In this document: positions 1 through 63,170 of the stretch, in pieces
How positions within the stretch are numbered: position 1 is the first letter of the stretch
How the letters are laid out: every line of letters starts with the position of its first letter
DNA from: an uncultured virus (IMG/VR IMGVR_UViG_3300042400_001601)
Lineage: Duplodnaviria > Heunggongvirae > Uroviricota > Caudoviricetes
Virus record (IMG/VR): IMGVR_UViG_3300042400_001601
Length of the DNA: 63,170 nucleotides
Reading direction: 5' to 3' (one strand)
Program-made: the position numbers and the translations under genes
The notes under the pieces: generated by a model
Databases searched by the model: none
The model's input: only the letters and a program-made list of their open reading frames with translations
What the model was told of the DNA's origin: nothing

Positions 1-29
1 TTTGGCGTCACTATCGCCATTGGTAATTT

Positions 30-117
30 GGAAGGATGGCTGAGCGGCCTATAGCAGAAGTTTACTAAACTTCCGAAGAGCAATCTTCCGGGGGTTCGAA
101 TCCCTCTCCTTCCGCCA
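30..117 (+). tRNA. tRNA-Ser (anticodon ACT)
   Basis: Acceptor GGAAGGA/TCCTTCC, G73, CCA; anticodon arm GAAGT-TTACTAA-ACTTC; long variable arm; GTTCGAATC T-loop. Confidence 0.9.
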
Positions 118-119
118 TC

Positions 120-196
120 GCGCCAGTGTCGTTGAAAGGCTAAACTACTGTTTGCAAAACAGTTACATGCAGGTTCGATTCCTGTCTGGCGCTCCA
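120..196 (+). tRNA. tRNA-Cys (GCA)
   Basis: GCGCCAG/CTGGCGC, U73, CCA; ACTGT-TTGCAAA-ACAGT. Confidence 0.93.
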
Positions 197-201
197 TTTA
201 T

Positions 202-278
202 GGCGATTGTAGCTCAATGGTCAGAGTATTCGATTGTGATTCGAAGGGTTGCGAGTTCGAGTCTCGTCAGTCGCCCCA
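202..278 (+). tRNA. tRNA-His (GTG), encoded G-1
   Basis: GGCGATTG/CAGTCGCC 8-bp acceptor, CCA; TTCGA-TTGTGAT-TCGAA. Confidence 0.93.
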
Positions 279-316
279 AATATTTGATTTAGAACGTATC
301 TAAACTAAATTTTAAT

Positions 317-991
317 ATGAGTTTAGTTTTTGAAAAAATACTACCTTTAGTTAATAAAATTACCGAAAAATTTAATTTGGTATCATATGAAATTACAGAA
401 GAAGGTATTAAGGATTACGACTGGTATAATAAAATTTTTTATTCTTTTAACAAATTTAGAAGAGCTCATATAGAAGTTCTAGATCGTAGAGAACAAAACA
501 ATATGTGGATAATGCATACCACCGTTTTTCCGCATTTAGATGATGATGCGCCTATATTTGGTTTCGATATAATTTGTACAGGTAATAAGGTGTCTGGAGT
601 GTTTCATGATCTATCTATTACAACTAACCCTAACCATCCATTACAGGTAAACTTTAAAAAACTAGTTAGTAATTTAACTTGGAAAAGAGAAAGAGAATTA
701 CCCGAATGGGGCAAAGCAATTTTTTCGGAAGATATGATCGCCGCAGGTGGAAGTAATACTGAACAAGAACTACAGCAAATAGTGGATGTCTGTTTAGAAA
801 GCTTAGATGTTTATTTGAGAAACATAGGAGCTACAAATTTTCCAAGTCCAATTTCATCCAAAGAAATGCAGAATAGATATTGCAAGTATCAAAAGATGAA
901 TCCATACCCAGTTAAGATGTTAACTAATTTTGGATTGACAGAAGAGCAGGCTCGTCAGTTTGTTGAAAAACATCTCTTTCCTGAAGTTTAA
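317..991 (+). CDS. Ferredoxin-dependent bilin reductase (PcyA/PcyX-like)
   Basis: Motifs RRAHIE, MHTTVFP, PIFGFDII, FHDLS, RELPEWGKAIFS, QNRYCKYQKMNP typical of the PcyA-type FDBR family. Confidence 0.88.
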   Translation: MSLVFEKILPLVNKITEKFNLVSYEITEEGIKDYDWYNKIFYSFNKFRRAHIEVLDRREQNNMWIMHTTVFPHLDDDAPIFGFDIICTGNKVSGVFHDLSITTNPNHPLQVNFKKLVSNLTWKRERELPEWGKAIFSEDMIAAGGSNTEQELQQIVDVCLESLDVYLRNIGATNFPSPISSKEMQNRYCKYQKMNPYPVKMLTNFGLTEEQARQFVEKHLFPEV

Positions 992-1014
992 TCCTTTTTT
1001 CTGTAAATATTGCT

Positions 1015-1620
1015 ATGAAATATATAGCAATATTTTTTGCATTATTACTAACTAGTTTTGCACAAAATTTAAAAGTATCTACTAAGACTACAAACTACAC
1101 TCTAACCACTAATGACACTAACACTCTTATTGCATTTATGAGTGTTAATGCCCCCTTAGTGAGAATGACTGTACCTTCAGAAACGTCTTCAAGAAATACC
1201 TTTCCTACCGGGGCTAGAATATACGGTACATCTTTAACAAACTCGATAGTTCACATAACCGGTTCATCAGGCGTGACAATTATAAGTCCTGAAAACTCAT
1301 TTCGTAGTAAAAACTATGGTTCAAGATGGGAGCTTATAAAATTATCAAAGAATATGTGGTTACTTGAAGGAGATTTATATTCCTTAGAAATGAATGCTTT
1401 TATTGGAGATGATGTAGTAATAAAAGCAGTTGTTGATGCCGATGCTACAGGTCCTTTCATTTATAAGTGGTATAAAAATGGAGTACTAATACCGGATGCT
1501 ACTTTTGCTAGTTTAAAACTTAATAATATAGACCTTTCAACTTCTGGAAAGTATTATGCCATAGTAAGTAATAGAGCAGGTTCTTACACGGGAGAAACGA
1601 CTACTTTAATAGTTAGATAA
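1015..1620 (+). CDS. Secreted protein: signal peptide, phage fibre-tip-like beta domain and C-terminal Ig domain
   Basis: Hydrophobic N-terminus; GVTII...W.L.GDL domain resembling the C-terminus of the 45108..55223 protein; Ig motif YKWYKNG...SGKYYAIVSNRAGS. Confidence 0.7.
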   Translation: MKYIAIFFALLLTSFAQNLKVSTKTTNYTLTTNDTNTLIAFMSVNAPLVRMTVPSETSSRNTFPTGARIYGTSLTNSIVHITGSSGVTIISPENSFRSKNYGSRWELIKLSKNMWLLEGDLYSLEMNAFIGDDVVIKAVVDADATGPFIYKWYKNGVLIPDATFASLKLNNIDLSTSGKYYAIVSNRAGSYTGETTTLIVR

Positions 1621-1638
1621 CTGCATAAGTATATTAGT

Positions 1639-1995
1639 ATGAAAAAACTAATATCTGCTATATTCGCAAGTATTGTATTGACCTCTGCAGTAGTAGCGCA
1701 AGTCGCGCCCGTACCTAACCCAGATGTCTCAGAGACAGTACTAACAAATACAAAAGTTACTTTGACAGCCACTGCTGATGGTACAGCCCCAATTACATAT
1801 GCTTGGTTCAAGGGTACTACCCAAGTAGCAACAGGCTCTACTCTAGTTTTTAATAGTATTCAAACTGCCGATGCAGGGGTATACAAGGCTGTAGCTACTA
1901 ACCCAGGCGGTTCAACTGATAGTAATCTCGCAACGCTTGTTGTTATTACCCCAGTTGCTCCTTTCAATGTAAAGATTACTATTACTAAGGGTTAA
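1639..1995 (+). CDS. Secreted single immunoglobulin (I-set-like) domain protein
   Basis: Signal peptide; GTAPITYAWFKG...DAGVYKAVATNPGGS...ATLVV Ig signature. Confidence 0.8.
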   Translation: MKKLISAIFASIVLTSAVVAQVAPVPNPDVSETVLTNTKVTLTATADGTAPITYAWFKGTTQVATGSTLVFNSIQTADAGVYKAVATNPGGSTDSNLATLVVITPVAPFNVKITITKG

Positions 1996-2002
1996 TTTTT
2001 TT

Positions 2003-2077
2003 ACGGACGTGGTATAGTGGTCGTGCAGCAGCCTCCAAACCTGCCCTAAGAGAGTTCGATTCTCTCCGTCCGTGCCA
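2003..2077 (+). tRNA. tRNA-Trp (CCA)
   Basis: ACGGACG/CGTCCGT, G73, CCA; loop CTCCAAA. Confidence 0.88.
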
Positions 2078-2081
2078 CTTT

Positions 2082-2402
2082 ATGAGATTTATAGCTATAT
2101 TTCTCTTTGCTTCAATAGCTTACTGTTCTGATACAATTACGTTTTCGTCGTATCAGGCCCCTAAGCTATACAATTATAGTTATTCCTATAGTAAGGATAG
2201 AGACGATGATAGACACTATAGTAAGGATAGAGACGATGATAGACACTATAGTTGGGATAGAAAATATAGCTATAAAGATGATAAGTATGAATATGGTCAT
2301 CCTTCTATTCCTGAGCCTTCTACTTGGACTTTACTTGCTGGCGTGTGCGCCTTGTCGGCAGCATTTATTAAACGGCGTAAAACGCTTACTAGTAAACCCT
2401 AA
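2082..2402 (+). CDS. Small PEP-CTERM sorting-domain surface protein
   Basis: Signal peptide; C-terminal IPEPSTWTLLAGVCALSAAFIKRRK (PEP motif, TM helix, basic tail). Confidence 0.82.
   Translation: MRFIAIFLFASIAYCSDTITFSSYQAPKLYNYSYSYSKDRDDDRHYSKDRDDDRHYSWDRKYSYKDDKYEYGHPSIPEPSTWTLLAGVCALSAAFIKRRKTLTSKP
2186..2252 (+). repeat. 30-bp in-frame tandem repeat (YSKDRDDDRH x2 plus partial)
   Basis: CTATAGTAAGGATAGAGACGATGATAGACA repeated exactly twice. Confidence 0.95.
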
Positions 2403-2631
2403 ATGTTTACTCGCGATAGCAATAACTATACTAGTTACTATAGTAGCGGTTTTTACAGTTAGCGGTAAGAAAGAGATTGGGGTATTTAACAGAGAAATCA
2501 AATGCCCTAATGCCGTTAAGAATGAATATGGTATCTTTTTAGCAAGTGGAGACTGCAAATGTTCAGAATGCTCGCCTAAAACAACTCCACCCACTCCTTT
2601 GAATGCGCCAGTTGTAAGCGATTCAAAATAA
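2206..2631 (+). CDS. Possible small membrane protein with Cys-rich C-terminus; true start uncertain, probably near 2390
   Basis: The 3' part fills the gap between the PEP-CTERM gene and tRNA-Asp; TM segment plus CxCxxC; the 5' part overlaps the preceding gene. Confidence 0.35.
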   Translation: MIDTIVRIETMIDTIVGIENIAIKMISMNMVILLFLSLLLGLYLLACAPCRQHLLNGVKRLLVNPKCLLAIAITILVTIVAVFTVSGKKEIGVFNREIKCPNAVKNEYGIFLASGDCKCSECSPKTTPPTPLNAPVVSDSK

Positions 2632-2634
2632 TCT

Positions 2635-2712
2635 GGGGTGGTAGCTCAATTGGTTAGTAGCGACAGCCTGTCACGCTGTAGGCTGCGGGTTCGAGTCCCG
2701 TCCATCCCGCCA
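2635..2712 (+). tRNA. tRNA-Asp (GTC)
   Basis: GGGGTGG/CCATCCC, G73, CCA; ACAGC-CTGTCAC-GCTGT. Confidence 0.93.
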
Positions 2713-2718
2713 TTTTTT

Positions 2719-2793
2719 TGCCCAGTAGCTCAGTGGCAGAGCATGCGACTGTTAATCGCGTGGTCGTTGGTTCGATCCCAACTTGGGCAGCCA
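2719..2793 (+). tRNA. tRNA-Asn (GTT)
   Basis: TGCCCAG/TTGGGCA, G73, CCA; loop CTGTTAA. Confidence 0.93.
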
Positions 2794-2834
2794 TTTTAGT
2801 GGAAAATAGTGTAAGTATGAGTATATTATAGTCT

Positions 2835-2911
2835 CGGCCGTTAGCACAGCCTGGTAGTGCGTTCGCCTTGGGCGCGAAAGGTCGCAAGTTCGAGTCTTGC
2901 ACGGCCGACCA
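2835..2911 (+). tRNA. tRNA-Pro (TGG)
   Basis: CGGCCGT/ACGGCCG, CCA; TTCGC-CTTGGGC-GCGAA. Confidence 0.93.
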
Positions 2912-2917
2912 TTTTAT

Positions 2918-2991
2918 TGACTCGTGGTGTAACGGTAGCACAAGAGACTTTGACTCTCTTTGTTGGGGTTCGAATCCCTACGAGTCAGCCA
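2918..2991 (+). tRNA. tRNA-Gln (TTG)
   Basis: TGACTCG/CGAGTCA, G73, CCA; AGAGA-CTTTGAC-TCTCT. Confidence 0.93.
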
Positions 2992-3025
2992 TTTGAAAAA
3001 TAAGTCTTTTTTGGTAAATGTTAGT

Positions 3026-3586
3026 ATGGAGCATTTTCATTATAAAATACCCGGCTGGTTTACATTTCCTAAATTGTATTCCACTATGGTTGATAGATCT
3101 TTTTCAGGCTCTCATTTTGTAGAGGTTGGTACTTGGCAAGGCTCATCTGCTGCTTACATGGCTGTAGAAATTATTAACTCCGGTAAAAACATTAAATTTG
3201 ATTGTATTGACATATGGGGTCGTTATTCAATTGACGGGCTTAATACTAAAACCCCTGAGCTTTTACCGGATAATACCGTAGAACAACTTTTCTTAAAAAA
3301 TATAGAACCAGTTAAACATATAATCAATCCAATAAAAACTCCATCTACTGAAGGGGCTAAGCTTTATAAAAATGAGTCTTTGGATTTTGTTTTTATTGAT
3401 GCTAACCATGTTTATGAAGCTGTAAAAGACGATCTACATGCATGGTATAATAAAGTTAAACCGGGCGGGTTTATTGCTGGTCATGACTATTATAATGATG
3501 CAGGTGTAAAGCGAGCTGTTGATGAATTTTTTAAAGATAAAAATTTGTACTTAGGAGAAGGCTGCTGGTTATATTTTAAACAATGA
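3026..3586 (+). CDS. Class I SAM-dependent methyltransferase (Methyltransf_24-like)
   Basis: VEVGTWQGSS, LDFVFIDANH.YE, KVKPGGFIAGHDY; start moved to ATG 3026 because the longer ORF overlaps tRNA-Gln. Confidence 0.88.
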   Translation: MEHFHYKIPGWFTFPKLYSTMVDRSFSGSHFVEVGTWQGSSAAYMAVEIINSGKNIKFDCIDIWGRYSIDGLNTKTPELLPDNTVEQLFLKNIEPVKHIINPIKTPSTEGAKLYKNESLDFVFIDANHVYEAVKDDLHAWYNKVKPGGFIAGHDYYNDAGVKRAVDEFFKDKNLYLGEGCWLYFKQ

Positions 3587-4242
3587 AATACGAGCATTTA
3601 AAACAGCAAGACGATTTTGTTTACACTGAAATTTTTGATTGGAATGTTTATCAAGCGCTGCCTGATGAAATATATAATCAGAATATTTTAGATATAGGGG
3701 GTCATTATGGAATGTTTAGTTTATTCTGCAATGAATATAATCCTAAACAAATTATCACAGTTGAAGCCAGCCCTATTAATTTTATTAAATTACTTAACAA
3801 CACAAAAAATATACGTAATTTAAAAGCGATTAATGCTGCTGTTACAGTTAAAACTGGAGATTTTATTACTATTAGTAATGATGGATGCCAATCTCAAATT
3901 AATAAAGGCAACACTAACGTTAGTACGGTCTCATTAGTTGACGTAGTAAACTGGTTTCCTGATAATGAAGATATAGTGCTAAAGATGGATATCGAAGGAG
4001 CAGAGTATCCTTTATTTTTTAATAGTCCTTCGTTTATTTTCAGACGTTTCAATAAAATTTATATTGAATTACATGAAGAAAGTATTGCGGGCCCGGGTAA
4101 TTCTATTAAAAGACTCGACTCGTTTATACAAAAAGAGTTAAAATTTAAATCTGTTTGGGAAGGGCGATTTTTTACTAATACAGATACCGGTAAACAGTCT
4201 AATAATGATATAGCTGTATTTAAATACGAACGAGCTTTATAA
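3583..4242 (+). CDS. FkbM-family methyltransferase
   Basis: ILDIGGHYGMFS, VEASP.N, LKMDIEGAEY, IYIELH. Confidence 0.88.
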   Translation: MKYEHLKQQDDFVYTEIFDWNVYQALPDEIYNQNILDIGGHYGMFSLFCNEYNPKQIITVEASPINFIKLLNNTKNIRNLKAINAAVTVKTGDFITISNDGCQSQINKGNTNVSTVSLVDVVNWFPDNEDIVLKMDIEGAEYPLFFNSPSFIFRRFNKIYIELHEESIAGPGNSIKRLDSFIQKELKFKSVWEGRFFTNTDTGKQSNNDIAVFKYERAL

Positions 4243-4245
4243 ATT

Positions 4246-4860
4246 ATGAATCCTTTGCTGTCTATTTTAGTTTGTACTATTAATAAACGAGCTTCTTTAT
4301 TTGAGCGGTTAGATAAAAAAATTAGAAACCAGCTAACAATAGAAACCGAGTATTTAGTTAATTTAGATGACGGTAAATTGTCAATAGGAAATAAAAGAGA
4401 AGAATTAAAATTACAATCGACTGGTAAATATATAGTATATATAGATGATGATGATCATATAAGCAAAAATTATGTAAAAAATATACTTTCTGTTATTAAA
4501 GGTCATGAGCCAGATGCAATAGGCATAAAATGCATATACACTGTAAATTTTAAACAAAAATCTTATTTTGTATCGACTAATAATACATCTGAATTAACTA
4601 CTAAAGGTGTACATTGTAGACCTATAGGGCATTTAAACCCGGTAAAACGAGAAATAGCTATAAAAGCACCATTTCCAGATCTTTATTATGGAGAAGATAG
4701 AAAATATTCTAATGAAATAAAACCTCATATAAAAACAGAAGTTTTAGCGAAAAACACTCTTTATTGGTATGACTATAGGCCGAATAGTTCAGAGTCTATA
4801 AAAAAAGATATTGAAGTAAAAAGTTTAGGGCTAAAGTTAATTGAAAACAATATTATATAG
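4246..4860 (+). CDS. Glycosyltransferase family 2
   Basis: LSILVCT, SIGNKR, GKYIVYIDDDD, GED motifs. Confidence 0.85.
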   Translation: MNPLLSILVCTINKRASLFERLDKKIRNQLTIETEYLVNLDDGKLSIGNKREELKLQSTGKYIVYIDDDDHISKNYVKNILSVIKGHEPDAIGIKCIYTVNFKQKSYFVSTNNTSELTTKGVHCRPIGHLNPVKREIAIKAPFPDLYYGEDRKYSNEIKPHIKTEVLAKNTLYWYDYRPNSSESIKKDIEVKSLGLKLIENNII

Positions 4861-4865
4861 TTTAC

Positions 4866-4940
4866 GCGTGAGTAGCTCAATGGTAGAGCACCTCGTTGCC
4901 AACGAGGATGTTGCAGGTTCGAGTCCTGTCTCACGCACCA
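4866..4940 (+). tRNA. tRNA-Gly (GCC)
   Basis: GCGTGAG/CTCACGC, CCA; CCTCG-TTGCCAA-CGAGG. Confidence 0.93.
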
Positions 4941-4950
4941 TTTTAAAAAT

Positions 4951-5646
4951 ATGCTTTATACAGTAATAATACCTACATACAATAAAATTGATAATTTAAA
5001 ATATTGTATAGAGAGTATACAACAATATACCTCTTTAAATGATATTGAAATTATTGTAATTTCTAACGGGTGTAAAGACGGCACAGTAGAGTACATGCAA
5101 AAACTAGAAGGGCCATTTAAAATTGTACATTGGCCTGAGCCGTTAGGGTATATTAATAGTGTTAATATAGGGATAAGTCTTAGTAAGGGAAATTATATAG
5201 TTTTATTAAATAATGACACCATTCTAAATGGTAAAGGCTGGTTATCATATTTAATAGATCCTTTTAATCAAATTTCAACCGCAGGCATTACTGGGCCATA
5301 TAAAGGATATTGGAATAAGTACCCGTGGTTAATGTTTTTTTGTGTAGCAATAAAAAGAGATGTATTTAAAAAAATCGGTTTGTTAGATATTAATTTTCAC
5401 CCAGGCTACGGAGAAGATGTAGATTTTTGTATACGAGCTGGAAAAGCCGGGTTCACTATCCATCAAGTACCTGAACAGCGGCTAACACAAGATAAAAATA
5501 TTAGTACATTAAAACATGGTAAATTTCCTATTTACCATGCAAGTAATACGACTTTTAAAGACGATCCTTACTACAGTGATTATTTAACTAACTCTAAAGA
5601 ACTACTCACTAAAAAGTACGGGTTAAGATGCTCCGAAGTTAGCTAA
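4951..5646 (+). CDS. Glycosyltransferase family 2
   Basis: VIIPTYN, ISNGCKDGT, VLLNNDT, YGEDVDFCIRA. Confidence 0.9.
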   Translation: MLYTVIIPTYNKIDNLKYCIESIQQYTSLNDIEIIVISNGCKDGTVEYMQKLEGPFKIVHWPEPLGYINSVNIGISLSKGNYIVLLNNDTILNGKGWLSYLIDPFNQISTAGITGPYKGYWNKYPWLMFFCVAIKRDVFKKIGLLDINFHPGYGEDVDFCIRAGKAGFTIHQVPEQRLTQDKNISTLKHGKFPIYHASNTTFKDDPYYSDYLTNSKELLTKKYGLRCSEVS

Positions 5647-5681
5647 TTTACCTATTAAAGCACTATTATTTAAAATAAAGC

Positions 5682-5724
5682 TTGAGGTTTAAGATTAAAG
5701 TACTACTATATGTCTTGTTCTTTT
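5682..5724 (+). promoter_or_regulatory. sigma70-like promoter plus boxA-like element (copy 1)
   Basis: TTGAGG-N16-TACTAT preceded by GTAC, then TTGTTCTTTT; same layout at 6002 and 7438. Confidence 0.6.
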
Positions 5725-5743
5725 GATACTTAAACAATTTTTT

Positions 5744-5837
5744 GGTCCCATAGTGTAACTGGAAGCACCGACAGCCTTATAAACTGTGCGCACCTGATTA
5801 GTGCCGAGCGGGGGTTCGATTCCCTCTGGGACTACCA
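5744..5837 (+). tRNA. tRNA with TAT anticodon (nominal Ile) and long variable arm
   Basis: GGTCCCA/TGGGACT, A73, CCA; loop CTTATAA; V-arm GCAC-CTGATTA-GTGC; canonical T-arm. Confidence 0.8.
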
Positions 5838-5841
5838 TTTT

Positions 5842-5917
5842 GCGGTAGTAGCTCAATTGGTAGAGCGCCATCCTTCCAAGCTGGATGTTGCAGGTTCGAG
5901 CCCTGTCTACCGCACCA
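5842..5917 (+). tRNA. tRNA-Gly (TCC)
   Basis: GCGGTAG/CTACCGC, CCA; loop CTTCCAA. Confidence 0.92.
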
Positions 5918-5918
5918 T

Positions 5919-5993
5919 GCTCCCGTCGTTCAACGGATAGGACAACCGCCTTCTAAGCAGTTTATGGGGGTTCGATTCCCTCCGGGAGTGCCA
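5919..5993 (+). tRNA. tRNA-Arg (TCT)
   Basis: GCTCCCG/CGGGAGT, CCA; loop CTTCTAA. Confidence 0.92.
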
Positions 5994-6001
5994 TTTTTAT
6001 C

Positions 6002-6044
6002 TTGACTTTTGGTACAAAAGTACCATTATATATTTTGTTCTTTT
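6002..6044 (+). promoter_or_regulatory. sigma70-like promoter plus boxA-like element (copy 2)
   Basis: TTGACT-N16-CATTAT preceded by GTAC, then TTGTTCTTTT upstream of tRNA-Ala. Confidence 0.65.
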
Positions 6045-6050
6045 ATTGAC

Positions 6051-6126
6051 GGGCCTGTAGCACAATTGGCGGTGCGCCTCCTTTGCAAGGAGAGGGTTAG
6101 GGGTTCAAATCCCCTCTGGTCCACCA
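6051..6126 (+). tRNA. tRNA-Ala (TGC)
   Basis: G3:U70 pair, A73, CCA; loop TTTGCAA. Confidence 0.92.
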
Positions 6127-6141
6127 TTTTCGTACGAAAAA

Positions 6142-6203
6142 GCCACCAGTCTAATTAACTGTCCTACCAGCCGTGGCAATTCTCTATGGTAGGGAAGAGA
6201 CCA
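6142..6203 (+). ncRNA. Unidentified pseudoknotted/kissing-loop RNA ending in CCA
   Basis: Stems GCCAC/GTGGC, CAGT/ACTG, TCTCT/AGAGA and crossing TCCTACCA/TGGTAGGG; ends ACCA between two tRNAs. Confidence 0.45.
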
Positions 6204-6208
6204 TTTTC

Positions 6209-6284
6209 GCCTCTATAGCTCAACGGTTAGAGCTGCTGCCTTTTAAGCAGTAGGTTCAGAGTTCAAATCTCTGTGGAGGCACCA
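6209..6284 (+). tRNA. tRNA-Lys (TTT)
   Basis: GCCTCTA/TGGAGGC, CCA; loop CTTTTAA. Confidence 0.93.
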
Positions 6285-6305
6285 ATTTTCGTTCTTTAAT
6301 ATTTT

Positions 6306-6709
6306 GGGCGTGTTCTGGATTCTACTTAATAGTGGACTTATTAGAAGCAAGCAAGGTTGTTAGACCTTATAAAACTAGCAAAAAACATAAATGGCATTGT
6401 AAATAGCCTTAAGGGTGCTTTTGCTGCTCCGGTTGCTGCTCTCGCAGCATTCTTCAGCACAGAAGAACTCCAATTCGCAGCCTAAGAATTGCGATCGTTA
6501 TAGTATAGATTCTCGCTATATATTATAACGTTGACTAGCGAGGATGTTGTTTGAGGTACTTGGAATAAATAAAACAACATTAAAGCTGTTCCTAAAGTAC
6601 TATACATTGCGTATTAACAGTGTTAAGTACTTATATATTAATACTAAGCTTGTAGAAACTAGTCGGAAAAGTATTAGGCACGCGGGTTCGACTCCCGCCA
6701 CGTCCACCA
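6306..6709 (+). ncRNA. ssrA: tmRNA; tag frame 6393..6485 encodes GIVNSLKGAFAAPVAALAAFFSTEELQFAA*
   Basis: GGGCGTG...GGATTCTAC 5' end; 3' CGCGGGTTCGACTCCCGCCACGTCCACCA with G3:U70; ATAAAT before the resume codon; tag ends in AA*. Confidence 0.92.
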
Positions 6710-6719
6710 ATTTGTATAT

Positions 6720-6797
6720 AGGGTCATAGCTTAATTGGTTCAAAGCATCCGATTGATAATCGGAAGAGTCCTGGTTCAATTCCTGGTGGCCCTACCA
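6720..6797 (+). tRNA. tRNA-Ile (GAT)
   Basis: AGGGTCA/TGGCCCT, CCA; TCCGA-TTGATAA-TCGGA. Confidence 0.92.
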
Positions 6798-6798
6798 T

Positions 6799-6874
6799 AG
6801 GAGGGTGGATCGATAGGTAAGACAGGAGTTTCATAAGCTCTTTCATATGGGTTCAAATCCCATCCCTCCTACCA
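6799..6874 (+). tRNA. tRNA with CAT anticodon (elongator Met or Ile2)
   Basis: AGGAGGG/CCCTCCT, CCA; loop TTCATAA. Confidence 0.82.
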
Positions 6875-6913
6875 ATTTAATTGCATTTTATTTAGTAACT
6901 ATTAAGTTTAATT

Positions 6914-7441
6914 ATGAGTCTCAAAGAATTAACTAAAGCAAAGCATGAGACAGCTGAAAAGCTGCCTTTTATAAATAAAATTTTTCAGAAAAAAGTTACC
7001 CCAGAAGAGTACCTTAAATATCTTTATCAGATGCAGCCGGTTTACGAAGCTTTAGAAAATAAAGCTAAAGCTTTAGGTATTCTTAATGATCTTAAGGGTT
7101 TAGAGCGCGCATCTCGAATACAAGAAGATATTAACGAGCTACAAGAAACTACCTCTCTTAAGTACTATATGCATTTTCCTGTGACAGATGAATATTTAAA
7201 TTATTTAAAACAAATGTCAGACCCTAAAAAAGTCCTGGCTCATTTATATGTTAGACATATGGGAGATCTTTATGGTGGTCAAATGCTTAGACTGTGTGTA
7301 CCTGGTTCAGCCAAGTGGTACTGGTTTGATAACGCCCCAGAACTTATCTCTAAGTTGAGAGGCTTAATTACAGTAGATCTTGCAGATGAAGCTAATGTAG
7401 CCTTTGATTATTCAATTAAAATAATTGAACAATTGTCTTGA
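6914..7441 (+). CDS. Heme oxygenase (HemO/Ho1-like)
   Basis: LKELTKAKHETAE (proximal His), YEALE, AHLYVRHMGDLYGGQML, EANVAF. Confidence 0.93.
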   Translation: MSLKELTKAKHETAEKLPFINKIFQKKVTPEEYLKYLYQMQPVYEALENKAKALGILNDLKGLERASRIQEDINELQETTSLKYYMHFPVTDEYLNYLKQMSDPKKVLAHLYVRHMGDLYGGQMLRLCVPGSAKWYWFDNAPELISKLRGLITVDLADEANVAFDYSIKIIEQLS

Positions 7442-7480
7442 CTTTAAAGGGCCGGGTACCATAATAGTCTTTGTTCTTTT
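7438..7480 (+). promoter_or_regulatory. sigma70-like promoter plus boxA-like element (copy 3)
   Basis: TTGACT-N16-CATAAT preceded by GTAC, then TTGTTCTTTT upstream of tRNA-Val. Confidence 0.65.
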
Positions 7481-7487
7481 AAATAAC

Positions 7488-7564
7488 GCTCGCTTAGCTC
7501 AGTTGGTTAGAGCAGGATCTTTACATGGTCAAGGTCGTGGGTTCAAGTCCTACAGCGAGCACCA
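7488..7564 (+). tRNA. tRNA-Val (TAC)
   Basis: GCTCGCT/AGCGAGC, CCA; loop TTTACAT. Confidence 0.92.
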
Positions 7565-7572
7565 TTTTCGAA

Positions 7573-7648
7573 ACTCGACTAGGCGAGTATAAATAGAATT
7601 TAAGCCTAGTGCGGCTGCTGATACCGTCGACGCTACCAGCAGCATATC
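7573..7648 (+). ncRNA. Pistol self-cleaving ribozyme; predicted cleavage between A7644 and T7645
   Basis: P1 ACTCG/CGAGT, loop ACTAGG pseudoknotted to CCTAGT, linker ATAAATAG, TTAAG, catalytic GCG, P3 GCTGCTG/CAGCAGC, purine-U scissile step; P2 imperfect. Confidence 0.8.
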
Positions 7649-7812
7649 GTCTCGCGTCAGTGACAGTGCACAGTCATAAAGTGTTCCTAGTATAGCCGCT
7701 TTCATGGATATATTATACATGCTGATCATAGAAAGAGTGACAAAAACATATATGTATTTGCGAAGTATATGTACAAATCACCGCCTATAGCAATAGGGCT
7801 AGCGAGACACCC
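7645..7812 (+). ncRNA. Unidentified multi-branched structured RNA downstream of the ribozyme
   Basis: Closing stem GTCTCGC(7649-55)/GCGAGAC(7802-08); internal stems TGAC/GTCA, CTTTCATG/CATAGAAAG, GTGA/TCAC with ACATATAT/GTATATGT, CCTAT/ATAGG; no ORF in the supplied track. Confidence 0.5.
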
Positions 7813-7819
7813 CTTTTCT

Positions 7820-7895
7820 TGCAGAGTGGAGCAGTAGTAGCTCGACTGGCTCATAACCAGTAGGTCGACGTGTGCAATTCCGTCCTCTGCATCCA
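7820..7895 (+). tRNA. tRNA-Met (CAT), initiator-like
   Basis: TGCAGAG/CTCTGCA, CCA; fMet-type D arm TGGAGCAG..AGCTCG; loop CTCATAA; atypical T-arm. Confidence 0.78.
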
Positions 7896-7901
7896 ATTTA
7901 T

Positions 7902-7976
7902 GCCGCTATCTTCTAACGGTTAGGAAGGCGCCCTTTCACGGCGATAATCGGGGTTCGATTCCCCGTAGCGGTACCA
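7902..7976 (+). tRNA. tRNA-Glu (TTC)
   Basis: GCCGCTA/TAGCGGT, CCA; loop CTTTCAC. Confidence 0.92.
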
Positions 7977-7996
7977 ATTTCTAATAAACTTATTGA

Positions 7997-8812
7997 TCAA
8001 ACCGGGTTAACTGGAAGTTCTGGGTTATCATATGATAACGGTTTCCATTCAGGGTAAACAAATATGTCCCCATGCCATGCAAAAGTATTGCGCCGGTCAT
8101 TATAATATACGTTTGTAGCGTTACTTAATACTCCTACCCACCAACAATACGTACCTTCACTTAGTACTAAATTGTTAAAATTTTTTCCAAAATTAAGGGT
8201 TTCAACAGGAACGTCTGACGTATAAAGTTTAAGCTTATATTTTTCTAAAAGAAATTGTACGTCAGGGTGTTGCAGGCTATCTGAAGTAATGTACCCGCCG
8301 TGACAACCACTTTGATAAAGCCTCTCTATAGCATCTACGTAGTACTGCAAAGGTAAACGCTGCCTTCTTTTAGCTACGTCCCCTAGACGAAAAATAACAA
8401 ATATTTCATTATCGGGTCTTGGGATATAAGTTAAATTAAACATATCTTTTATTTGATTTTTATACGGTAAAACAAAATCTTTTAATTGAAAATAATCTTG
8501 AAAATGATATTGAGCGTCCGTTACATAGGCTCTATTCAACAATTCAACAAAATTTAAATCATGTATAGGGATATAAGGTAATTCAAATTTACGCGTAGTT
8601 TCTAGAGGGCTAGATTTTACAGATGACCATGCTTCGTTGAACCCGGTAGTTATTGGCTGCGGCTTATCCGGACTTAAAGGAAAGTGAGGCAACAAAGGAT
8701 CTACGTTAAAATATAAATTATGTTTTTTAGCAAATACGTAAGCAGCGGTATACATTAACAAACAATTGCCTAAACGATTTCCCCATCCATATTCTATCGT
8801 TACCATATCCAT
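7997..8812 (-). CDS. GT11-like (alpha-1,2-fucosyltransferase family) glycosyltransferase
   Basis: GNRLGNCLLMY, RLGD, YY..AI, ITSDS, SEGTYCWWVGVLS match GT11 motifs. Confidence 0.75.
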   Translation of the reverse strand: MDMVTIEYGWGNRLGNCLLMYTAAYVFAKKHNLYFNVDPLLPHFPLSPDKPQPITTGFNEAWSSVKSSPLETTRKFELPYIPIHDLNFVELLNRAYVTDAQYHFQDYFQLKDFVLPYKNQIKDMFNLTYIPRPDNEIFVIFRLGDVAKRRQRLPLQYYVDAIERLYQSGCHGGYITSDSLQHPDVQFLLEKYKLKLYTSDVPVETLNFGKNFNNLVLSEGTYCWWVGVLSNATNVYYNDRRNTFAWHGDIFVYPEWKPLSYDNPELPVNPV

Positions 8813-8862
8813 ATTGATACTGGTAAGTTGATAATTCCATAAAGTATTATAAATTTAATTGT

Positions 8863-9585
8863 ATGAAGAAACTAATCGCATTCATTACCTTGGCTGTATT
8901 TGCCAGTGTAGGTTTTGCTGCTCCTGCGCCTAGCGTAGTTAGCGGCGGAATCGACCTCGGCTTTAAATCCAAGCTCATTGAACAGGGTAAAGTAACCGGC
9001 ACCAATTATATTGTTGCTGGTGCAAACGTTGAAGTAGCAAGCTTTGGGCTTGGCGTTACAACTTATAACGCTTATGAGGGTTCAACCGCAACTGGTATCA
9101 GTTCCGGACTCTTTAAGCGTGTAGATGTAGCAGCAACCTATAAGTTTACTTCTACTCTTGCTGACTTGCACCTTGGTGCTACCTATAGAAATGCTAGTAA
9201 GAACGCTAGTCTTGCTAATGTGCGCGACAACGTACTTCCGTCTGTCAAGCTCAGTGGTAAAGTGTTCGGGACATTTCCTTGGGACGTAACACTGCTCAAT
9301 GACACTAAGAATCGTAGCAACAACTACGAAGGCAATATCAAGCTACCGCTTGGTACTAAGGCCTTTAAGGTTGTACCTGCTGTTGGAGTAGGTTTTAACG
9401 ATCCGGGCACTGCCACTATTGCAGCGCTTAGAAGCGTTAAGAAGTACTACAATGGTGGTCTCGGTGTAGCGTATGTTATTGCCGGTGGTACCTTTAGCGT
9501 GAATGGATATGTCCAGCGCGTTAATCTTACCGATAATTACGGACAGGTAACTGGCTACGACGCAGGCTATAGCTTTAGATTCTAA
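8863..9585 (+). CDS. Outer-membrane beta-barrel (putative porin)
   Basis: Signal peptide ending GFA; amphipathic beta strands; C-terminal beta-signal AGYSFRF. Confidence 0.72.
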   Translation: MKKLIAFITLAVFASVGFAAPAPSVVSGGIDLGFKSKLIEQGKVTGTNYIVAGANVEVASFGLGVTTYNAYEGSTATGISSGLFKRVDVAATYKFTSTLADLHLGATYRNASKNASLANVRDNVLPSVKLSGKVFGTFPWDVTLLNDTKNRSNNYEGNIKLPLGTKAFKVVPAVGVGFNDPGTATIAALRSVKKYYNGGLGVAYVIAGGTFSVNGYVQRVNLTDNYGQVTGYDAGYSFRF

Positions 9586-9608
9586 AAGCTATTTTAGTGT
9601 AGTAATTG

Positions 9609-9635
9609 ACCCCTCGCGAAAGTGAGGGGTTTTTT
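9609..9635 (+). terminator. Rho-independent terminator
   Basis: ACCCCTCGC-GAAA-GTGAGGGGT followed by a T run. Confidence 0.85.
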
Positions 9636-9834
9636 ATTCTTCGATATGAAACTGTAAAGCTCTATTAAGTTTTTGAGCAAACTTCTTTTTATCTATTCCC
9701 GCTTTTTCCTGTTTTCTGATCTCTTCTTTTAAAGCTTTTATAAAAGTTTCTGAAAGATTAAAATTTCTAGGATAGAACAGGCGTTGTTCTTTTTTTAACA
9801 TACCATATTGCTCCATTAACTCTTGAAATTTCAT
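9634..9834 (-). CDS. Hypothetical small protein
   Basis: ORF from ATG 9834 (MKFQELMEQY...); TAAGTA motif upstream. Confidence 0.55.
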   Translation of the reverse strand: MKFQELMEQYGMLKKEQRLFYPRNFNLSETFIKALKEEIRKQEKAGIDKKKFAQKLNRALQFHIEE

Positions 9835-9860
9835 AAACGTATTATACAATACTTATCGTT

Positions 9861-10817
9861 ATGGTAGGCAATTACAACGAACATACTCACGCATTAAATT
9901 ATAGGGACGTGTATCTAGTTCCTAATTTCAGTGAATTAAAGTCTCGAACTGAAGCTGATACATCTGTAAAGATAAGAGACTTTAAATTTACTCTACCCGT
10001 CATGCCTTCTAATATGAAGGCAGTGGTGGATTTTGAAACATATCACTTGTATGCCGATCTAGGTCTGGCGCCGATCATGCATCGTTTTGATATGCCTAAC
10101 GTTGAAGTTCTTCGTCGTATTATTACGCCTTGGAGAGCTATTAGCGTGGGAGTTAAAGAAAGAGATAAGAAAGAACTAGAAGAATGTAAACATATTACAG
10201 AAGCTCCTGCTTGTATCTGTATTGATATTGCCCACGGACATTGCAAAGAAATGCTTAATATGATTACGTTTGTACGAGACCTGTTCCCGGATGTTATAAT
10301 TATAGCGGGTAATGTCACGACCCCTTTAGCTTGTAATGATCTTGCAGTCTGGGGTGCAGATATGGTTAAGGTTGGTATCGGGCCCGGTCAAGTATGCTCA
10401 ACTAAGAATAAGACCGGGTTTCATGTACCAATGTTTACAGCAGTTAAGGAATGCGCTGCTATGTCCCCGGTACCCGTTATTGCCGATGGTGGATTTAGAG
10501 AGAACGGAGATATTGCAAAAGCATTAGTTGCCGGCGCAACTTTCTGTATGATCGGTGGAATGTTTGCGGGCTGCTCGGATTCTCCTGCTACAATTGTGAA
10601 CGGTAAAAAAGAGTATTACGGCAGTGCTTCTGAAAGAAACAAGGGATCCGTTAGGAACATCGAGGGATTCACTACGCATCTAACACCTACAGACACTATT
10701 ACTAGTAAAGTTCGAGAAATCCGAGAAGACTTGCAATCCGCTATCAGTTATGCTGGTGGTAAAGATCTTTCTGCACTTGATCTTTCGAAAGTACAGTATA
10801 GAATAGTAAACAATTAA
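9861..10817 (+). CDS. guaC: GMP reductase
   Basis: IDIAHGH, IAGNV, KVGIGPGQVCST (catalytic Cys), IADGG, YYGSAS, LQSAISYAGG; no CBS domains. Confidence 0.92.
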   Translation: MVGNYNEHTHALNYRDVYLVPNFSELKSRTEADTSVKIRDFKFTLPVMPSNMKAVVDFETYHLYADLGLAPIMHRFDMPNVEVLRRIITPWRAISVGVKERDKKELEECKHITEAPACICIDIAHGHCKEMLNMITFVRDLFPDVIIIAGNVTTPLACNDLAVWGADMVKVGIGPGQVCSTKNKTGFHVPMFTAVKECAAMSPVPVIADGGFRENGDIAKALVAGATFCMIGGMFAGCSDSPATIVNGKKEYYGSASERNKGSVRNIEGFTTHLTPTDTITSKVREIREDLQSAISYAGGKDLSALDLSKVQYRIVNN

Positions 10818-10818
10818 T

Positions 10819-11307
10819 ATGTCAAAAGAAGAATACGTTCAACTCGAAGCGGTCCGTGAGGCCCTCGAAAAAGTAGTCAAAGATGAGAACGCTATCGAAA
10901 AAGTTCTCGATCTTTTGAGTGATGCTGCAGTACAGGTAGATGAAGCTAAACAAGCTGAAGAGCCTGAGGCTTCTGATACTAATGAAACCGAAGAATCCGA
11001 CGAGCCTAAGATTAAGAAGCAATACGGTATTCTTGTTTCTGACAAGGATGGCGTTATTAATAAAGACCTAGTAGGGTGGGTTTTCCAGATGCCTGAAAAC
11101 GAAGATACTAGAGATGTAGTAGAGCTTATTAAGAAAGCTGCATATAACTATAATGCTTCGAAGAAAGGCCGTAAATACCCAGTAAGCACTATCGGTCAGT
11201 CAATCGAGGGAGTGGGTAATAAGTTTTTTAAGCCTTACAATGTAAGCCTTAAGACTAAGGAACCGGTGCTTGTAATTACTACGGATAACGTTTTGCCGCG
11301 TAGTTAA
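10819..11307 (+). CDS. Hypothetical protein
   Basis: 162-aa ORF starting 1 nt after guaC, coding-like composition. Confidence 0.7.
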   Translation: MSKEEYVQLEAVREALEKVVKDENAIEKVLDLLSDAAVQVDEAKQAEEPEASDTNETEESDEPKIKKQYGILVSDKDGVINKDLVGWVFQMPENEDTRDVVELIKKAAYNYNASKKGRKYPVSTIGQSIEGVGNKFFKPYNVSLKTKEPVLVITTDNVLPRS

Positions 11308-11328
11308 AACTCTGTTAGAGTTTAAAAT

Positions 11329-11356
11329 AGAAAACTGAGCTCAAGCTCAGTTTTCT
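11329..11356. terminator. Bidirectional terminator hairpin between convergent genes
   Basis: AGAAAACTGAGC-TCAA-GCTCAGTTTTCT, perfect 12-bp stem. Confidence 0.7.
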
Positions 11357-13029
11357 TTTCGTAATTCTGCTTTATAATGAGCAAATCTATGGTGATTTAT
11401 AGGAGATGCTAAAAGTACCGCGCTTTTAATTTTACCTTTTTTAGCCTCTTGATACATATGAGACATCCAAGTTTGCTCAAAAGGATGATCCCACTTAGTA
11501 TCGAGAAACATTTTGGTATTACCCTGTCTTGTTACTAGTTGAGGCCAGTTACAATAGTATATCTCTCCGTCGGCATAGCTGAGCCCTTCAAGCGTATGTA
11601 TATTGTTAAATTTAGTCAAAGGCGCATTAGGATCTAAACCAGACTCTGGTAATTTTGGTTTTTCGGGCCAAAATTGCTCTCTAATTTTTTGCGGAACATT
11701 ATACCATGTCCATTGAGTTTTGTTGTCGCCGAAAAACTCGGTAAAGCTAAGTTTTAAAAAGTCATATTTTTGCTTTGCGACAATTTTGTGTATTTTATCG
11801 TAAAGATTAGGACAATACCTTGTAAAGCCGGATGCGCACAATTCTTTATTTTCCTCCTTTAAGAGCATATCATCTTCTAGAAATATATAAAAATCATGAT
11901 TAGACTGATCAAAATGTTCTGCTATAAATTGACGGCCACCGCAAATACCTAAATTGTCCTTTTTAATATGTGTAAAATTATACTTTTTACAGAGTTCAGC
12001 ATACTTAGGAGTAGTCTCAAGGTCAGTACTATTATCCAATAAATAGTTGACTGTGTCAGTTATAAACCTAGGCTGCTTTAAATATGATTGTACTAATGTA
12101 TCAAACTGATCAGGAGAATTAAAAGTAATCACATATAAAGCAGTAGTAGTATTGGTAAGATCTAAAGGAATGTTTGTAGCTTTAGGGGTTTCAAGAAATA
12201 CTTTATCATTTTTTAATTGCTCTGCAAAATACCCTATTAACCCATTGTCTTCAATCATAAACCTACGATATAATTCAGGTTCAAGATGAGACATAATAGT
12301 AAAAATACTCTCTTCAGTACCCATGTAACCTTCTTGAAGAGAATTAGCTAACAAATGATAATACATATTGTTAGCTTTTTTTATAGCATCAATATGACCA
12401 CCAAATAAACCGCCTCTACACACATAAGAAACATAATCCACTTGAGCATATTTGTTCATTCCGTTTCTATCAAAGCCATGTATTTCGGTGTTACCTACAT
12501 ACGGAAATGAAAGAAAGAAAAAATCTTTTAAAAATGGAGTAATTTTGTTTAAAATTTTATCATGTGTAAAATAACCCGGATGCACTGTGTTTGTAATACC
12601 TCCATCAAGCCAAATAAAATATTCTGAATTGAAAGGATTAAAACAAGTCTGATCATGCAGCATAAACATCTTAGACATAACCATAGGGTTATAATATTCT
12701 AAGGTAGCCTGTGTACTATTACGCAGCCATTCGGCCTGAGACAGCCACTTTTCGCTTTTTCTTATATTTTGTATCTTATCGTAAAAATCAAACTTAGTTT
12801 TAAACTCTTCTACTTCTTTTATATAGACACGGGTATTTTCTGGTTTGCGATTTTGCCAAACAATATTTTCATACTGTTTTTCGATATAAATTGACATATT
12901 AACATCGATCTGTAATAACTTTATAAAATTGTCAATATAATGCTGAAAGGGTCTTTTAAATCCTTCCCCAGCATCATGCCTCTTAAGATCCCAAATACCT
13001 GTTACAACTGTTAAATTATTCTTGGTCAT
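11347..13029 (-). CDS. WlaTC/HtrL-family glycosyltransferase fused to a GT-A (GT2-like) domain
   Basis: LTVVTGIWDLKR, SKMFML, NPFNSEYFIWLDGG, GGLFGG, MGTEE; second domain LLDNS...YIFLEDDM. Confidence 0.75.
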   Translation of the reverse strand: MTKNNLTVVTGIWDLKRHDAGEGFKRPFQHYIDNFIKLLQIDVNMSIYIEKQYENIVWQNRKPENTRVYIKEVEEFKTKFDFYDKIQNIRKSEKWLSQAEWLRNSTQATLEYYNPMVMSKMFMLHDQTCFNPFNSEYFIWLDGGITNTVHPGYFTHDKILNKITPFLKDFFFLSFPYVGNTEIHGFDRNGMNKYAQVDYVSYVCRGGLFGGHIDAIKKANNMYYHLLANSLQEGYMGTEESIFTIMSHLEPELYRRFMIEDNGLIGYFAEQLKNDKVFLETPKATNIPLDLTNTTTALYVITFNSPDQFDTLVQSYLKQPRFITDTVNYLLDNSTDLETTPKYAELCKKYNFTHIKKDNLGICGGRQFIAEHFDQSNHDFYIFLEDDMLLKEENKELCASGFTRYCPNLYDKIHKIVAKQKYDFLKLSFTEFFGDNKTQWTWYNVPQKIREQFWPEKPKLPESGLDPNAPLTKFNNIHTLEGLSYADGEIYYCNWPQLVTRQGNTKMFLDTKWDHPFEQTWMSHMYQEAKKGKIKSAVLLASPINHHRFAHYKAELRKEN

Positions 13030-13909
13030 GTATATGTTTTAAAATTTTGTAAAAACTATTAGCATCTTCAGTTAAATAACTAGTTATCTCCCCTGGAGAA
13101 TAAAACCACCACATATCGAATTTATGTAAATCGTACTTTTCAGGAAATACTGAATATAAACAATTAAATAAGTGCTCTTCAAAACAATGTATTTTATTGT
13201 CTATAGTTCCTTTTAGTAATTTTTCGTATAGAAAAAAGTTTTCTAAAACATCTTCCTTATAACCGCCAAATAATCCCGCTACAAGATGGTCTACAATATG
13301 AGATTTTTTATTAAATATTTTTTCAGTCAAACTTGCAAGTGCAGAATTGTCTCCTTGTGCGAGTAAAGAGCAGTAAAACAATTTACCCTTTTGTACCATT
13401 TTAGGCAAATTACGGCCTAGTTTAGGATTAAAAATATTGTTGCTATTAAGTGGGTAATAACGTTCTTTTGGATGGGTTCTTAAAAGTTCTACCCCGCCTA
13501 CCTTTTCAGGTATTATACCATGATGAGTAAGCCCTGCGTCTATCCACATATATATGTCGTCGTTAGTTAAATTTTTTTCTATAGCGTCTTTTAACCAATA
13601 CATTTTATTGAAACATAAAATTTCATTACGATCGTTAGGTATAGTTTTATAAAATGTTTTTTTCCAATTTATGTACTGTTCAAAATGTATGAATTGTTCT
13701 AATTCGTACTCGAACACAAATAAATTTTTAAAATACGGGGTTAAGAGCGTTCTATAATTTTCAACATTTTCTTTTTTACAATATAAAATTAAACTATGCC
13801 CTAAATTACCTATATTAATAAGAGAGGGTAAGAAAAACTCTATATCGCGACCGCGGCCGCCTATTACAGTTTCACAGTTATTACTATAAATTGCAGTTAC
13901 AAAAATCAT
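13016..13909 (-). CDS. WlaTC/HtrL-family glycosyltransferase
   Basis: IFVTAIY, NKMYWLKDAI, YMWIDAG, AGLFGG, FEE; paralog of the adjacent N-terminal domain. Confidence 0.72.
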   Translation of the reverse strand: MIFVTAIYSNNCETVIGGRGRDIEFFLPSLINIGNLGHSLILYCKKENVENYRTLLTPYFKNLFVFEYELEQFIHFEQYINWKKTFYKTIPNDRNEILCFNKMYWLKDAIEKNLTNDDIYMWIDAGLTHHGIIPEKVGGVELLRTHPKERYYPLNSNNIFNPKLGRNLPKMVQKGKLFYCSLLAQGDNSALASLTEKIFNKKSHIVDHLVAGLFGGYKEDVLENFFLYEKLLKGTIDNKIHCFEEHLFNCLYSVFPEKYDLHKFDMWWFYSPGEITSYLTEDANSFYKILKHIHDQE

Positions 13910-14613
13910 TTTCTTAAGTTTTTACAATGTTCAAAATCCAATAAAGAAGTTGGCAGTTTATGCGGAGAATATAAATTCCAATTATATGTTATTACATAAT
14001 GATTATTATCATTTGTAAAGTTTATATCTGAGTATATAGGTCTTTGTGTTATGAGCGGGGTAATAGGAGAATATGCTTTACCAAGAGGATAAATAAATTC
14101 ATCTAAAAATACGTCGATAGGTACTTGGGCGTGATTGGGGTCAGGATCTTCGTAATAGTCTATAATCTTTTTCGCTACAAAACGGTTATAAATTAACCCC
14201 ACTGTACCGTATATACCTCTGTGTATATCTAAGTTTTTTAAAGGTAATTCACTTAAATTTATTAATTTATCTTCTACTTTACTTACAGGTCTATGAAAAG
14301 CAGGTCCTAGATTAATAATATTACAAGACATGTCATTTAATTGTTTATTTAAAGCCGGTAAAAATTCTTTAACATACGGCATAAAAAATAAATCATCCTC
14401 AAAAGTTACAATATATTCATCACTACTTTCCAATAGTTTTCTAGCTATTTCTTTATGAGATAATAAACAACCAGTATAACTATTTGTATCTATTGCTTCA
14501 AACACTCTATACTTCCAATTCATATAGGACATTTCTGCAACAGCACACTTTAGACGTTCAGGGCGTCTTTTTAAATTTATGACATAAGTAGGATAACTTT
14601 CTATATTTTTCAT
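13906..14613 (-). CDS. Glycosyltransferase family 25
   Basis: YVINLKRRPER, FEAID, GCLLSH, TFEDD, PID. Confidence 0.85.
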   Translation of the reverse strand: MKNIESYPTYVINLKRRPERLKCAVAEMSYMNWKYRVFEAIDTNSYTGCLLSHKEIARKLLESSDEYIVTFEDDLFFMPYVKEFLPALNKQLNDMSCNIINLGPAFHRPVSKVEDKLINLSELPLKNLDIHRGIYGTVGLIYNRFVAKKIIDYYEDPDPNHAQVPIDVFLDEFIYPLGKAYSPITPLITQRPIYSDINFTNDNNHYVITYNWNLYSPHKLPTSLLDFEHCKNLRK

Positions 14614-15842
14614 ATATTGCCTGTAATAGGTTCAGCCCAACCTTTGCTTATACTATGAGGCCACACTATCCAGCTAGATGGTTTAACATCGGTATTAAAC
14701 TCTCTCCATATTTTACAATATTTGTCTGGATCGTTAAACATACGAGCAATTTCCTCTTTATCAGCGTCTCTTCTATATAAATCTTTACCTTCTCCATCCT
14801 TAAACGCAACACACCAAAAATCATAATCCTTCTCAGGTACTTGTTCATACCTCAGATCTATACAATGTTTAAATATTCTACATATAGAGGCTTCCCAATC
14901 AATTACAGGAGGGTTAGGCGGGTAATTTCTATCTAAAGTGTATTGTTGCACACCTCTAAGTTTAAAGCTTATTCCAGCGTAGCGTTCATAGTCATGCAAA
15001 GTTCTTTCTGTGCCAAAACCATATGGGCCAAAATCTATATCTCTCTTTTCCCCGTCCATTTCGAAAAGCTTACGGTTACGCAAATGGCATAGATTATTAC
15101 TTTCTATCCAGGTACTATGATCATCCCAGTGTTTAGTTCTTCCCTTACGAGTATATTCATGCCAAGCAATAATCTTGTGCGGATGAAAAAGATCATAACC
15201 CCACGTGTAAGCTCTTACAGCAATACTAATTTCTTCTCCGTGAAAATAGTAATTAGGGTCATGAGGCACCTCTTTACAGAACTGTCCTAAAGTAAAACAA
15301 AAATGCGCCGAATAAAAACGAGACGGAACAGGCTCAGTTCTTTGCATGTAATCATCTATAGAAGCTGGTAAAAAGAAAATGGCGCCTTCAGGTATAAAAC
15401 GATCAAAATCCATTTTCCAAGGTATCATATGCCTTCCGGCAGGATCGTTTTCAGGGTCAAAACTTGATATATAACCTGTTAATAAAGGCTTTTTATGTCC
15501 TTTTGCCTGTAACTGCTTAAGCATTCCTATTACCGATTCATCCCAATCCTTAACAAAACGATGATGGGAATCTAGTTGTAAAGTATACGTTTCTCCCTTA
15601 TATTGTTGCTGTATTAAATTACGTATCCAACACGCTCCTTTAGCTTCTTTATAAGGAACATCTAAAATTTGTATATTAGCGAAGTTTTTTAATTCGTCAA
15701 TATTTTCGTCTTTACTGTGCTGCCACCCTATACAAAAATGCAATCTTTCCGGATGCTTTGCGTTAGTAATACAGCTTAGAACTGTAGGAACTAGTTGCGG
15801 ATCTCTATAAGCAGCTATCTGTATAAAAATGGTTTCTTCCAT
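14610..15842 (-). CDS. GT60-like protein O-GlcNAc transferase (GlcNAc family)
   Basis: IFIQIAAYRDP, GACWIRN, YTLQLDSHHRF..WD, VPHDP, FHGEEI...RAYTWGYD, YGFGTERTL..Y. Confidence 0.85.
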   Translation of the reverse strand: MEETIFIQIAAYRDPQLVPTVLSCITNAKHPERLHFCIGWQHSKDENIDELKNFANIQILDVPYKEAKGACWIRNLIQQQYKGETYTLQLDSHHRFVKDWDESVIGMLKQLQAKGHKKPLLTGYISSFDPENDPAGRHMIPWKMDFDRFIPEGAIFFLPASIDDYMQRTEPVPSRFYSAHFCFTLGQFCKEVPHDPNYYFHGEEISIAVRAYTWGYDLFHPHKIIAWHEYTRKGRTKHWDDHSTWIESNNLCHLRNRKLFEMDGEKRDIDFGPYGFGTERTLHDYERYAGISFKLRGVQQYTLDRNYPPNPPVIDWEASICRIFKHCIDLRYEQVPEKDYDFWCVAFKDGEGKDLYRRDADKEEIARMFNDPDKYCKIWREFNTDVKPSSWIVWPHSISKGWAEPITGNI

Positions 15843-15883
15843 ACGAAGAAACTTATAAATGTTAGAGCACTACTCAACTAACT

Positions 15884-17917
15884 TTAACCCGGAACTCCAT
15901 TAATAGGGCCGTTAGGATTACTATTCAAATTGCCGCCTGCACTGTTATAATGTGTAGCCGGGGCGGTTGCAGTAGCAGCAGAAGTTTCTGCGTTAACAGC
16001 ACCTGCAGCAGCAGTGCGAACAGCGGCAGCATTAGCAACTAAAGTAAGAGGAAGATTTTTAAAGTAGTGAGTGTGTGGTTGATTAATAGTAAGTACCCCG
16101 CCAGAAATCGTACCGCCAGTTATTGTCACTACATTTCCGCTAGAAATAACACCGCCACCTGGTTTAGTTATAATGCCATTACTAATAATAGCATTACTAA
16201 TAGTGTAGCCTGTATCTTGTATAGTGGTAGATTCTGTAACTTGAAACTCGTATGGCGCGGTAACATGTTGTAAATAGACTTCCCCGTTAGTATAACTACC
16301 GCCCCCTATCACCACATTTTTAGATATACCTAAATTATCATCAATAACAACTTGAGCTTTATTACGAGTACGTATAGCTATAATATCCGCTATTACTGAA
16401 AGATTAGTGCCTCCGTCAAGATTGAAATCTTCTTTGGAAGCAATATTAACTTGTGTACCAGCTATAGCCATAATAGTACCACCTAAATTTATAGGCCCGG
16501 TAGTTTTAGTGTCTATACCTCCTGATCCAACCACTAAAGAATATCTATTACCAATAGTCTGAGTAAAATTACCTCCTGGCGGGTCGTCGACGTATGTATA
16601 TTCAATTAAATCTATATCAGCTTCAGTTAATATAGTACCTGAATTATTTACGTTTCGAAATTGATTAACTTTTTTAGGGGTATCGTTGATTCTATAACTA
16701 GCTACATCATTAAAAATTAATCCTGTATTACTAAATTGATGTTTAGTAACTGTTTGTATAAAATTACCGCCGTAGCCGAGTTCTCTTTCTGCTTCAGCTA
16801 ATGCTTGTACATTAGACTCAATAACCGACTGTAAAGAAGACTTATCTGAGGTATTTTCAGGCTGAGCTAAGATGTCTGCAATATTTTTATAAACCTCATG
16901 CCATTTTTTGAGGGCATTAAAATTTAAACTACCTATTTTTAAAAGATAGTCTCCTTTTACTATATTATCATAATCTCTACCTATATAATGATTGCTGTGG
17001 CCATTAATAGTTTCAAATTTATCCTTTAACGTAAGTTGTTGTAGGTTTTTTGGGCTAAATAAAGAATTATAAGCATTATTAAATTCTATAAACCCCCCAG
17101 CGAAATGGGTAATCTTAAACCGTTCTCTATCCATGGTATTAATAATTTCTATAGCAGCACCACGTTGATTAATAACCATTTTATTACGGTAAGTTTGAGT
17201 GCTAATATCTTCTCCGCGTATATTAGGACTCATATTTTCAAACGCTCCAGGGTAATCTTGAGCGCTACCGTCTTCCGTCATGAATATACTTTTAAAATCA
17301 TCTTCTCCAGAAGCGGATCCGACATAAACCGGATACGTTGCAATACCGTCTCTAAAAAATACCCAAACATGCGCGCCTACGTTAGGAACAGCAAAGACTC
17401 CTTTAGCAGCATTAGAATAGGTTGAAGGCCTGTAACTGCTACCATATGGATTGAGTTTAGAGGTTTTATTACTTTGCGTGTCAGTAAAAGCATCCGTCAC
17501 TCTAAAGTTATATTTTTCAAAAACTGCCCCGGGCTTTTCACCAAAACTTTCAGCATTAAGTTCATATTCCGTTGCGGTAGTAGAATTATTAGTACCGGTT
17601 AAACTAGACGCAAAAGTTGCATCTGAAACTGTAGCTGTTTCATAAAATGCATTATACGTACCTGATGCAGACCCACCAGCAATTGGACTGCAATACTCAG
17701 CCCACGGAAGCTCGTCTCTCAGTTCGTCTATAATAAGACTTAAATCGGAATTAATATTAAGCCCGGGAAATTTAAAATGACGATCTTGTTTTAATTGATT
17801 CCATTTATTATATACGTTAATACTAACATGAGGCACCCATACCTTAATACGCCCTCTATATTCAGGGTCGTTATTTTGTACGCAAATACCCAAATAAATA
17901 TTATTATAAGATTTCAT
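15884..17917 (-). CDS. Baseplate central spike (T4 gp5/VgrG-like, no lysozyme domain evident)
   Basis: NDPEYRGRIKVWVP OB-fold, VPNVGAHVWVFFRDG..PVY, beta-helix-like repeats, HTH tip motif. Confidence 0.78.
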   Translation of the reverse strand: MKSYNNIYLGICVQNNDPEYRGRIKVWVPHVSINVYNKWNQLKQDRHFKFPGLNINSDLSLIIDELRDELPWAEYCSPIAGGSASGTYNAFYETATVSDATFASSLTGTNNSTTATEYELNAESFGEKPGAVFEKYNFRVTDAFTDTQSNKTSKLNPYGSSYRPSTYSNAAKGVFAVPNVGAHVWVFFRDGIATYPVYVGSASGEDDFKSIFMTEDGSAQDYPGAFENMSPNIRGEDISTQTYRNKMVINQRGAAIEIINTMDRERFKITHFAGGFIEFNNAYNSLFSPKNLQQLTLKDKFETINGHSNHYIGRDYDNIVKGDYLLKIGSLNFNALKKWHEVYKNIADILAQPENTSDKSSLQSVIESNVQALAEAERELGYGGNFIQTVTKHQFSNTGLIFNDVASYRINDTPKKVNQFRNVNNSGTILTEADIDLIEYTYVDDPPGGNFTQTIGNRYSLVVGSGGIDTKTTGPINLGGTIMAIAGTQVNIASKEDFNLDGGTNLSVIADIIAIRTRNKAQVVIDDNLGISKNVVIGGGSYTNGEVYLQHVTAPYEFQVTESTTIQDTGYTISNAIISNGIITKPGGGVISSGNVVTITGGTISGGVLTINQPHTHYFKNLPLTLVANAAAVRTAAAGAVNAETSAATATAPATHYNSAGGNLNSNPNGPINGVPG

Positions 17918-18738
17918 TAATACTGTATTATTTCTCTTTCCGCGATAAGAGTGTTAGTGGTTAACTGTTTATAGCTTTGTACGTTAGAATTTGTAAAATT
18001 TACATTTATATCTATATCTTCACAAGTTGCACTAACACTCCATGCATATGGGGTTAATAAATTACCTATAATATTAGTATTAAAAGGTAAGAAGTTAGCT
18101 AATTGCGGATAAAGACTATTTATAGATTCTAAAATAGAGTCGCTTGAATTTACTCTTCTTTCGTAGTCTGTATTAGCCATTATTAAATTACCGTTTACCC
18201 CTGAACCAGGAGCTACGTCAGTACCTGTCCCAGGGCCTATTCTTTCTATATTATTAACAAAAAGCGTATTAGCTGCTGTGTAAAATTTAATAATACTACT
18301 TGATAGTCCATGTACAAGTAAACTATCGATAATAGAACTATATATTTTTGTATTAGTATTTTCGTTAGTGTTATATGCAGTTAAGTAATATAACGTGCCC
18401 ACACTTTCTGAAAACAAACGATAATAAAGACTGTCTTCAGTAATTAATCTATATACAGTAGGAGAAGAATAATACATTGCTTCATCCCACCAAAACTTAC
18501 CCCAGAGTACAGGCAGCTCATCTATAGTAGTAGTTATAGAAAATGTTTGGTTATTTTGAGATATACCTTCAAGTTCTTTAAAAAAATCTACTTTGGATCC
18601 AATCGGGTTAGAAGAAAATTGTGTTAAATAATATGCTTTGGTTATATACTGTTCGGTTTCAAAACCAGGAAAAGTATAGCCATACCAAAATATACTGGTA
18701 TTATATACATCAAAGGTTCTTACTACAGTAGTAGCCAT
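17917..18738 (-). CDS. Hypothetical protein, probably structural
   Basis: Located in the baseplate operon; TAAATA motif upstream. Confidence 0.6.
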   Translation of the reverse strand: MATTVVRTFDVYNTSIFWYGYTFPGFETEQYITKAYYLTQFSSNPIGSKVDFFKELEGISQNNQTFSITTTIDELPVLWGKFWWDEAMYYSSPTVYRLITEDSLYYRLFSESVGTLYYLTAYNTNENTNTKIYSSIIDSLLVHGLSSSIIKFYTAANTLFVNNIERIGPGTGTDVAPGSGVNGNLIMANTDYERRVNSSDSILESINSLYPQLANFLPFNTNIIGNLLTPYAWSVSATCEDIDINVNFTNSNVQSYKQLTTNTLIAEREIIQY

Positions 18739-18752
18739 CTTATATTATTTAC

Positions 18753-20279
18753 CTACGCTACCTCATCATCAATCTTAAGATTGCGACTTGCATAAGGTTT
18801 AACTGCGGTTATTGTATTGGTGTATCCGGTTTGGGTAAATTCGTGTACAACACGCGTAACAAACCATTGGCCTAAAAATTTTTCATCAAAGTCATTATCA
18901 ATATTGCCTGTAGGTCTGTCTAACCCTATAAAACGATTAACCTGTCTTAACGTACTTCCTGGTACATTAAAAGTAAGGCATTCATTTAAGAAGAGCCCGC
19001 TTTCAAGCATTACGTTGCGTCCTTCTGGATAGCGTTCTATTTTTGTTTCCCCGTAAGAATAAGCCGTGTTTATAGTTATTCCTTCAGTTTTATTCTTATT
19101 AAGAGCCAACAAAGCATACGGATTTAATGCGTATTTAAATTTGCTAATGTAATTTTGTTGGAAATAATTTTTGACGTTTTCTATAGTATTTTCTTTTAAA
19201 TCCATTACGAATTCTTTACGACCTATATGGTTAGAACAAACCGCTGTATTAACTAACATTGTATTACTGTCTATAGCGGACATGTTAACAAATTGATAAT
19301 TATTAACTGTGCTTAGCTGTCCCATAGTTACGTTGCGGCGTCCTGTCGGATCTGGCGGGGTATAAGGCACAGAAGGTATAATGACACTGTTTGCTTCTGA
19401 TGAACTAATATAAAATTGTTCAAGTTGATACTCTCCTGCTAAGCGAGAGTTGTTTACCGCTTTGTTTAAAAGAGAGGTTATAGAAAGTAAATTCCAAGTT
19501 TTATCGTATCTATCTCTAAAAAGTATTCCTACATCACCGGAATTTTCACCTTCTTTTGTGTCACATACATGTCTTTTAACTAAAAAATCTAAATTTGTAG
19601 AAACTACACTTTCAACTGTTGGGGTATAAAATATTTTACTAGCACCTATGTCCCATTCTTCAGAAAATTTTTGAGTACTAAGTTTATTATTAAGAGCGTA
19701 TTTTATAAGGCTCTGTATAGCAAGACCTGTAGGAACTCTACGCTTTAAATCTGGTAGTTGAGAAGAACGTCCGTTATATTCTGGATAGAGTTCATATAAA
19801 ACTTCATTAGTGCTCCAATTTGCATTTATTTCAGTACAAAACTGATAATCTGTTTCCCAAAAATATAGTTTTAAATTTTTCTCGCGAGGCTCGTTACCGG
19901 GTATATCTTCTGTATCATACACAGTAAAAATATACCTCATATTCCAGAACGATGGTTCAAAGACATCTTGTTCTATAAAATTAGTCTCAACAACAGGTTT
20001 AATGTTAACAAATAAAAGGTCTCTACCGTCGTTACGAAACTTATAATTAAGTTCTGGTGGAGTAAATTCATTAGGTCTTTTTTCTAAAACATTGTATCCG
20101 TTTTGTAGTACTATGCTGCCTTGTTTGTACCATTCATGAGTACTTTCTTCTATAATTAAAGACAATATTGAACTCGCATTGATAGGAAACGCAATACCTT
20201 GTGTATTATAAAGTGTTATGCTTACTTCATAATCTTGATTATTAAGTCTTAATCTATTCTTTACAGTATTATTTTCCAT
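18753..20279 (-). CDS. Baseplate hub protein (gp27-like)
   Basis: C-terminal VPG...GQWFVTRVVHEF...YTNTITAVK; position next to the spike gene. Confidence 0.65.
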   Translation of the reverse strand: MENNTVKNRLRLNNQDYEVSITLYNTQGIAFPINASSILSLIIEESTHEWYKQGSIVLQNGYNVLEKRPNEFTPPELNYKFRNDGRDLLFVNIKPVVETNFIEQDVFEPSFWNMRYIFTVYDTEDIPGNEPREKNLKLYFWETDYQFCTEINANWSTNEVLYELYPEYNGRSSQLPDLKRRVPTGLAIQSLIKYALNNKLSTQKFSEEWDIGASKIFYTPTVESVVSTNLDFLVKRHVCDTKEGENSGDVGILFRDRYDKTWNLLSITSLLNKAVNNSRLAGEYQLEQFYISSSEANSVIIPSVPYTPPDPTGRRNVTMGQLSTVNNYQFVNMSAIDSNTMLVNTAVCSNHIGRKEFVMDLKENTIENVKNYFQQNYISKFKYALNPYALLALNKNKTEGITINTAYSYGETKIERYPEGRNVMLESGLFLNECLTFNVPGSTLRQVNRFIGLDRPTGNIDNDFDEKFLGQWFVTRVVHEFTQTGYTNTITAVKPYASRNLKIDDEVA

Positions 20280-20641
20280 TATTGCTGTAAGCTTTGTAAA
20301 ACCGAACGAACATATTCAGGTTTTAATATTTTTAATTTTGTACCAGCTGTAGGATAGTTTACTGGATTAATAATATGATTTACAGAACAAATTACCCACC
20401 AAAGATAAATTGTACCATAGACTTTGTATGATATAAAAGTATAAGGTAAATTATCGTTAGGTACTACGTATGTGCTATATACAGTTTCATTTATATCTTC
20501 AGGAAAATTAACTTTTCTTAAAATATTATAAAAGTACTGCCCGGCTTTATTTTGATATACATTAAAAATATTCTCATACCTAAACTGATCTAAGGTAGGT
20601 AGATTATTTATATCGTTTTGTTTTTGAGGATCGTCTGTCAT
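20279..20641 (-). CDS. Baseplate wedge protein (gp53-like, LysM fold)
   Basis: ISYKVYGTIYLWWVICSVNHIINP...GTKLKI. Confidence 0.78.
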   Translation of the reverse strand: MTDDPQKQNDINNLPTLDQFRYENIFNVYQNKAGQYFYNILRKVNFPEDINETVYSTYVVPNDNLPYTFISYKVYGTIYLWWVICSVNHIINPVNYPTAGTKLKILKPEYVRSVLQSLQQ

Positions 20642-20642
20642 A

Positions 20643-21866
20643 CTATATTCCCCCTACAGTTACTTTATAAGTTGGATCTTCAACAAATTGGAAAATATTA
20701 CGAGCATTTTTTAAGAGTCCTTGCAAAGTAAATTGCACTCTATAAGCTTCAGGAATCATTTTTATATAAGGACTTACTGCTCCGTTTTCACTAACTTCTC
20801 CGGTATCTATATTAATTAAACGAGTAGTACCGACATTAGTAATACTAAAAGACTGAACATAGCATATAGGCAATTGCTTATAACCAGTTACAGTTGCACT
20901 ATATAAACACGGCGGGTCTAGCAAATTAATACCTTTTCTATTTGCTAAGTTTTGATATGTAAGCAAATAACAAAATTCCCAATTGCGTCTAATATCTTTT
21001 ACATCATGCGTGTTTAATAAATAAAAAGCTACTTCTATTTTATCAGAATCAGTACCTGTAAACGATTGAGGTACTTCTCTGATTACAAGACCGCCACCTA
21101 AAGATAAGGCTGCTGTTGTTGCTCCAGTGTAAAAGTCTTTTAACCCTGAAACAGCGTTACCACCATCTCCTCCTTTGCTCGGGGCAGCAGTAGGGCTACC
21201 TTTACCTTTCATTCCTTTAAACATTTCTGCTAAACCACCACCTGCTTTTATAATACTGTCTTTAAGGGCAGTAGACTCTCCCCACGAGTTATTAGGAGAA
21301 GCCATATTAGACGCGTTTAAGTAAGGCAAATTATAAGTCCAACCGGTTGGATCTAAAGCGTAAAGGCCGGTATATGGTTTGAGACCGCTTTGTTCATCCG
21401 CACCGGAAACTAAATCTTGTTGAGCCGCTCTATTTAAAGCTTCTTCATTTGCTTTTGCGGCTGTTTCATTTGCTTCCTGTCCTAAACCCCCAAAAAGTGT
21501 TTTTAGAGAAGCTAATACTGCTTCTCCGGACTGTTGTATAGCTGTACCTGTTCTTTGTATATTAGGTACAAATTCTTGTTTTATTACGTTTAAATTATCT
21601 GCCTCGCCCCTTAACATATATAGAAAACCTGATACTTCGCTTGAAAGTGCAAGTTTATATTCTGTTAGCTGCAACATTGGCACTATCTCTCTCGCGACAG
21701 GCTGCGAAAGAGTCCAGCGATATGCTCTATGCACATCTACTAATCCAGGTATACCTCTACTAAAGTGCGTACTATCCTCATTTTGAGGGACACTAATGTT
21801 TGGCACTAGTTTAGGGGCACCTAGTTTTTGGAATTCTTTTTTATAAAGATTTGCTTCGTATGCCAT
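20643..21866 (-). CDS. Baseplate/tail-tube junction protein (gp48-like)
   Basis: PPCLYSATVTG...CYVQSFSITNVG tube-fold pattern; synteny. Confidence 0.5.
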   Translation of the reverse strand: MAYEANLYKKEFQKLGAPKLVPNISVPQNEDSTHFSRGIPGLVDVHRAYRWTLSQPVAREIVPMLQLTEYKLALSSEVSGFLYMLRGEADNLNVIKQEFVPNIQRTGTAIQQSGEAVLASLKTLFGGLGQEANETAAKANEEALNRAAQQDLVSGADEQSGLKPYTGLYALDPTGWTYNLPYLNASNMASPNNSWGESTALKDSIIKAGGGLAEMFKGMKGKGSPTAAPSKGGDGGNAVSGLKDFYTGATTAALSLGGGLVIREVPQSFTGTDSDKIEVAFYLLNTHDVKDIRRNWEFCYLLTYQNLANRKGINLLDPPCLYSATVTGYKQLPICYVQSFSITNVGTTRLINIDTGEVSENGAVSPYIKMIPEAYRVQFTLQGLLKNARNIFQFVEDPTYKVTVGGI

Positions 21867-24859
21867 TAAATTAGTCCTCTAGAATAAATTAATTTATGTC
21901 TATACTTATTACGCTCTATATACGGTATATCTCTTTCAGAGCTATTTTGAAATATATTAGTAGTAGTTGAGCCGCCAGTAATTGTATTCACACCAGCAAC
22001 AGTGGAATTATCAATAACTTGAGATTGATTGTTATTATTTTTCAAAGTTTCTATTAAAATTTCAATTTTTTCTACTAGTTCTGAGCCGGGCATACCAGGT
22101 AGCTTTGAGAGCGGAGATTCAAGTGGCAGCTTAGATTTAGTATCAGGCTTTAAAGGTATTACCGCTTCAGTGCCGTGTAAGGTCATATCATAACCTTCTT
22201 CTGGACCTGAATACACCCCACCGAAACGAGCTTTTGTAGATGGGATAGAAGTTTCTACTTCTTCGTAAATGTTAAAAGGATTGTTTTTATACTGTAATTT
22301 TTCTGTTGTTTCTTTGGTAAAAGCTATAGCTTGACGCTGAGCGCTTTTATCTTTTCCCATAATTCTATCCCCTGCAGTTACGTAATTATTCCAAAGAGTT
22401 TGTTTCATGTCTTCACTTAACTCTTTACGAGCTTTTATTTGTTTTTCGAACCATTTTAAATTGTTATTTAATTCAGCCCAAAGTTTTGGCTCAAAGCGGT
22501 CTTTGTTATCTTCTTGAAGATAATCTTCTTTTAACTGGGTTAATATTTTTACCACATCTTTTGACGGCTGTTTTTGTTTAGAATTTTTTGGCTGTATTGT
22601 TTGTTTTGCTGTACTGATTTGATCTGGGGTTAAGTCTCCTACTTTTTTACCGCTTTCAGTATTGCCAGTTTCGTTAGAATTTGAATTTAAAGGTACAATG
22701 GCTTCAGTACCGTGCATTTCTACAAGGTACCCGTCTTTTGAACCAGAAAATACACCGCCTGTCTTGCCTTTAGGTATTTTATTTTGCACCGGGTCAGTGT
22801 TCATAAACCCAGGCATGTCTGCAGTAGGTTCATTAGCCTTAACCGGTATCTCATTACCTGGCAGTTCTTTTGATGAGTAACGACGAGCCCATTCATCATT
22901 TTGTTTTTGAGCAGAGATATAACCTAACGGAGAATTAATTTTTGGTTTAATTTTCCATGTTTTTACATCGTTGCGTTTATATTGCTTTGCCCACGCTCGC
23001 ATAGCTACATCATTAGAAGAGCTTTTAATTTGGGAAAAAACAGACGTTGATTTTGCTGCTGTTGAATCTTCTGCTTCAGGCTCAATACCTGCAGGTTGTA
23101 GCCAATCTGGTTCTGTCTTAGCAGCAGACGGAAGTGCCTGTTCTGGGGAAGAAGCTGTTGAAGACTGAGCTGGGCCTGGAGCATTAACAGACGGCCTTGC
23201 AACGGCTGCAGCCGCTGCTCGAGTTTGAGGTGCACTTACAGCTGGAGCGACTGGCGGTCTTGATGCTGCGGCCGCCGCTGCTCGAGTTTGAGGTGCACTT
23301 ACAGCTGGAGCGACTGGCGGTCTTGATGCTGCGGCCGCCGCCGCTCGAGTTTGTGGTTGAGCTGCAGCTGGTGCTGGAGCGGTTGGTGCTACAGGAGTTG
23401 CAGGTGTTGCATCTGATTGACCTCCGCTTTCACTATCTAACCCTAAAAATTTTGAAACTTTATCTATGATAAAATCTGGAACGAAAGGCAATTTTTTAAG
23501 AAAATTTAAAGTACCTTTCATTAAGTCTTTAAACTTGTCAGAGAGATATTTGGTTAAGCGGGATAGTAAACTACCTCCAGAGCTTTTAGGTACATCTATA
23601 GCTTTTGCGGGGTCTTCTTTACCGCCTTCTTCCCCGCCAAACATGTCTATAACTAAACCTACACCACTTGCAAGTAATGATACTACTGTGCCTGCGCCCG
23701 GGAAGAAACCAGCAACTCCAGCAACTGTATCTAATAGCCCTTTAAATATATTACCTGATTTAAAATTTGTAAATGCGCTAGCAAAAGAAAACAAACTACC
23801 TATTACCGGTAAGAATTTTAATTTAGATAAAACTTTAGGCGCAAACTTTACTACTGCTTGAGTTAAAATTGATAATATACTTCCTTCTTTAGTTGCTTCT
23901 CCTTTTTTAGAGTCTTCAGTTTGCCCGGTTAAATCTCTTGCTGCGTTAAGAAAACCTAAACCAATAGATATAGCGGTACCAATTCCAGGCACTAAAGTTG
24001 CAACTCCTGATGCTAAATCTATTACCCCGCCTATAAAATCTCCTTCCTTTATACGGCTGATTGCCGAACCAAAATCAATAATAGTACCTATTATCGGTAA
24101 TCTTCTAGCTATAGGTTTTATGAATTTTATTAGAGATGGAAATAATTTAGCAGCTTCTAAAGCTAATTTTTTACCGAATATCATTGTACCGAGTTTACCA
24201 AACTCTTTCATAAGACCCTTAAAGGGTCCATCATTAAACCAACTACCTACCGCTAAAGCTAAAGCAGCAGCTAAGCCACTTGCTAAGGGTAGTAGTTTTT
24301 TACCAAAAACACTTGAAAACAAACTACTTGCATCACTATCTCCACCACCGCCTTTTTGGGTAATTTCGTTTTTACCTTTCGCGCTTATACTAAGAGTTTC
24401 GAAAATCTTCTTTAAGTCATTTAAGACCTCTGGTTCTATTCTTTTAATTATTACAGGCTGAGGTTTTATTTCTTTTAAAGCTTCTGCAGCTTCTTCCCCT
24501 GTAGTATCTTCTCGATCAGGTTCGTTTTTACTTTTTGCACTAGCACCAAGAGTAATAAGAGCTTTTCTTAATTCTTCATCGGTAATAATATTAGTACTAT
24601 CCTTTTTAGATGTAGCTGTAGTTTTTTGCTGTTTTTTGACAAACTTTTCTATTTTATCATGTATTTTAGATAAAAAGTCTGTTTGTAACTTATTCTCTTC
24701 TATTAAACTTTTTATCGTAGCTGTAAAATTAGCCGGTATTTGTATTTTAACAGGTTTATCTGTTTTCTCTTTCGCTTCTTGTACAATATCAGCTAGATCC
24801 GATTTCTTAGCGGTTTTTTTCGGTTTAGGGGTATTTTCAGGAACTGCATCCTCAGCCAT
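21866..24859 (-). CDS. Tape-measure/hub-like protein (gp29-like)
   Basis: 997 aa; hydrophobic GA-rich helical repeats (LPIIG, IPGIGT), Ala/Pro linker, two GG.FSG...HGTEA.VPL domains; tail operon. Confidence 0.6.
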   Translation of the reverse strand: MAEDAVPENTPKPKKTAKKSDLADIVQEAKEKTDKPVKIQIPANFTATIKSLIEENKLQTDFLSKIHDKIEKFVKKQQKTTATSKKDSTNIITDEELRKALITLGASAKSKNEPDREDTTGEEAAEALKEIKPQPVIIKRIEPEVLNDLKKIFETLSISAKGKNEITQKGGGGDSDASSLFSSVFGKKLLPLASGLAAALALAVGSWFNDGPFKGLMKEFGKLGTMIFGKKLALEAAKLFPSLIKFIKPIARRLPIIGTIIDFGSAISRIKEGDFIGGVIDLASGVATLVPGIGTAISIGLGFLNAARDLTGQTEDSKKGEATKEGSILSILTQAVVKFAPKVLSKLKFLPVIGSLFSFASAFTNFKSGNIFKGLLDTVAGVAGFFPGAGTVVSLLASGVGLVIDMFGGEEGGKEDPAKAIDVPKSSGGSLLSRLTKYLSDKFKDLMKGTLNFLKKLPFVPDFIIDKVSKFLGLDSESGGQSDATPATPVAPTAPAPAAAQPQTRAAAAAASRPPVAPAVSAPQTRAAAAAASRPPVAPAVSAPQTRAAAAAVARPSVNAPGPAQSSTASSPEQALPSAAKTEPDWLQPAGIEPEAEDSTAAKSTSVFSQIKSSSNDVAMRAWAKQYKRNDVKTWKIKPKINSPLGYISAQKQNDEWARRYSSKELPGNEIPVKANEPTADMPGFMNTDPVQNKIPKGKTGGVFSGSKDGYLVEMHGTEAIVPLNSNSNETGNTESGKKVGDLTPDQISTAKQTIQPKNSKQKQPSKDVVKILTQLKEDYLQEDNKDRFEPKLWAELNNNLKWFEKQIKARKELSEDMKQTLWNNYVTAGDRIMGKDKSAQRQAIAFTKETTEKLQYKNNPFNIYEEVETSIPSTKARFGGVYSGPEEGYDMTLHGTEAVIPLKPDTKSKLPLESPLSKLPGMPGSELVEKIEILIETLKNNNNQSQVIDNSTVAGVNTITGGSTTTNIFQNSSERDIPYIERNKYRHKLIYSRGLI
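23211..23353 (-). repeat. 63-bp in-frame tandem repeat (QTRAAAAAASRPPVAPAVSAP)
   Basis: Two near-exact copies plus a partial third. Confidence 0.9.
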
Positions 24860-24894
24860 ATTAAATACTTAGGTATGCAACGTAGCTTCAGGTA

Positions 24895-25680
24895 TTAACT
24901 TATCGAAAACATACTTGCATCTATAGTAATATCTACAGCTCTGACGGTACCGTCTTTATCAATCCCTTCGAACCGCGTAACCTTGCGTTGCTGCTCAGCA
25001 ACATCTTCAAGATAGGTTATTATACCACGTACAACAGAAGCAGGTAGTTTTTCTAGAACTTGATACTTTTTACCAAATGTAAGATTTTTATAGTTTATAT
25101 CCTGAGGTTTGCCGTCTATAACAATACTTATTTCTTTAATAAATTTAGAAACTTCCCCCATGAAAGCTTCTCCTAAAGATTCATTAATAGTAGTATCCTC
25201 TGTTCTTTTTTCCCTTAGTTCTCTTTCAAGTTGATATTGTTCGAATAGAGTAGGAGCTCCGACTTTAATAATAAAACTATCTAGCGTAAAAACGGTGCTT
25301 TCGGGTATATTTATTTGTAATGCTCTTTCTTTAAAAGTAGCCAAATTAATTTTATACTCTACCCCGTCTAGTTCTGTGCTATATTCTGTTCCATAACCGT
25401 TAATACGGTACTGCAGTAAAATTGATAAACTATCGATAGTCGTAAGCTGATTAAGAATTTCTTTCTCGGTACAATTTTCAGTAATAATACTATATGCTGC
25501 CGCTACAAAACGAGATTGAAAAATAGGATTATCTACCGCGGCTTTCAGTATAAGCTTTTGCTGGCCTGTAGTTATACTTTTAAACTTTACTTCTCTTTTT
25601 AAACTAGGTACATATAAAGAAATAGTATTTTCTTTATTAATTGCATCTAAAACTGAAAATACGCTATTAATATCATTCAT
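24895..25680 (-). CDS. Baseplate hub assembly protein (gp26/gp51-like)
   Basis: LYVPSLKREVKFKSITTGQQKLIL, LTTID..SILLQYR pattern. Confidence 0.6.
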   Translation of the reverse strand: MNDINSVFSVLDAINKENTISLYVPSLKREVKFKSITTGQQKLILKAAVDNPIFQSRFVAAAYSIITENCTEKEILNQLTTIDSLSILLQYRINGYGTEYSTELDGVEYKINLATFKERALQINIPESTVFTLDSFIIKVGAPTLFEQYQLERELREKRTEDTTINESLGEAFMGEVSKFIKEISIVIDGKPQDINYKNLTFGKKYQVLEKLPASVVRGIITYLEDVAEQQRKVTRFEGIDKDGTVRAVDITIDASMFSIS

Positions 25681-25713
25681 AAAAACATTTAGATTTCAAC
25701 CCCTGTTTGTCAA

Positions 25714-26634
25714 CTATCCGTTTAAATTAAACTGAGATTCGGTAAAGCTACCTATAGTGCTTTTAGCAGGCATTTCACTATTAGATTGTTGGTTTTCTTG
25801 CAAGTATAAAGACCAGTATAAGTACAACTCCGCTGGTGCTAATTTATCTAAATAATCTCCTTGAAAGTTTAATTTTGAAATTAAATTGTAGTTAAGTTTA
25901 TAAAAATTATTCAAATCATCAGTAAAGAGTAATTTATTAATATGCAAAAGAGTACGAATATCTGTTGAGAGTGGTATGTCGACTGCCGGGATCTTACTGA
26001 ACGGAGATTCTATATAAAGCAATTTATTTCGAGTTAAAGTTAGTTCAGTATCGTAAAGGTTTTTAATAATTTTATTGTTAATATCAGCTGGTAAATTTTC
26101 AATTAATTTGCAACGTTCTTCGAAATTAATCTCGTTAAATTTTAAAATCTTACCCTCAACATTTATTTGATCCACGCTTGATGCTAACTGGTATATATAC
26201 AAATTTTCAATATTCTCAGTTAGAAAATACTTTTCGTCTCTTGCTTTTACTATAGAATGGTTAACCTCTATATTCTTATAGGTTGTAGTGTTAGTATATT
26301 GTATTTCGCTAAGCTTATCAAAAATAGTATCGAGTTTAATTGTATACTGAAATTCTTTACTAGTTTCCTTACAAACGGCATTAACCTTTAAGTCCGGATT
26401 AATGCTTACTGCCCGGGCATTTACTAATAATATAAGCTTATCAATAATATTAAGTCCTTCCTGAAGTATCCCAGGTACTATTTGTTCAACTACGTAGTTT
26501 GAATGTTGTATAAAAGAAGAACTGTCATTGTTATAAAGGGATTTAATTAAATCTTTATAGTCTTTTGAGTTTATTTCTTTTGCCCAGACTAATTTATTAA
26601 ATCCAGGTAATTTAACACTATAAGTAAATCCCAT
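25714..26634 (-). CDS. Baseplate hub assembly protein (gp26/gp51-like)
   Basis: LNIIDKLILLVNARAVSI, C-terminal FYKLNYNLI...L.PAE. Confidence 0.55.
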   Translation of the reverse strand: MGFTYSVKLPGFNKLVWAKEINSKDYKDLIKSLYNNDSSSFIQHSNYVVEQIVPGILQEGLNIIDKLILLVNARAVSINPDLKVNAVCKETSKEFQYTIKLDTIFDKLSEIQYTNTTTYKNIEVNHSIVKARDEKYFLTENIENLYIYQLASSVDQINVEGKILKFNEINFEERCKLIENLPADINNKIIKNLYDTELTLTRNKLLYIESPFSKIPAVDIPLSTDIRTLLHINKLLFTDDLNNFYKLNYNLISKLNFQGDYLDKLAPAELYLYWSLYLQENQQSNSEMPAKSTIGSFTESQFNLNG

Positions 26635-26690
26635 TTAATTTATTTATTACCAAATAAAAAAACCTCTACTATCCGATAGACTGTCTTATA

Positions 26691-27392
26691 TTAAAGCGAC
26701 TTAATTGTATAGTAATTATACGCCCATTCAGTAGCTACGGTTTTAGTATCAGCCCGTCCCCATGTAAGGGTTTCTGCGTCAAAAGAAGTAGGGGCGCAAT
26801 CAAAAAAAGTATATACTTTACGCAAAATTTCTCTTTTGTTAGCGCGACTGTTATACATCGCAACAGTTATATTAGTTTTAATATTATAATTTGAATTTTG
26901 ATTACGGGCAAATAACCCATAATGGGAAACAGCAACAACCCATGGTCTTAAAACTGTATCAATAAAAGAGTCAGTTGTTTCTAAAAAAGTTACACGAAGC
27001 GGTCCTTTACTCGCACGAGCTGTACTTACTACCCCAGACATTATACCGCCTGCTAGGTCTCCAAACTCTTCCGCAAGCCCCACTCTTTTAGAGCCAAGAG
27101 ATTCATTAGGTAAAGTAATTCCATTAGCAAAAAAACATTTCTTATTGTAGGTTTGTCCTTCTAATTGCCCTGTTAGTTTTGCACCTGTGTTAGTTATTGT
27201 CCATTTATTAGGCTCAAATTGAGAAATTTGTTCATCGGTAAATGCCTTTAAACCGTTAGGAAATGAATCAATTGAGATTATAAAATTTGAATTTACCGGT
27301 ATGCTAGTACTTGGATCAGACAAAAATTGCTGAAATAGGGACAAATCAGACTCAGGAGAATCTGGATTGGCTTTAGGTCCGAGTATTTGCAT
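26691..27392 (-). CDS. Tail tube initiator-like (gp54-like) protein
   Basis: Tube fold: GITLPNE, LRVTFLET, YTFFDCAPT, WAYNYY. Confidence 0.55.
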   Translation of the reverse strand: MQILGPKANPDSPESDLSLFQQFLSDPSTSIPVNSNFIISIDSFPNGLKAFTDEQISQFEPNKWTITNTGAKLTGQLEGQTYNKKCFFANGITLPNESLGSKRVGLAEEFGDLAGGIMSGVVSTARASKGPLRVTFLETTDSFIDTVLRPWVVAVSHYGLFARNQNSNYNIKTNITVAMYNSRANKREILRKVYTFFDCAPTSFDAETLTWGRADTKTVATEWAYNYYTIKSL

Positions 27393-27423
27393 ATATTTGT
27401 ATTAATCTTTTTAAAACTAGTTT

Positions 27424-28194
27424 TTAAGGCCCACGGCCACGTAAATTTGCTAATTCGTTTAACGATTCGCTAAGTTGCTCTACAGCATTTAAAATTGGCT
27501 GAGTTCTAGCTATTTCTCGCTCTATACGTTGTCTAGCTCTACCCTGCAAATCATCTAGTACTTTATCTCCTGTACTCTCCTCAGGAAGCCCTTCTACCCC
27601 TTGGGTTAATTCTCGAGTGCTTGTTAGTCCACGTGCTACGCCTACACCATTACCTACTTTTTCTGAAACCCAATATTGATAAGCTATATTGGCTGTTACG
27701 TCTTGTACTGCCCCGGATCCTGTCATATTAAAGTTTATAGGTCCGACGTTTGTCACGAAACAACCTAATAAATTATAAGTTATTATTGGGTTTAATTTGT
27801 CGTCGAGTAAAGCTAGAGTAATTTTATATTTTTGTAAATCTCGAGGCCTTAAAAACCCTGCAGATGTTTCTTGATCGAAAGTGTCCTCCATGGACTTTTC
27901 AAAAAGTTTTCTAAGATTATAATCTTGCGAACAATAAAAAGTCGCGGTCCAATTACTAGAACTATCGAACATTACATCTCCGGGTATATTAAAATTTAAC
28001 CCCATAAAAGCAGCATTTTGCACGGCAATACTCTTACCGGGCAACGTTGCAGTTTTAAGAAATACTAAATCCTTTTCTTCAATTTGATCTATACCGTTTA
28101 CAATAAAACTTATTATTCTCAATTGATAATCTCTTGCAAAATTACGGGTACTGGCTTGCTGGTAAAAGTCTTGTATTGTCTGATTAATTGCCAT
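27424..28194 (-). CDS. Tail tube protein paralog (gp19-like)
   Basis: TIQDFYQQA..RNFARD, TATLPG, WTATFYC, YNLLGCF..NVG, IAYQYW. Confidence 0.75.
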   Translation of the reverse strand: MAINQTIQDFYQQASTRNFARDYQLRIISFIVNGIDQIEEKDLVFLKTATLPGKSIAVQNAAFMGLNFNIPGDVMFDSSSNWTATFYCSQDYNLRKLFEKSMEDTFDQETSAGFLRPRDLQKYKITLALLDDKLNPIITYNLLGCFVTNVGPINFNMTGSGAVQDVTANIAYQYWVSEKVGNGVGVARGLTSTRELTQGVEGLPEESTGDKVLDDLQGRARQRIEREIARTQPILNAVEQLSESLNELANLRGRGP

Positions 28195-28216
28195 GTTCTA
28201 TAATACTTATTAACGA

Positions 28217-28750
28217 TTATATTGTATTGTCTGAAATAACGTATTGAAAGGCTAGATTGACAGAGCAGGTTGCTAATTCGCCCCCGTTTCCGACTGAAAA
28301 ACCCATAGAGCCAATTCCAACAGGGTAACATCCAACTAATTTGTAATTTCTTATTTCTTTTAAATAACTATCAAGCAATACAAATTCTATATCTGATAGA
28401 GAAGTAGTATTAATATGTTTATGCTCGTCAAATGTTTGACGACTCCAAGATTCTAATATATCTCTTAAAACAAATTGAGAATCACAATAAAACGTTACTG
28501 ACCAGCTAGTACTCTCAGGGTAACTAGAAGTCATAGGTACGTTAAAATCAAATGCCTTAAAACTTACTGAAGAGTAAGAAATATTACGGGAAGGTATAGT
28601 ACCGCCTTGAGCGTATATTAATAAGTCACTATTATTTTCATTAAATACCCCGGTAATGTTTTTTATACGAAAAGTATTAGTACGAGCAAAACTACGTGTT
28701 ACTGCCGTCTGGTAAAAATCTTTTATTCCGTATCCTTGGGGTGGGGCCAT
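28217..28750 (-). CDS. Tail tube protein paralog (gp19-like)
   Basis: IKDFYQTAVTRSFAR, WSVTFYCD, YKLVGCYP, LAFQY. Confidence 0.75.
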   Translation of the reverse strand: MAPPQGYGIKDFYQTAVTRSFARTNTFRIKNITGVFNENNSDLLIYAQGGTIPSRNISYSSVSFKAFDFNVPMTSSYPESTSWSVTFYCDSQFVLRDILESWSRQTFDEHKHINTTSLSDIEFVLLDSYLKEIRNYKLVGCYPVGIGSMGFSVGNGGELATCSVNLAFQYVISDNTI

Positions 28751-28775
28751 TTAATATACTTAATACTTGAACAAT

Positions 28776-28803
28776 AAAAAAGCCTCACTTTCGCGAGGCT
28801 TTT
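28776..28803 (-). terminator. Rho-independent terminator after the major tube gene
   Basis: Minus strand reads AGCCTCGC-GAAA-GTGAGGCT-TTTTT. Confidence 0.85.
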
Positions 28804-28836
28804 GTTGCAAACTATAATTTAAAGCACTACAGACTA

Positions 28837-29409
28837 TTAAAGCTGTATTCCAATATTAACCTGAAGAGACGACTGTGTTACGAAGTTAACGTGTCTCCAG
28901 TAATGGTAAGCTAACGTTGCAGAGAAGGTAGTAGGAGCCCCTGCACCGGTGGCGTCATAACCTTCAATAGCACCTAAGCCTACAATATAAACACCAAATA
29001 GTCTATAAACGTTGACTACATTTTGTTTATCATCAAGCTGCTCTAGTTGAATAACTTTATCAGTACCACGTGTGTAAAGATCGCCTGTACTGGTTGCGTC
29101 ATCAAACACTCCGTTAATTTGCCAATTTTCTAATTTACTGCGAATAATGCCTCTTAAGTCATTACGGAACGTGACGCTCCAACTTTCAGACCCCGGGTAC
29201 GTAACAGTACCAGGGGTGTTGAAGTTTAGACCCATATAAGGCACGGCTTGATTGGTGATCTGACGGTTCGGAAGCTGTTTTGTAGTTATATATACAAAAT
29301 CATTTTCGTTGAACGTGTCTTCTCCTATAGAGGTAACACGCATCATAAAGTCACGTGAAAAACCTCTGGTCTGTGCTACTCTGTAGAAATCTTGAATTGT
29401 TTGTGACAT
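28837..29409 (-). CDS. Major tail tube protein (gp19-like)
   Basis: Directly follows the sheath gene; VPYMG, WSVTFRND, IRSKLENW, LAYHYW. Confidence 0.85.
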   Translation of the reverse strand: MSQTIQDFYRVAQTRGFSRDFMMRVTSIGEDTFNENDFVYITTKQLPNRQITNQAVPYMGLNFNTPGTVTYPGSESWSVTFRNDLRGIIRSKLENWQINGVFDDATSTGDLYTRGTDKVIQLEQLDDKQNVVNVYRLFGVYIVGLGAIEGYDATGAGAPTTFSATLAYHYWRHVNFVTQSSLQVNIGIQL

Positions 29410-29430
29410 ATTGTTTAAATACTTAGGTTA

Positions 29431-31815
29431 TTAAGCTTGTAAAAGCTCGTTAAAGTCTTGAGAAGTTTTGGTTGCATAGAAATTTACTAAGATAAACTCA
29501 GCAGTACGTACTGGTTTAATATAAATGTCGACCACCATTGTGTTATCGTCAATTACATTAGCAGTATTGTTTGTTTCATTGCATACAATGAGATAATCGT
29601 AAAGACCTTGTGTATTTTTAGCTGTTTCAAAGAGAGGGGACAGAGTATTTACCGTGCGACTACGTGTGAATGTAGTGTTAGGTTCGAATACAAAGTATCT
29701 CATTGTGCGTAGGGTAGCCTTTTCCAGATAAAGGAATAGACGGCGTACGTTAATGCGATCAAATGCACTCGGAGCTTTTAGTAAGGTCTTTTGACCGAAT
29801 ACTGTATAGCCTTCGTTAGGGAAGAACACTACAGGATTTAGAGAGATCTTATAAAGCAAGTCACGCTGTTTCTGCTGCGGGTTAACACCTAGATCAGTTA
29901 AGCCGTTAATAACGCCACGAGTTAGACCAGCTGGTGCAACCCATGGGTATGATAGAGCGTCACTAGCTGTCATCATTGCTGCAGCATAACCAGAGAACGG
30001 TACCCATACATTCTTTGAAGTAAAGATATCGTTAATCTTGGCCCAGTTTGCATAAGCTGTAGCATAGCTTGTATTGTATGCTGTATAGCTATTGCGTAAT
30101 GGCCAATATATGTTTTGGGAGAAGTTCTTTGACTTATCGTCAAGGGTCTTATAATTTTCCCCGGTAACGAAAATCTGACGTAGTGGGTCAGAAATGAATA
30201 AGCAATCCTTACGACGGTTTCTTGTAAAGCTTTCAAACTGAGCGGTAATAGTATTCCAGTTATCAAGTAATACACTTGTTGTTACTGGGTTACCGTTCGA
30301 AGCTGTAAGAGCGTTAACGTAACTTTGTAGGGTAGCACTTACAACTGTATCGTCGAAGTCTGCTGTGCCCGCTGCAACTGTTGTTGCAGCAATTGTTGAA
30401 AGACCGCCGTCGACTACTAGATCAATGTCAACTACATCAGTATTTTCAGCTAGATTAAGAACGTAATCAAGCTTTGTGCTTACAGTACCAATAACTTTAT
30501 TTTGATTGGTTGGTAGAGTTTCTGCATAGGTACCAACTGCATATAGGTTATTAGCTGGTTTAAAGGAGCCTACGGTGAGATAAGCAGAAGCTTGAGTATA
30601 GAATGTGTAGTCCGGATCTGCGCTAGTAGAATTAGTAATAGTAGAGATTGTTGTATCCTTAAAGACTCTTACTCTCTTTGTTGAATTACCATTTGCATCC
30701 AGCCATACAGTCTTATCAGAAATGTTTGGATTTACTAATACTTGCAGATTGTTTGAATTGTCATTTGTAGCGGTCTGCAAGAAGAATGAAATTGGCTGAC
30801 CACCTTGTTGATCCTGTACAGTGCGTTGACTATAAAGAGATCCGGTATAACCTTCCTGTAGAACATACTGTAAAGTAGTAGTAGTTGGTGAGAAAGGAGA
30901 AGGACGTACACGGAAAAGTGATAAGATTAATGTATCACTATAACCTGATGCTGCGATATTGAATGTAGGAAGATCTTCAACGTCTTTGGATAAGCTGTTA
31001 ATATTTGAAGTATATGTAGCGCTTAACGAGAAACCAATACGGTTATCAGGTATAAAAGTATAATTTTGATTAGAAGCTAAAGCATTGTCTGAGAAGTAGT
31101 TTGAGCCTACTGACCAAATATGGCCTGCATCATCATAGTCGGTAGCAGGGTTATTACTGTAACTATCTCCAATATTGAGGTAGTAACCTTCAAACTTTTC
31201 GTTAATAGTGGTCTTGGCTTTGTTAAGTACGATTAAACCTGCAGCACTTAAGGAGTTTAATGCTCCGTTACCGGAAACAATAAAACTACTTAAACCAACG
31301 TTACCGGTAGTTGCCTTCCAGGTAAAATTACCCTGGGCAATACTTTGATATTGGGTTTCGGTAAGCTTTACCAGGGCAGGCTCTCCGAAATAGTAACCTT
31401 GAGCAGAGCTTAATGGAACAGTACCCGCTACTGCACCGGAAGCAGGGTAGGTCGAAATTTCACTAGCAGCAGGAACTGCAACTACTGGATAAGCAAGAGC
31501 GCTGTATTCGCTAGCTGTACCTTCGCCACCTGCGGCGCCGTAAGGCAAGCGGGCGACTTTTACAGTAGGATTGCCACCGTTAGTAAGAAGCTGTCTTACT
31601 GTGTAATAAAAATAGCGTTCAGCCGCATTGGTTGGTGTGCCGTAGATTTGTTCGAAATCTGTAAGAGAGGTGAGCTCAACAATCTCATAAGTAGGGCCCT
31701 GAGGGGCAAAACCTGTGATAAGCACATTTGTGCCGGCTGGTGTAATTGCTCTTGTAGAAAGATCGATTTCACGAACTTCTACACCTGGGGAATTAATAGT
31801 GCGTACGTTTGCCAT
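29431..31815 (-). CDS. Tail sheath protein (gp18)
   Basis: SPGVEVREIDLS, WVAPAGLTRG, FGQKTL...SAFDRINVRRLF, FVFEPN, IYIKPVRTAEFI. Confidence 0.96.
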   Translation of the reverse strand: MANVRTINSPGVEVREIDLSTRAITPAGTNVLITGFAPQGPTYEIVELTSLTDFEQIYGTPTNAAERYFYYTVRQLLTNGGNPTVKVARLPYGAAGGEGTASEYSALAYPVVAVPAASEISTYPASGAVAGTVPLSSAQGYYFGEPALVKLTETQYQSIAQGNFTWKATTGNVGLSSFIVSGNGALNSLSAAGLIVLNKAKTTINEKFEGYYLNIGDSYSNNPATDYDDAGHIWSVGSNYFSDNALASNQNYTFIPDNRIGFSLSATYTSNINSLSKDVEDLPTFNIAASGYSDTLILSLFRVRPSPFSPTTTTLQYVLQEGYTGSLYSQRTVQDQQGGQPISFFLQTATNDNSNNLQVLVNPNISDKTVWLDANGNSTKRVRVFKDTTISTITNSTSADPDYTFYTQASAYLTVGSFKPANNLYAVGTYAETLPTNQNKVIGTVSTKLDYVLNLAENTDVVDIDLVVDGGLSTIAATTVAAGTADFDDTVVSATLQSYVNALTASNGNPVTTSVLLDNWNTITAQFESFTRNRRKDCLFISDPLRQIFVTGENYKTLDDKSKNFSQNIYWPLRNSYTAYNTSYATAYANWAKINDIFTSKNVWVPFSGYAAAMMTASDALSYPWVAPAGLTRGVINGLTDLGVNPQQKQRDLLYKISLNPVVFFPNEGYTVFGQKTLLKAPSAFDRINVRRLFLYLEKATLRTMRYFVFEPNTTFTRSRTVNTLSPLFETAKNTQGLYDYLIVCNETNNTANVIDDNTMVVDIYIKPVRTAEFILVNFYATKTSQDFNELLQA

Positions 31816-31865
31816 AGTAGGTAATACTATTATTTACTATTTTTAGACTTGATTTTTGCTTTTTT

Positions 31866-32444
31866 TTATAACAATTTGACATCTAGCTGCCCAAAAACAA
31901 ACGTAAAAGAAGATTCAATTTGTTCCCCGTCTCTATAGCTATAGCCGATTTCCCCTAAACCTGTGATAAACGCCCCGGAGTAATCAAATTGTATTTTTTT
32001 ATTATTATACTCGTCCAATCCGTATACTGTTATATTGGTTTTATAGCTTGTAGTGGTGTTGCCATCTGGATCTGGAATATTGCTAAAATTATATGAACTG
32101 TTTTTACTATCATTAATTAAATTAAGCCATTTCCACAAAACCCACCAATTACTATAATAGTTGTCTATAGTAAAATTAACAGTTACCGCACCATAGGCCG
32201 GTCTTGCATAACTAGTAAATTTAGCGCCTTGTCCGCCGTACGGTGTATCTACTTCTGGTATAGCAATTGTAGGTACAACACTTCCGTAGACTGAATACTG
32301 TAGACTATCTAGATTTAGATAGTCAGTATTTCTATCTCCAGGACTAACTTTATTAATCTCTTTAAGTACGTTCGGTAAATTTAAGACAAGCAGAAACTTG
32401 TCTTTTCTATTTTTATTAAGAATCGATTGCTGAATAGCGCTCAT
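31866..32444 (-). CDS. Tail completion/terminator protein (gp3-like)
   Basis: VPTIAIPEV, VNFTIDNYYSNWWVLWKW, GAFITGLG..YS; adjacent to the sheath gene. Confidence 0.6.
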   Translation of the reverse strand: MSAIQQSILNKNRKDKFLLVLNLPNVLKEINKVSPGDRNTDYLNLDSLQYSVYGSVVPTIAIPEVDTPYGGQGAKFTSYARPAYGAVTVNFTIDNYYSNWWVLWKWLNLINDSKNSSYNFSNIPDPDGNTTTSYKTNITVYGLDEYNNKKIQFDYSGAFITGLGEIGYSYRDGEQIESSFTFVFGQLDVKLL

Positions 32445-34381
32445 TCATTAATTTTATTGGCTCTTTCAATAGGGGTATTTCTTGAAGAAGATTTAAAATT
32501 ATTTATAGCTCTATTAAAAGCACTATAAAATTCATTTACCGGAGTTACGTTTTTCATTGGCCCCTTCGTTCTCGGTGTTTTTGCAGGTACAATTTGACCA
32601 CCCGGGGAAGGTACTAAAGCAGTAGATGGTTCAATAGCAAGTTGCTGTTCCGGCTCTGCTTGTGGCGCTTGTTTTGGTTGTTCCCCGCTAGCATGCTGCA
32701 CAATTGCTTGAGCTTGAGCTTCTGCTTGATTAATTATTTGTACAACCTGTTCTGGGCTTTTTGAAGAAGCAGCTTCTAGCGCTTCTTTAAGACGTGCTTC
32801 AAGTTCTTTTATTTCTCTATTAAGAGCTGCTCTTTCTCTTGCCAATGCTTTTTGGCTAGGGTCATTTCCTTTCACTTTTTGCGCACCGCCACCCCCACCC
32901 CCGCCACCGCCGCCCCCTCCGCCTCCTCCTCCACCACCACCGCCTCCTCCACCGCCTCCGCCTTCAGGTATAGGGTTAGAAGGTGCAGTAACCGTTTGAG
33001 CTGCTGCATTTGCAGTAGCTACAGCTCGATTAAGAACTTGTACAATTTGTCGAGTGTTATTATTTTGAGCAGCTCTACGTGCTTGTTCAAGCATTGTTCT
33101 TAAAGATTGTACTCGTTGGCGGAGTTCTGTTAATTGTTGCTGCGTTATAATCGCGCGTTTTCTGCCATAACCACCTCCGCCGCCTCCACCACCTCCGCCT
33201 CCACCTCCGCCCCCGCCTCCACCGTGTACACTTATATTTATACCACCCGGGCCATAACCACCCGGGCCATAACCACCCGGGCCTGGTCCAGGGCCTGGCG
33301 TCGGGCTGGGTGGGTTGCCGGAATAACCGCCAGATAAACTACCTGTGCCGGTTCCACCACCACCACCCCCACCACCAAATCTATTAAGAGCTGCCTTAAT
33401 TAAAGGCACAACTGCAGTACCTGCGGGCCCAAATGCGATAGCTCCGATAGCAGCCCAAGGACCGTATTTACCTACCCATTTACTTAAACGGCCAAGAGCT
33501 CCGGCTCCTATAGTCTTTACCCCGCTCCAGGTATCTTTTGCTACTTTTTCTAGACCTCTTCCGAGACTTTTTGCGCCACGACCAAGACTTCTAGCTGCGC
33601 TGCTAGCAGCATTTTTTATACCTTGCCAGACACCCTCTTCGTGAGTATTTTCATCAAATAAATAGAGGTCTTGATATGCTTCAAGTAAAACTTTCGGGGA
33701 GTATATTTCATTAACATGCTCTGTAATAATATTTGTGTCTCCATTAGAATCAACAAATTCTTGTAGTTTTCTTATAGAGACTATATCCCCAGTTTCATAA
33801 AAATGTTTTACACATTCATTAATAATAATTTCTTCTATAGTAGTTTCACCAACAGGGGTAGAAGAAGAATATTTTTTTATGATTTGATTAATTGCATTTG
33901 TATCATTAGTACTAGCTGCTTGCTGTAATTCAGCTAAAGCTTTAGGATTTGTTTTAGCAATTTGCTGTACAAGAGTGTCAATTACTGAAGGTAATTCGTT
34001 TTGCGGAATTTGCTGGGCAGCTTGCTGTATAGTTTCAGTGCCTTGTTGAGCTGGCTGCTGACCAGCCTGCTGAGCAGGGGCTGCTTGCTGAGCTTGAGCT
34101 GGAGCTGCTTGTTGAGGTGCTTGCTGTGCTGGTTGCTGGGCAGGGGCTGCTTGTTGGGCTGGTTGTTGAGCTTGAGCCGGAGCTGCTTGCTGGGCAGGCT
34201 GCTGAGCCGGAACTGCTTGTTGAGCTGGTTGGGCAGCAGGAGCAGGAGCACCTGAAGCAACTGGTGCTTCAGTCAGATAACTTTCAACTAAAGAACTAAT
34301 ATAACTATAATTTTGCTCCGCCATCCAGTTTTGGAATCTAGCAAGCTCATATTTCTCTTGAAGAGGGCCCAAGTTTTTCAT
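32441..34381 (-). CDS. Low-complexity Gln/Ala/Pro- and poly-Gly-rich protein, possibly virion-internal
   Basis: QQPAQQA repeats, poly-G tracts, amphipathic/hydrophobic segment; late motif upstream. Confidence 0.7.
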   Translation of the reverse strand: MKNLGPLQEKYELARFQNWMAEQNYSYISSLVESYLTEAPVASGAPAPAAQPAQQAVPAQQPAQQAAPAQAQQPAQQAAPAQQPAQQAPQQAAPAQAQQAAPAQQAGQQPAQQGTETIQQAAQQIPQNELPSVIDTLVQQIAKTNPKALAELQQAASTNDTNAINQIIKKYSSSTPVGETTIEEIIINECVKHFYETGDIVSIRKLQEFVDSNGDTNIITEHVNEIYSPKVLLEAYQDLYLFDENTHEEGVWQGIKNAASSAARSLGRGAKSLGRGLEKVAKDTWSGVKTIGAGALGRLSKWVGKYGPWAAIGAIAFGPAGTAVVPLIKAALNRFGGGGGGGGTGTGSLSGGYSGNPPSPTPGPGPGPGGYGPGGYGPGGINISVHGGGGGGGGGGGGGGGGGGYGRKRAIITQQQLTELRQRVQSLRTMLEQARRAAQNNNTRQIVQVLNRAVATANAAAQTVTAPSNPIPEGGGGGGGGGGGGGGGGGGGGGGGGGGAQKVKGNDPSQKALARERAALNREIKELEARLKEALEAASSKSPEQVVQIINQAEAQAQAIVQHASGEQPKQAPQAEPEQQLAIEPSTALVPSPGGQIVPAKTPRTKGPMKNVTPVNEFYSAFNRAINNFKSSSRNTPIERANKINE

Positions 34382-34384
34382 GTG

Positions 34385-35434
34385 TTAATATTTACGTAAA
34401 TAGTAGCTATTTGTTTGAGAATTAAATCCAATCTCTATGTTGCTTGTACTTAATTTGCGTGGCAGTTTGGATCTATCTAAGTTGTAACGGTTAATTATTT
34501 CTTCTGCCTTTGCATTAGATATAGGTGTTATAGAATTATGTTGTTCTTTCTTTCTATGAATAACATCAATATCATCTCCGAGTTTATGCATTTGCGCGAC
34601 GACCCCTATACTCTTTCTATTTGGATCTGTTAAGCGCCTATCCCAGGATCCCATTTTTCTATGATGCGGTCCGCGTTTTGTCGACATTTTTAAAAAATTC
34701 TTAAACGTGTCAACCATTTCTTTCTGAACACTATCTAGAGAAAGCTCTTGGTCTTTTTTAGCAAGAACCCCTTTTACTAACCTTTCCACGTCTCCGGATC
34801 TTCTAAGCTCTTTAAAAGCTAGATTCTCAGGGGAAAATTCTCCGCCTTTCTCTAAGCCTACCTTACGAAAGTTTAAAAATTTTTCTTTAGCTTTTTCAGC
34901 ACACTCTACATCGCAATCCGGGGTGAGAGCAAAATTAATCATGTCAAGCATTGCCTGTTTTTTCTTATTAACCTGTTCAACATCTATATTTGCTTTCTCT
35001 TTTGTTGGCTTAGGTTCGGTTATCCATTCATTATTCTTTAACGAATATACCCCTGTAGAATGATGTGGCTCGGACATATCCTGCACATATAATTCAACAT
35101 CATACCCTTTAATTGTTATATCTCTAGTTGTATTCCAAACTGTTTTTTTAGCATTGAAATAGTCTTTCAATAATTCTTTATCGGCATTATATGTATCGTA
35201 ATCTGTAATAATATGTAGATCGAAATCACTATATTTGGTATAATTGTAATTAGCTAGCGATCCAGTTAAAGTAATATCCTCTATATCAACATCTACATCT
35301 ATAAATTCTAAGAAAGCTTCTGCTATCTCTAAAAGTTTATCTTTAATTTCTGGCTTAAGAGTTTTGTTTATCCATATTTGTGGATTAAGTTCAGTATGAA
35401 ACTCATAGGTTAAGTCTTTTGCAGACGGCAGCAT
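34385..35434 (-). CDS. Pol-beta-superfamily nucleotidyltransferase
   Basis: LTGSLANYNY..YSDFDLH, GYDVELYVQD, GEFSPENLAFK; start set at MLPSAK. Confidence 0.82.
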   Translation of the reverse strand: MLPSAKDLTYEFHTELNPQIWINKTLKPEIKDKLLEIAEAFLEFIDVDVDIEDITLTGSLANYNYTKYSDFDLHIITDYDTYNADKELLKDYFNAKKTVWNTTRDITIKGYDVELYVQDMSEPHHSTGVYSLKNNEWITEPKPTKEKANIDVEQVNKKKQAMLDMINFALTPDCDVECAEKAKEKFLNFRKVGLEKGGEFSPENLAFKELRRSGDVERLVKGVLAKKDQELSLDSVQKEMVDTFKNFLKMSTKRGPHHRKMGSWDRRLTDPNRKSIGVVAQMHKLGDDIDVIHRKKEQHNSITPISNAKAEEIINRYNLDRSKLPRKLSTSNIEIGFNSQTNSYYLRKY

Positions 35435-35438
35435 AGTA

Positions 35439-35452
35439 AGTAAATATTTACT
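35439..35452. promoter_or_regulatory. Palindromic divergent late-type promoter
   Basis: AGTAAATATTTACT is a perfect palindrome presenting TAAATA on both strands between divergent ATGs at 35434 and 35455. Confidence 0.55.
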
Positions 35453-35454
35453 GA

Positions 35455-36204
35455 ATGAGCCGATTTTTAAAGTTATTAGAAGAAGCAAAGATAGCTAATA
35501 ACCCAGCTATCTATACTAAAAAACTAGATACTCTAATTAACTACTTAAAGGATAAAGAAAAAGTATTACTACTTACAACCAGTAACCGTTGGGAAGGCGA
35601 CAAGGAGCAACCTAAGAGTACACAACTAGCAGAGTTTGTTAAAAAAGAAGTCGGTAACAATGCAGAATTAATTGACGTAAGCAAACTTACAATATATTGC
35701 TGTGAGGGTAATGTGAGTAAAATGGACGGTAATAATTGTGGAGTTAAAGACGCAGCTTTAAAAGACAAAGAAAAAAACCCTACCGGGGATCACCGTTGCT
35801 GGGCATCTATAAACAATAAAGATGATGAATTATGGAAAGTATCTAAACCTTTATTTGAAGCTGATGCTGTAATATTTTTTGTGAGTGTGCGCTGGGGACA
35901 AGCTAATAGTGTTTATCAAAAATTAATTGAACGTCTAAACTGGATAGAGAATAGACATACAACTTTAGAAGAAGATAATATAATAGAAGGTAAAGACGCT
36001 GGTATTGTAGTTATAGGTCAAAACTGGAACGGTACAGCTGTCTTAGATACCCAGAAAAAAGTATTAGACTTTTACGGCTTTAACGTGCCTGATGAGTTAA
36101 GCTTTAACTGGCAATATACCGACGATACTTTAGATGAAACTCAAGAGAGCTATAAAAAAGCTCCAGAAGCGTTTGAAAAGTCTTTCGACATTAAACTGAA
36201 GTAA
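35455..36204 (+). CDS. Flavodoxin-like NAD(P)H-dependent FMN reductase / iron-sulfur flavoprotein family
   Basis: LTTSNR, LIDVSKLTIYCCEG...C...CWAS..DD, ADAVIF..VRWG, LIERL. Confidence 0.75.
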   Translation: MSRFLKLLEEAKIANNPAIYTKKLDTLINYLKDKEKVLLLTTSNRWEGDKEQPKSTQLAEFVKKEVGNNAELIDVSKLTIYCCEGNVSKMDGNNCGVKDAALKDKEKNPTGDHRCWASINNKDDELWKVSKPLFEADAVIFFVSVRWGQANSVYQKLIERLNWIENRHTTLEEDNIIEGKDAGIVVIGQNWNGTAVLDTQKKVLDFYGFNVPDELSFNWQYTDDTLDETQESYKKAPEAFEKSFDIKLK

Positions 36205-36883
36205 CTGGCCCGTAACGCTCTTCTATAATTTTCATATTGCGGGCATACGTAACTTGCTGGTTAGGATTAGCATTAACCGTTGACCCGCCTTCGTGAAAGA
36301 TGGGGAACGGTCCCGCAACTTTATTAGTACCTACAACTCCGTCTAGTCTTACTTCAGGCACTTGGTGTATACTGTACCCTGCATTGTACGCTCGAATGCA
36401 AAAATCAATATCTTCTCCACAGCCAGGGGTAAAAGTCTCATCAAGTAAACCGACTTTGTTTATTACTTCTCTTTTAATAGCCGCGCAAAAGAAAAGCACC
36501 CAGGGCTTATGGCCTTGATAGCGTTTAATAAGCCCAGTAACTCCTGCTTTAGGGTGATTATTAAAAGGTTCAAGAAGTTGATCTAGCCAAGACTTATCAA
36601 ATAAGACAGTATCGTTGTTAAGCAATATAACATAATCTCCAGTAGCAGCTGACATACCCATATTAACCGCTTTAGGGTACCCTAAAGGTTTAGGCCACTG
36701 AACCATATGAAAATGTTTATTTTTATACTCTGCTTCAAAAAGTACTTTTGTATAATCTGTACAGCCATTTGATACTATAATCACTTCCCCATCTGTCAAA
36801 TCAGTATTATCTTTAACACTTTTAAGACATTTATTAAGAAGGTCCCAACGATTGAGTGTTGGTATTACTATAGAAAATTTCAT
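36191..36883 (-). CDS. Glycosyltransferase family 2 (paralog of 4951..5646)
   Basis: SIVIPTLN, VSNGCTD, ILLNNDT, GEDIDFCIRA. Confidence 0.9.
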   Translation of the reverse strand: MKFSIVIPTLNRWDLLNKCLKSVKDNTDLTDGEVIIVSNGCTDYTKVLFEAEYKNKHFHMVQWPKPLGYPKAVNMGMSAATGDYVILLNNDTVLFDKSWLDQLLEPFNNHPKAGVTGLIKRYQGHKPWVLFFCAAIKREVINKVGLLDETFTPGCGEDIDFCIRAYNAGYSIHQVPEVRLDGVVGTNKVAGPFPIFHEGGSTVNANPNQQVTYARNMKIIEERYGPVTSV

Positions 36884-37458
36884 AGCTTGTAAGAGATACT
36901 ATGAAAAAAGCTTCCTAATTTATTACAGGTAGCATACCAGACCCTACGGGAAAACCACCGATAGGGTTTAGTATGAAAAACATATTTGTTATACCAAACG
37001 TTATTTTGTCTTTCAATTTCTCCTGCCCAGTTTTTCTCTCTTTGTTTACGTTCTGTATTATCTTCTTTAGTAAACTCAAACAGTTCGATTCTGACAAGAT
37101 TTCCTTCGTTAAATATTGCTTTAAATTCTACCCAGCAGTCATACTTGTCCTGCACGTCTATAATAGAATCATAAAAATATATTTCCCCGTGATACCCAAT
37201 AGCTTGTAAATAAGGGTCTTTTGTTTCTAGACGTCCCATTCTATCAATCCATTTTTTAGCTTTTGGATCTCCTTCTATCCATGTTTCAGTCTTATAGAGT
37301 TGTCTAAACAACTTACCGTCTTGTATAAAATAAGACCCCATTACATTATCTAAATCTTTGGTTTGAAAAATCCATGTGTTTTTATCAAGACCAAGAGCGA
37401 TCATTTCTTCCGAATAAGGAAGATTGCCAGATACACTGATATTATCGAACATTCCCAT
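36880..37458 (-). CDS. Conserved phage hypothetical protein (MGMFD...FQTKDL type)
   Basis: MGMFD N-terminus, FQTKDL, HGEIYFY, WVEFKAIF. Confidence 0.7.
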   Translation of the reverse strand: MGMFDNISVSGNLPYSEEMIALGLDKNTWIFQTKDLDNVMGSYFIQDGKLFRQLYKTETWIEGDPKAKKWIDRMGRLETKDPYLQAIGYHGEIYFYDSIIDVQDKYDCWVEFKAIFNEGNLVRIELFEFTKEDNTERKQREKNWAGEIERQNNVWYNKYVFHTKPYRWFSRRVWYATCNKLGSFFHSISYKL

Positions 37459-37504
37459 ATAAATATTTTAGTGTAATTTTTTAGAAAATCAATAAGTAAT
37501 AACA

Positions 37505-37840
37505 ATGCATTCCAAGCAAAATAGAAAATTATTAGAAATGTATACATTGCTCAAAGAAGACAATGATACTGTTTCTGGGCTTGGAGGGGATTTTGTTGTC
37601 GAGGATAAAGCAGCTCTTGATTGGAAACAAGTAGGACTATACGAGCCGGATACCCCCACTGAAACAAAACAAACTGAAATTGCATTAAAAGAACTTGAGA
37701 GTTTGCTCAATAAATTTGATATGGCTTTAGAAACGTGGCGTAAGAAATATGAAAAACTTGGAGCAAATGATACTGTTTCTAAAGAACAATTAGGTCAGTT
37801 TATTGCTAAGACTAGATTAAATTTAACCAGATTAGATTAA
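37505..37840 (+). CDS. Hypothetical protein
   Basis: TAAGTA-N6-ATG; coupled to the next gene. Confidence 0.65.
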   Translation: MHSKQNRKLLEMYTLLKEDNDTVSGLGGDFVVEDKAALDWKQVGLYEPDTPTETKQTEIALKELESLLNKFDMALETWRKKYEKLGANDTVSKEQLGQFIAKTRLNLTRLD

Positions 37841-39501
37841 TGAATTTTCAACAATTTTATATTTTAAACGAAGGTGGAGCCGGTGGCCATATGGCGCATC
37901 CTTTTGATGTAGAAAACGTCAACACCGGTCAAGATTTAATAGATCTATTTGATAGAACGGTACGCTTTCTTTCTAAAAACCCGGCCCCATTAAAGATAGA
38001 TGGTGCTAATGCTAGTGTGCGCTTAGTAACTACCTCTGCAGGTACAAAACAATTTGCTCTGTATAGAGGGGCCAAAAAAGATGTAAAAGAAGCAATTACT
38101 ATAGACAAACTTAAAGAACGTTTTCCAGAGTCTCCGGGTATGGTTAAACTTGGTACTCAAGTTTTAACTATCTTTAACGAGTCTTTACTTAGTTCAATCG
38201 AAGAGCTACGTAGGTTAGGTTTATACAACGATCCTTTAATGTTTTTTAACACCGAGTTTGTAAGCGGTAGTACAAACGTAATAGGCTATAAGAATAACTT
38301 TTTAGCTATACATTTAATTGAAAAGATTGTTGAAAAGAAGAGTTTAATAAAAGGATCTATAAGTTACGCAAGTCAAAAAGTATTATATGATAAAGATATT
38401 TTAGAGCAATACGTAAAGAAAGTAAATGCTGTAGCAGAAAAATACAATTTTAAAGTCATACATCAAATACCTGCCCAATTAGTAAACACTCCAGATTTTA
38501 ATAAAGTTTTACAAAGCACTCTTACTATTAATAATGAAAAGAAGACTTTAAAAAATTGGTTAGCACAAGCCATTAACCCTCTCAATAAAATAGTACACTT
38601 AAAAACTAATAAAACTGTAGCTGCAAATAACCAAGGGCTTTATTTAGATGTTATTGAAAGACAAGCCCAATTAGGGGATCTAATTGACGGTAACGATATA
38701 AAAGCCGCCACTGATGGTATAGTATTTTGGCATGCAACTCGTTTATTGGGTAAAGAAATATTAGATAATGTTACTTCTGAATTAGGTTCCGGTTCCACTC
38801 AAGAAGGTATAGTTATTAATTCAAAAAGCGTTGCCCCGATTATCTTTAAAATAACTGGCGACTTTTTTATACGTAATCAGCTAAGTCCATTTAAGAAAGT
38901 TGGCAAACCGCCTAGTAAGATAGCTGTTATTTACCCGGGTAGATTCCAGCCATTTCATTTAGGGCACGCTTCAGTATATAATAGTTTAAGAAAACAATTT
39001 CCAGGGGCAGATGTTATTATAGCTACTTCTGATAAAGTCGAACCAATAGATTCTCCTTTTACTTTTGAAGAGCGTAAAAAAATGATTATAGCAAGTAACG
39101 TTGATGCTAATGCAGTGCAAAAAGCAGTCAATCCTTATCTTGCTAGAGAAATACTATCTCAATACGACGCAAGCGGTACTATAGCTATTTTTGCAGTAGG
39201 CGCTAAAGATATGACCGGGCCGGATGCTCGTTTTAAATTTGGTGTTAAAAAAGACGGTAACCCGACTTACTATCAACCCTTTACAGCTGTTAACGACTGT
39301 CTTACTTTAGACAGACATGGCTATATAGTTACCGCCCCTACTATGTCTTTTAAAGTTTTAGGTACACCGATTACCGGTGCATCTGAAGTTAGAGAACTAT
39401 GGAGAATTTCTAACGCTAATAAAAGAAAACAAATTATAATAGACCTGTACGGTGCTTTTATACCGGAACTGTATAATTTGTTTACTATTAAAATAAAGTA
39501 A
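37840..39501 (+). CDS. Phage protein with a ligase-like (K.DG) domain fused to a cytidyltransferase-like HxGH domain
   Basis: EGGAGGHMAHPFD, LKIDG, EGIV, FKITG; YPGRFQPFHLGH, PFTFEERK, GASEVR. Confidence 0.75.
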   Translation: MNFQQFYILNEGGAGGHMAHPFDVENVNTGQDLIDLFDRTVRFLSKNPAPLKIDGANASVRLVTTSAGTKQFALYRGAKKDVKEAITIDKLKERFPESPGMVKLGTQVLTIFNESLLSSIEELRRLGLYNDPLMFFNTEFVSGSTNVIGYKNNFLAIHLIEKIVEKKSLIKGSISYASQKVLYDKDILEQYVKKVNAVAEKYNFKVIHQIPAQLVNTPDFNKVLQSTLTINNEKKTLKNWLAQAINPLNKIVHLKTNKTVAANNQGLYLDVIERQAQLGDLIDGNDIKAATDGIVFWHATRLLGKEILDNVTSELGSGSTQEGIVINSKSVAPIIFKITGDFFIRNQLSPFKKVGKPPSKIAVIYPGRFQPFHLGHASVYNSLRKQFPGADVIIATSDKVEPIDSPFTFEERKKMIIASNVDANAVQKAVNPYLAREILSQYDASGTIAIFAVGAKDMTGPDARFKFGVKKDGNPTYYQPFTAVNDCLTLDRHGYIVTAPTMSFKVLGTPITGASEVRELWRISNANKRKQIIIDLYGAFIPELYNLFTIKIK

Positions 39502-39502
39502 C

Positions 39503-40042
39503 TCAATAGTAAAAGTCTTCTTTAACTACTTCTTGTTTCTTTTTTAAAGCAGCTATACCTTGCCCGTCAGTAATTACTTCAATTAAGTCATAATACTTTA
39601 ACGACATTTGATAGTCTGAACGATTAAAGTCGTGAATAAAAACAATTACATTTTCATCTATAATATCCCAAAGATATTTTGCGCAATATTTTCTTGCTCT
39701 ACCGTCTATAAGAGCTTTAGTAAATTTTAATTTTTTAGTCGCAGGTATGTGGATATAATCTTTAAATTGTTCGTACCTACACGGCTTGGGGTCCGGACTA
39801 TGGGCAGCTTGATATATTAACTCTACATTAGTAATATCATACGCGCTTATTACTTTTTTAAGATTGTTTATCCAATCTATATCGTGCTCTATAGAAATAA
39901 CATTTTTCACTATACCGGAAAAGTATATAGTGCTGTTACCACTACCATATTCGAGCAGTGTATCGTCTCTGTTTAAATATTTTTCTATAAACTTATACTC
40001 ATGCTCATGCATGAGAGGTCTAAAAGAGTTAAATTTATTCAT
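39503..40042 (-). CDS. SAM-dependent methyltransferase
   Basis: LLEYGSGNST, SIEHD..W, LIDGRAR, IHDF. Confidence 0.82.
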   Translation of the reverse strand: MNKFNSFRPLMHEHEYKFIEKYLNRDDTLLEYGSGNSTIYFSGIVKNVISIEHDIDWINNLKKVISAYDITNVELIYQAAHSPDPKPCRYEQFKDYIHIPATKKLKFTKALIDGRARKYCAKYLWDIIDENVIVFIHDFNRSDYQMSLKYYDLIEVITDGQGIAALKKKQEVVKEDFYY

Positions 40043-41637
40043 CGGTTATTTTCGTATATATCCATTACTTCCTTCACAACAGTATCGACATCTGGTAGAT
40101 ATTCAAGTACTGTCTTTTCTTTTGGAATAAAATCAATAGTATCGTGTTTAAACTCTGTATGACGAACTTCAAGATCGTCTAAGAGAAGATTCTTACGAAG
40201 TGCTTTTGTTTTATAATACTGAGTACCATTACGGAATGGTAAAATATGGTCCTCGTGTTTGCAAGTAGGGAATGTAACAATCCAGTTATCAAACGCTCCC
40301 GCAACATGTAAAGGAGATGAATCATTAGTTACTAAGCACCTTGAAAGGGAGATAAGAGCAAAAAGCTGACCGAGTGTGGTAAGATCTCTAAGATCGTAAC
40401 CGTCTTCCGGCACTTTAACCGGCAAATACCCTTGCTTTTCATCAATAGTTCTACCGATTAGTACTACGGTAAGTTTTTCTGAGAGTTTGTTAACAATATC
40501 CTGCCACCAATCAATTGGTAGGGTCTTTGAAGGCCACCATCTGCCTGCGTGAACAATTACAGTAGGTTTATCAGGATTTTTATTTTTAAACAAATCAATT
40601 ACATAAGAAACGTCTTCAGTGTCTAGTTTTAATTGAATAGTTTTATCCTTATTAGGAATCGTTCTCTTAATCATGGACATCGAAGCAAAATCAGTAGGAT
40701 GAAAAAGCACGTGGGACAATTTATGCTCAGATTGCTCTTCATCCGGGCAGGTATGCATTGTTATTAATGCATCATTTATTCCTTTCCATTGATCGTAGTT
40801 AATTACCGGACAACTAAGATGTTCAAATAGTCTCGGAAAGTGAGTCACAACTGTAATGTTTGTGTCTGGATATAATTTTTGTACGTATCGTATAGCGGGC
40901 TCTGAACAGAGCTGGTCTCCTAGCCCTGCGGTTACCGAGATTAAAATATTACGCTTATATTTATATCCTTCTTGTTTGTCTTTTTCCCATTGTTCAATAT
41001 CTTTAAGAATAACATCCATTTGTATATTCTTTGGGGCCCCAGCATAATGTACTATATAAGAATTTAAACGAGAGATTCCACAAAATTTATCAAGAATGTC
41101 CATACGATTAAAATCATAATGCAAATCATGCATTTCAATCTTATCGTTTAAAATTCTAAGATTAATATAGGGTTGATCTGTCTCAACAAAATCAACCCCT
41201 TTAGGAAGTCTAAAGATTTGTTTATGTATACGTGAGATAACCATTACCCCGGAATTGTAAAATTTGCCGCCCCATTTTTTTAGCGGTTCATTATAATATT
41301 CTGAAGCTTGTTCAAGGTACTCAAAACGCGGAGCGTACCGGCCTTCGTTAAGCATACCTAGTTTATTTTCAGGTACAATTTTAAGAAGATCGGGGCAATC
41401 TTCTCTAATTAAAATATCAATATCGAAGTAGATGATTCGTTTATATTGATTTAAAAGTTCAGCTATGAGAAATTTATTCCACTTCTGAGTGATATAATAT
41501 TTGTTAAATTCGGCAATATTTAAAAAATCAGCACCAATTTTTTCGGCGTAGTTTTTAATAGAAGGCAAAGTAATCTTTGCAACTTCGTTATAGTAATCCC
41601 CAATTGAGATGGTTAAAACTAGGCTCTCTTTTTTCAT
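40039..41637 (-). CDS. GT8-like plus GT9 (heptosyltransferase-like) fusion glycosyltransferase
   Basis: YFDIDILI, YNSGVMV, DQPYIN, IVHYAG; GLGDQLC, HAG..WPSK, DLRDLTTL, VTNDSSPLHVAGA. Confidence 0.85.
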   Translation of the reverse strand: MKKESLVLTISIGDYYNEVAKITLPSIKNYAEKIGADFLNIAEFNKYYITQKWNKFLIAELLNQYKRIIYFDIDILIREDCPDLLKIVPENKLGMLNEGRYAPRFEYLEQASEYYNEPLKKWGGKFYNSGVMVISRIHKQIFRLPKGVDFVETDQPYINLRILNDKIEMHDLHYDFNRMDILDKFCGISRLNSYIVHYAGAPKNIQMDVILKDIEQWEKDKQEGYKYKRNILISVTAGLGDQLCSEPAIRYVQKLYPDTNITVVTHFPRLFEHLSCPVINYDQWKGINDALITMHTCPDEEQSEHKLSHVLFHPTDFASMSMIKRTIPNKDKTIQLKLDTEDVSYVIDLFKNKNPDKPTVIVHAGRWWPSKTLPIDWWQDIVNKLSEKLTVVLIGRTIDEKQGYLPVKVPEDGYDLRDLTTLGQLFALISLSRCLVTNDSSPLHVAGAFDNWIVTFPTCKHEDHILPFRNGTQYYKTKALRKNLLLDDLEVRHTEFKHDTIDFIPKEKTVLEYLPDVDTVVKEVMDIYENNR

Positions 41638-42367
41638 AGTTCTCTTTAAGTTTATATGAAGTTAAAGCTTTTTCAATCTCAACAATTAACTTTTCTGACA
41701 TAATTTCTTTATACCCACCGATTTTTCCTTTAACAGGGCCAAAATTAGGTAAGGATTTATCCTGAACATCGGGAATATTTGCTGCAATTTTCTTTTCAAT
41801 CCAATTTTCAATTTTTTGTTTAAGAAAAGAATAATTTGTAAGCATATCTTCGTAATCAACTACAAGCATTTTATCTTTATACTTTAACCAACCATTAGTA
41901 TGCAAAAACCAGCGATGAACATAACTTTCTGGTTCAATGATAATATGCGGATCGGGTACATATGGTTTAAAAAAATTAAAACCAATAGTGCCAGGTTTAC
42001 TAAATACCCATTCTTCAAATGACGGAAAATTCTTTATTTCCGTAGAATGTAAAAATTTGTAGTAGCTGTTTAACACATCTTTAATATCTCGCTTAACATA
42101 AATAACTTTATATTTGGTAAACAAAAATTCTAAATAGTCTTCCATAAACTCAACTTGATGATGGGACTTGTTTACTGAATCTACAAAATATGCGTTAGAT
42201 ATAATATGTTTGTATGTATTATGTTTATAGTCTTTTAAATTAAACTCGAGAGCTTTTGAGGTAAAACCGATAGTAGTAAACTGTCCTTTCTTATCATGGT
42301 TTATACAATTAATTAATAAATGCGTACCAGATCGCTCGTGTGTTATAACAATTACCGGTTTAACCAT
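41588..42367 (-). CDS. PAPS-dependent sulfotransferase
   Basis: 5'-PSB HERSGTHLL, KSHH, 3'-PB YVKRDIKDVLNSYY, VDYEDM, KGKIGGYK. Confidence 0.88.
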   Translation of the reverse strand: MVKPVIVITHERSGTHLLINCINHDKKGQFTTIGFTSKALEFNLKDYKHNTYKHIISNAYFVDSVNKSHHQVEFMEDYLEFLFTKYKVIYVKRDIKDVLNSYYKFLHSTEIKNFPSFEEWVFSKPGTIGFNFFKPYVPDPHIIIEPESYVHRWFLHTNGWLKYKDKMLVVDYEDMLTNYSFLKQKIENWIEKKIAANIPDVQDKSLPNFGPVKGKIGGYKEIMSEKLIVEIEKALTSYKLKENYEKREPSFNHLNWGLL

Positions 42368-42369
42368 TA

Positions 42370-44583
42370 TTAAATATTATAAACTCTTACCGGTGTAAGT
42401 ACAACTACATTTTCAGGCTGAATTGGCAATTGCCCGGAATCATTTCGGCCCCAACCCCAAACTTTTCCATTTTTATCTATAGCTATTGTAGAATTATTAA
42501 TTGCAGCTATTTTGCAAAATGTTTTATTAGCCCCTACAACACTGACAGGGGTGTTTCGCTGAGTTGATGTATTGTCGCCAAGTTGTCCGTAAAGATTATA
42601 ACCCCAGCCCCATGCTTTTCCGTATCTGTCTATAGCTACAGAATGGCCAAAGCCGCCTGCTATTTCACAAAATGTTTTAACCGCCCCTTGAACACTAAAT
42701 ACATCATCGTCTCTATCATCCCAATTGGTATTTCCAACTTGCCCAAAGTCATTATATCCCCACCCCCAACACCTTCCACGTAAATCAATAGCAAGTCCAT
42801 GATCAGAACCTGCGGCTATTTTACAGAAAGTACGATTAGTTAATGCAACAGAGATAGGCGTATTCACGGATACAAGGGCATCTACATCTCTAGCCAATTT
42901 TCCGCCAGCATTATCTCCCCACCCCCACAGTCTACCTGTACTTCTTAAAGCAAGAGAAAATTGAGTTCCTGCTGCTACTTGACAAAATGTTTTTATTGCC
43001 CCAAGTACGCTTACAGGGGTATTCCGCGAGACCGTTGAATTATTTCCAAGGGCTCCAAACGTATTATTTCCCCACGCCCAAGCTCTGCCGTTTTTATCTA
43101 TAGCTAAAGAATGAGCGTTTCCGCAATCTATTTGACAAAATGTTTTAGCGGCCCCAAGAATGCTAACAGGGGTATTTCGCTGAGTGGTAGAATTATCTCC
43201 AATTCTGCCGTTTGTATTTAAGCCCCAACCCCAAAGTCTACCGGTATTAGCAATCGCCAAGGTCCAACCTCCGCCGCTTGCTACTTTACAGAAAGTTTTA
43301 TTAACCCCTGCGAGGTTAATTGGAGTATATCTAGCAGTAGTTGTATTGTCTCCGATAAAACCAGATGTATTGACGCCCCAAGACCATATTTTGCCAACTC
43401 TATCTATCATTATCGAAAATCCACCACCAATATTAACTTGACAAAAAGTTTTATTTGCCCCTAAAACTATACTTTTTGGTGTTCGTACAAGAGCAGATAA
43501 GTTTGCTCCTAATTGACCTTGGTCGTTCGGGCCCCAAGCCCAGGTATTGTTATTTTTATCGATCGCTAAAGCATGTTGATTACCAGCAGCAATTTGACAA
43601 AATGTCTTTATGGCCCCAGCTACGCTAACCGGCGTGTTTCTAGCTGTAACAGAATTATCCCCAAGAAGTCCGGTTGTATTAAATCCCCAACCCCAAGCTC
43701 TACCGTTTTTATCAAGAGCAAGAGTCTGTCCGTTACTAAGACTTATTTTACAAAATGTTTTAACTGCCCCTGCTAAACTGACCGGTGTTAATTGTTGAAC
43801 GTTTGCACCATTTCCAAGCTGACCGCTATTATTAAAGCCCCAAGACCAAATTCTACCATTTTTATCAATTGCTGCACTAGTAGCGTTCCCTGCAGCTATT
43901 TCACAAAATGTTTTAACTACACCCAAAACACTTACAGGGGTAAGAGAGCTAACAGTTGAATTTCTCCCAAGACGTCCATCACCCCCGTTGCCCCACGCCC
44001 ATGCGCGTCCGTTTTTATCAATAGCTAAACTCCATGCATTTCCTGCTGCTATTTTGCAAAACGTTTTAACCGCGCCTAGGACGCTTACTGGAGTTCTTTT
44101 GCTAACAATTGTATTATCACCGAGGCGACCGTTGGCACCATCACCCCATGCCCATGCACGTCCAGTATGAGTCAGAGCTAAAGAATGGTTGCCAAGGCTT
44201 GCTGCTATATGGCAAAACGTTTTTACTCCTCCAAGAATACTTACTGGTGTGAGTCGCTGGGTAATTGTATTATCTCCTACTTCGCCAGAAATATTTCTAC
44301 CCCAACCCCATGCTCTACCGTTTTTATCTATAGCTAAAGAAAAATTGGCCCCTGCACTTATTTTGCAAAATGTTTTTACTGCCCCTAAAACACTTACAGG
44401 AGTTGACCTGTTGGCTGCCACCCCGGACACATTAATACCAAGTTGACCGAAGTTATTGTATCCCCAGCTCCATGCTCGACCGCTTTGTACAGACAAAGAA
44501 AAGAGTCCGCCCGCGGCAACAAGATCAGTTATCGCTGTAGCTCCTGCTTTTCTTCGTAACACCGTGCTAAATACTAAACTCAT
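42370..44583 (-). CDS. RCC1/BLIP-II repeat beta-propeller protein (~13-14 repeats)
   Basis: Repeated IAAG..HSLAIDKNGRAWAWG.N..GQLG.N.....TPVSV. Confidence 0.92.
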   Translation of the reverse strand: MSLVFSTVLRRKAGATAITDLVAAGGLFSLSVQSGRAWSWGYNNFGQLGINVSGVAANRSTPVSVLGAVKTFCKISAGANFSLAIDKNGRAWGWGRNISGEVGDNTITQRLTPVSILGGVKTFCHIAASLGNHSLALTHTGRAWAWGDGANGRLGDNTIVSKRTPVSVLGAVKTFCKIAAGNAWSLAIDKNGRAWAWGNGGDGRLGRNSTVSSLTPVSVLGVVKTFCEIAAGNATSAAIDKNGRIWSWGFNNSGQLGNGANVQQLTPVSLAGAVKTFCKISLSNGQTLALDKNGRAWGWGFNTTGLLGDNSVTARNTPVSVAGAIKTFCQIAAGNQHALAIDKNNNTWAWGPNDQGQLGANLSALVRTPKSIVLGANKTFCQVNIGGGFSIMIDRVGKIWSWGVNTSGFIGDNTTTARYTPINLAGVNKTFCKVASGGGWTLAIANTGRLWGWGLNTNGRIGDNSTTQRNTPVSILGAAKTFCQIDCGNAHSLAIDKNGRAWAWGNNTFGALGNNSTVSRNTPVSVLGAIKTFCQVAAGTQFSLALRSTGRLWGWGDNAGGKLARDVDALVSVNTPISVALTNRTFCKIAAGSDHGLAIDLRGRCWGWGYNDFGQVGNTNWDDRDDDVFSVQGAVKTFCEIAGGFGHSVAIDRYGKAWGWGYNLYGQLGDNTSTQRNTPVSVVGANKTFCKIAAINNSTIAIDKNGKVWGWGRNDSGQLPIQPENVVVLTPVRVYNI

Positions 44584-44590
44584 AACTTAA

Positions 44591-45100
44591 TTATAATGTT
44601 ACGGCAAGCGTAAAAATGTCATTTACTTGTTGTTCAGTTAAATTTAAATTTGTTGCCATCATATTAACAAGAGGGTGCTCTTTTTTAATTTCTAAAGCGT
44701 ACTCCCACTCTGCATAAGCAATTTCTTTTTGAGTGGGGTCGGTAATTGCATTAATTTGGGAATCTATTATAGATGGCATTATACCAGTTAAAATTAATGC
44801 AATTCTTAATTGTCTAGGAGTACAACTATCCGGGGGCTGTGGGAGTCTATCGTTAATTTCTTGTTGGGATAAATTTCTAACATATGATTCTTCGATCCAT
44901 TTATAATTAGACAAATCTGCAAAAGATCTACGCTCTAGAGTTTGAGTTTGAGAATTGTAAACGGGATCTGACCGTCTCTCTATTTCGAGCTCAACTAAAT
45001 AGTCTGGCAAAGTCCCGGGTTCTCCATCTACAAGATAACGTCCTTGCCTGATTGGTCCTTCTCTTTGCTGAGTATTTAAATTATATAGAAATGTTTCCAT
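44591..45100 (-). CDS. Tail-fibre-associated/assembly protein
   Basis: TPRQLRIAL...EWEYA....HPLV...LNLTEQQVNDIF..A motif typical of fibre-adjacent genes. Confidence 0.6.
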   Translation of the reverse strand: METFLYNLNTQQREGPIRQGRYLVDGEPGTLPDYLVELEIERRSDPVYNSQTQTLERRSFADLSNYKWIEESYVRNLSQQEINDRLPQPPDSCTPRQLRIALILTGIMPSIIDSQINAITDPTQKEIAYAEWEYALEIKKEHPLVNMMATNLNLTEQQVNDIFTLAVTL

Positions 45101-45107
45101 AAATTAA

Positions 45108-48100
45108 TTATGCAAGTTGTCTTTCCCCGAATAAAGTCCAAGTATCGGCTGCAACATATTTTAATGTTACAACCGCGTATTGTTTTTCAGTGTACCGAGT
45201 TTGACTTGTATTTATAGTCACGCCCGCGGATGGATTAAAAAATATTTGACCAGCGCCAGCTTGTTCAAAAATTATTTCAGTATTGCTTGCCCAAGCGGCG
45301 CTAGCTGCGGTAACAACTGTTGCAGTAACAGTAGTTGCCGCGGTAGTACGAACGTATTCATATGCATAAGAACTATCTACGTTGAATGAAGTCGCGGCCG
45401 TAGATACTACTGGGAAATAGCCCCAAATGTCTGAATTGCCGCTACTAGCATAAATTGTAGCGGTGGATCGAATAGGTCCAGAAACTTCAAATTTATATGT
45501 TGCTCCTTGTGTACCTACACCCACATTAGTGCCGTTATCGAATATTTGACTATTACCAAGAGCTGCTGCACCAGTAAATTTAGATACAAAATTTGTAGTA
45601 CCTGTTGCATTAGCGTTAGTACCTTGAGCGCCTTGATTACCTTGAGCGCCTGCTGCGCCTTGATTACCTTGTACCCCCGCTATACCTGAGTAACCTGAAT
45701 AACCAGACGCGCCTTGAGCACCGGCAGCGCCTTGATTACCTTGTGCGCCTTGACTACCTTGACTACCGGTTGCTCCTTGAGCGCCTACTGCTCCTTGCGC
45801 GCCTTGATAGCCAGAGTAACCTGAAATACCAGAGTAGCCACTAATACCCGAATAACCTGAGTAACCAGATACTCCCTGAACACCGGCTGCTCCTTGGTTG
45901 CCTTGGGCACCTGCTGCTCCTTGGTTACCTTGATTGCCTTGTGCACCAGCTGCTCCTTGATTGCCTTGGTTGCCTTGGGCTCCGGCAGCGCCTTGGTTAC
46001 CTTGGGCGCCTTGATAACCTGAATAGCCAGATACACCTTGTACACCTGCAGCTCCTTGGTTGCCTTGGTTACCTTGAGCACCAGCTGCTCCTTGATTGCC
46101 TTGGTTACCTTGTGCCCCGGCTGCTCCTTGGTTACCTTGGTTACCTTGGTTACCTTGGGCGCCGGTAGCCCCTTGGTTGCCTTGATTACCTTGGGCACCA
46201 TTATTACCAGAATAACCAGAATATCCAGATACCCCTTGTACCCCGGCTGCTCCTTGATTGCCTTGATTACCTTGCGCGCCAGCTGCTCCTTGATTACCTT
46301 GATTACCTTGTGCACCGGCAGCGCCTTGGTTGCCTTGGTTACCTTGGTTACCTTGATAACCGGAATATCCTGATCTACCGGAGTACCCACTAATACCGGA
46401 GTACCCACTAATACCGGAGTATCCGCTTATACCGGAGTAACCAGAATAGCCTGACACCCCTTGGGCACCAGCCGCGCCTTGGTTGCCTTGGGCTCCAGCG
46501 GCTCCTTGATTACCTTGAGCACCGGCAGCGCCTTGGTTGCCTTGTGCGCCTGCAGCGCCTTGGTTGCCTTGGTTGCCTTGAGCTCCGTTATTACCTGAAT
46601 AGCCTGAATAACCAGATCTACCAGAGTAACCACTTATACCCGAGTAGCCGCTGATACCGGAATAGCCGCTAATACCAGAGTAACCGCTAATACCAGAATA
46701 ACCTGAAATGCCAGAATAACCGCTTATACCAGAATATCCAGAATAGCCAGAACCTCCTTGATTACCTTGGGCCCCTGCTGCGCCTTGATTGCCTTGATTA
46801 CCCTGGTTACCTTGATTGCCTTGTACCCCTGTAGCGCCTTGATACCCTGAATAACCAGATCTACCGGAGTAGCCGCTAATACCGCTATAGCCTGAATAAC
46901 CAGATACGCCTTGTATACCAGTTGCGCCTTGGTTGCCCTGATTGCCTTGGTTGCCTTGGACTCCAGCTGCTCCTTGGTTGCCTTGGTTGCCTTGGGCACC
47001 ATTATTACCAGAGTAGCCCGAGTAGCCGGATCTACCAGAATAACCGCTAATGCCGGAGTAGCCGCTTATACCACTATAACCACTAATACCTGAATACCCT
47101 GAATACCCGGATACACCCTGTGTCCCTACTGCACCTTGATTGCCTTGGTTGCCTTGGTTACCCTGTACACCAGTTGCGCCTTGGTTGCCTTGATTGCCCT
47201 GATTGCCCTGGGCACCATTATTGCCAGAATAGCCTGAGTAACCGGATCTACCAGAATAACCGCTAATGCCGGAGTAGCCACTAATACCAGAGTAACCGCT
47301 AATACCTGAGTAACCAGAATACCCGCTTGTACCTGAATAGCCGCTTGTACCTGAATAGCCGCTGATACCAGAGTAACCGCTTATGCCTGAATAGCCTGAA
47401 TAACCGGATACTCCTTGGGCACCTACTGCACCTTGATTGCCCTGGTTGCCTTGATTGCCTTGATTACCCTGGGCACCATTATTGCCTGAATAGCCCGAAT
47501 AACCGGATACTCCTTGTACACCGGTTGCGCCTTGGTTGCCCTGATTACCTTGGTTGCCTTGCACGCCAGTTGCGCCTTGGTTGCCCTGATTGCCTTGGTT
47601 GCCTTGATTACCTTGTACTCCTTGGAAGCCTTGATACCCTGAATAACCAGATCTACCGGAGTAGCCGCTAATACCGCTATAGCCTGAAATGCCAGAGTAG
47701 CCGCTAATACCGCTGTAACCGCTAAAGCCACTAAAGCCGCTATAGCCGCTGTAACCACTGAACCCACTAAAGCCAGAAATACCTGAGTACCCGCTTATAC
47801 CAGAATACCCTGAAGTGCCTTGTACTCCTTGTACCCCCTGGAAGCCTTGGTAGCCGCTATAACCACTTCTACCGCTAAAACCAGATATACCAGAATAACC
47901 GCTAATACCAGAATAGCCGCTAAAGCCAGATATACCGGAATAACCACTGATGCCGGAATAGCCTGATATACCTGAATAACCAGATACACCTTGTACGCCG
48001 GTTGCGCCTTGGTTGCCCTGATTGCCTTGGTTGCCCTGTACGCCCTGTACGCCTTGAAAGCCTTGATAACCGGAGTAGCCTGAAGCTGCTGCAGCCCCTT

Positions 48101-51100
48101 GGAAGCCGCTATATCCACTAATGCCTGAGTAACCGCTTATGCCAGAATAACCTGATGCACCTTGTACCCCTTGTGCGCCTTGATACCCACTATACCCTGA
48201 AAAACCTGAATAGCCTGAAGCTGCTGCAGCGCCTTGGAAGCCACTATACCCACTGATACCAGAGTAACCACTAAAGCCGCTATAGCCAGAAATACCAGAG
48301 TAACCGCTAAACCCGCTGATACCGGAATAACCGCTTATACCGCTATAGCCTGAATAACCGGATCTACCGGAATAACCGCTTATACCAGAATAGCCGCTTA
48401 TGCCGGAATAACCGCTTATGCCGGAATAACCTGAGTAACCGCTAATGCCGCTGTAGCCGCTAAAGCCAGATATACCGGAATAACCGCTTATACCACTGAA
48501 ACCACTATAACCGGAAATGCCTGAGTAACCGCTTATGCCAGAGTAGCCTGACAGGCCTTGTACTCCTTGTACTCCTTGGAAGCCCTGGTAACCACTATAC
48601 CCGCTAATACCGGAATAACCGCTTATGCCAGAGTAGCCTGACAAGCCTTGTACGCCTTGTACTCCTTGGAAGCCCTGGTAGCCGCTATAACCTGATCTAC
48701 CAGAGTATCCTGACAAGCCTTGTACCCCTTGTACCCCTTGGAACCCTTGATAGCCTGATATACCAGAATAGCCGCTAATACCACTGTAACCAGAAATACC
48801 AGAATAGCCCGATAAGCCTTGTACGCCTTGTATGCCCTGTATACCTTGTACTCCTTGGAAGCCTTGGTAACCAGAATAGCCTGATACGCCTTGCACACCG
48901 ACCGCTCCTTGATTGCCTTGATTACCTTGCGCGCCTTGGAAGCCCTGATAACCTGAATACCCCGATCTGCCGGAGTAGCCAGATATACCACTATAGCCAC
49001 TTATACCGCTGTAGCCAGATGTACCTGAATAACCACTTATACCGCTGTAGCCTGAAATACCTGAATAACCGGAGTAGCCTGAAAAGCCGCTAAACCCTGA
49101 TATACCTGAATAACCAGAATACCCTGATATACCGCTATAGCCAGATATACCTGAGTATCCTGAATAGCCTGAGAACCCACTATAACCGCTTAAACCGCTG
49201 TAACCAGAAAGACCAGAGTAACCTGAAATACCGCTATAGCCTGAATACCCCGAGATGCCTGAGTAGCCACTATAGCCACTTGTACCGCTAATACCTGAAT
49301 AGCCGCTAATGCCGCTGTAGCCTGAAGTGCCTGAATAACCTGAAATGCCTGAATATCCGCTGTAGCCACTTGTACCACTATAACCAGATATACCAGAGTA
49401 ACCAGAAATACCACTGTAGCCAGATATACCTGAGTAGCCACTATAACCGCTTATACCGCTGTAGCCAGAGTAACCACTTATACCGCTATAGCCAGACAAA
49501 CCAGAGTAGCCTGAAATACCACTATAACCAGAATAACCTGAGGTTCCTTGTACGCCTTGTACGCCTTGAAAACCTTGATAACCACTATACCCGGACGCTC
49601 CCTGTACCCCCTGTACCCCTTGGAAGCCTTGGAAGCCTTGGTACCCTGATGTACCAGAGTAACCACTAATACCGCTGTAACCTGAAATACCAGAATAGCC
49701 TGATAGACCTTGTACGCCTTGTACTCCTTGGAAGCCCTGGTAGCCGCTATAACCTGATCTACCAGAGTATCCTGATATACCGGAATATCCTGATAAACCA
49801 GAATAACCGCTAATACCGCTATAGCCTGAATAACCTGAAACACCGCTATAACCACTAATACCGCTATAACCACTATAACCGCTTGTACCTGAGTAACCGC
49901 TAGTACCACTTATACCCGAATAACCTGAAATACCGCTATAGCCAGAAATACCAGAAATACCAGAATAGCCACTTAGACCTGAGTAGCCGCTAATACCACT
50001 GTAGCCGGAGTAACCGGAATAACCGCTTAAACCTGAGTAACCGCTTGTACCACTATACCCTGAAATACCTGAGTAGCCGCTAATACCGCTATAACCTGAA
50101 TAACCTGAAATACCGCTATAACCAGAAACACCGGAGCCAGAATAACCACTATAACCAGAAATACCCGAATACCCCGAAATACCTGAATAACCGGAATAGC
50201 CGCTTATACCAGAATAACCACTGTAGCCAGAGATACCTGAGTAGCCTGAGTAGCCTGAGTAGCCTGATACTCCAGACCCGGAATAACCTGATATACCTGA
50301 GTAACCTGAAATACCTGAGTAGCCTGATGTACCTGAGTAGCCGGAATAACCTGATGGTCCAGAATAACCAGATGTGCCTGAGTAGCCAGATATACCTGAG
50401 TAACCTGAATACCCTGACTCTCCATAAGCAATTAATGCTGCTGTAAAGTATGTACCGGTACCGGCGCTATTAATATTTTGCCCAGCTGACGCACCTGTAT
50501 AGGCAGTTACTTCTACATAATCACTAGACCCGTTAAAATAGACTATTGTTGATAAAGATTGTCCTCGACCATTAGTAGTATTGACTGGATCTTGCTGAAA
50601 TGCTAGTTGAGTGGTTCCGTTCTTCCTCAACTGAATATTATTTTGTTGAGTATTGTCCACCCCTGCTTCCCACCAAACAGAAACATTTACAGCATAATAA
50701 CCAGCAACGGTTGGCTGAAATTTATTAGAAGCAAACCAGTTACGCGGGTCAAAGTCGTCTGCAAACGTAACAACAGTATCAATAGCAGAACTAATACTCT
50801 GTGTGCCGCCTTGCTTAGTAGCACGCACTACATACGTACTCGGCGTCAACATGCCACCGTCTTGACCTGAATAACCACTTATACCTGAGTACCCACTGTA
50901 GCCTGAAATACCTGAGTAGCCTGAAATACCGCTGTAGCCACTAATACCGCTGTAGCCAGAAATACCAGAATAACCACTATAGCCAGATATACCAGAATAA
51001 CCTGAGGTACCGCTGTAGCCACTAGTGCCACTATAACCCGAAGTTCCGCTATACCCCGAATAACCAGAGTAACCACTTATACCAGCTCCTGAATAGCCCG

Positions 51101-54100
51101 AGTACCCAGATGTGCCTACAGCGCCTCTATATATACCGGTAGAAATATTACTATAGTGGTCAGTACCCTCGTAGTATAATCTTACAGTTCTAGTTTGATT
51201 TTGAGGGCATTCTGCACTAACTCTCAATATAAGTCTATCGGTTATATCTAGAGTTTTAGCAACTGAGATAGTAAAATTAGTAACTAAATTACTAGGGCTA
51301 TCAATATTAGTATTAGTTAAGTAGTCACTAACAGCTGTTAAAAGAAGAGTCTCTGTACCACCAGTCGCGCGTTTGTAAACACCGTACGTAAGACGAACAT
51401 CCCCAGCATGGCTTACATAATACCAAGTATTAAACTGCCAAGTGCCTATCGGAATCTGTGTAACACCTGGCTGTCCGATAGGAGTTACTTGATTAATAAA
51501 ATTAACTGCTGACTGGGTAAATGTTACAGTAAAATAAGTTTCAGGGTCAAAGTCAGGCGCAGTATCTAGAACGTCGAAGCCGCTTAAATCAGAAGCACTG
51601 TTAGTATAATAATAAGTTATACCCACTGCAGGTATACCGCTAAAGCCACTAATACCACTATAACCAGAAATACCTGAGTAGCCGCTGATACCTGAGTAGC
51701 CGCTTATACCGCTATAGCCCGAATAACCGCTTAAGCCTGAATAACCGCTTAAGCCTGAATAACCGCTTAAGCCTGAATAACCGCTAATGCCTGAGTAGCC
51801 ACTAATACCACTATAACCCGAGTAGCCACTAATACCACTATAACCAGAATAGCCAGAGTAGCCGCTTATGCCCGAATAGCCGCTGATACCTGAGTAGCCA
51901 CTTATACCGCTATAGCCACTGTAACCACTAACGCCGGAATACCCACTATAGCCTGAAATACCAGAATAACCGCTAGTACCTGAATAGCCAGAATAACCGC
52001 TAGTACCGGAATAACCGCTAGTACCTGAATAGCCACTGATGCCTGAATAACCTGAAACACCTGAATAACCAGAGTAACCACTAATACCGGAATAACCGCT
52101 TATACCACTATAACCAGATATACCGGACCCGGAATAGCCTGATATACCACTATAGCCACTGTAACCTGATATACCAGAATAACCTGAAGTACCTGATATA
52201 CCTGAATAACCTGATACCCCGCTGTAGCCGCTTATACCGGAGTAGCCAGAATAACCTGAGTAGCCTGACTGCCCGCTAGCCCCGCTTATACCGCTATAGC
52301 CTGAAATACCACTATAGCCAGAGATACCACTGTAACCAGAATAACCTGACTCCCCACTGTAACCACTTATACCGGAGTAGCCAGAGTAGCCAGAGTAGCC
52401 AGAATCTCCGCTATAGCCGCTCAGACCTGAATAACCACTCTCCCCGCTGTAACCAGAAATACCTGAGTAACCTGATACACCAGAATAGCCTGATATACCG
52501 GAATAGCCGCTTATACCGCTATACCCGCTATAACCTGAATAACCTGATATACCGCTGTACCCAGATATACCTGAATAACCGCTCGTACCGCTATAGCCTG
52601 AATAGCCTGAAATACCAGAATAACCAGAATCTCCGCTATAGCCACTATAACCGCTTATGCCGGAGTAACCGGAAATACCAGAATAACCACTAATACCACT
52701 ATAGCCTGAATAACCTGAATACCCACTAATGCCTAAGTCTCCACTATAGCCTGATATACCGGAGTAGCCTGATATACCTGAATAACCGGAGTAACCGCTA
52801 ATGCCACTGTAACCACTATAACCGCTTGTACCGCTATAACCACTATAACCGCTCTCTCCGGAGTAGCCGCTATAACCAGAATAGCCGCTTATACCGGAAT
52901 CGCCACTATAACCCGAAGTGCCTGAGTAGCCTGAAATGCCTGAGTCTCCGCTATAGCCTGAAATACCAGAGTAGCCACTAATGCCACTGTAACCACTATA
53001 ACCGCTTGTACCACTTGTACCACTATAGCCACTGATACCAGAGTAACCACTAATACCAGAGTAGCCACTATACCCAGAGTAGCCGCTTATACCTGAATCG
53101 CCACTATAACCTGAAATACCTGAGTCTCCGCTATAGCCTGAAATGCCGCTATAGCCGCTTATACCAGAGTAACCACTGATACCGCTTATACCAGAATAAC
53201 CAGAAGTACCAGAGTAACCGCTTATACCGCTATAACCTGAAATACCAGAGTAGCCACTAATACCAGAATCTCCGCTGTAACCTGAAATACCAGAAATACC
53301 AGAATAGCCAGAATACCCTGAAAACCCGCTGTAGCCTGATATGCCCGAGTAGCCACTAATACCACTATAGCCTGAATATCCTGAGATACCGGAATAACCG
53401 CTAATACCTGAATAGCCGCTAAAGCCTGAAATACCTGAGTCTCCACTATAGCCTGAAATGCCGCTGTAACCGCTAAAACTACTATAACCTGAATAACCTG
53501 ATGTGCCAGAGTAGCCAGAGTAGCCACTAGTACCGGAGTACCCGCTTATACCACTGTAACCTGAAATACCAGAGTAACCGCTAATACCAGAATAACCTGA
53601 GTCTCCACTGTATCCGCTTAACCCGCTGTAGCCACTAAAACCTGATATACCTGAGTAACCTGAAATACCTGAGTCTCCGCTATAGCCTGAAATGCCGCTG
53701 TAACCGCTATAGCCACTTATGCCTGAATAGCCAGAAGTGCCTGAGATGCCTGAATACCCAGAGTAGCCGCTTATACCAGAATAACCGCTAATGCCTGAAT
53801 AACCGGACGTACCGCTATAACCTGAAATGCCTGAATAACCGGAATAGCCGCTAATACCAGAGTAACCGCTTATACCACTATAACCGGAATAGCCTGATAT
53901 ACCACTATACCCGCTAAAACCAGAAATGCCTGAATAGCCAGAGTAGCCTGAAGTGCCGCTAATACCAGAGTAGCCTGAAATACCTGAGTACCCGCTAATA
54001 CCGCTATAACCACTTATACCACTGTACCCGCTAATACCAGAGTAGCCTGACGATGCAACAGCACCTACCGCTCCGCTATAACCTGAAATACCTGAGTAAC

Positions 54101-55223
54101 CAGAGTAACCACTAATGCCACTATAACCACTAATGCCGCTGTATCCTGATAGACCACTGTAGCCACTAAAACCAGAATAGCCCGAGTAACCGCTAGTGCC
54201 AGAATAACCAGATGCTGAAGTCGCGCCTACTGCCCCAGAGTAACCTGAAAAACCGCTATACCCTGAAAAACCACTATAGCCTGATACACCGCTGTAACCA
54301 GATATACCAGAGTAACCTGAATACCCGCTAATACCAGAATCTCCGCTGTAACCGCTGTAACCGGAAATACCAGTTGTACCACTGTAGCCTGATATACCAC
54401 TATAACCACTAAAACCAGAAATGCCTGAATACCCACTTATACCGGAGTAACCGCTAGTGCCTGAATAACCTGATATACCACTAATACCAGAATAACCTGA
54501 TGTACCGCTAATACCAGAATAACCAGACACCCCTGAGTACCCACTTATACCGCTATAACCGCTAGGCCCTGAATAGCCTGAAAAGCCTGAAATACCGCTA
54601 TAGCCTGAAATACCGCTATGACCGCTAATACCAGAGTCGCCGCTATACCCACTGTAGCCAGAATACCCCGAAATACCGCTATACCCCGATATGCCCGAAT
54701 AACCAGAATAGCCGCTAATACCGGAGTAACCACTAATACCGGAATAGCCACTTATACCAGAATCTCCGCTATAACCTGAAGTACCTGAATAACCAGAAAA
54801 ACTACTATAACCGGAGTAACCTGAATAGCCGCTTTCCCCGCTGTACCCGGAATAACCGCTTTCACCAGAATAACCTGAATACCCGCTATAACCAGAAACT
54901 CCAGAACCTGAATACCCGCTGTACCCTGAATAACCACTTATACCGGAATAACCTGATGCAGAAGAAGAACCTTGCGCGCCAGAATAGCCTGAGTAACCAG
55001 ACTCTCCAATACCCGAATACCCACTAGAACCTGAATACCCACTATAACCTGAATACCCCATTACCCCTTGTGCGGATAAAGCAGAAATACTAATAGAGTA
55101 TGAAGTATACGTACCATCGCTATTATTTCTTTCAAGAAATAATATATCAGTACCAGAAAGAGGACCAACTGGCACTGAAGGTAGTTCGTGTGGAAATATT
55201 AATGTCGGAAAATCAGCGGACAT
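45108..55223 (-). CDS. Giant collagen-like fibre (Gly-X-Ser then Gly-X-Gln triplets) with embedded globular and C1q-like domains
   Basis: 3371-aa uninterrupted ORF with Gly at every third residue over most of its length; non-repetitive inserts at ~51121-51635 and ~50421-50860; fibre-tip domain at the C-terminus; TAAATA-N6-ATG. Confidence 0.88.
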   Translation of the reverse strand: MSADFPTLIFPHELPSVPVGPLSGTDILFLERNNSDGTYTSYSISISALSAQGVMGYSGYSGYSGSSGYSGIGESGYSGYSGAQGSSSASGYSGISGYSGYSGYSGSGVSGYSGYSGYSGESGYSGYSGESGYSGYSGYSSFSGYSGTSGYSGDSGISGYSGISGYSGISGYSGYSGISGYSGISGYSGYSGYSGDSGISGHSGISGYSGISGFSGYSGPSGYSGISGYSGVSGYSGISGTSGYSGISGISGYSGTSGYSGISGYSGISGFSGYSGISGYSGTTGISGYSGYSGDSGISGYSGYSGISGYSGVSGYSGFSGYSGFSGYSGAVGATSASGYSGTSGYSGYSGFSGYSGLSGYSGISGYSGISGYSGYSGISGYSGAVGAVASSGYSGISGYSGISGYSGISGYSGISGYSGISGTSGYSGYSGISGFSGYSGISGYSGYSGISGYSGISGYSGYSGISGYSGTSGYSGISGYSGISGYSGYSGISGTSGYSGISGYSGYSGISGYSGDSGISGYSGISGFSGYSGLSGYSGDSGYSGISGYSGISGYSGISGYSGTSGYSGYSGTSGYSGYSSFSGYSGISGYSGDSGISGFSGYSGISGYSGISGYSGYSGISGYSGISGYSGFSGYSGYSGISGISGYSGDSGISGYSGISGYSGISGYSGTSGYSGISGISGYSGISGYSGISGYSGDSGISGYSGDSGISGYSGYSGYSGISGYSGISGYSGTSGTSGYSGYSGISGYSGISGYSGDSGISGYSGTSGYSGDSGISGYSGYSGYSGESGYSGYSGTSGYSGYSGISGYSGYSGISGYSGISGYSGDLGISGYSGYSGYSGISGYSGISGYSGISGYSGYSGDSGYSGISGYSGYSGTSGYSGISGYSGISGYSGYSGYSGISGYSGISGYSGVSGYSGISGYSGESGYSGLSGYSGDSGYSGYSGYSGISGYSGESGYSGYSGISGYSGISGYSGISGASGQSGYSGYSGYSGISGYSGVSGYSGISGTSGYSGISGYSGYSGISGYSGSGISGYSGISGYSGISGYSGYSGVSGYSGISGYSGTSGYSGTSGYSGYSGTSGYSGISGYSGYSGVSGYSGYSGISGYSGISGYSGISGYSGYSGYSGISGYSGYSGISGYSGISGYSGLSGYSGLSGYSGLSGYSGYSGISGYSGISGYSGISGYSGISGFSGIPAVGITYYYTNSASDLSGFDVLDTAPDFDPETYFTVTFTQSAVNFINQVTPIGQPGVTQIPIGTWQFNTWYYVSHAGDVRLTYGVYKRATGGTETLLLTAVSDYLTNTNIDSPSNLVTNFTISVAKTLDITDRLILRVSAECPQNQTRTVRLYYEGTDHYSNISTGIYRGAVGTSGYSGYSGAGISGYSGYSGYSGTSGYSGTSGYSGTSGYSGISGYSGYSGISGYSGISGYSGISGYSGISGYSGYSGISGYSGQDGGMLTPSTYVVRATKQGGTQSISSAIDTVVTFADDFDPRNWFASNKFQPTVAGYYAVNVSVWWEAGVDNTQQNNIQLRKNGTTQLAFQQDPVNTTNGRGQSLSTIVYFNGSSDYVEVTAYTGASAGQNINSAGTGTYFTAALIAYGESGYSGYSGISGYSGTSGYSGPSGYSGYSGTSGYSGISGYSGISGYSGSGVSGYSGYSGYSGISGYSGYSGISGYSGYSGISGYSGISGYSGYSGSGVSGYSGISGYSGYSGISGYSGISGYSGTSGYSGLSGYSGYSGYSGISGYSGLSGYSGISGISGYSGISGYSGISGTSGYSGTSGYSGYSGISGYSGVSGYSGYSGISGYSGLSGYSGISGYSGRSGYSGYQGFQGVQGVQGLSGYSGISGYSGISGYSGTSGYQGFQGFQGVQGVQGASGYSGYQGFQGVQGVQGTSGYSGYSGISGYSGLSGYSGISGYSGYSGISGYSGYSGISGYSGISGYSGISGYSGTSGYSGYSGISGYSGTSGYSGISGYSGISGTSGYSGYSGISGYSGYSGISGYSGLSGYSGLSGYSGFSGYSGYSGISGYSGISGYSGYSGISGFSGFSGYSGYSGISGYSGISGYSGTSGYSGISGYSGISGYSGRSGYSGYQGFQGAQGNQGNQGAVGVQGVSGYSGYQGFQGVQGIQGIQGVQGLSGYSGISGYSGISGYSGISGYQGFQGVQGVQGLSGYSGRSGYSGYQGFQGVQGVQGLSGYSGISGYSGISGYSGYQGFQGVQGVQGLSGYSGISGYSGISGYSGFSGISGYSGISGFSGYSGISGYSGYSGISGYSGISGYSGISGYSGRSGYSGYSGISGYSGISGFSGYSGISGYSGFSGYSGISGYSGFQGAAAASGYSGFSGYSGYQGAQGVQGASGYSGISGYSGISGYSGFQGAAAASGYSGYQGFQGVQGVQGNQGNQGNQGATGVQGVSGYSGISGYSGISGYSGISGFSGYSGISGYSGISGFSGRSGYSGYQGFQGVQGVQGTSGYSGISGYSGISGFSGFSGYSGYSGFSGFSGYSGISGYSGISGYSGISGYSGRSGYSGYQGFQGVQGNQGNQGNQGNQGATGVQGNQGNQGNQGATGVQGVSGYSGYSGNNGAQGNQGNQGNQGNQGAVGAQGVSGYSGYSGISGYSGISGYSGTSGYSGTSGYSGYSGISGYSGISGYSGISGYSGRSGYSGYSGNNGAQGNQGNQGNQGATGVQGNQGNQGNQGAVGTQGVSGYSGYSGISGYSGISGYSGISGYSGRSGYSGYSGNNGAQGNQGNQGAAGVQGNQGNQGNQGATGIQGVSGYSGYSGISGYSGRSGYSGYQGATGVQGNQGNQGNQGNQGAAGAQGNQGGSGYSGYSGISGYSGISGYSGISGYSGISGYSGISGYSGISGYSGRSGYSGYSGNNGAQGNQGNQGAAGAQGNQGAAGAQGNQGAAGAQGNQGAAGAQGVSGYSGYSGISGYSGISGYSGISGYSGRSGYSGYQGNQGNQGNQGAAGAQGNQGNQGAAGAQGNQGNQGAAGVQGVSGYSGYSGNNGAQGNQGNQGATGAQGNQGNQGNQGAAGAQGNQGNQGAAGAQGNQGNQGAAGVQGVSGYSGYQGAQGNQGAAGAQGNQGNQGAAGAQGNQGNQGAAGAQGNQGAAGVQGVSGYSGYSGISGYSGISGYSGYQGAQGAVGAQGATGSQGSQGAQGNQGAAGAQGASGYSGYSGIAGVQGNQGAAGAQGNQGAQGTNANATGTTNFVSKFTGAAALGNSQIFDNGTNVGVGTQGATYKFEVSGPIRSTATIYASSGNSDIWGYFPVVSTAATSFNVDSSYAYEYVRTTAATTVTATVVTAASAAWASNTEIIFEQAGAGQIFFNPSAGVTINTSQTRYTEKQYAVVTLKYVAADTWTLFGERQLA

Positions 55224-55235
55224 CTTATATATTTA

Positions 55236-56384
55236 TTAACCGCTAAGCGGTATCGATCCGAGTGCAGAAATTAAGTCGGATAGATTTGTTAATGTAGGGT
55301 AATATGAACCCTGAATACTTGCTGCGACGGTCTCTATTGTAGGCATAATAGGTACAAGAGAGCTTAGTGAAGGGTTATAAGAAGAGAGTAATGAGTAGAG
55401 AGTTTGTAGGGCGACTGCATTTGCAGAGGTAATTGTTGCCCCAGTACTCATTGAGTAGTTACTCGGGCTTTGTACAACAACATATGTATTAGAAGCTGAA
55501 GCGCCTAATGCTCCGACAGTTTGACCTGCGGCATTGGCTACCCCTATAAGGTTTACTATAGTGTTATTATCTTCGTAATCCCCATAAACGTTAGTATTGG
55601 ATTGAGTGTTTTCGTTATAACTAAACACTTGCTCAGAATCTTTGTCAACAAATTGGGTATATTCTTTAGTTTCTAAAACATTTGGTAAACTATTAACTTG
55701 GCCGTCAAATTTATTATCATAAACTTGATCCATGAGATTTTCACGAGGGGCGTCGAGTTCATAGTTGAAGTCAAAGCGCTTAGCTTTAATCATCCAAACG
55801 TAATGGCCTAGCAATTGATTGTTTTCACCGCCCATTTCATCAACGCGTTCTGTTATTTCAAAAACTTTACCACTTCTTCCTCCAGGTCTTGTACGGCCAT
55901 ATTCTGCTAGCTCTATTAAATCCCCTGCTTTAGGTTCATAATTTGCAGCTGAAAGCACCCCGCTTATTGCAGTGACTACATTAGTAAATGTAGTAATAGG
56001 TATAATTGCAGTTAAATCCGCTTCTCCTTGTAATCCGAATTTGCTTAGTACAACATTATCATTACTAAGTGTTAAAGCAAGTACCATTGGTAAAGGAGTT
56101 GAATAACGCACCAACGGCATTTCCCCGTAGAAGAAGTCATGGGCAGATAAATTATATCCATTAATATAGTAATTAACTTCTTGCCCATGAATTCTAATTT
56201 GTTCATTCCACCAGTTTTCCCAAAGCTGTCTTTCTGCTGTTGTATTATCTACATCTAGATATCGAAAACCGGTTGTACCATATACACAATTATATCCGCC
56301 ACTTAATTGAGGGCCTACATCATCCGTACCAGGAGCCGTATAGGGCCCGGTGTCGGTACAATATTTAGACAAATAGCTAGCCAT
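55236..56384 (-). CDS. Neck protein (gp14-like)
   Basis: EQIRIHGQEVNYY, FYGE, LSKFGL..E.DLT, EPKAGDLIEL, VFEIT. Confidence 0.75.
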   Translation of the reverse strand: MASYLSKYCTDTGPYTAPGTDDVGPQLSGGYNCVYGTTGFRYLDVDNTTAERQLWENWWNEQIRIHGQEVNYYINGYNLSAHDFFYGEMPLVRYSTPLPMVLALTLSNDNVVLSKFGLQGEADLTAIIPITTFTNVVTAISGVLSAANYEPKAGDLIELAEYGRTRPGGRSGKVFEITERVDEMGGENNQLLGHYVWMIKAKRFDFNYELDAPRENLMDQVYDNKFDGQVNSLPNVLETKEYTQFVDKDSEQVFSYNENTQSNTNVYGDYEDNNTIVNLIGVANAAGQTVGALGASASNTYVVVQSPSNYSMSTGATITSANAVALQTLYSLLSSYNPSLSSLVPIMPTIETVAASIQGSYYPTLTNLSDLISALGSIPLSG

Positions 56385-56440
56385 TAAAATTATTTACTCT
56401 TACTAATAGAAATAAAGCCAGTTATACTAAATATATTTAA

Positions 56441-57496
56441 ATGAAGCTAAAAGATTTATCTAGTCTAGGAGAAATTTATTCCGGTATTGCAAGTAATAGT
56501 AAACCTGTGGAGAGTATAATAGAACAAAGACAGGAAATTCTTTTAACAGATGCAACTCAGTATCTTCCAGAGAATAAACAAGTAAAGCCAGGATCTGCTT
56601 TAGGCGGCGGCCCTGGTGCAAAAGGAGATGAAGTACATTTAGCTAAAAAGACTGGCCCTGAAGGATTAAAGGGAAATCAATTTGAAAAGGTTTCAAAAAA
56701 ACAAGATCCAGGTACAGATAAGAGCAAAATGAAAAAAGAAGAAGGAGAAGAGACTGCTGAAACTTCTGAAGACACAGACAAAAAAGAAGATTCAAAAGAA
56801 AACGTACACGAGGATGATGCAGCAAAAAATACTACTCCTAAAGAAAAAGTACGGGAATCTGCAGGGGAGAATAATAAATATAATTACAAACCAAAATTTA
56901 CTATGTCAAAATTAAAATTCGACCAATTGTACGAAGACGCTATTAAGCGTATTCCTTTCACAGAAGACGCAGATGCTGATATGGGTGCAGATGCCGGTGT
57001 TCCACCAGCTGACGACGTAGCAGCGGATGCCGATACCGGAGACGATATGGGTGGGGAAGAAACATCCGAAGTAACAATTACTCTTGACCGTGAAACCGCG
57101 CAGAAACTACACGACCTATTAATGGCTCAACTCGGTGGCGGTGATGAAGCTGGTGGCCAAGATGATATGATGGGCGGAGATGAGCCAGCTGATGCCGGTG
57201 GAATGGAAAATATGGGCGAAGAAGGCGGCGATCCTCCGATTGAAGAAGAAGTAGAAGCTCAAGATCTCGGCCATGCTGGTGTAGGTTCTGGTGCTAAGTC
57301 AGAACAGCTTCATGATAAAGCCAAGATGAAGACAGTAAGTGACCTTAAAGTTGTTAAGGGTACAGCCGATAAGGGCACCTTTAAAAATGAACCACAGCCA
57401 AAAGAAGAAAAGGGCAATAACGCTTCTCTTCAGGGCAAGAGCAATAAGGTAGGTTCAGGTACAGTTGCAACTACCGGTAAGAAAGCTTTCGAATAA
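56441..57496 (+). CDS. Acidic, largely disordered protein (possible head-internal/scaffold-like)
   Basis: 351 aa, D/E/G-rich; late motif upstream; terminator downstream. Confidence 0.7.
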   Translation: MKLKDLSSLGEIYSGIASNSKPVESIIEQRQEILLTDATQYLPENKQVKPGSALGGGPGAKGDEVHLAKKTGPEGLKGNQFEKVSKKQDPGTDKSKMKKEEGEETAETSEDTDKKEDSKENVHEDDAAKNTTPKEKVRESAGENNKYNYKPKFTMSKLKFDQLYEDAIKRIPFTEDADADMGADAGVPPADDVAADADTGDDMGGEETSEVTITLDRETAQKLHDLLMAQLGGGDEAGGQDDMMGGDEPADAGGMENMGEEGGDPPIEEEVEAQDLGHAGVGSGAKSEQLHDKAKMKTVSDLKVVKGTADKGTFKNEPQPKEEKGNNASLQGKSNKVGSGTVATTGKKAFE

Positions 57497-57518
57497 GACA
57501 TAGTAAGCTTTTAGAATT

Positions 57519-57547
57519 AAACCCGTTGAGCAATCAACGGGTTTTTT
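57519..57547 (+). terminator. Rho-independent terminator, possibly bidirectional
   Basis: AAACCCGTTGA-GCAA-TCAACGGGTTT-TTT between convergent genes. Confidence 0.88.
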
Positions 57548-57549
57548 AT

Positions 57550-59322
57550 TTATTGAATAAAGCCGTAAGAAGGTCCGCTAGAACTATTAATACCTAACGG
57601 CCGCCAACCTTGCCCGATTAACTCATCAAGGTCGCCTGTTGTCTTACTACTACCACCTATAAAAGCAGGATTGCGGGTAGTGCCTTGATTGTCTTGTTTG
57701 CCTTTTGCAAATCTATTATAAAGCTCTTCTTGTTTAGGTATTCTAGTCTCAGACACTTCATACGGGTCCCAGTTTAAAGGTAAAATTTTAAGAGGTTTAC
57801 CGTTAGTGTCTTTTTCCAATACCTCGTAAAATTGTTCTATAACTTTACCGTCTAATACAAATAAAGCCCAAATTAATGCTTCTACTCTATCATCCAAATA
57901 ACGATCTGATTGCTTTTTCCATACCCCGTTAGGTTGACGAACATAAGTTTTAAACTCATTAATAGTTTTCTTGTCGTAAATTTTAAGCGTACGAAGAGTA
58001 CTCATCCAGTAACGCAAATTAGACATACCGTTAAATTTACTATTAGTGTGAGAGTATATTCCCAGGCGAGAATCTTTTTCTACCTTGTCAGTATAGGTGC
58101 CCATACTAGGGGTATATTTTACAATAGATTCATAATTGTGGGTATGTACTAAAGCATCAACAACTTGCGCACCACAATTATTACGTTCAATTAATAATGG
58201 TGGACGTCCCCATTCATGAGCAATTTCTACTAGACGACCGGCAAAATTAAACGGGTCTAGTTTATTATTAGCATATACAGCTACTTGTTCTATATTAATT
58301 AAATCGGTTATATCAAGTACTTGTATAGTAGAATTGGCACGGCTTATGCCCTCCCCTACGTCAACCCCTATAGCGTAAAAATGTTTTTCCTGTCTTGGTT
58401 TCCAAATTTGATAGCATCCGTCTTCGCTTTCTAATATTGGATCTGGAGCTGACTTTTCAAACTCTTCCATTTGATCTTTATCAAGAGCATTTTCTCCTGC
58501 AGCTCTAAATTCGTTTCCATATTCTTGATTAAATGCATCTACAGAACCGAGAGCCTTAACAGTCATTTCTTTCCATTTTTCGTCTCTACCAGGCACTTCC
58601 CACCAGTCAACTCTTTCATTATGCCAACCGTTACTATTATCTAAAGAATCGGTATAAATGTTATAAAACAGATTACCCACCCCATTTGGGGTTGAAAGCA
58701 TAAAGATTTTAGATTTTTTCGAAGATGTAATGACCGGGAATACCGACTCCCAGAAATCGTTCATAAATTCTGCAGGAATGAATGCAGCTTCGTCAATAAG
58801 AAGACAATTAATAGATTCACCTCTAGCTGCGTCAGAGGTGGTGGTACTAATACCAATTGAACTACCATTAGCTAGTTCCATACCTTCTTTAGCATAGTTA
58901 ACAACACCCGGCTTTAAAAAGTTAGGCAACATTTCATATGCTAATCGAATACGTTTAAATATATTCTTTGCGGTACCTTCTTTATTTGCTATTAATAGCA
59001 CTCTATAATCATCATTAAAGCAAATCATCCAGAGAGCAAATATAGTAAGAATAGTAGTTTTACCAATTTGTCTAGAAGCTAATACTACGTTAAATCTATT
59101 TTCTACTAGAGCTTTTAATATGCGTTTTTGATACGGATAAAGTTTAATAGGCTGTTTACCTTCATCTAGATTAACTATATAAAAGAAGCGAGAGAAATGT
59201 AAGATAGATTTTCTAGCTCTTTCTAGATCTTCTACCATTTCTGGAGTCCACTCAAATTGAGTTTCCGGTACTGGCAGATTCTTATTACCTAGATAAAAAG
59301 TTTGCTCTTTAGGTTTTGGCAT
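57550..59322 (-). CDS. terL: Terminase large subunit (T4 gp17-like)
   Basis: LYPYQ, SRQIGKTT Walker A, LLIDEAAF Walker B, STPNG, GVDVGEG, IERN, DDRV. Confidence 0.96.
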   Translation of the reverse strand: MPKPKEQTFYLGNKNLPVPETQFEWTPEMVEDLERARKSILHFSRFFYIVNLDEGKQPIKLYPYQKRILKALVENRFNVVLASRQIGKTTILTIFALWMICFNDDYRVLLIANKEGTAKNIFKRIRLAYEMLPNFLKPGVVNYAKEGMELANGSSIGISTTTSDAARGESINCLLIDEAAFIPAEFMNDFWESVFPVITSSKKSKIFMLSTPNGVGNLFYNIYTDSLDNSNGWHNERVDWWEVPGRDEKWKEMTVKALGSVDAFNQEYGNEFRAAGENALDKDQMEEFEKSAPDPILESEDGCYQIWKPRQEKHFYAIGVDVGEGISRANSTIQVLDITDLINIEQVAVYANNKLDPFNFAGRLVEIAHEWGRPPLLIERNNCGAQVVDALVHTHNYESIVKYTPSMGTYTDKVEKDSRLGIYSHTNSKFNGMSNLRYWMSTLRTLKIYDKKTINEFKTYVRQPNGVWKKQSDRYLDDRVEALIWALFVLDGKVIEQFYEVLEKDTNGKPLKILPLNWDPYEVSETRIPKQEELYNRFAKGKQDNQGTTRNPAFIGGSSKTTGDLDELIGQGWRPLGINSSSGPSYGFIQ

Positions 59323-59371
59323 CTTTGTATACTTACAATTGATTAAATAATATAAACTATTAAATCATAAT

Positions 59372-60028
59372 ATGCTCTTTAAACCCAATCGTATTACTCT
59401 GCCCACCATGCCTATGTTGGTAAAACCTATTAAGAATGAGGATTTGCTCTATACCTGTCAAATCACTCAATTCGATAGAGAGGGATATGAGCTGCTTCCG
59501 ATTGAACAAGAGTATTACAAAATTAATGATATTGGGATGCATAATGAAAAAGTCTTTGCCCATGAATCAGGCAATCCAAATGGATGGAGCGCAGCAATAC
59601 AAAGATGGTTTGAACAGGTAGATAGTAATTCTCCTTATGTATTAGATCATTCTTTTTGTGTTGTACGTTACGGGTTTGAAGGGGAAGCTAAAAAACAAAT
59701 ACAAAAAGCTGCTAAAAAGAGACCCGAACTTAGCAAACTATTAAACATTAAACCCAAATGGGGTCATGATTTTTGCGTGGATTACGTTCAGCCTGATTGT
59801 TCCTACGAATTGGTCCACTGGGAATGGGACTATAGAAACTACGACGAGTTTGATTTACACCGCGAATGCCTAGAGGTTATAGTAGAAAAAACTGATTGGG
59901 AAGCAGTACACCGAGCAGTTAAGACATTTCGTATGAGTATGCCTCATGCTGAAGCTGATGTAGAAGGTAATTTTAGAACCAATATGTTTGGTCTACATAA
60001 AGCGTTTAGACTCTTTAAGAGTTTTTAA
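59372..60028 (+). CDS. Hypothetical protein
   Basis: 218-aa ORF; FDREGYEL, KWG.DF motifs. Confidence 0.7.
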   Translation: MLFKPNRITLPTMPMLVKPIKNEDLLYTCQITQFDREGYELLPIEQEYYKINDIGMHNEKVFAHESGNPNGWSAAIQRWFEQVDSNSPYVLDHSFCVVRYGFEGEAKKQIQKAAKKRPELSKLLNIKPKWGHDFCVDYVQPDCSYELVHWEWDYRNYDEFDLHRECLEVIVEKTDWEAVHRAVKTFRMSMPHAEADVEGNFRTNMFGLHKAFRLFKSF

Positions 60029-61227
60029 AACGTTACCATAAAGGCATTACCACGAGCATCCTGAAAGTTAGGCGTTGCGGCATAAGTTAACCCGCCTGGA
60101 GTATCAATACTGTTTAGCGCTTCTTCGTAGGTCTTAAAAAATAACTCTCCGTCTTTATATACAGCAAAGTATGTAAAGCTTTCTATACTGTGATAGTACA
60201 TAAAGCATAGCTTAAACAGACCCACAGTTAATTGTTCTTTAAGTGGTAAACCTAGGCGATCAAATGCTCCATCAATGGTAGAAGTTATTGCTTCAGGGTT
60301 AAAATCTTTAAGATATATTGATACACTATTAGTGTATGCTCTTACAATTTGTTCTCGTAAATTACGATTAGGATCAGCCTCAATAGCCTGCATTAACATT
60401 TGGGTGAATGTTTTAAAATTTTTATCGTTTAAATTATACCAATATGTTTCTCTAAACCCAGGTGCATTACCTATAATATCGCTAAAGTTTTTTACAAAAG
60501 CTGCTTTAATGTCTCCGTATATATTTTGAGACCCGCTTAAACGACCTGCCGACTGCTCATCGCCGGCGCCTTGCTTTACTTCAATTAGACCTTCAGGTAC
60601 CTGTACATCTCCTTTGACTGGGTGCATACCGTCTTTAAGTAAAAGTATTAATGCTAGTTCTCCCTTACCAGTACCTTTACCACCACCCCCGGGTACTGTC
60701 ATACTAAAAATACTTCTTACTAAATGCTCATGAAGCATAGGAAATAAATTTTCTACTCGTTCAGGTGTTGACATACTAGCTAATTCAGAGGCAGAGATTT
60801 GTTCAGAGCCTCTAATATAATTAACTAAATCGTTGACGTGGTTAGAAGTATTTGCACTCAATATACTCTCTATAGGCATAGCTACGTTCTTAGTGAGTCC
60901 TTTTTTCTTAAAGATATTTTTAAGAATAGGTAAGTGCTTAATGTCTTGTTGTAAGATATTTAGAGCTTTGAGATATGCTATACGAGTGATAGGTCTTTTA
61001 CGCGACTCAATATCAGATAGTAGACCGATTAAATTATTGAGTTCATCTGGAGTAATCTCATCTCCAGCAGGAAGCTCGCTTTCAAATTTTTCCCCTCGAC
61101 CCTTTCTAGCTTCTAAAAAGTCATGCATTCTACTCTTAAAATTTTCAATAACTTGAACCAAATGGTACTGTTCCTTAGCAGTAATTAACGGATTGTTATT
61201 GAGTAGTTTTTTAGGCAGGTAATACAT
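60025..61227 (-). CDS. Hypothetical protein with PD-(D/E)XK-like nuclease motif
   Basis: GKGELAL...KGDVQV...IEVK. Confidence 0.5.
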   Translation of the reverse strand: MYYLPKKLLNNNPLITAKEQYHLVQVIENFKSRMHDFLEARKGRGEKFESELPAGDEITPDELNNLIGLLSDIESRKRPITRIAYLKALNILQQDIKHLPILKNIFKKKGLTKNVAMPIESILSANTSNHVNDLVNYIRGSEQISASELASMSTPERVENLFPMLHEHLVRSIFSMTVPGGGGKGTGKGELALILLLKDGMHPVKGDVQVPEGLIEVKQGAGDEQSAGRLSGSQNIYGDIKAAFVKNFSDIIGNAPGFRETYWYNLNDKNFKTFTQMLMQAIEADPNRNLREQIVRAYTNSVSIYLKDFNPEAITSTIDGAFDRLGLPLKEQLTVGLFKLCFMYYHSIESFTYFAVYKDGELFFKTYEEALNSIDTPGGLTYAATPNFQDARGNAFMVTF

Positions 61228-61286
61228 ATGTTGCGGTATATATCATATTTACTTTTAATTTCAAGTAAAAAAGGTAAATATTACAT

Positions 61287-61718
61287 ATGTCAAAGTTTAA
61301 GTCTCAATTCTATCAAATAATCGAAAAAACTGAAGATTCGGTCTTTACAAAACCTGCTTTTGAATTGTTCAACAAAAAGAACAAATCCGACTACAAATTT
61401 AAGTATTACGGTCTTAAAGAAGGAGAATCATATTACCGCGTTGACATAAAGGTGCAAGATGATTTTAAATTAGTCTTTAGCAAGGCTTTTATCGAAGTTA
61501 GAGTAGATGAACAGAATCATACTGCTATATTCGAAATGGTATGGTTATTAACCGGTATGCATATGGATAGTGCTATTATCGGTAAAATAGTAGAGGAAGA
61601 AGGTAAACTAAGATATGTACCGTTCGATGATAAAGACTTCGAACAAACAGACACCGCCTATCCTAAGGACGGCGGTGCTATTGAAATACCCGGAACAGGT
61701 ATAGCTATTGAGTTGTAA
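61287..61718 (+). CDS. Hypothetical protein
   Basis: TAAATA-N6-ATG, 143 aa. Confidence 0.65.
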   Translation: MSKFKSQFYQIIEKTEDSVFTKPAFELFNKKNKSDYKFKYYGLKEGESYYRVDIKVQDDFKLVFSKAFIEVRVDEQNHTAIFEMVWLLTGMHMDSAIIGKIVEEEGKLRYVPFDDKDFEQTDTAYPKDGGAIEIPGTGIAIEL

Positions 61719-62106
61719 AGTTACCGGGCGCGGTAGGAGCTTCTTCGTCAGTTGGATCCCCAGGAGGGTTTTCGGTTTCACTAAAACCTTGACCTTCAGC
61801 GGTATCCTCGTCATAAGCAGCATACTCATCATGACCGTATTCTGTTCTCATGAAATCGGCCACTGATACTAGATAGTCATCAGCCATAGTTAACTTACTT
61901 TGAGCCCAAGCTTCAAGATTAGCATTCTCTGGAAGCTTTTTCAGAATATCATGAATCGTTTTTGCATTACGCATGATAGATTCTATTTGACTATAGCCCA
62001 TGTTTACTTCATGATCCTCTTCGTCAATACGCGGAGGATTAGGATTAAGCGTGGGCTCAATAGCTTCAAGTAGAGTGACTAATTTATTGAAACTAGTATC
62101 TCTCAT
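61705..62106 (-). CDS. Conserved T4-like phage hypothetical protein (NLEAWAQSKLT..DYL domain)
   Basis: M..SQI..I...A...NLEAW.QSK.T.A.DYL motif; start reset to MRDTS. Confidence 0.7.
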   Translation of the reverse strand: MRDTSFNKLVTLLEAIEPTLNPNPPRIDEEDHEVNMGYSQIESIMRNAKTIHDILKKLPENANLEAWAQSKLTMADDYLVSVADFMRTEYGHDEYAAYDEDTAEGQGFSETENPPGDPTDEEAPTAPGNFTTQ

Positions 62107-62107
62107 A

Positions 62108-62485
62108 TCAGCCTTTCTTTTTCTTAGTTGTAGCGGCCTTCTTTTTAGCTGCTTTCTTTTTAGGAGCTGATACTTCGTCAGCTGCTTCGTCAACTACTGC
62201 AGAGTCAACTACAATAGGAAGTTCTTCTGGTGTGGGATTATTATTTTCTGTTGTCATAGGAGGAAAATCTGGTGATGGGGTTGACTCAATGATTAAGGTT
62301 TCAGAGCCTATATCAACGGTAACCGGAGGTGGAAGAGGAGGGGTCGGTTGCGGAGGGGTAACCGGTAAGTCTGGTGTAACTGAAGGGGTAGGGGCTGAGG
62401 ATGACTTAGTAGAGTTTAAAATATAATAGTGAAAGGCAACAGCCCCTGATACAATTAAAATTACAATAAAGATTGGTGTAAGCAT
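62108..62485 (-). CDS. Membrane-anchored Pro-rich protein with basic tail
   Basis: N-terminal TM helix, Pro/Thr linker, KKKAAKKK tail; TAAGTA-N5-ATG. Confidence 0.65.
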   Translation of the reverse strand: MLTPIFIVILIVSGAVAFHYYILNSTKSSSAPTPSVTPDLPVTPPQPTPPLPPPVTVDIGSETLIIESTPSPDFPPMTTENNNPTPEELPIVVDSAVVDEAADEVSAPKKKAAKKKAATTKKKKG

Positions 62486-62496
62486 ATATATACTTA

Positions 62497-63168
62497 TTAA
62501 ATATCCAAGTTTACATTAGCGTCCTGATCGCCTTTAAGTATAGCGTCTCTTATTGCTCTTGTATATCTAGACTTATCTAATGGGTGGCTATTAAAACGAC
62601 TAGCCCCTTCTTCGCCTACGTAGATGTCTCCTTTAACAACATCCCCAACAGCATAGTAAGTTAATACGCCCTCTGTTATACCCGGGCAATTAGATATCTG
62701 AAGATCCCCTTCAATAACATCTGGTAACCCTTCAAGAGTGTTTAAAGACGAACAATTTTCAATCATTAACATGACCATGTTACGAGGTAAACCGTTAAGG
62801 TTTTTTAAAGCCGGACACCTCATTATAGATAGAGTCCGTATACCGTCTGGGGTGCCGTGTAAAGTAACTAATTCTTCGCAATTGCGAATGGTATTGTTTA
62901 TTGTTTTTGCAAATACACTCGGAAATGAAGAAGAACCAGTAGAAGTAATGTCTGGTTCTACCATATTTGAAGGTAGGCCTGCAAGATTAGTTATTGCTAA
63001 TTCGTCAAGAGCAAAATGAGTTAACTCTATTCTACTAGCTCCTTCTAAACTTCTAAGCTTAGACATATGCTGCAAAAAAAGCGGACCATTGTAAGCTGGT
63101 GCATAGTGTAAAGTCTCTAAGCTATTTATTTGGTACAATCTTAGCACAGCGTTGGCGCCGCCGGGCAC
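62497..63168 (-). CDS. Leucine-rich-repeat-like protein (probably 5'-truncated by the window edge)
   Basis: Repeated L.I.NC..L.TLEGLP units. Confidence 0.65.
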   Translation of the reverse strand: MPGGANAVLRLYQINSLETLHYAPAYNGPLFLQHMSKLRSLEGASRIELTHFALDELAITNLAGLPSNMVEPDITSTGSSSFPSVFAKTINNTIRNCEELVTLHGTPDGIRTLSIMRCPALKNLNGLPRNMVMLMIENCSSLNTLEGLPDVIEGDLQISNCPGITEGVLTYYAVGDVVKGDIYVGEEGASRFNSHPLDKSRYTRAIRDAILKGDQDANVNLDI

Positions 63169-63170
63169 GA

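Follow-up and report, generated by a model that had tools for sequence, protein, structure and literature searches.

Pistol ribozymes cut their own RNA in a Mg2+-dependent reaction that leaves a 2',3'-cyclic phosphate and a 5'-OH, and their active site is built from an internal loop (UUA-R-G) and a GCG triad, with G40 acting as the general base and G33 binding Mg2+. The class (Rfam RF02679; Weinberg 2015, as cited in Harris 2015, PMC4604425) has many phage-borne members, and the title of a 2019 review, which speaks of a "quest to understand biological function", indicates that its role is still open (PMC6765202). The HDV-like theta ribozymes, which also occur among phage tRNA genes, are reported to finish the 3' ends of phage tRNAs (Kienbeck 2024, PMC10879173). 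Here we describe a predicted pistol ribozyme that lies inside a phage tRNA operon and directly precedes a conserved folded RNA, hereafter RNA X, in a 63,170-nt stretch of DNA (the window) from an uncultured virus of the Caudoviricetes (IMG/VR IMGVR_UViG_3300042400_001601). The ribozyme belongs to a known class; its setting in a tRNA operon and the RNA coupled to it are new. A full-text literature search, with subscription journals outside its coverage, returned no report of a pistol in a tRNA cluster or of the natural substrate of pistols.

The window copy has the hallmarks of its class and, like many pistols, is phage-borne. It departs from the class in its location within a tRNA operon, in its spacer-free fusion to a conserved non-coding RNA, in its AU junction, and in a P2 helix of two base pairs plus an A.C mismatch. 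Like a theta ribozyme, it is a small self-cleaving ribozyme among phage tRNA genes that would take the place of a protein RNase when a stable RNA matures. However, the cut of a theta ribozyme lies at its 5' edge and completes the 3' end of the tRNA before it, whereas pistols cut near their 3' edge and make the 5' end of the next RNA; the fold differs from the nested double pseudoknot of HDV-like ribozymes, the polarity is opposite, and the product is not a tRNA. An HDV-like or theta identity was rejected, with no HDV-type Rfam family matching 7540-7900 at E <= 10.

In synthetic guide-RNA arrays, RNAs with defined ends are freed from a longer transcript by a flanking ribozyme at one end and by tRNA processing at the other; those arrays are engineered, whereas the window cassette would be a natural counterpart. 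The pRNA of phage phi29, shorter than 200 nt, is a phage RNA that assembles through loop-loop contacts, and its Rfam family gave no match to RNA X (E <= 10). Loop-loop assembly into RNA cages is also reported for manA RNAs (bioRxiv 10.64898/2026.07.01.735769). RNA X resembles them as a phage RNA of less than 200 nt with several hairpins and with loops that are self-complementary or mutually complementary, and it might assemble likewise; it is not a manA RNA itself, as RF01745 had no match in 7540-7900 at E <= 10. Small stable RNAs transcribed together with the tRNAs of a T4-type phage are further represented by rnaC and rnaD, which close the tRNA cluster of T4 (species 1 and 2, NC_000866), are of unassigned function there and, unlike RNA X, have no ribozyme before them. 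A covariance model of RNA X (R1), which matches 7645-7818 at 208 bits by construction, was run with filters off on the T4 tRNA region and scored 2.7 bits (E = 1.3) on rnaC and no higher on rnaD, its best match anywhere in that region being 8.1 bits inside segB. RNA X was thus not identified with either of them.

The cassette and its relatives

The window derives from a contractile-tailed phage; among its products are a tail sheath, baseplate and tail-tube proteins of T4 type, and a large terminase that is likewise T4-type. Two further genes, for a heme oxygenase (6914-7441) and a ferredoxin-dependent bilin reductase (317-991), are of types typical of cyanophages. Within its first 8 kb lie 19 tRNA genes, detected by ARAGORN or Rfam, and a tmRNA. 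The pistol and RNA X are located inside the final sub-operon of this tRNA cluster, which comprises the following features.

7438..7465, + strand: promoter-like site, sigma-70-like, TTGACT, 16-nt spacer, CATAAT (consensus match 10/12)
7488..7564, + strand: tRNA-Val (TAC) with encoded CCA (ARAGORN; Rfam 61 bits)
7565-7572, + strand: 8-nt spacer between tRNA-Val and the ribozyme
7573..7648, + strand: predicted pistol self-cleaving ribozyme (Rfam RF02679, 39.8 bits; helix table drawn by hand)
7644..7645, + strand: predicted scissile step A7644/U7645, the 2-nt junction that joins the 3' strand of P3 to that of P2 (from the family architecture)
7645..7819, + strand: predicted released fragment, from U7645 to the RNase P site before tRNA(CAU) (from the pistol cut and standard RNase P processing)
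7649..7808, + strand: RNA X, conserved folded RNA of no catalogued family (RNAalifold, 45 pairs; covariation)
7665..7672, + strand: hairpin loop A-GUGCAC-A, with the self-complementary hexamer at 7666-7671 (invariant in 7/7 copies)
7758..7761, + strand: loop segment UUGC, complementary to GCAA at 7790-7793
7790..7793, + strand: loop segment GCAA in the next hairpin loop, partner of 7758-7761
7820..7895, + strand: tRNA with anticodon CAU, discriminator U, encoded CCA and an atypical T arm (Rfam tRNA model, 49.2 bits over 7820-7892)
7902..7976, + strand: tRNA-Glu (TTC), the last gene of the sub-operon in the window (ARAGORN, Rfam)

Relatives were sought with patterns made from the downstream RNA alone, the ribozyme being left out of the query. 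Three IMG/VR contigs (L097, L099 and L102) and five metagenome loci (L112-L116) were recovered. L102 is identical to the window over the cassette region and L116 has the sequence of L097; the distinct copies number seven and fall into three lineages, namely the window lineage with five copies, L099, and L097. In all seven, a pistol lies directly before RNA X, which demonstrates the linkage that the first-pass annotation had asked for in related phages. The 3' strand of P2 abuts the closing stem of RNA X with 0 nt between them in every copy, and tRNA(CAU) is likewise contiguous with RNA X throughout, after a spacer of 11 nt in the window and of 8-11 nt across the seven copies (counted on the alignment). 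The distance from tRNA-Val to the pistol is 8 nt in the window, L112, L113 and L115, 26 nt in L114, and about 255 nt in L099, where another conserved element of about 250 nt is found between the two. This element is also present in L097, and in L099 it weakly resembles manA, at 23.7 bits by the Rfam model, whose gathering score is 55.2.

Substituted columns were counted across the window lineage for each part of the sub-operon.

Pistol: 1/76
RNA X: 10/160
tRNA(CAU): 2/76, forming one compensatory pair in the anticodon stem
tRNA-Val: 32/77
Promoter-like leader: 32/50

Since the counts are low in the pistol, RNA X and tRNA(CAU), we conclude that these three constitute the conserved unit. Strong selection or recent spread could each explain the sameness of the cassette within the window lineage.

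The first RNA X pattern returned 15 loci, 12 of which were chance matches, and a looser pattern in IMG/VR returned 14 loci, where the same three contigs were the only real ones; the genome contigs collection gave 0 matches to the RNA X pattern. When 7400-8000 was compared by blastn with 50,697 phage records, tRNA matches alone were obtained and none to RNA X. The cassette region is absent from the record nearest to the window (G001, a 40-kb fragment). Loci were also surveyed by their neighbouring genes: 42 have a homologue of the heme-oxygenase-like gene from upstream (identity of 48% or less, the window's own contig aside), and 5 have a homologue of the ORF from downstream. Of these, the window-like contig and L160 alone contain RNA X, a pistol or a tRNA cluster, and a match in L126 (13.8 bits, E = 0.11) was not significant. 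Among the sequences surveyed, synteny is lost outside this small clade.

The first-pass annotation had described the region as a cassette running from a promoter and boxA through a tRNA, the ribozyme and a non-coding RNA to tRNA-fMet. The order of the elements stands, and the labels at the two ends carry less certainty. The promoter is a weak call, a single 10/12 match in a region that holds 5 such sites against 4.3 +/- 1.7 in shuffles, that is, no excess; its -10 element and the leader that follows are unchanged in L099, L112, L113 and L115 but not in L114. The boxA is a presumed resemblance. The tRNA(CAU) was missed by ARAGORN and found by the Rfam tRNA model. It is initiator-like by features that we take to be diagnostic (A11:U24 and a weak U1-A72), but has only two G-C pairs beside the anticodon loop; the nearest cultured-phage match of its region is annotated as tRNA-fMet, and this identity is plausible. 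Among cultured phages, the tRNA(CAU) has its closest counterparts in Caulobacter phage CcrSC and Acinetobacter phage MD-2021a, both of which lack a pistol as well as RNA X. In CcrSC, a permuted tmRNA is located upstream of the tRNA(CAU). As for tRNA-Glu, it is absent at the corresponding place in L114, and in L099 a small ORF separates it from tRNA(CAU).

The pistol ribozyme and its predicted cut

The letters of 7573-7648 are as the first-pass annotation had written them, and the pistol architecture that it proposed there was recovered in full: every defining element is present, and the boundaries agree with a hand alignment and with the relatives. The elements, all on the + strand, are laid out as follows.

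7573-7577/7584-7588: P1, 5 bp, ACUCG/CGAGU
7578-7583/7605-7610: pseudoknot, 6 bp, ACUAGG/CCUAGU
7589-7596: A-rich linker between P1 and P2, AUAAAUAG in the window
7597-7599/7646-7648: P2, AAU/AUC
7600-7604: internal loop, UUAAG
7611-7613: GCG triad
7614-7620/7637-7643: P3, 7 bp, GCUGCUG/CAGCAGC, with a 16-nt loop

The Rfam Pistol model matches 7573-7624 at 39.8 bits, above its curated gathering score of 34.5, with E = 0.00083 when the whole 63-kb window is searched against 4227 families and E = 4.7e-6 for 7540-7900. The relatives score 48.1 bits (L099), 39.8 bits (L114) and 35.0 bits (L160), above the cut-off in all three lineages. In the window the model alignment ends at 7624: the long insert in P3 is passed over, and P3 is left with a loop of 1 nt, which is impossible; the longer P3 drawn by hand (30 nt) is the correct one. 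In L099, which has a short P3, the 48.1-bit alignment extends without a break through P3, the GU junction and P2, and it fixes the register for all lineages.

All six nucleotides of the P1 loop pair with the strand between P2 and P3. This pseudoknot covaries, ACUAGG/CCUAGU in the window becoming ACUAUG/CAUAGU in L099 and L097 through one compensatory pair (G-C to U-A), and the sequence of P3 is entirely different from lineage to lineage (7, 4 and 4 bp) with pairing always kept. The A-rich linker, AUAAAUA in type, reads AUAAAUAG in the window and AUAAACAG in L097; an A-minor role is reported for the pistol linker (PMC8495972). Both UUAAG (7600-7604) and GCG (7611-7613) agree with the upper-case positions of the Rfam consensus, and every highly conserved consensus position is intact. 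The single polymorphic site of the pistol in the window lineage is the R position of the internal loop, which is G in L112 and L115. With published residue numbers transferred to the window by our own mapping, this corresponds to the A32G change, reported to be fully active (PMC8495972). The single-sequence fold of the pistol is not unusually stable (z = -1.13). Taken together, these features place 7573-7648, by its sequence, in the pistol class, with a weakly developed P2 and with cleavage predicted.

The junction between P3 and P2 is 2 nt long in all seven copies and reads AU, GU or AA. It is AU in the window, against a consensus of GU, and AA in L097, whose internal loop is 1 nt longer and whose pistol scores 35.0 bits. 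In Harris 2015 (PMC4604425), GU at this junction is described as modestly conserved and the junction length as strictly kept. Given the family architecture and the fixed junction length, the cut is predicted between A7644 and U7645. A degenerate pistol core scanned over IMG/VR yielded 96 loci with 83 distinct ribozymes; as read by a simple parser that may misplace P3 in some of them, the junction is GU in 53, AU in 15, and another dinucleotide in 15, which makes AU a common natural variant.

The imperfect P2 that had been pointed out in the first-pass annotation was borne out: U7599-A7646 and A7598-U7647 are Watson-Crick pairs and A7597.C7648 is a mismatch, fixed in all five copies of the window lineage. 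L099 (GAU/AUC) and L097 (AAG/CUU) form three pairs each through compensatory changes. In a trans pistol construct, P2 was reported to comprise five pairs plus a U.U pair that uses the nucleotide after the cut (PMC8495972); the window equivalent of the latter would be U7600.U7645. Two of the four scored P2 positions are paired in 22 of the 83 natural pistols, by a heuristic count that can err, among them several copies before genes of one phage (L041-L043 and L075), so that, by this count, such a short P2 is not exceptional; the window copy may cut quickly or slowly.

The predicted cut at 7644/7645 lies away from any tRNA boundary, and the closing stem of RNA X (GUCUCGC, 7649-7655, with GCGAGAC, 7802-7808) begins 4 nt after it, in agreement with the position first proposed. 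Because a pistol cuts near its own 3' end, it remains on the upstream fragment and hence sets the 5' end of the RNA that follows, not the 3' end of tRNA-Val.

Fold and loops of RNA X

RNA X is 160 nt long and consists of a 7-bp closing stem, a long-range helix (7656-7661/7721-7726), further hairpins, and A-rich junction strands. It has no Rfam match at E <= 10 (searched over 7540-7900), nor do its counterparts in L099 and L160 at E <= 1. RNAalifold on the seven sequences gave 45 pairs in 8 helices; 97.5% of the cells across the alignment are paired, against 23-51% in slid registers. Compensatory changes affect 7 of the 45 pairs, compared with 2.0 +/- 1.2 in column shuffles, of which 0/500 reach 7. 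This covariation is located in helices 3, 5 and 7, and helices 1, 2 and 6 never vary on both sides. In the closing stem and the long-range helix, changes are one-sided at most and compatible with pairing (U-A to U.G; G.U to G-C). As there are three diverged lineages only, any given compensatory change may have arisen just once. Folded as a single sequence, RNA X shows no unusual stability (z = -1.09). The covariation in these sequences nevertheless supports the fold of RNA X, which would be a new family as far as Rfam 15 and the searches here show.

The stem under the A-GUGCAC-A loop covaries (A-U to G-C in L099), and this may be a dimerisation-type loop. In addition, the last two hairpin loops are complementary to each other in every lineage, as UUGC/GCAA in the window, AUUGC/GCAAU in L097 and UGUGC/GCACA in L099, with two positions changing in a compensatory manner. 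This complementarity was counted alignment-free, a gap in L099 falling inside the loop. Shuffled loops reach the same length in 32 of 2000 trials for L099, in 127 of 2000 for L097, and in about a quarter of the trials for the window. These data, which involve few events, suggest that the two loops make contact, either within one molecule or between molecules.

Processing, alternatives and meaning

The earlier proposal that the pistol releases a downstream small RNA is supported as far as computation goes, cleavage being predicted. We think it probable that the pistol cuts a precursor and so releases the 5' end of RNA X, that RNase P makes the other end, and that the product is a free stable RNA. 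The promoter at about 7438-7465 would drive a single precursor containing tRNA-Val, the pistol, RNA X, tRNA(CAU) and tRNA-Glu. The pistol would fold during transcription and cut itself between A7644 and U7645, the ribozyme staying with the tRNA-Val side and bearing the 2',3'-cyclic phosphate, while the freed 5'-OH fragment would start with UAUC, a 4-nt overhang, followed by the 7-bp closing stem. An RNase P cut at 7819/7820, the 5' end of tRNA(CAU), would give the other end, and the resulting free RNA would measure about 165-175 nt. We infer cleavage in vivo, the end chemistry, and the RNase P step. The ribozyme would then be a built-in 5'-end maker for a stable non-coding RNA: RNA X lacks a tRNA-like 5' end for recognition by RNase P, so the ribozyme would take that job. 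RNAs with a 5'-OH are described in a review as poorer RNase E substrates (PMC8495972), and such an end could add to the stability of RNA X.

Small shares of the stretch occur in metatranscriptomes, and contigs from four RNA runs of three studies were placed on it; RNA ends are not readable from contigs. Per run, a single short contig matched RNA X (0-2 mismatches; length 151-173 nt; word depth 3.7-6.5), and the four occupy 7657-7795, 7666-7825, 7661-7831 and 7658-7808. Two of the four, 7666-7825 and 7661-7831, extend into tRNA(CAU), and none of the contigs in the four runs covers the pistol (7573-7648). Cover of the flanking tRNAs came mainly from less similar tRNAs of other organisms, with loose ends. 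At this low depth and with DNA carry-over possible, the pattern is a weak hint that RNA X outlasts the fragment that bears the ribozyme.

Instead of being a product in its own right, RNA X may be a structured 5' leader of tRNA(CAU) that guides its folding, RNase P processing or expression and is degraded later, the pistol merely uncoupling it from tRNA-Val. The joint conservation of RNA X and tRNA(CAU), contiguous across an 8-11-nt spacer in 7/7 copies, fits such a role, as do the two metatranscriptome contigs that continue from one into the other. However, a throw-away leader needs neither an invariant palindromic loop, nor covarying loop-loop complementarity, nor a 7-bp closing stem, and RNA X was recovered at high identity in metatranscriptomes where the tRNA parts were mainly those of other organisms; we therefore hold the leader to be unlikely, while giving it some weight. 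A service to the upstream RNA is improbable too. Here the folded ribozyme and its 2',3'-cyclic phosphate would protect or mature tRNA-Val, or the element of about 250 nt in L099 and L097, much as HDV-like theta ribozymes are reported to process phage tRNA 3' ends (PMC10879173), and two of the three lineages do have that extra conserved element, with its weak manA-like match, directly before the pistol. Yet it is the upstream neighbour that varies (a 250-nt insert in some copies, tRNA-Val at 8 or 26 nt in others) and the downstream junction that is constant, and a mature tRNA 3' end is impossible because about 72 nt of the pistol would remain on the upstream fragment.

It is just as improbable that the pistol of the window lineage, with its weak P2, is decaying or very slow, kept by recent descent or by spread of the cassette, with host RNases doing the processing. 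The A.C mismatch is indeed fixed in all five copies, and these are so alike over the cassette that recent horizontal spread could explain the 1/76 substituted columns. Against decay, all highly conserved positions of the Rfam consensus are intact, the one polymorphic site is the A/G of the internal loop, for which A32G is reported to be fully active (PMC8495972), the diverged lineages retain P2 through compensatory change, and other natural pistols also have two of the four scored P2 positions paired. That 7649-7808 encodes a small protein, and is conserved for that reason, is scarcely credible. A 28-codon ORF does exist on the + strand at 7704-7790, but it is missing in L099 and different in L097 and L114; no + strand ORF over RNA X is common to the three lineages, and the substitutions preserve base pairs. 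Moreover, the P3 lengths differ by 17-18 nt, which would break a reading frame across the ribozyme. Judged from these alignments, RNA X is not coding.

Returning to release of RNA X by the pistol and RNase P, we looked at how general the arrangement is. A tRNA is located within about 700 nt in 4 of the 96 IMG/VR pistol loci, and two of these four belong to the pistol/RNA X family. In L047, ordinary genes separate the pistol from the tRNA. In L063, a pistol of 38.2 bits is followed by 221 ORF-free nucleotides with a terminal helix, ending at tRNA-Ile(UAU), so that this unrelated phage may share the design of pistol, folded RNA and tRNA, as modelled by a single-sequence fold; its downstream RNA had no relative by exact pattern. 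Pistols in general show no enrichment of a long-range closing stem after the cut (mean best stem of 7.5 bp, against 7.1 bp at a control offset), and for 23 of 71 pistols the start of an ORF of 75 aa or more is found no further than 150 nt from the cut.

RNA X would most likely act as a folded particle, by protein binding or loop-loop assembly, and not by pairing to a target. We regard as unlikely the more specific idea that it self-assembles into dimers or closed multimers, with GUGCAC and UUGC/GCAA serving as intermolecular kissing contacts and with the pistol and RNase P giving the protomers exact ends. If it did, the role of the pistol would be to release structured RNA particles from phage tRNA transcripts.

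For pistols the locus provides a candidate natural substrate together with a task open to testing, namely 5'-end formation of a stable non-coding RNA within a tRNA operon, and it allows a direct and cheap experiment on their natural role. If true, this task would be the mirror image of the making of tRNA 3' ends by theta ribozymes. RNA X itself would be a new conserved folded RNA of freshwater T4-like phages that carry cyanophage-type pigment genes, with loops that suggest higher-order contacts.

Conserved and variable parts of the cassette

Between the -10 element and tRNA-Val lies the leader AGTCTTTGTTCTTTTAAATAA (7466-7487), which shows no variation in four of the relatives' loci (L099, L112, L113 and L115) and which we take to resemble the boxA antitermination consensus. 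In the pistol ribozyme of the window's lineage, the P3 hairpin carries a 17-18-nt insertion relative to L099 and L097, the loci that represent the two other lineages. The 16-nt loop of this hairpin contains a perfect 8-nt palindrome, CGUCGACG (7625-7632). This palindrome is the second self-complementary loop of the cassette.

In two of the three lineages, tRNA-Val is separated from the pistol ribozyme by a conserved, ORF-poor element of about 250 nt, whose 3' end is a GC-rich hairpin, followed in L097 by a T-run.

L099:997-1254, - strand: upstream element, also present as the last ~160 nt upstream of the pistol ribozyme in L160/L097

The manA RNA model (RF01745) matched this element weakly, at 23.7 bits, below the gathering score of 55.2. 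Cyanophages are a known source of manA RNAs (PMC9964418).

tRNA and tmRNA genes

7820-7895: tRNA(CAU), Rfam 49.2 bits, missed by ARAGORN
6306-6709: tmRNA (103.5 bits), whose tag ends in ...ELQFAA
5744-5837: tRNA-Ile(TAT), 94 nt according to ARAGORN, Rfam only 41.9 bits

The T arm of tRNA(CAU) is atypical: its stem contains a bulged U, and in its loop, UGCAAUU, a G replaces the second U (the pseudouridine-55 position) that is usual in tRNAs. The gene encodes its CCA, the discriminator is U, and anticodon-stem pair 27:43 varies among relatives (A-U, G-C or U-A). Both A11:U24 and U1-A72 are present, a combination that we presume to be initiator-like.

The phage-encoded tmRNA sits among about 20 tRNA genes (1-7976); small ORFs and genes for methyltransferases and a glycosyltransferase lie between these. 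The length of tRNA-Ile(TAT), together with its low score, indicates that either an insertion or the variable region is exceptionally long. A permuted tmRNA (RF04321, 75.8 bits), absent from the record's annotation, was detected in the cultured Caulobacter phage CcrSC (NC_048048.2, 147856-150336), where it fills part of a 1.2-kb unannotated gap upstream of tRNA-fMet.

Large repeat proteins

45108-55223, - strand: 3371-aa ORF, matched by Pfam PF01391 (collagen triple helix) at 1222.9 bits
42370-44583: RCC1-repeat protein, adjoining the collagen-repeat ORF

The collagen triple-helix repeats make up nearly the entire 3371-aa ORF.

A similar arrangement in an unrelated phage

L063, a locus from an unrelated IMG/VR phage, carries on its - strand a pistol ribozyme (665-733, 38.2 bits), with tRNA-Ile(UAU) about 315 nt downstream. 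The ribozyme is followed by 221 nt with no convincing ORF, then by the tRNA, and the predicted fold of this stretch is closed by a terminal helix; an exact-pattern search for relatives of the downstream RNA against which to check the fold found none. This layout of pistol ribozyme, ORF-poor RNA and tRNA suggests that L063 follows the same design as the window's cassette.
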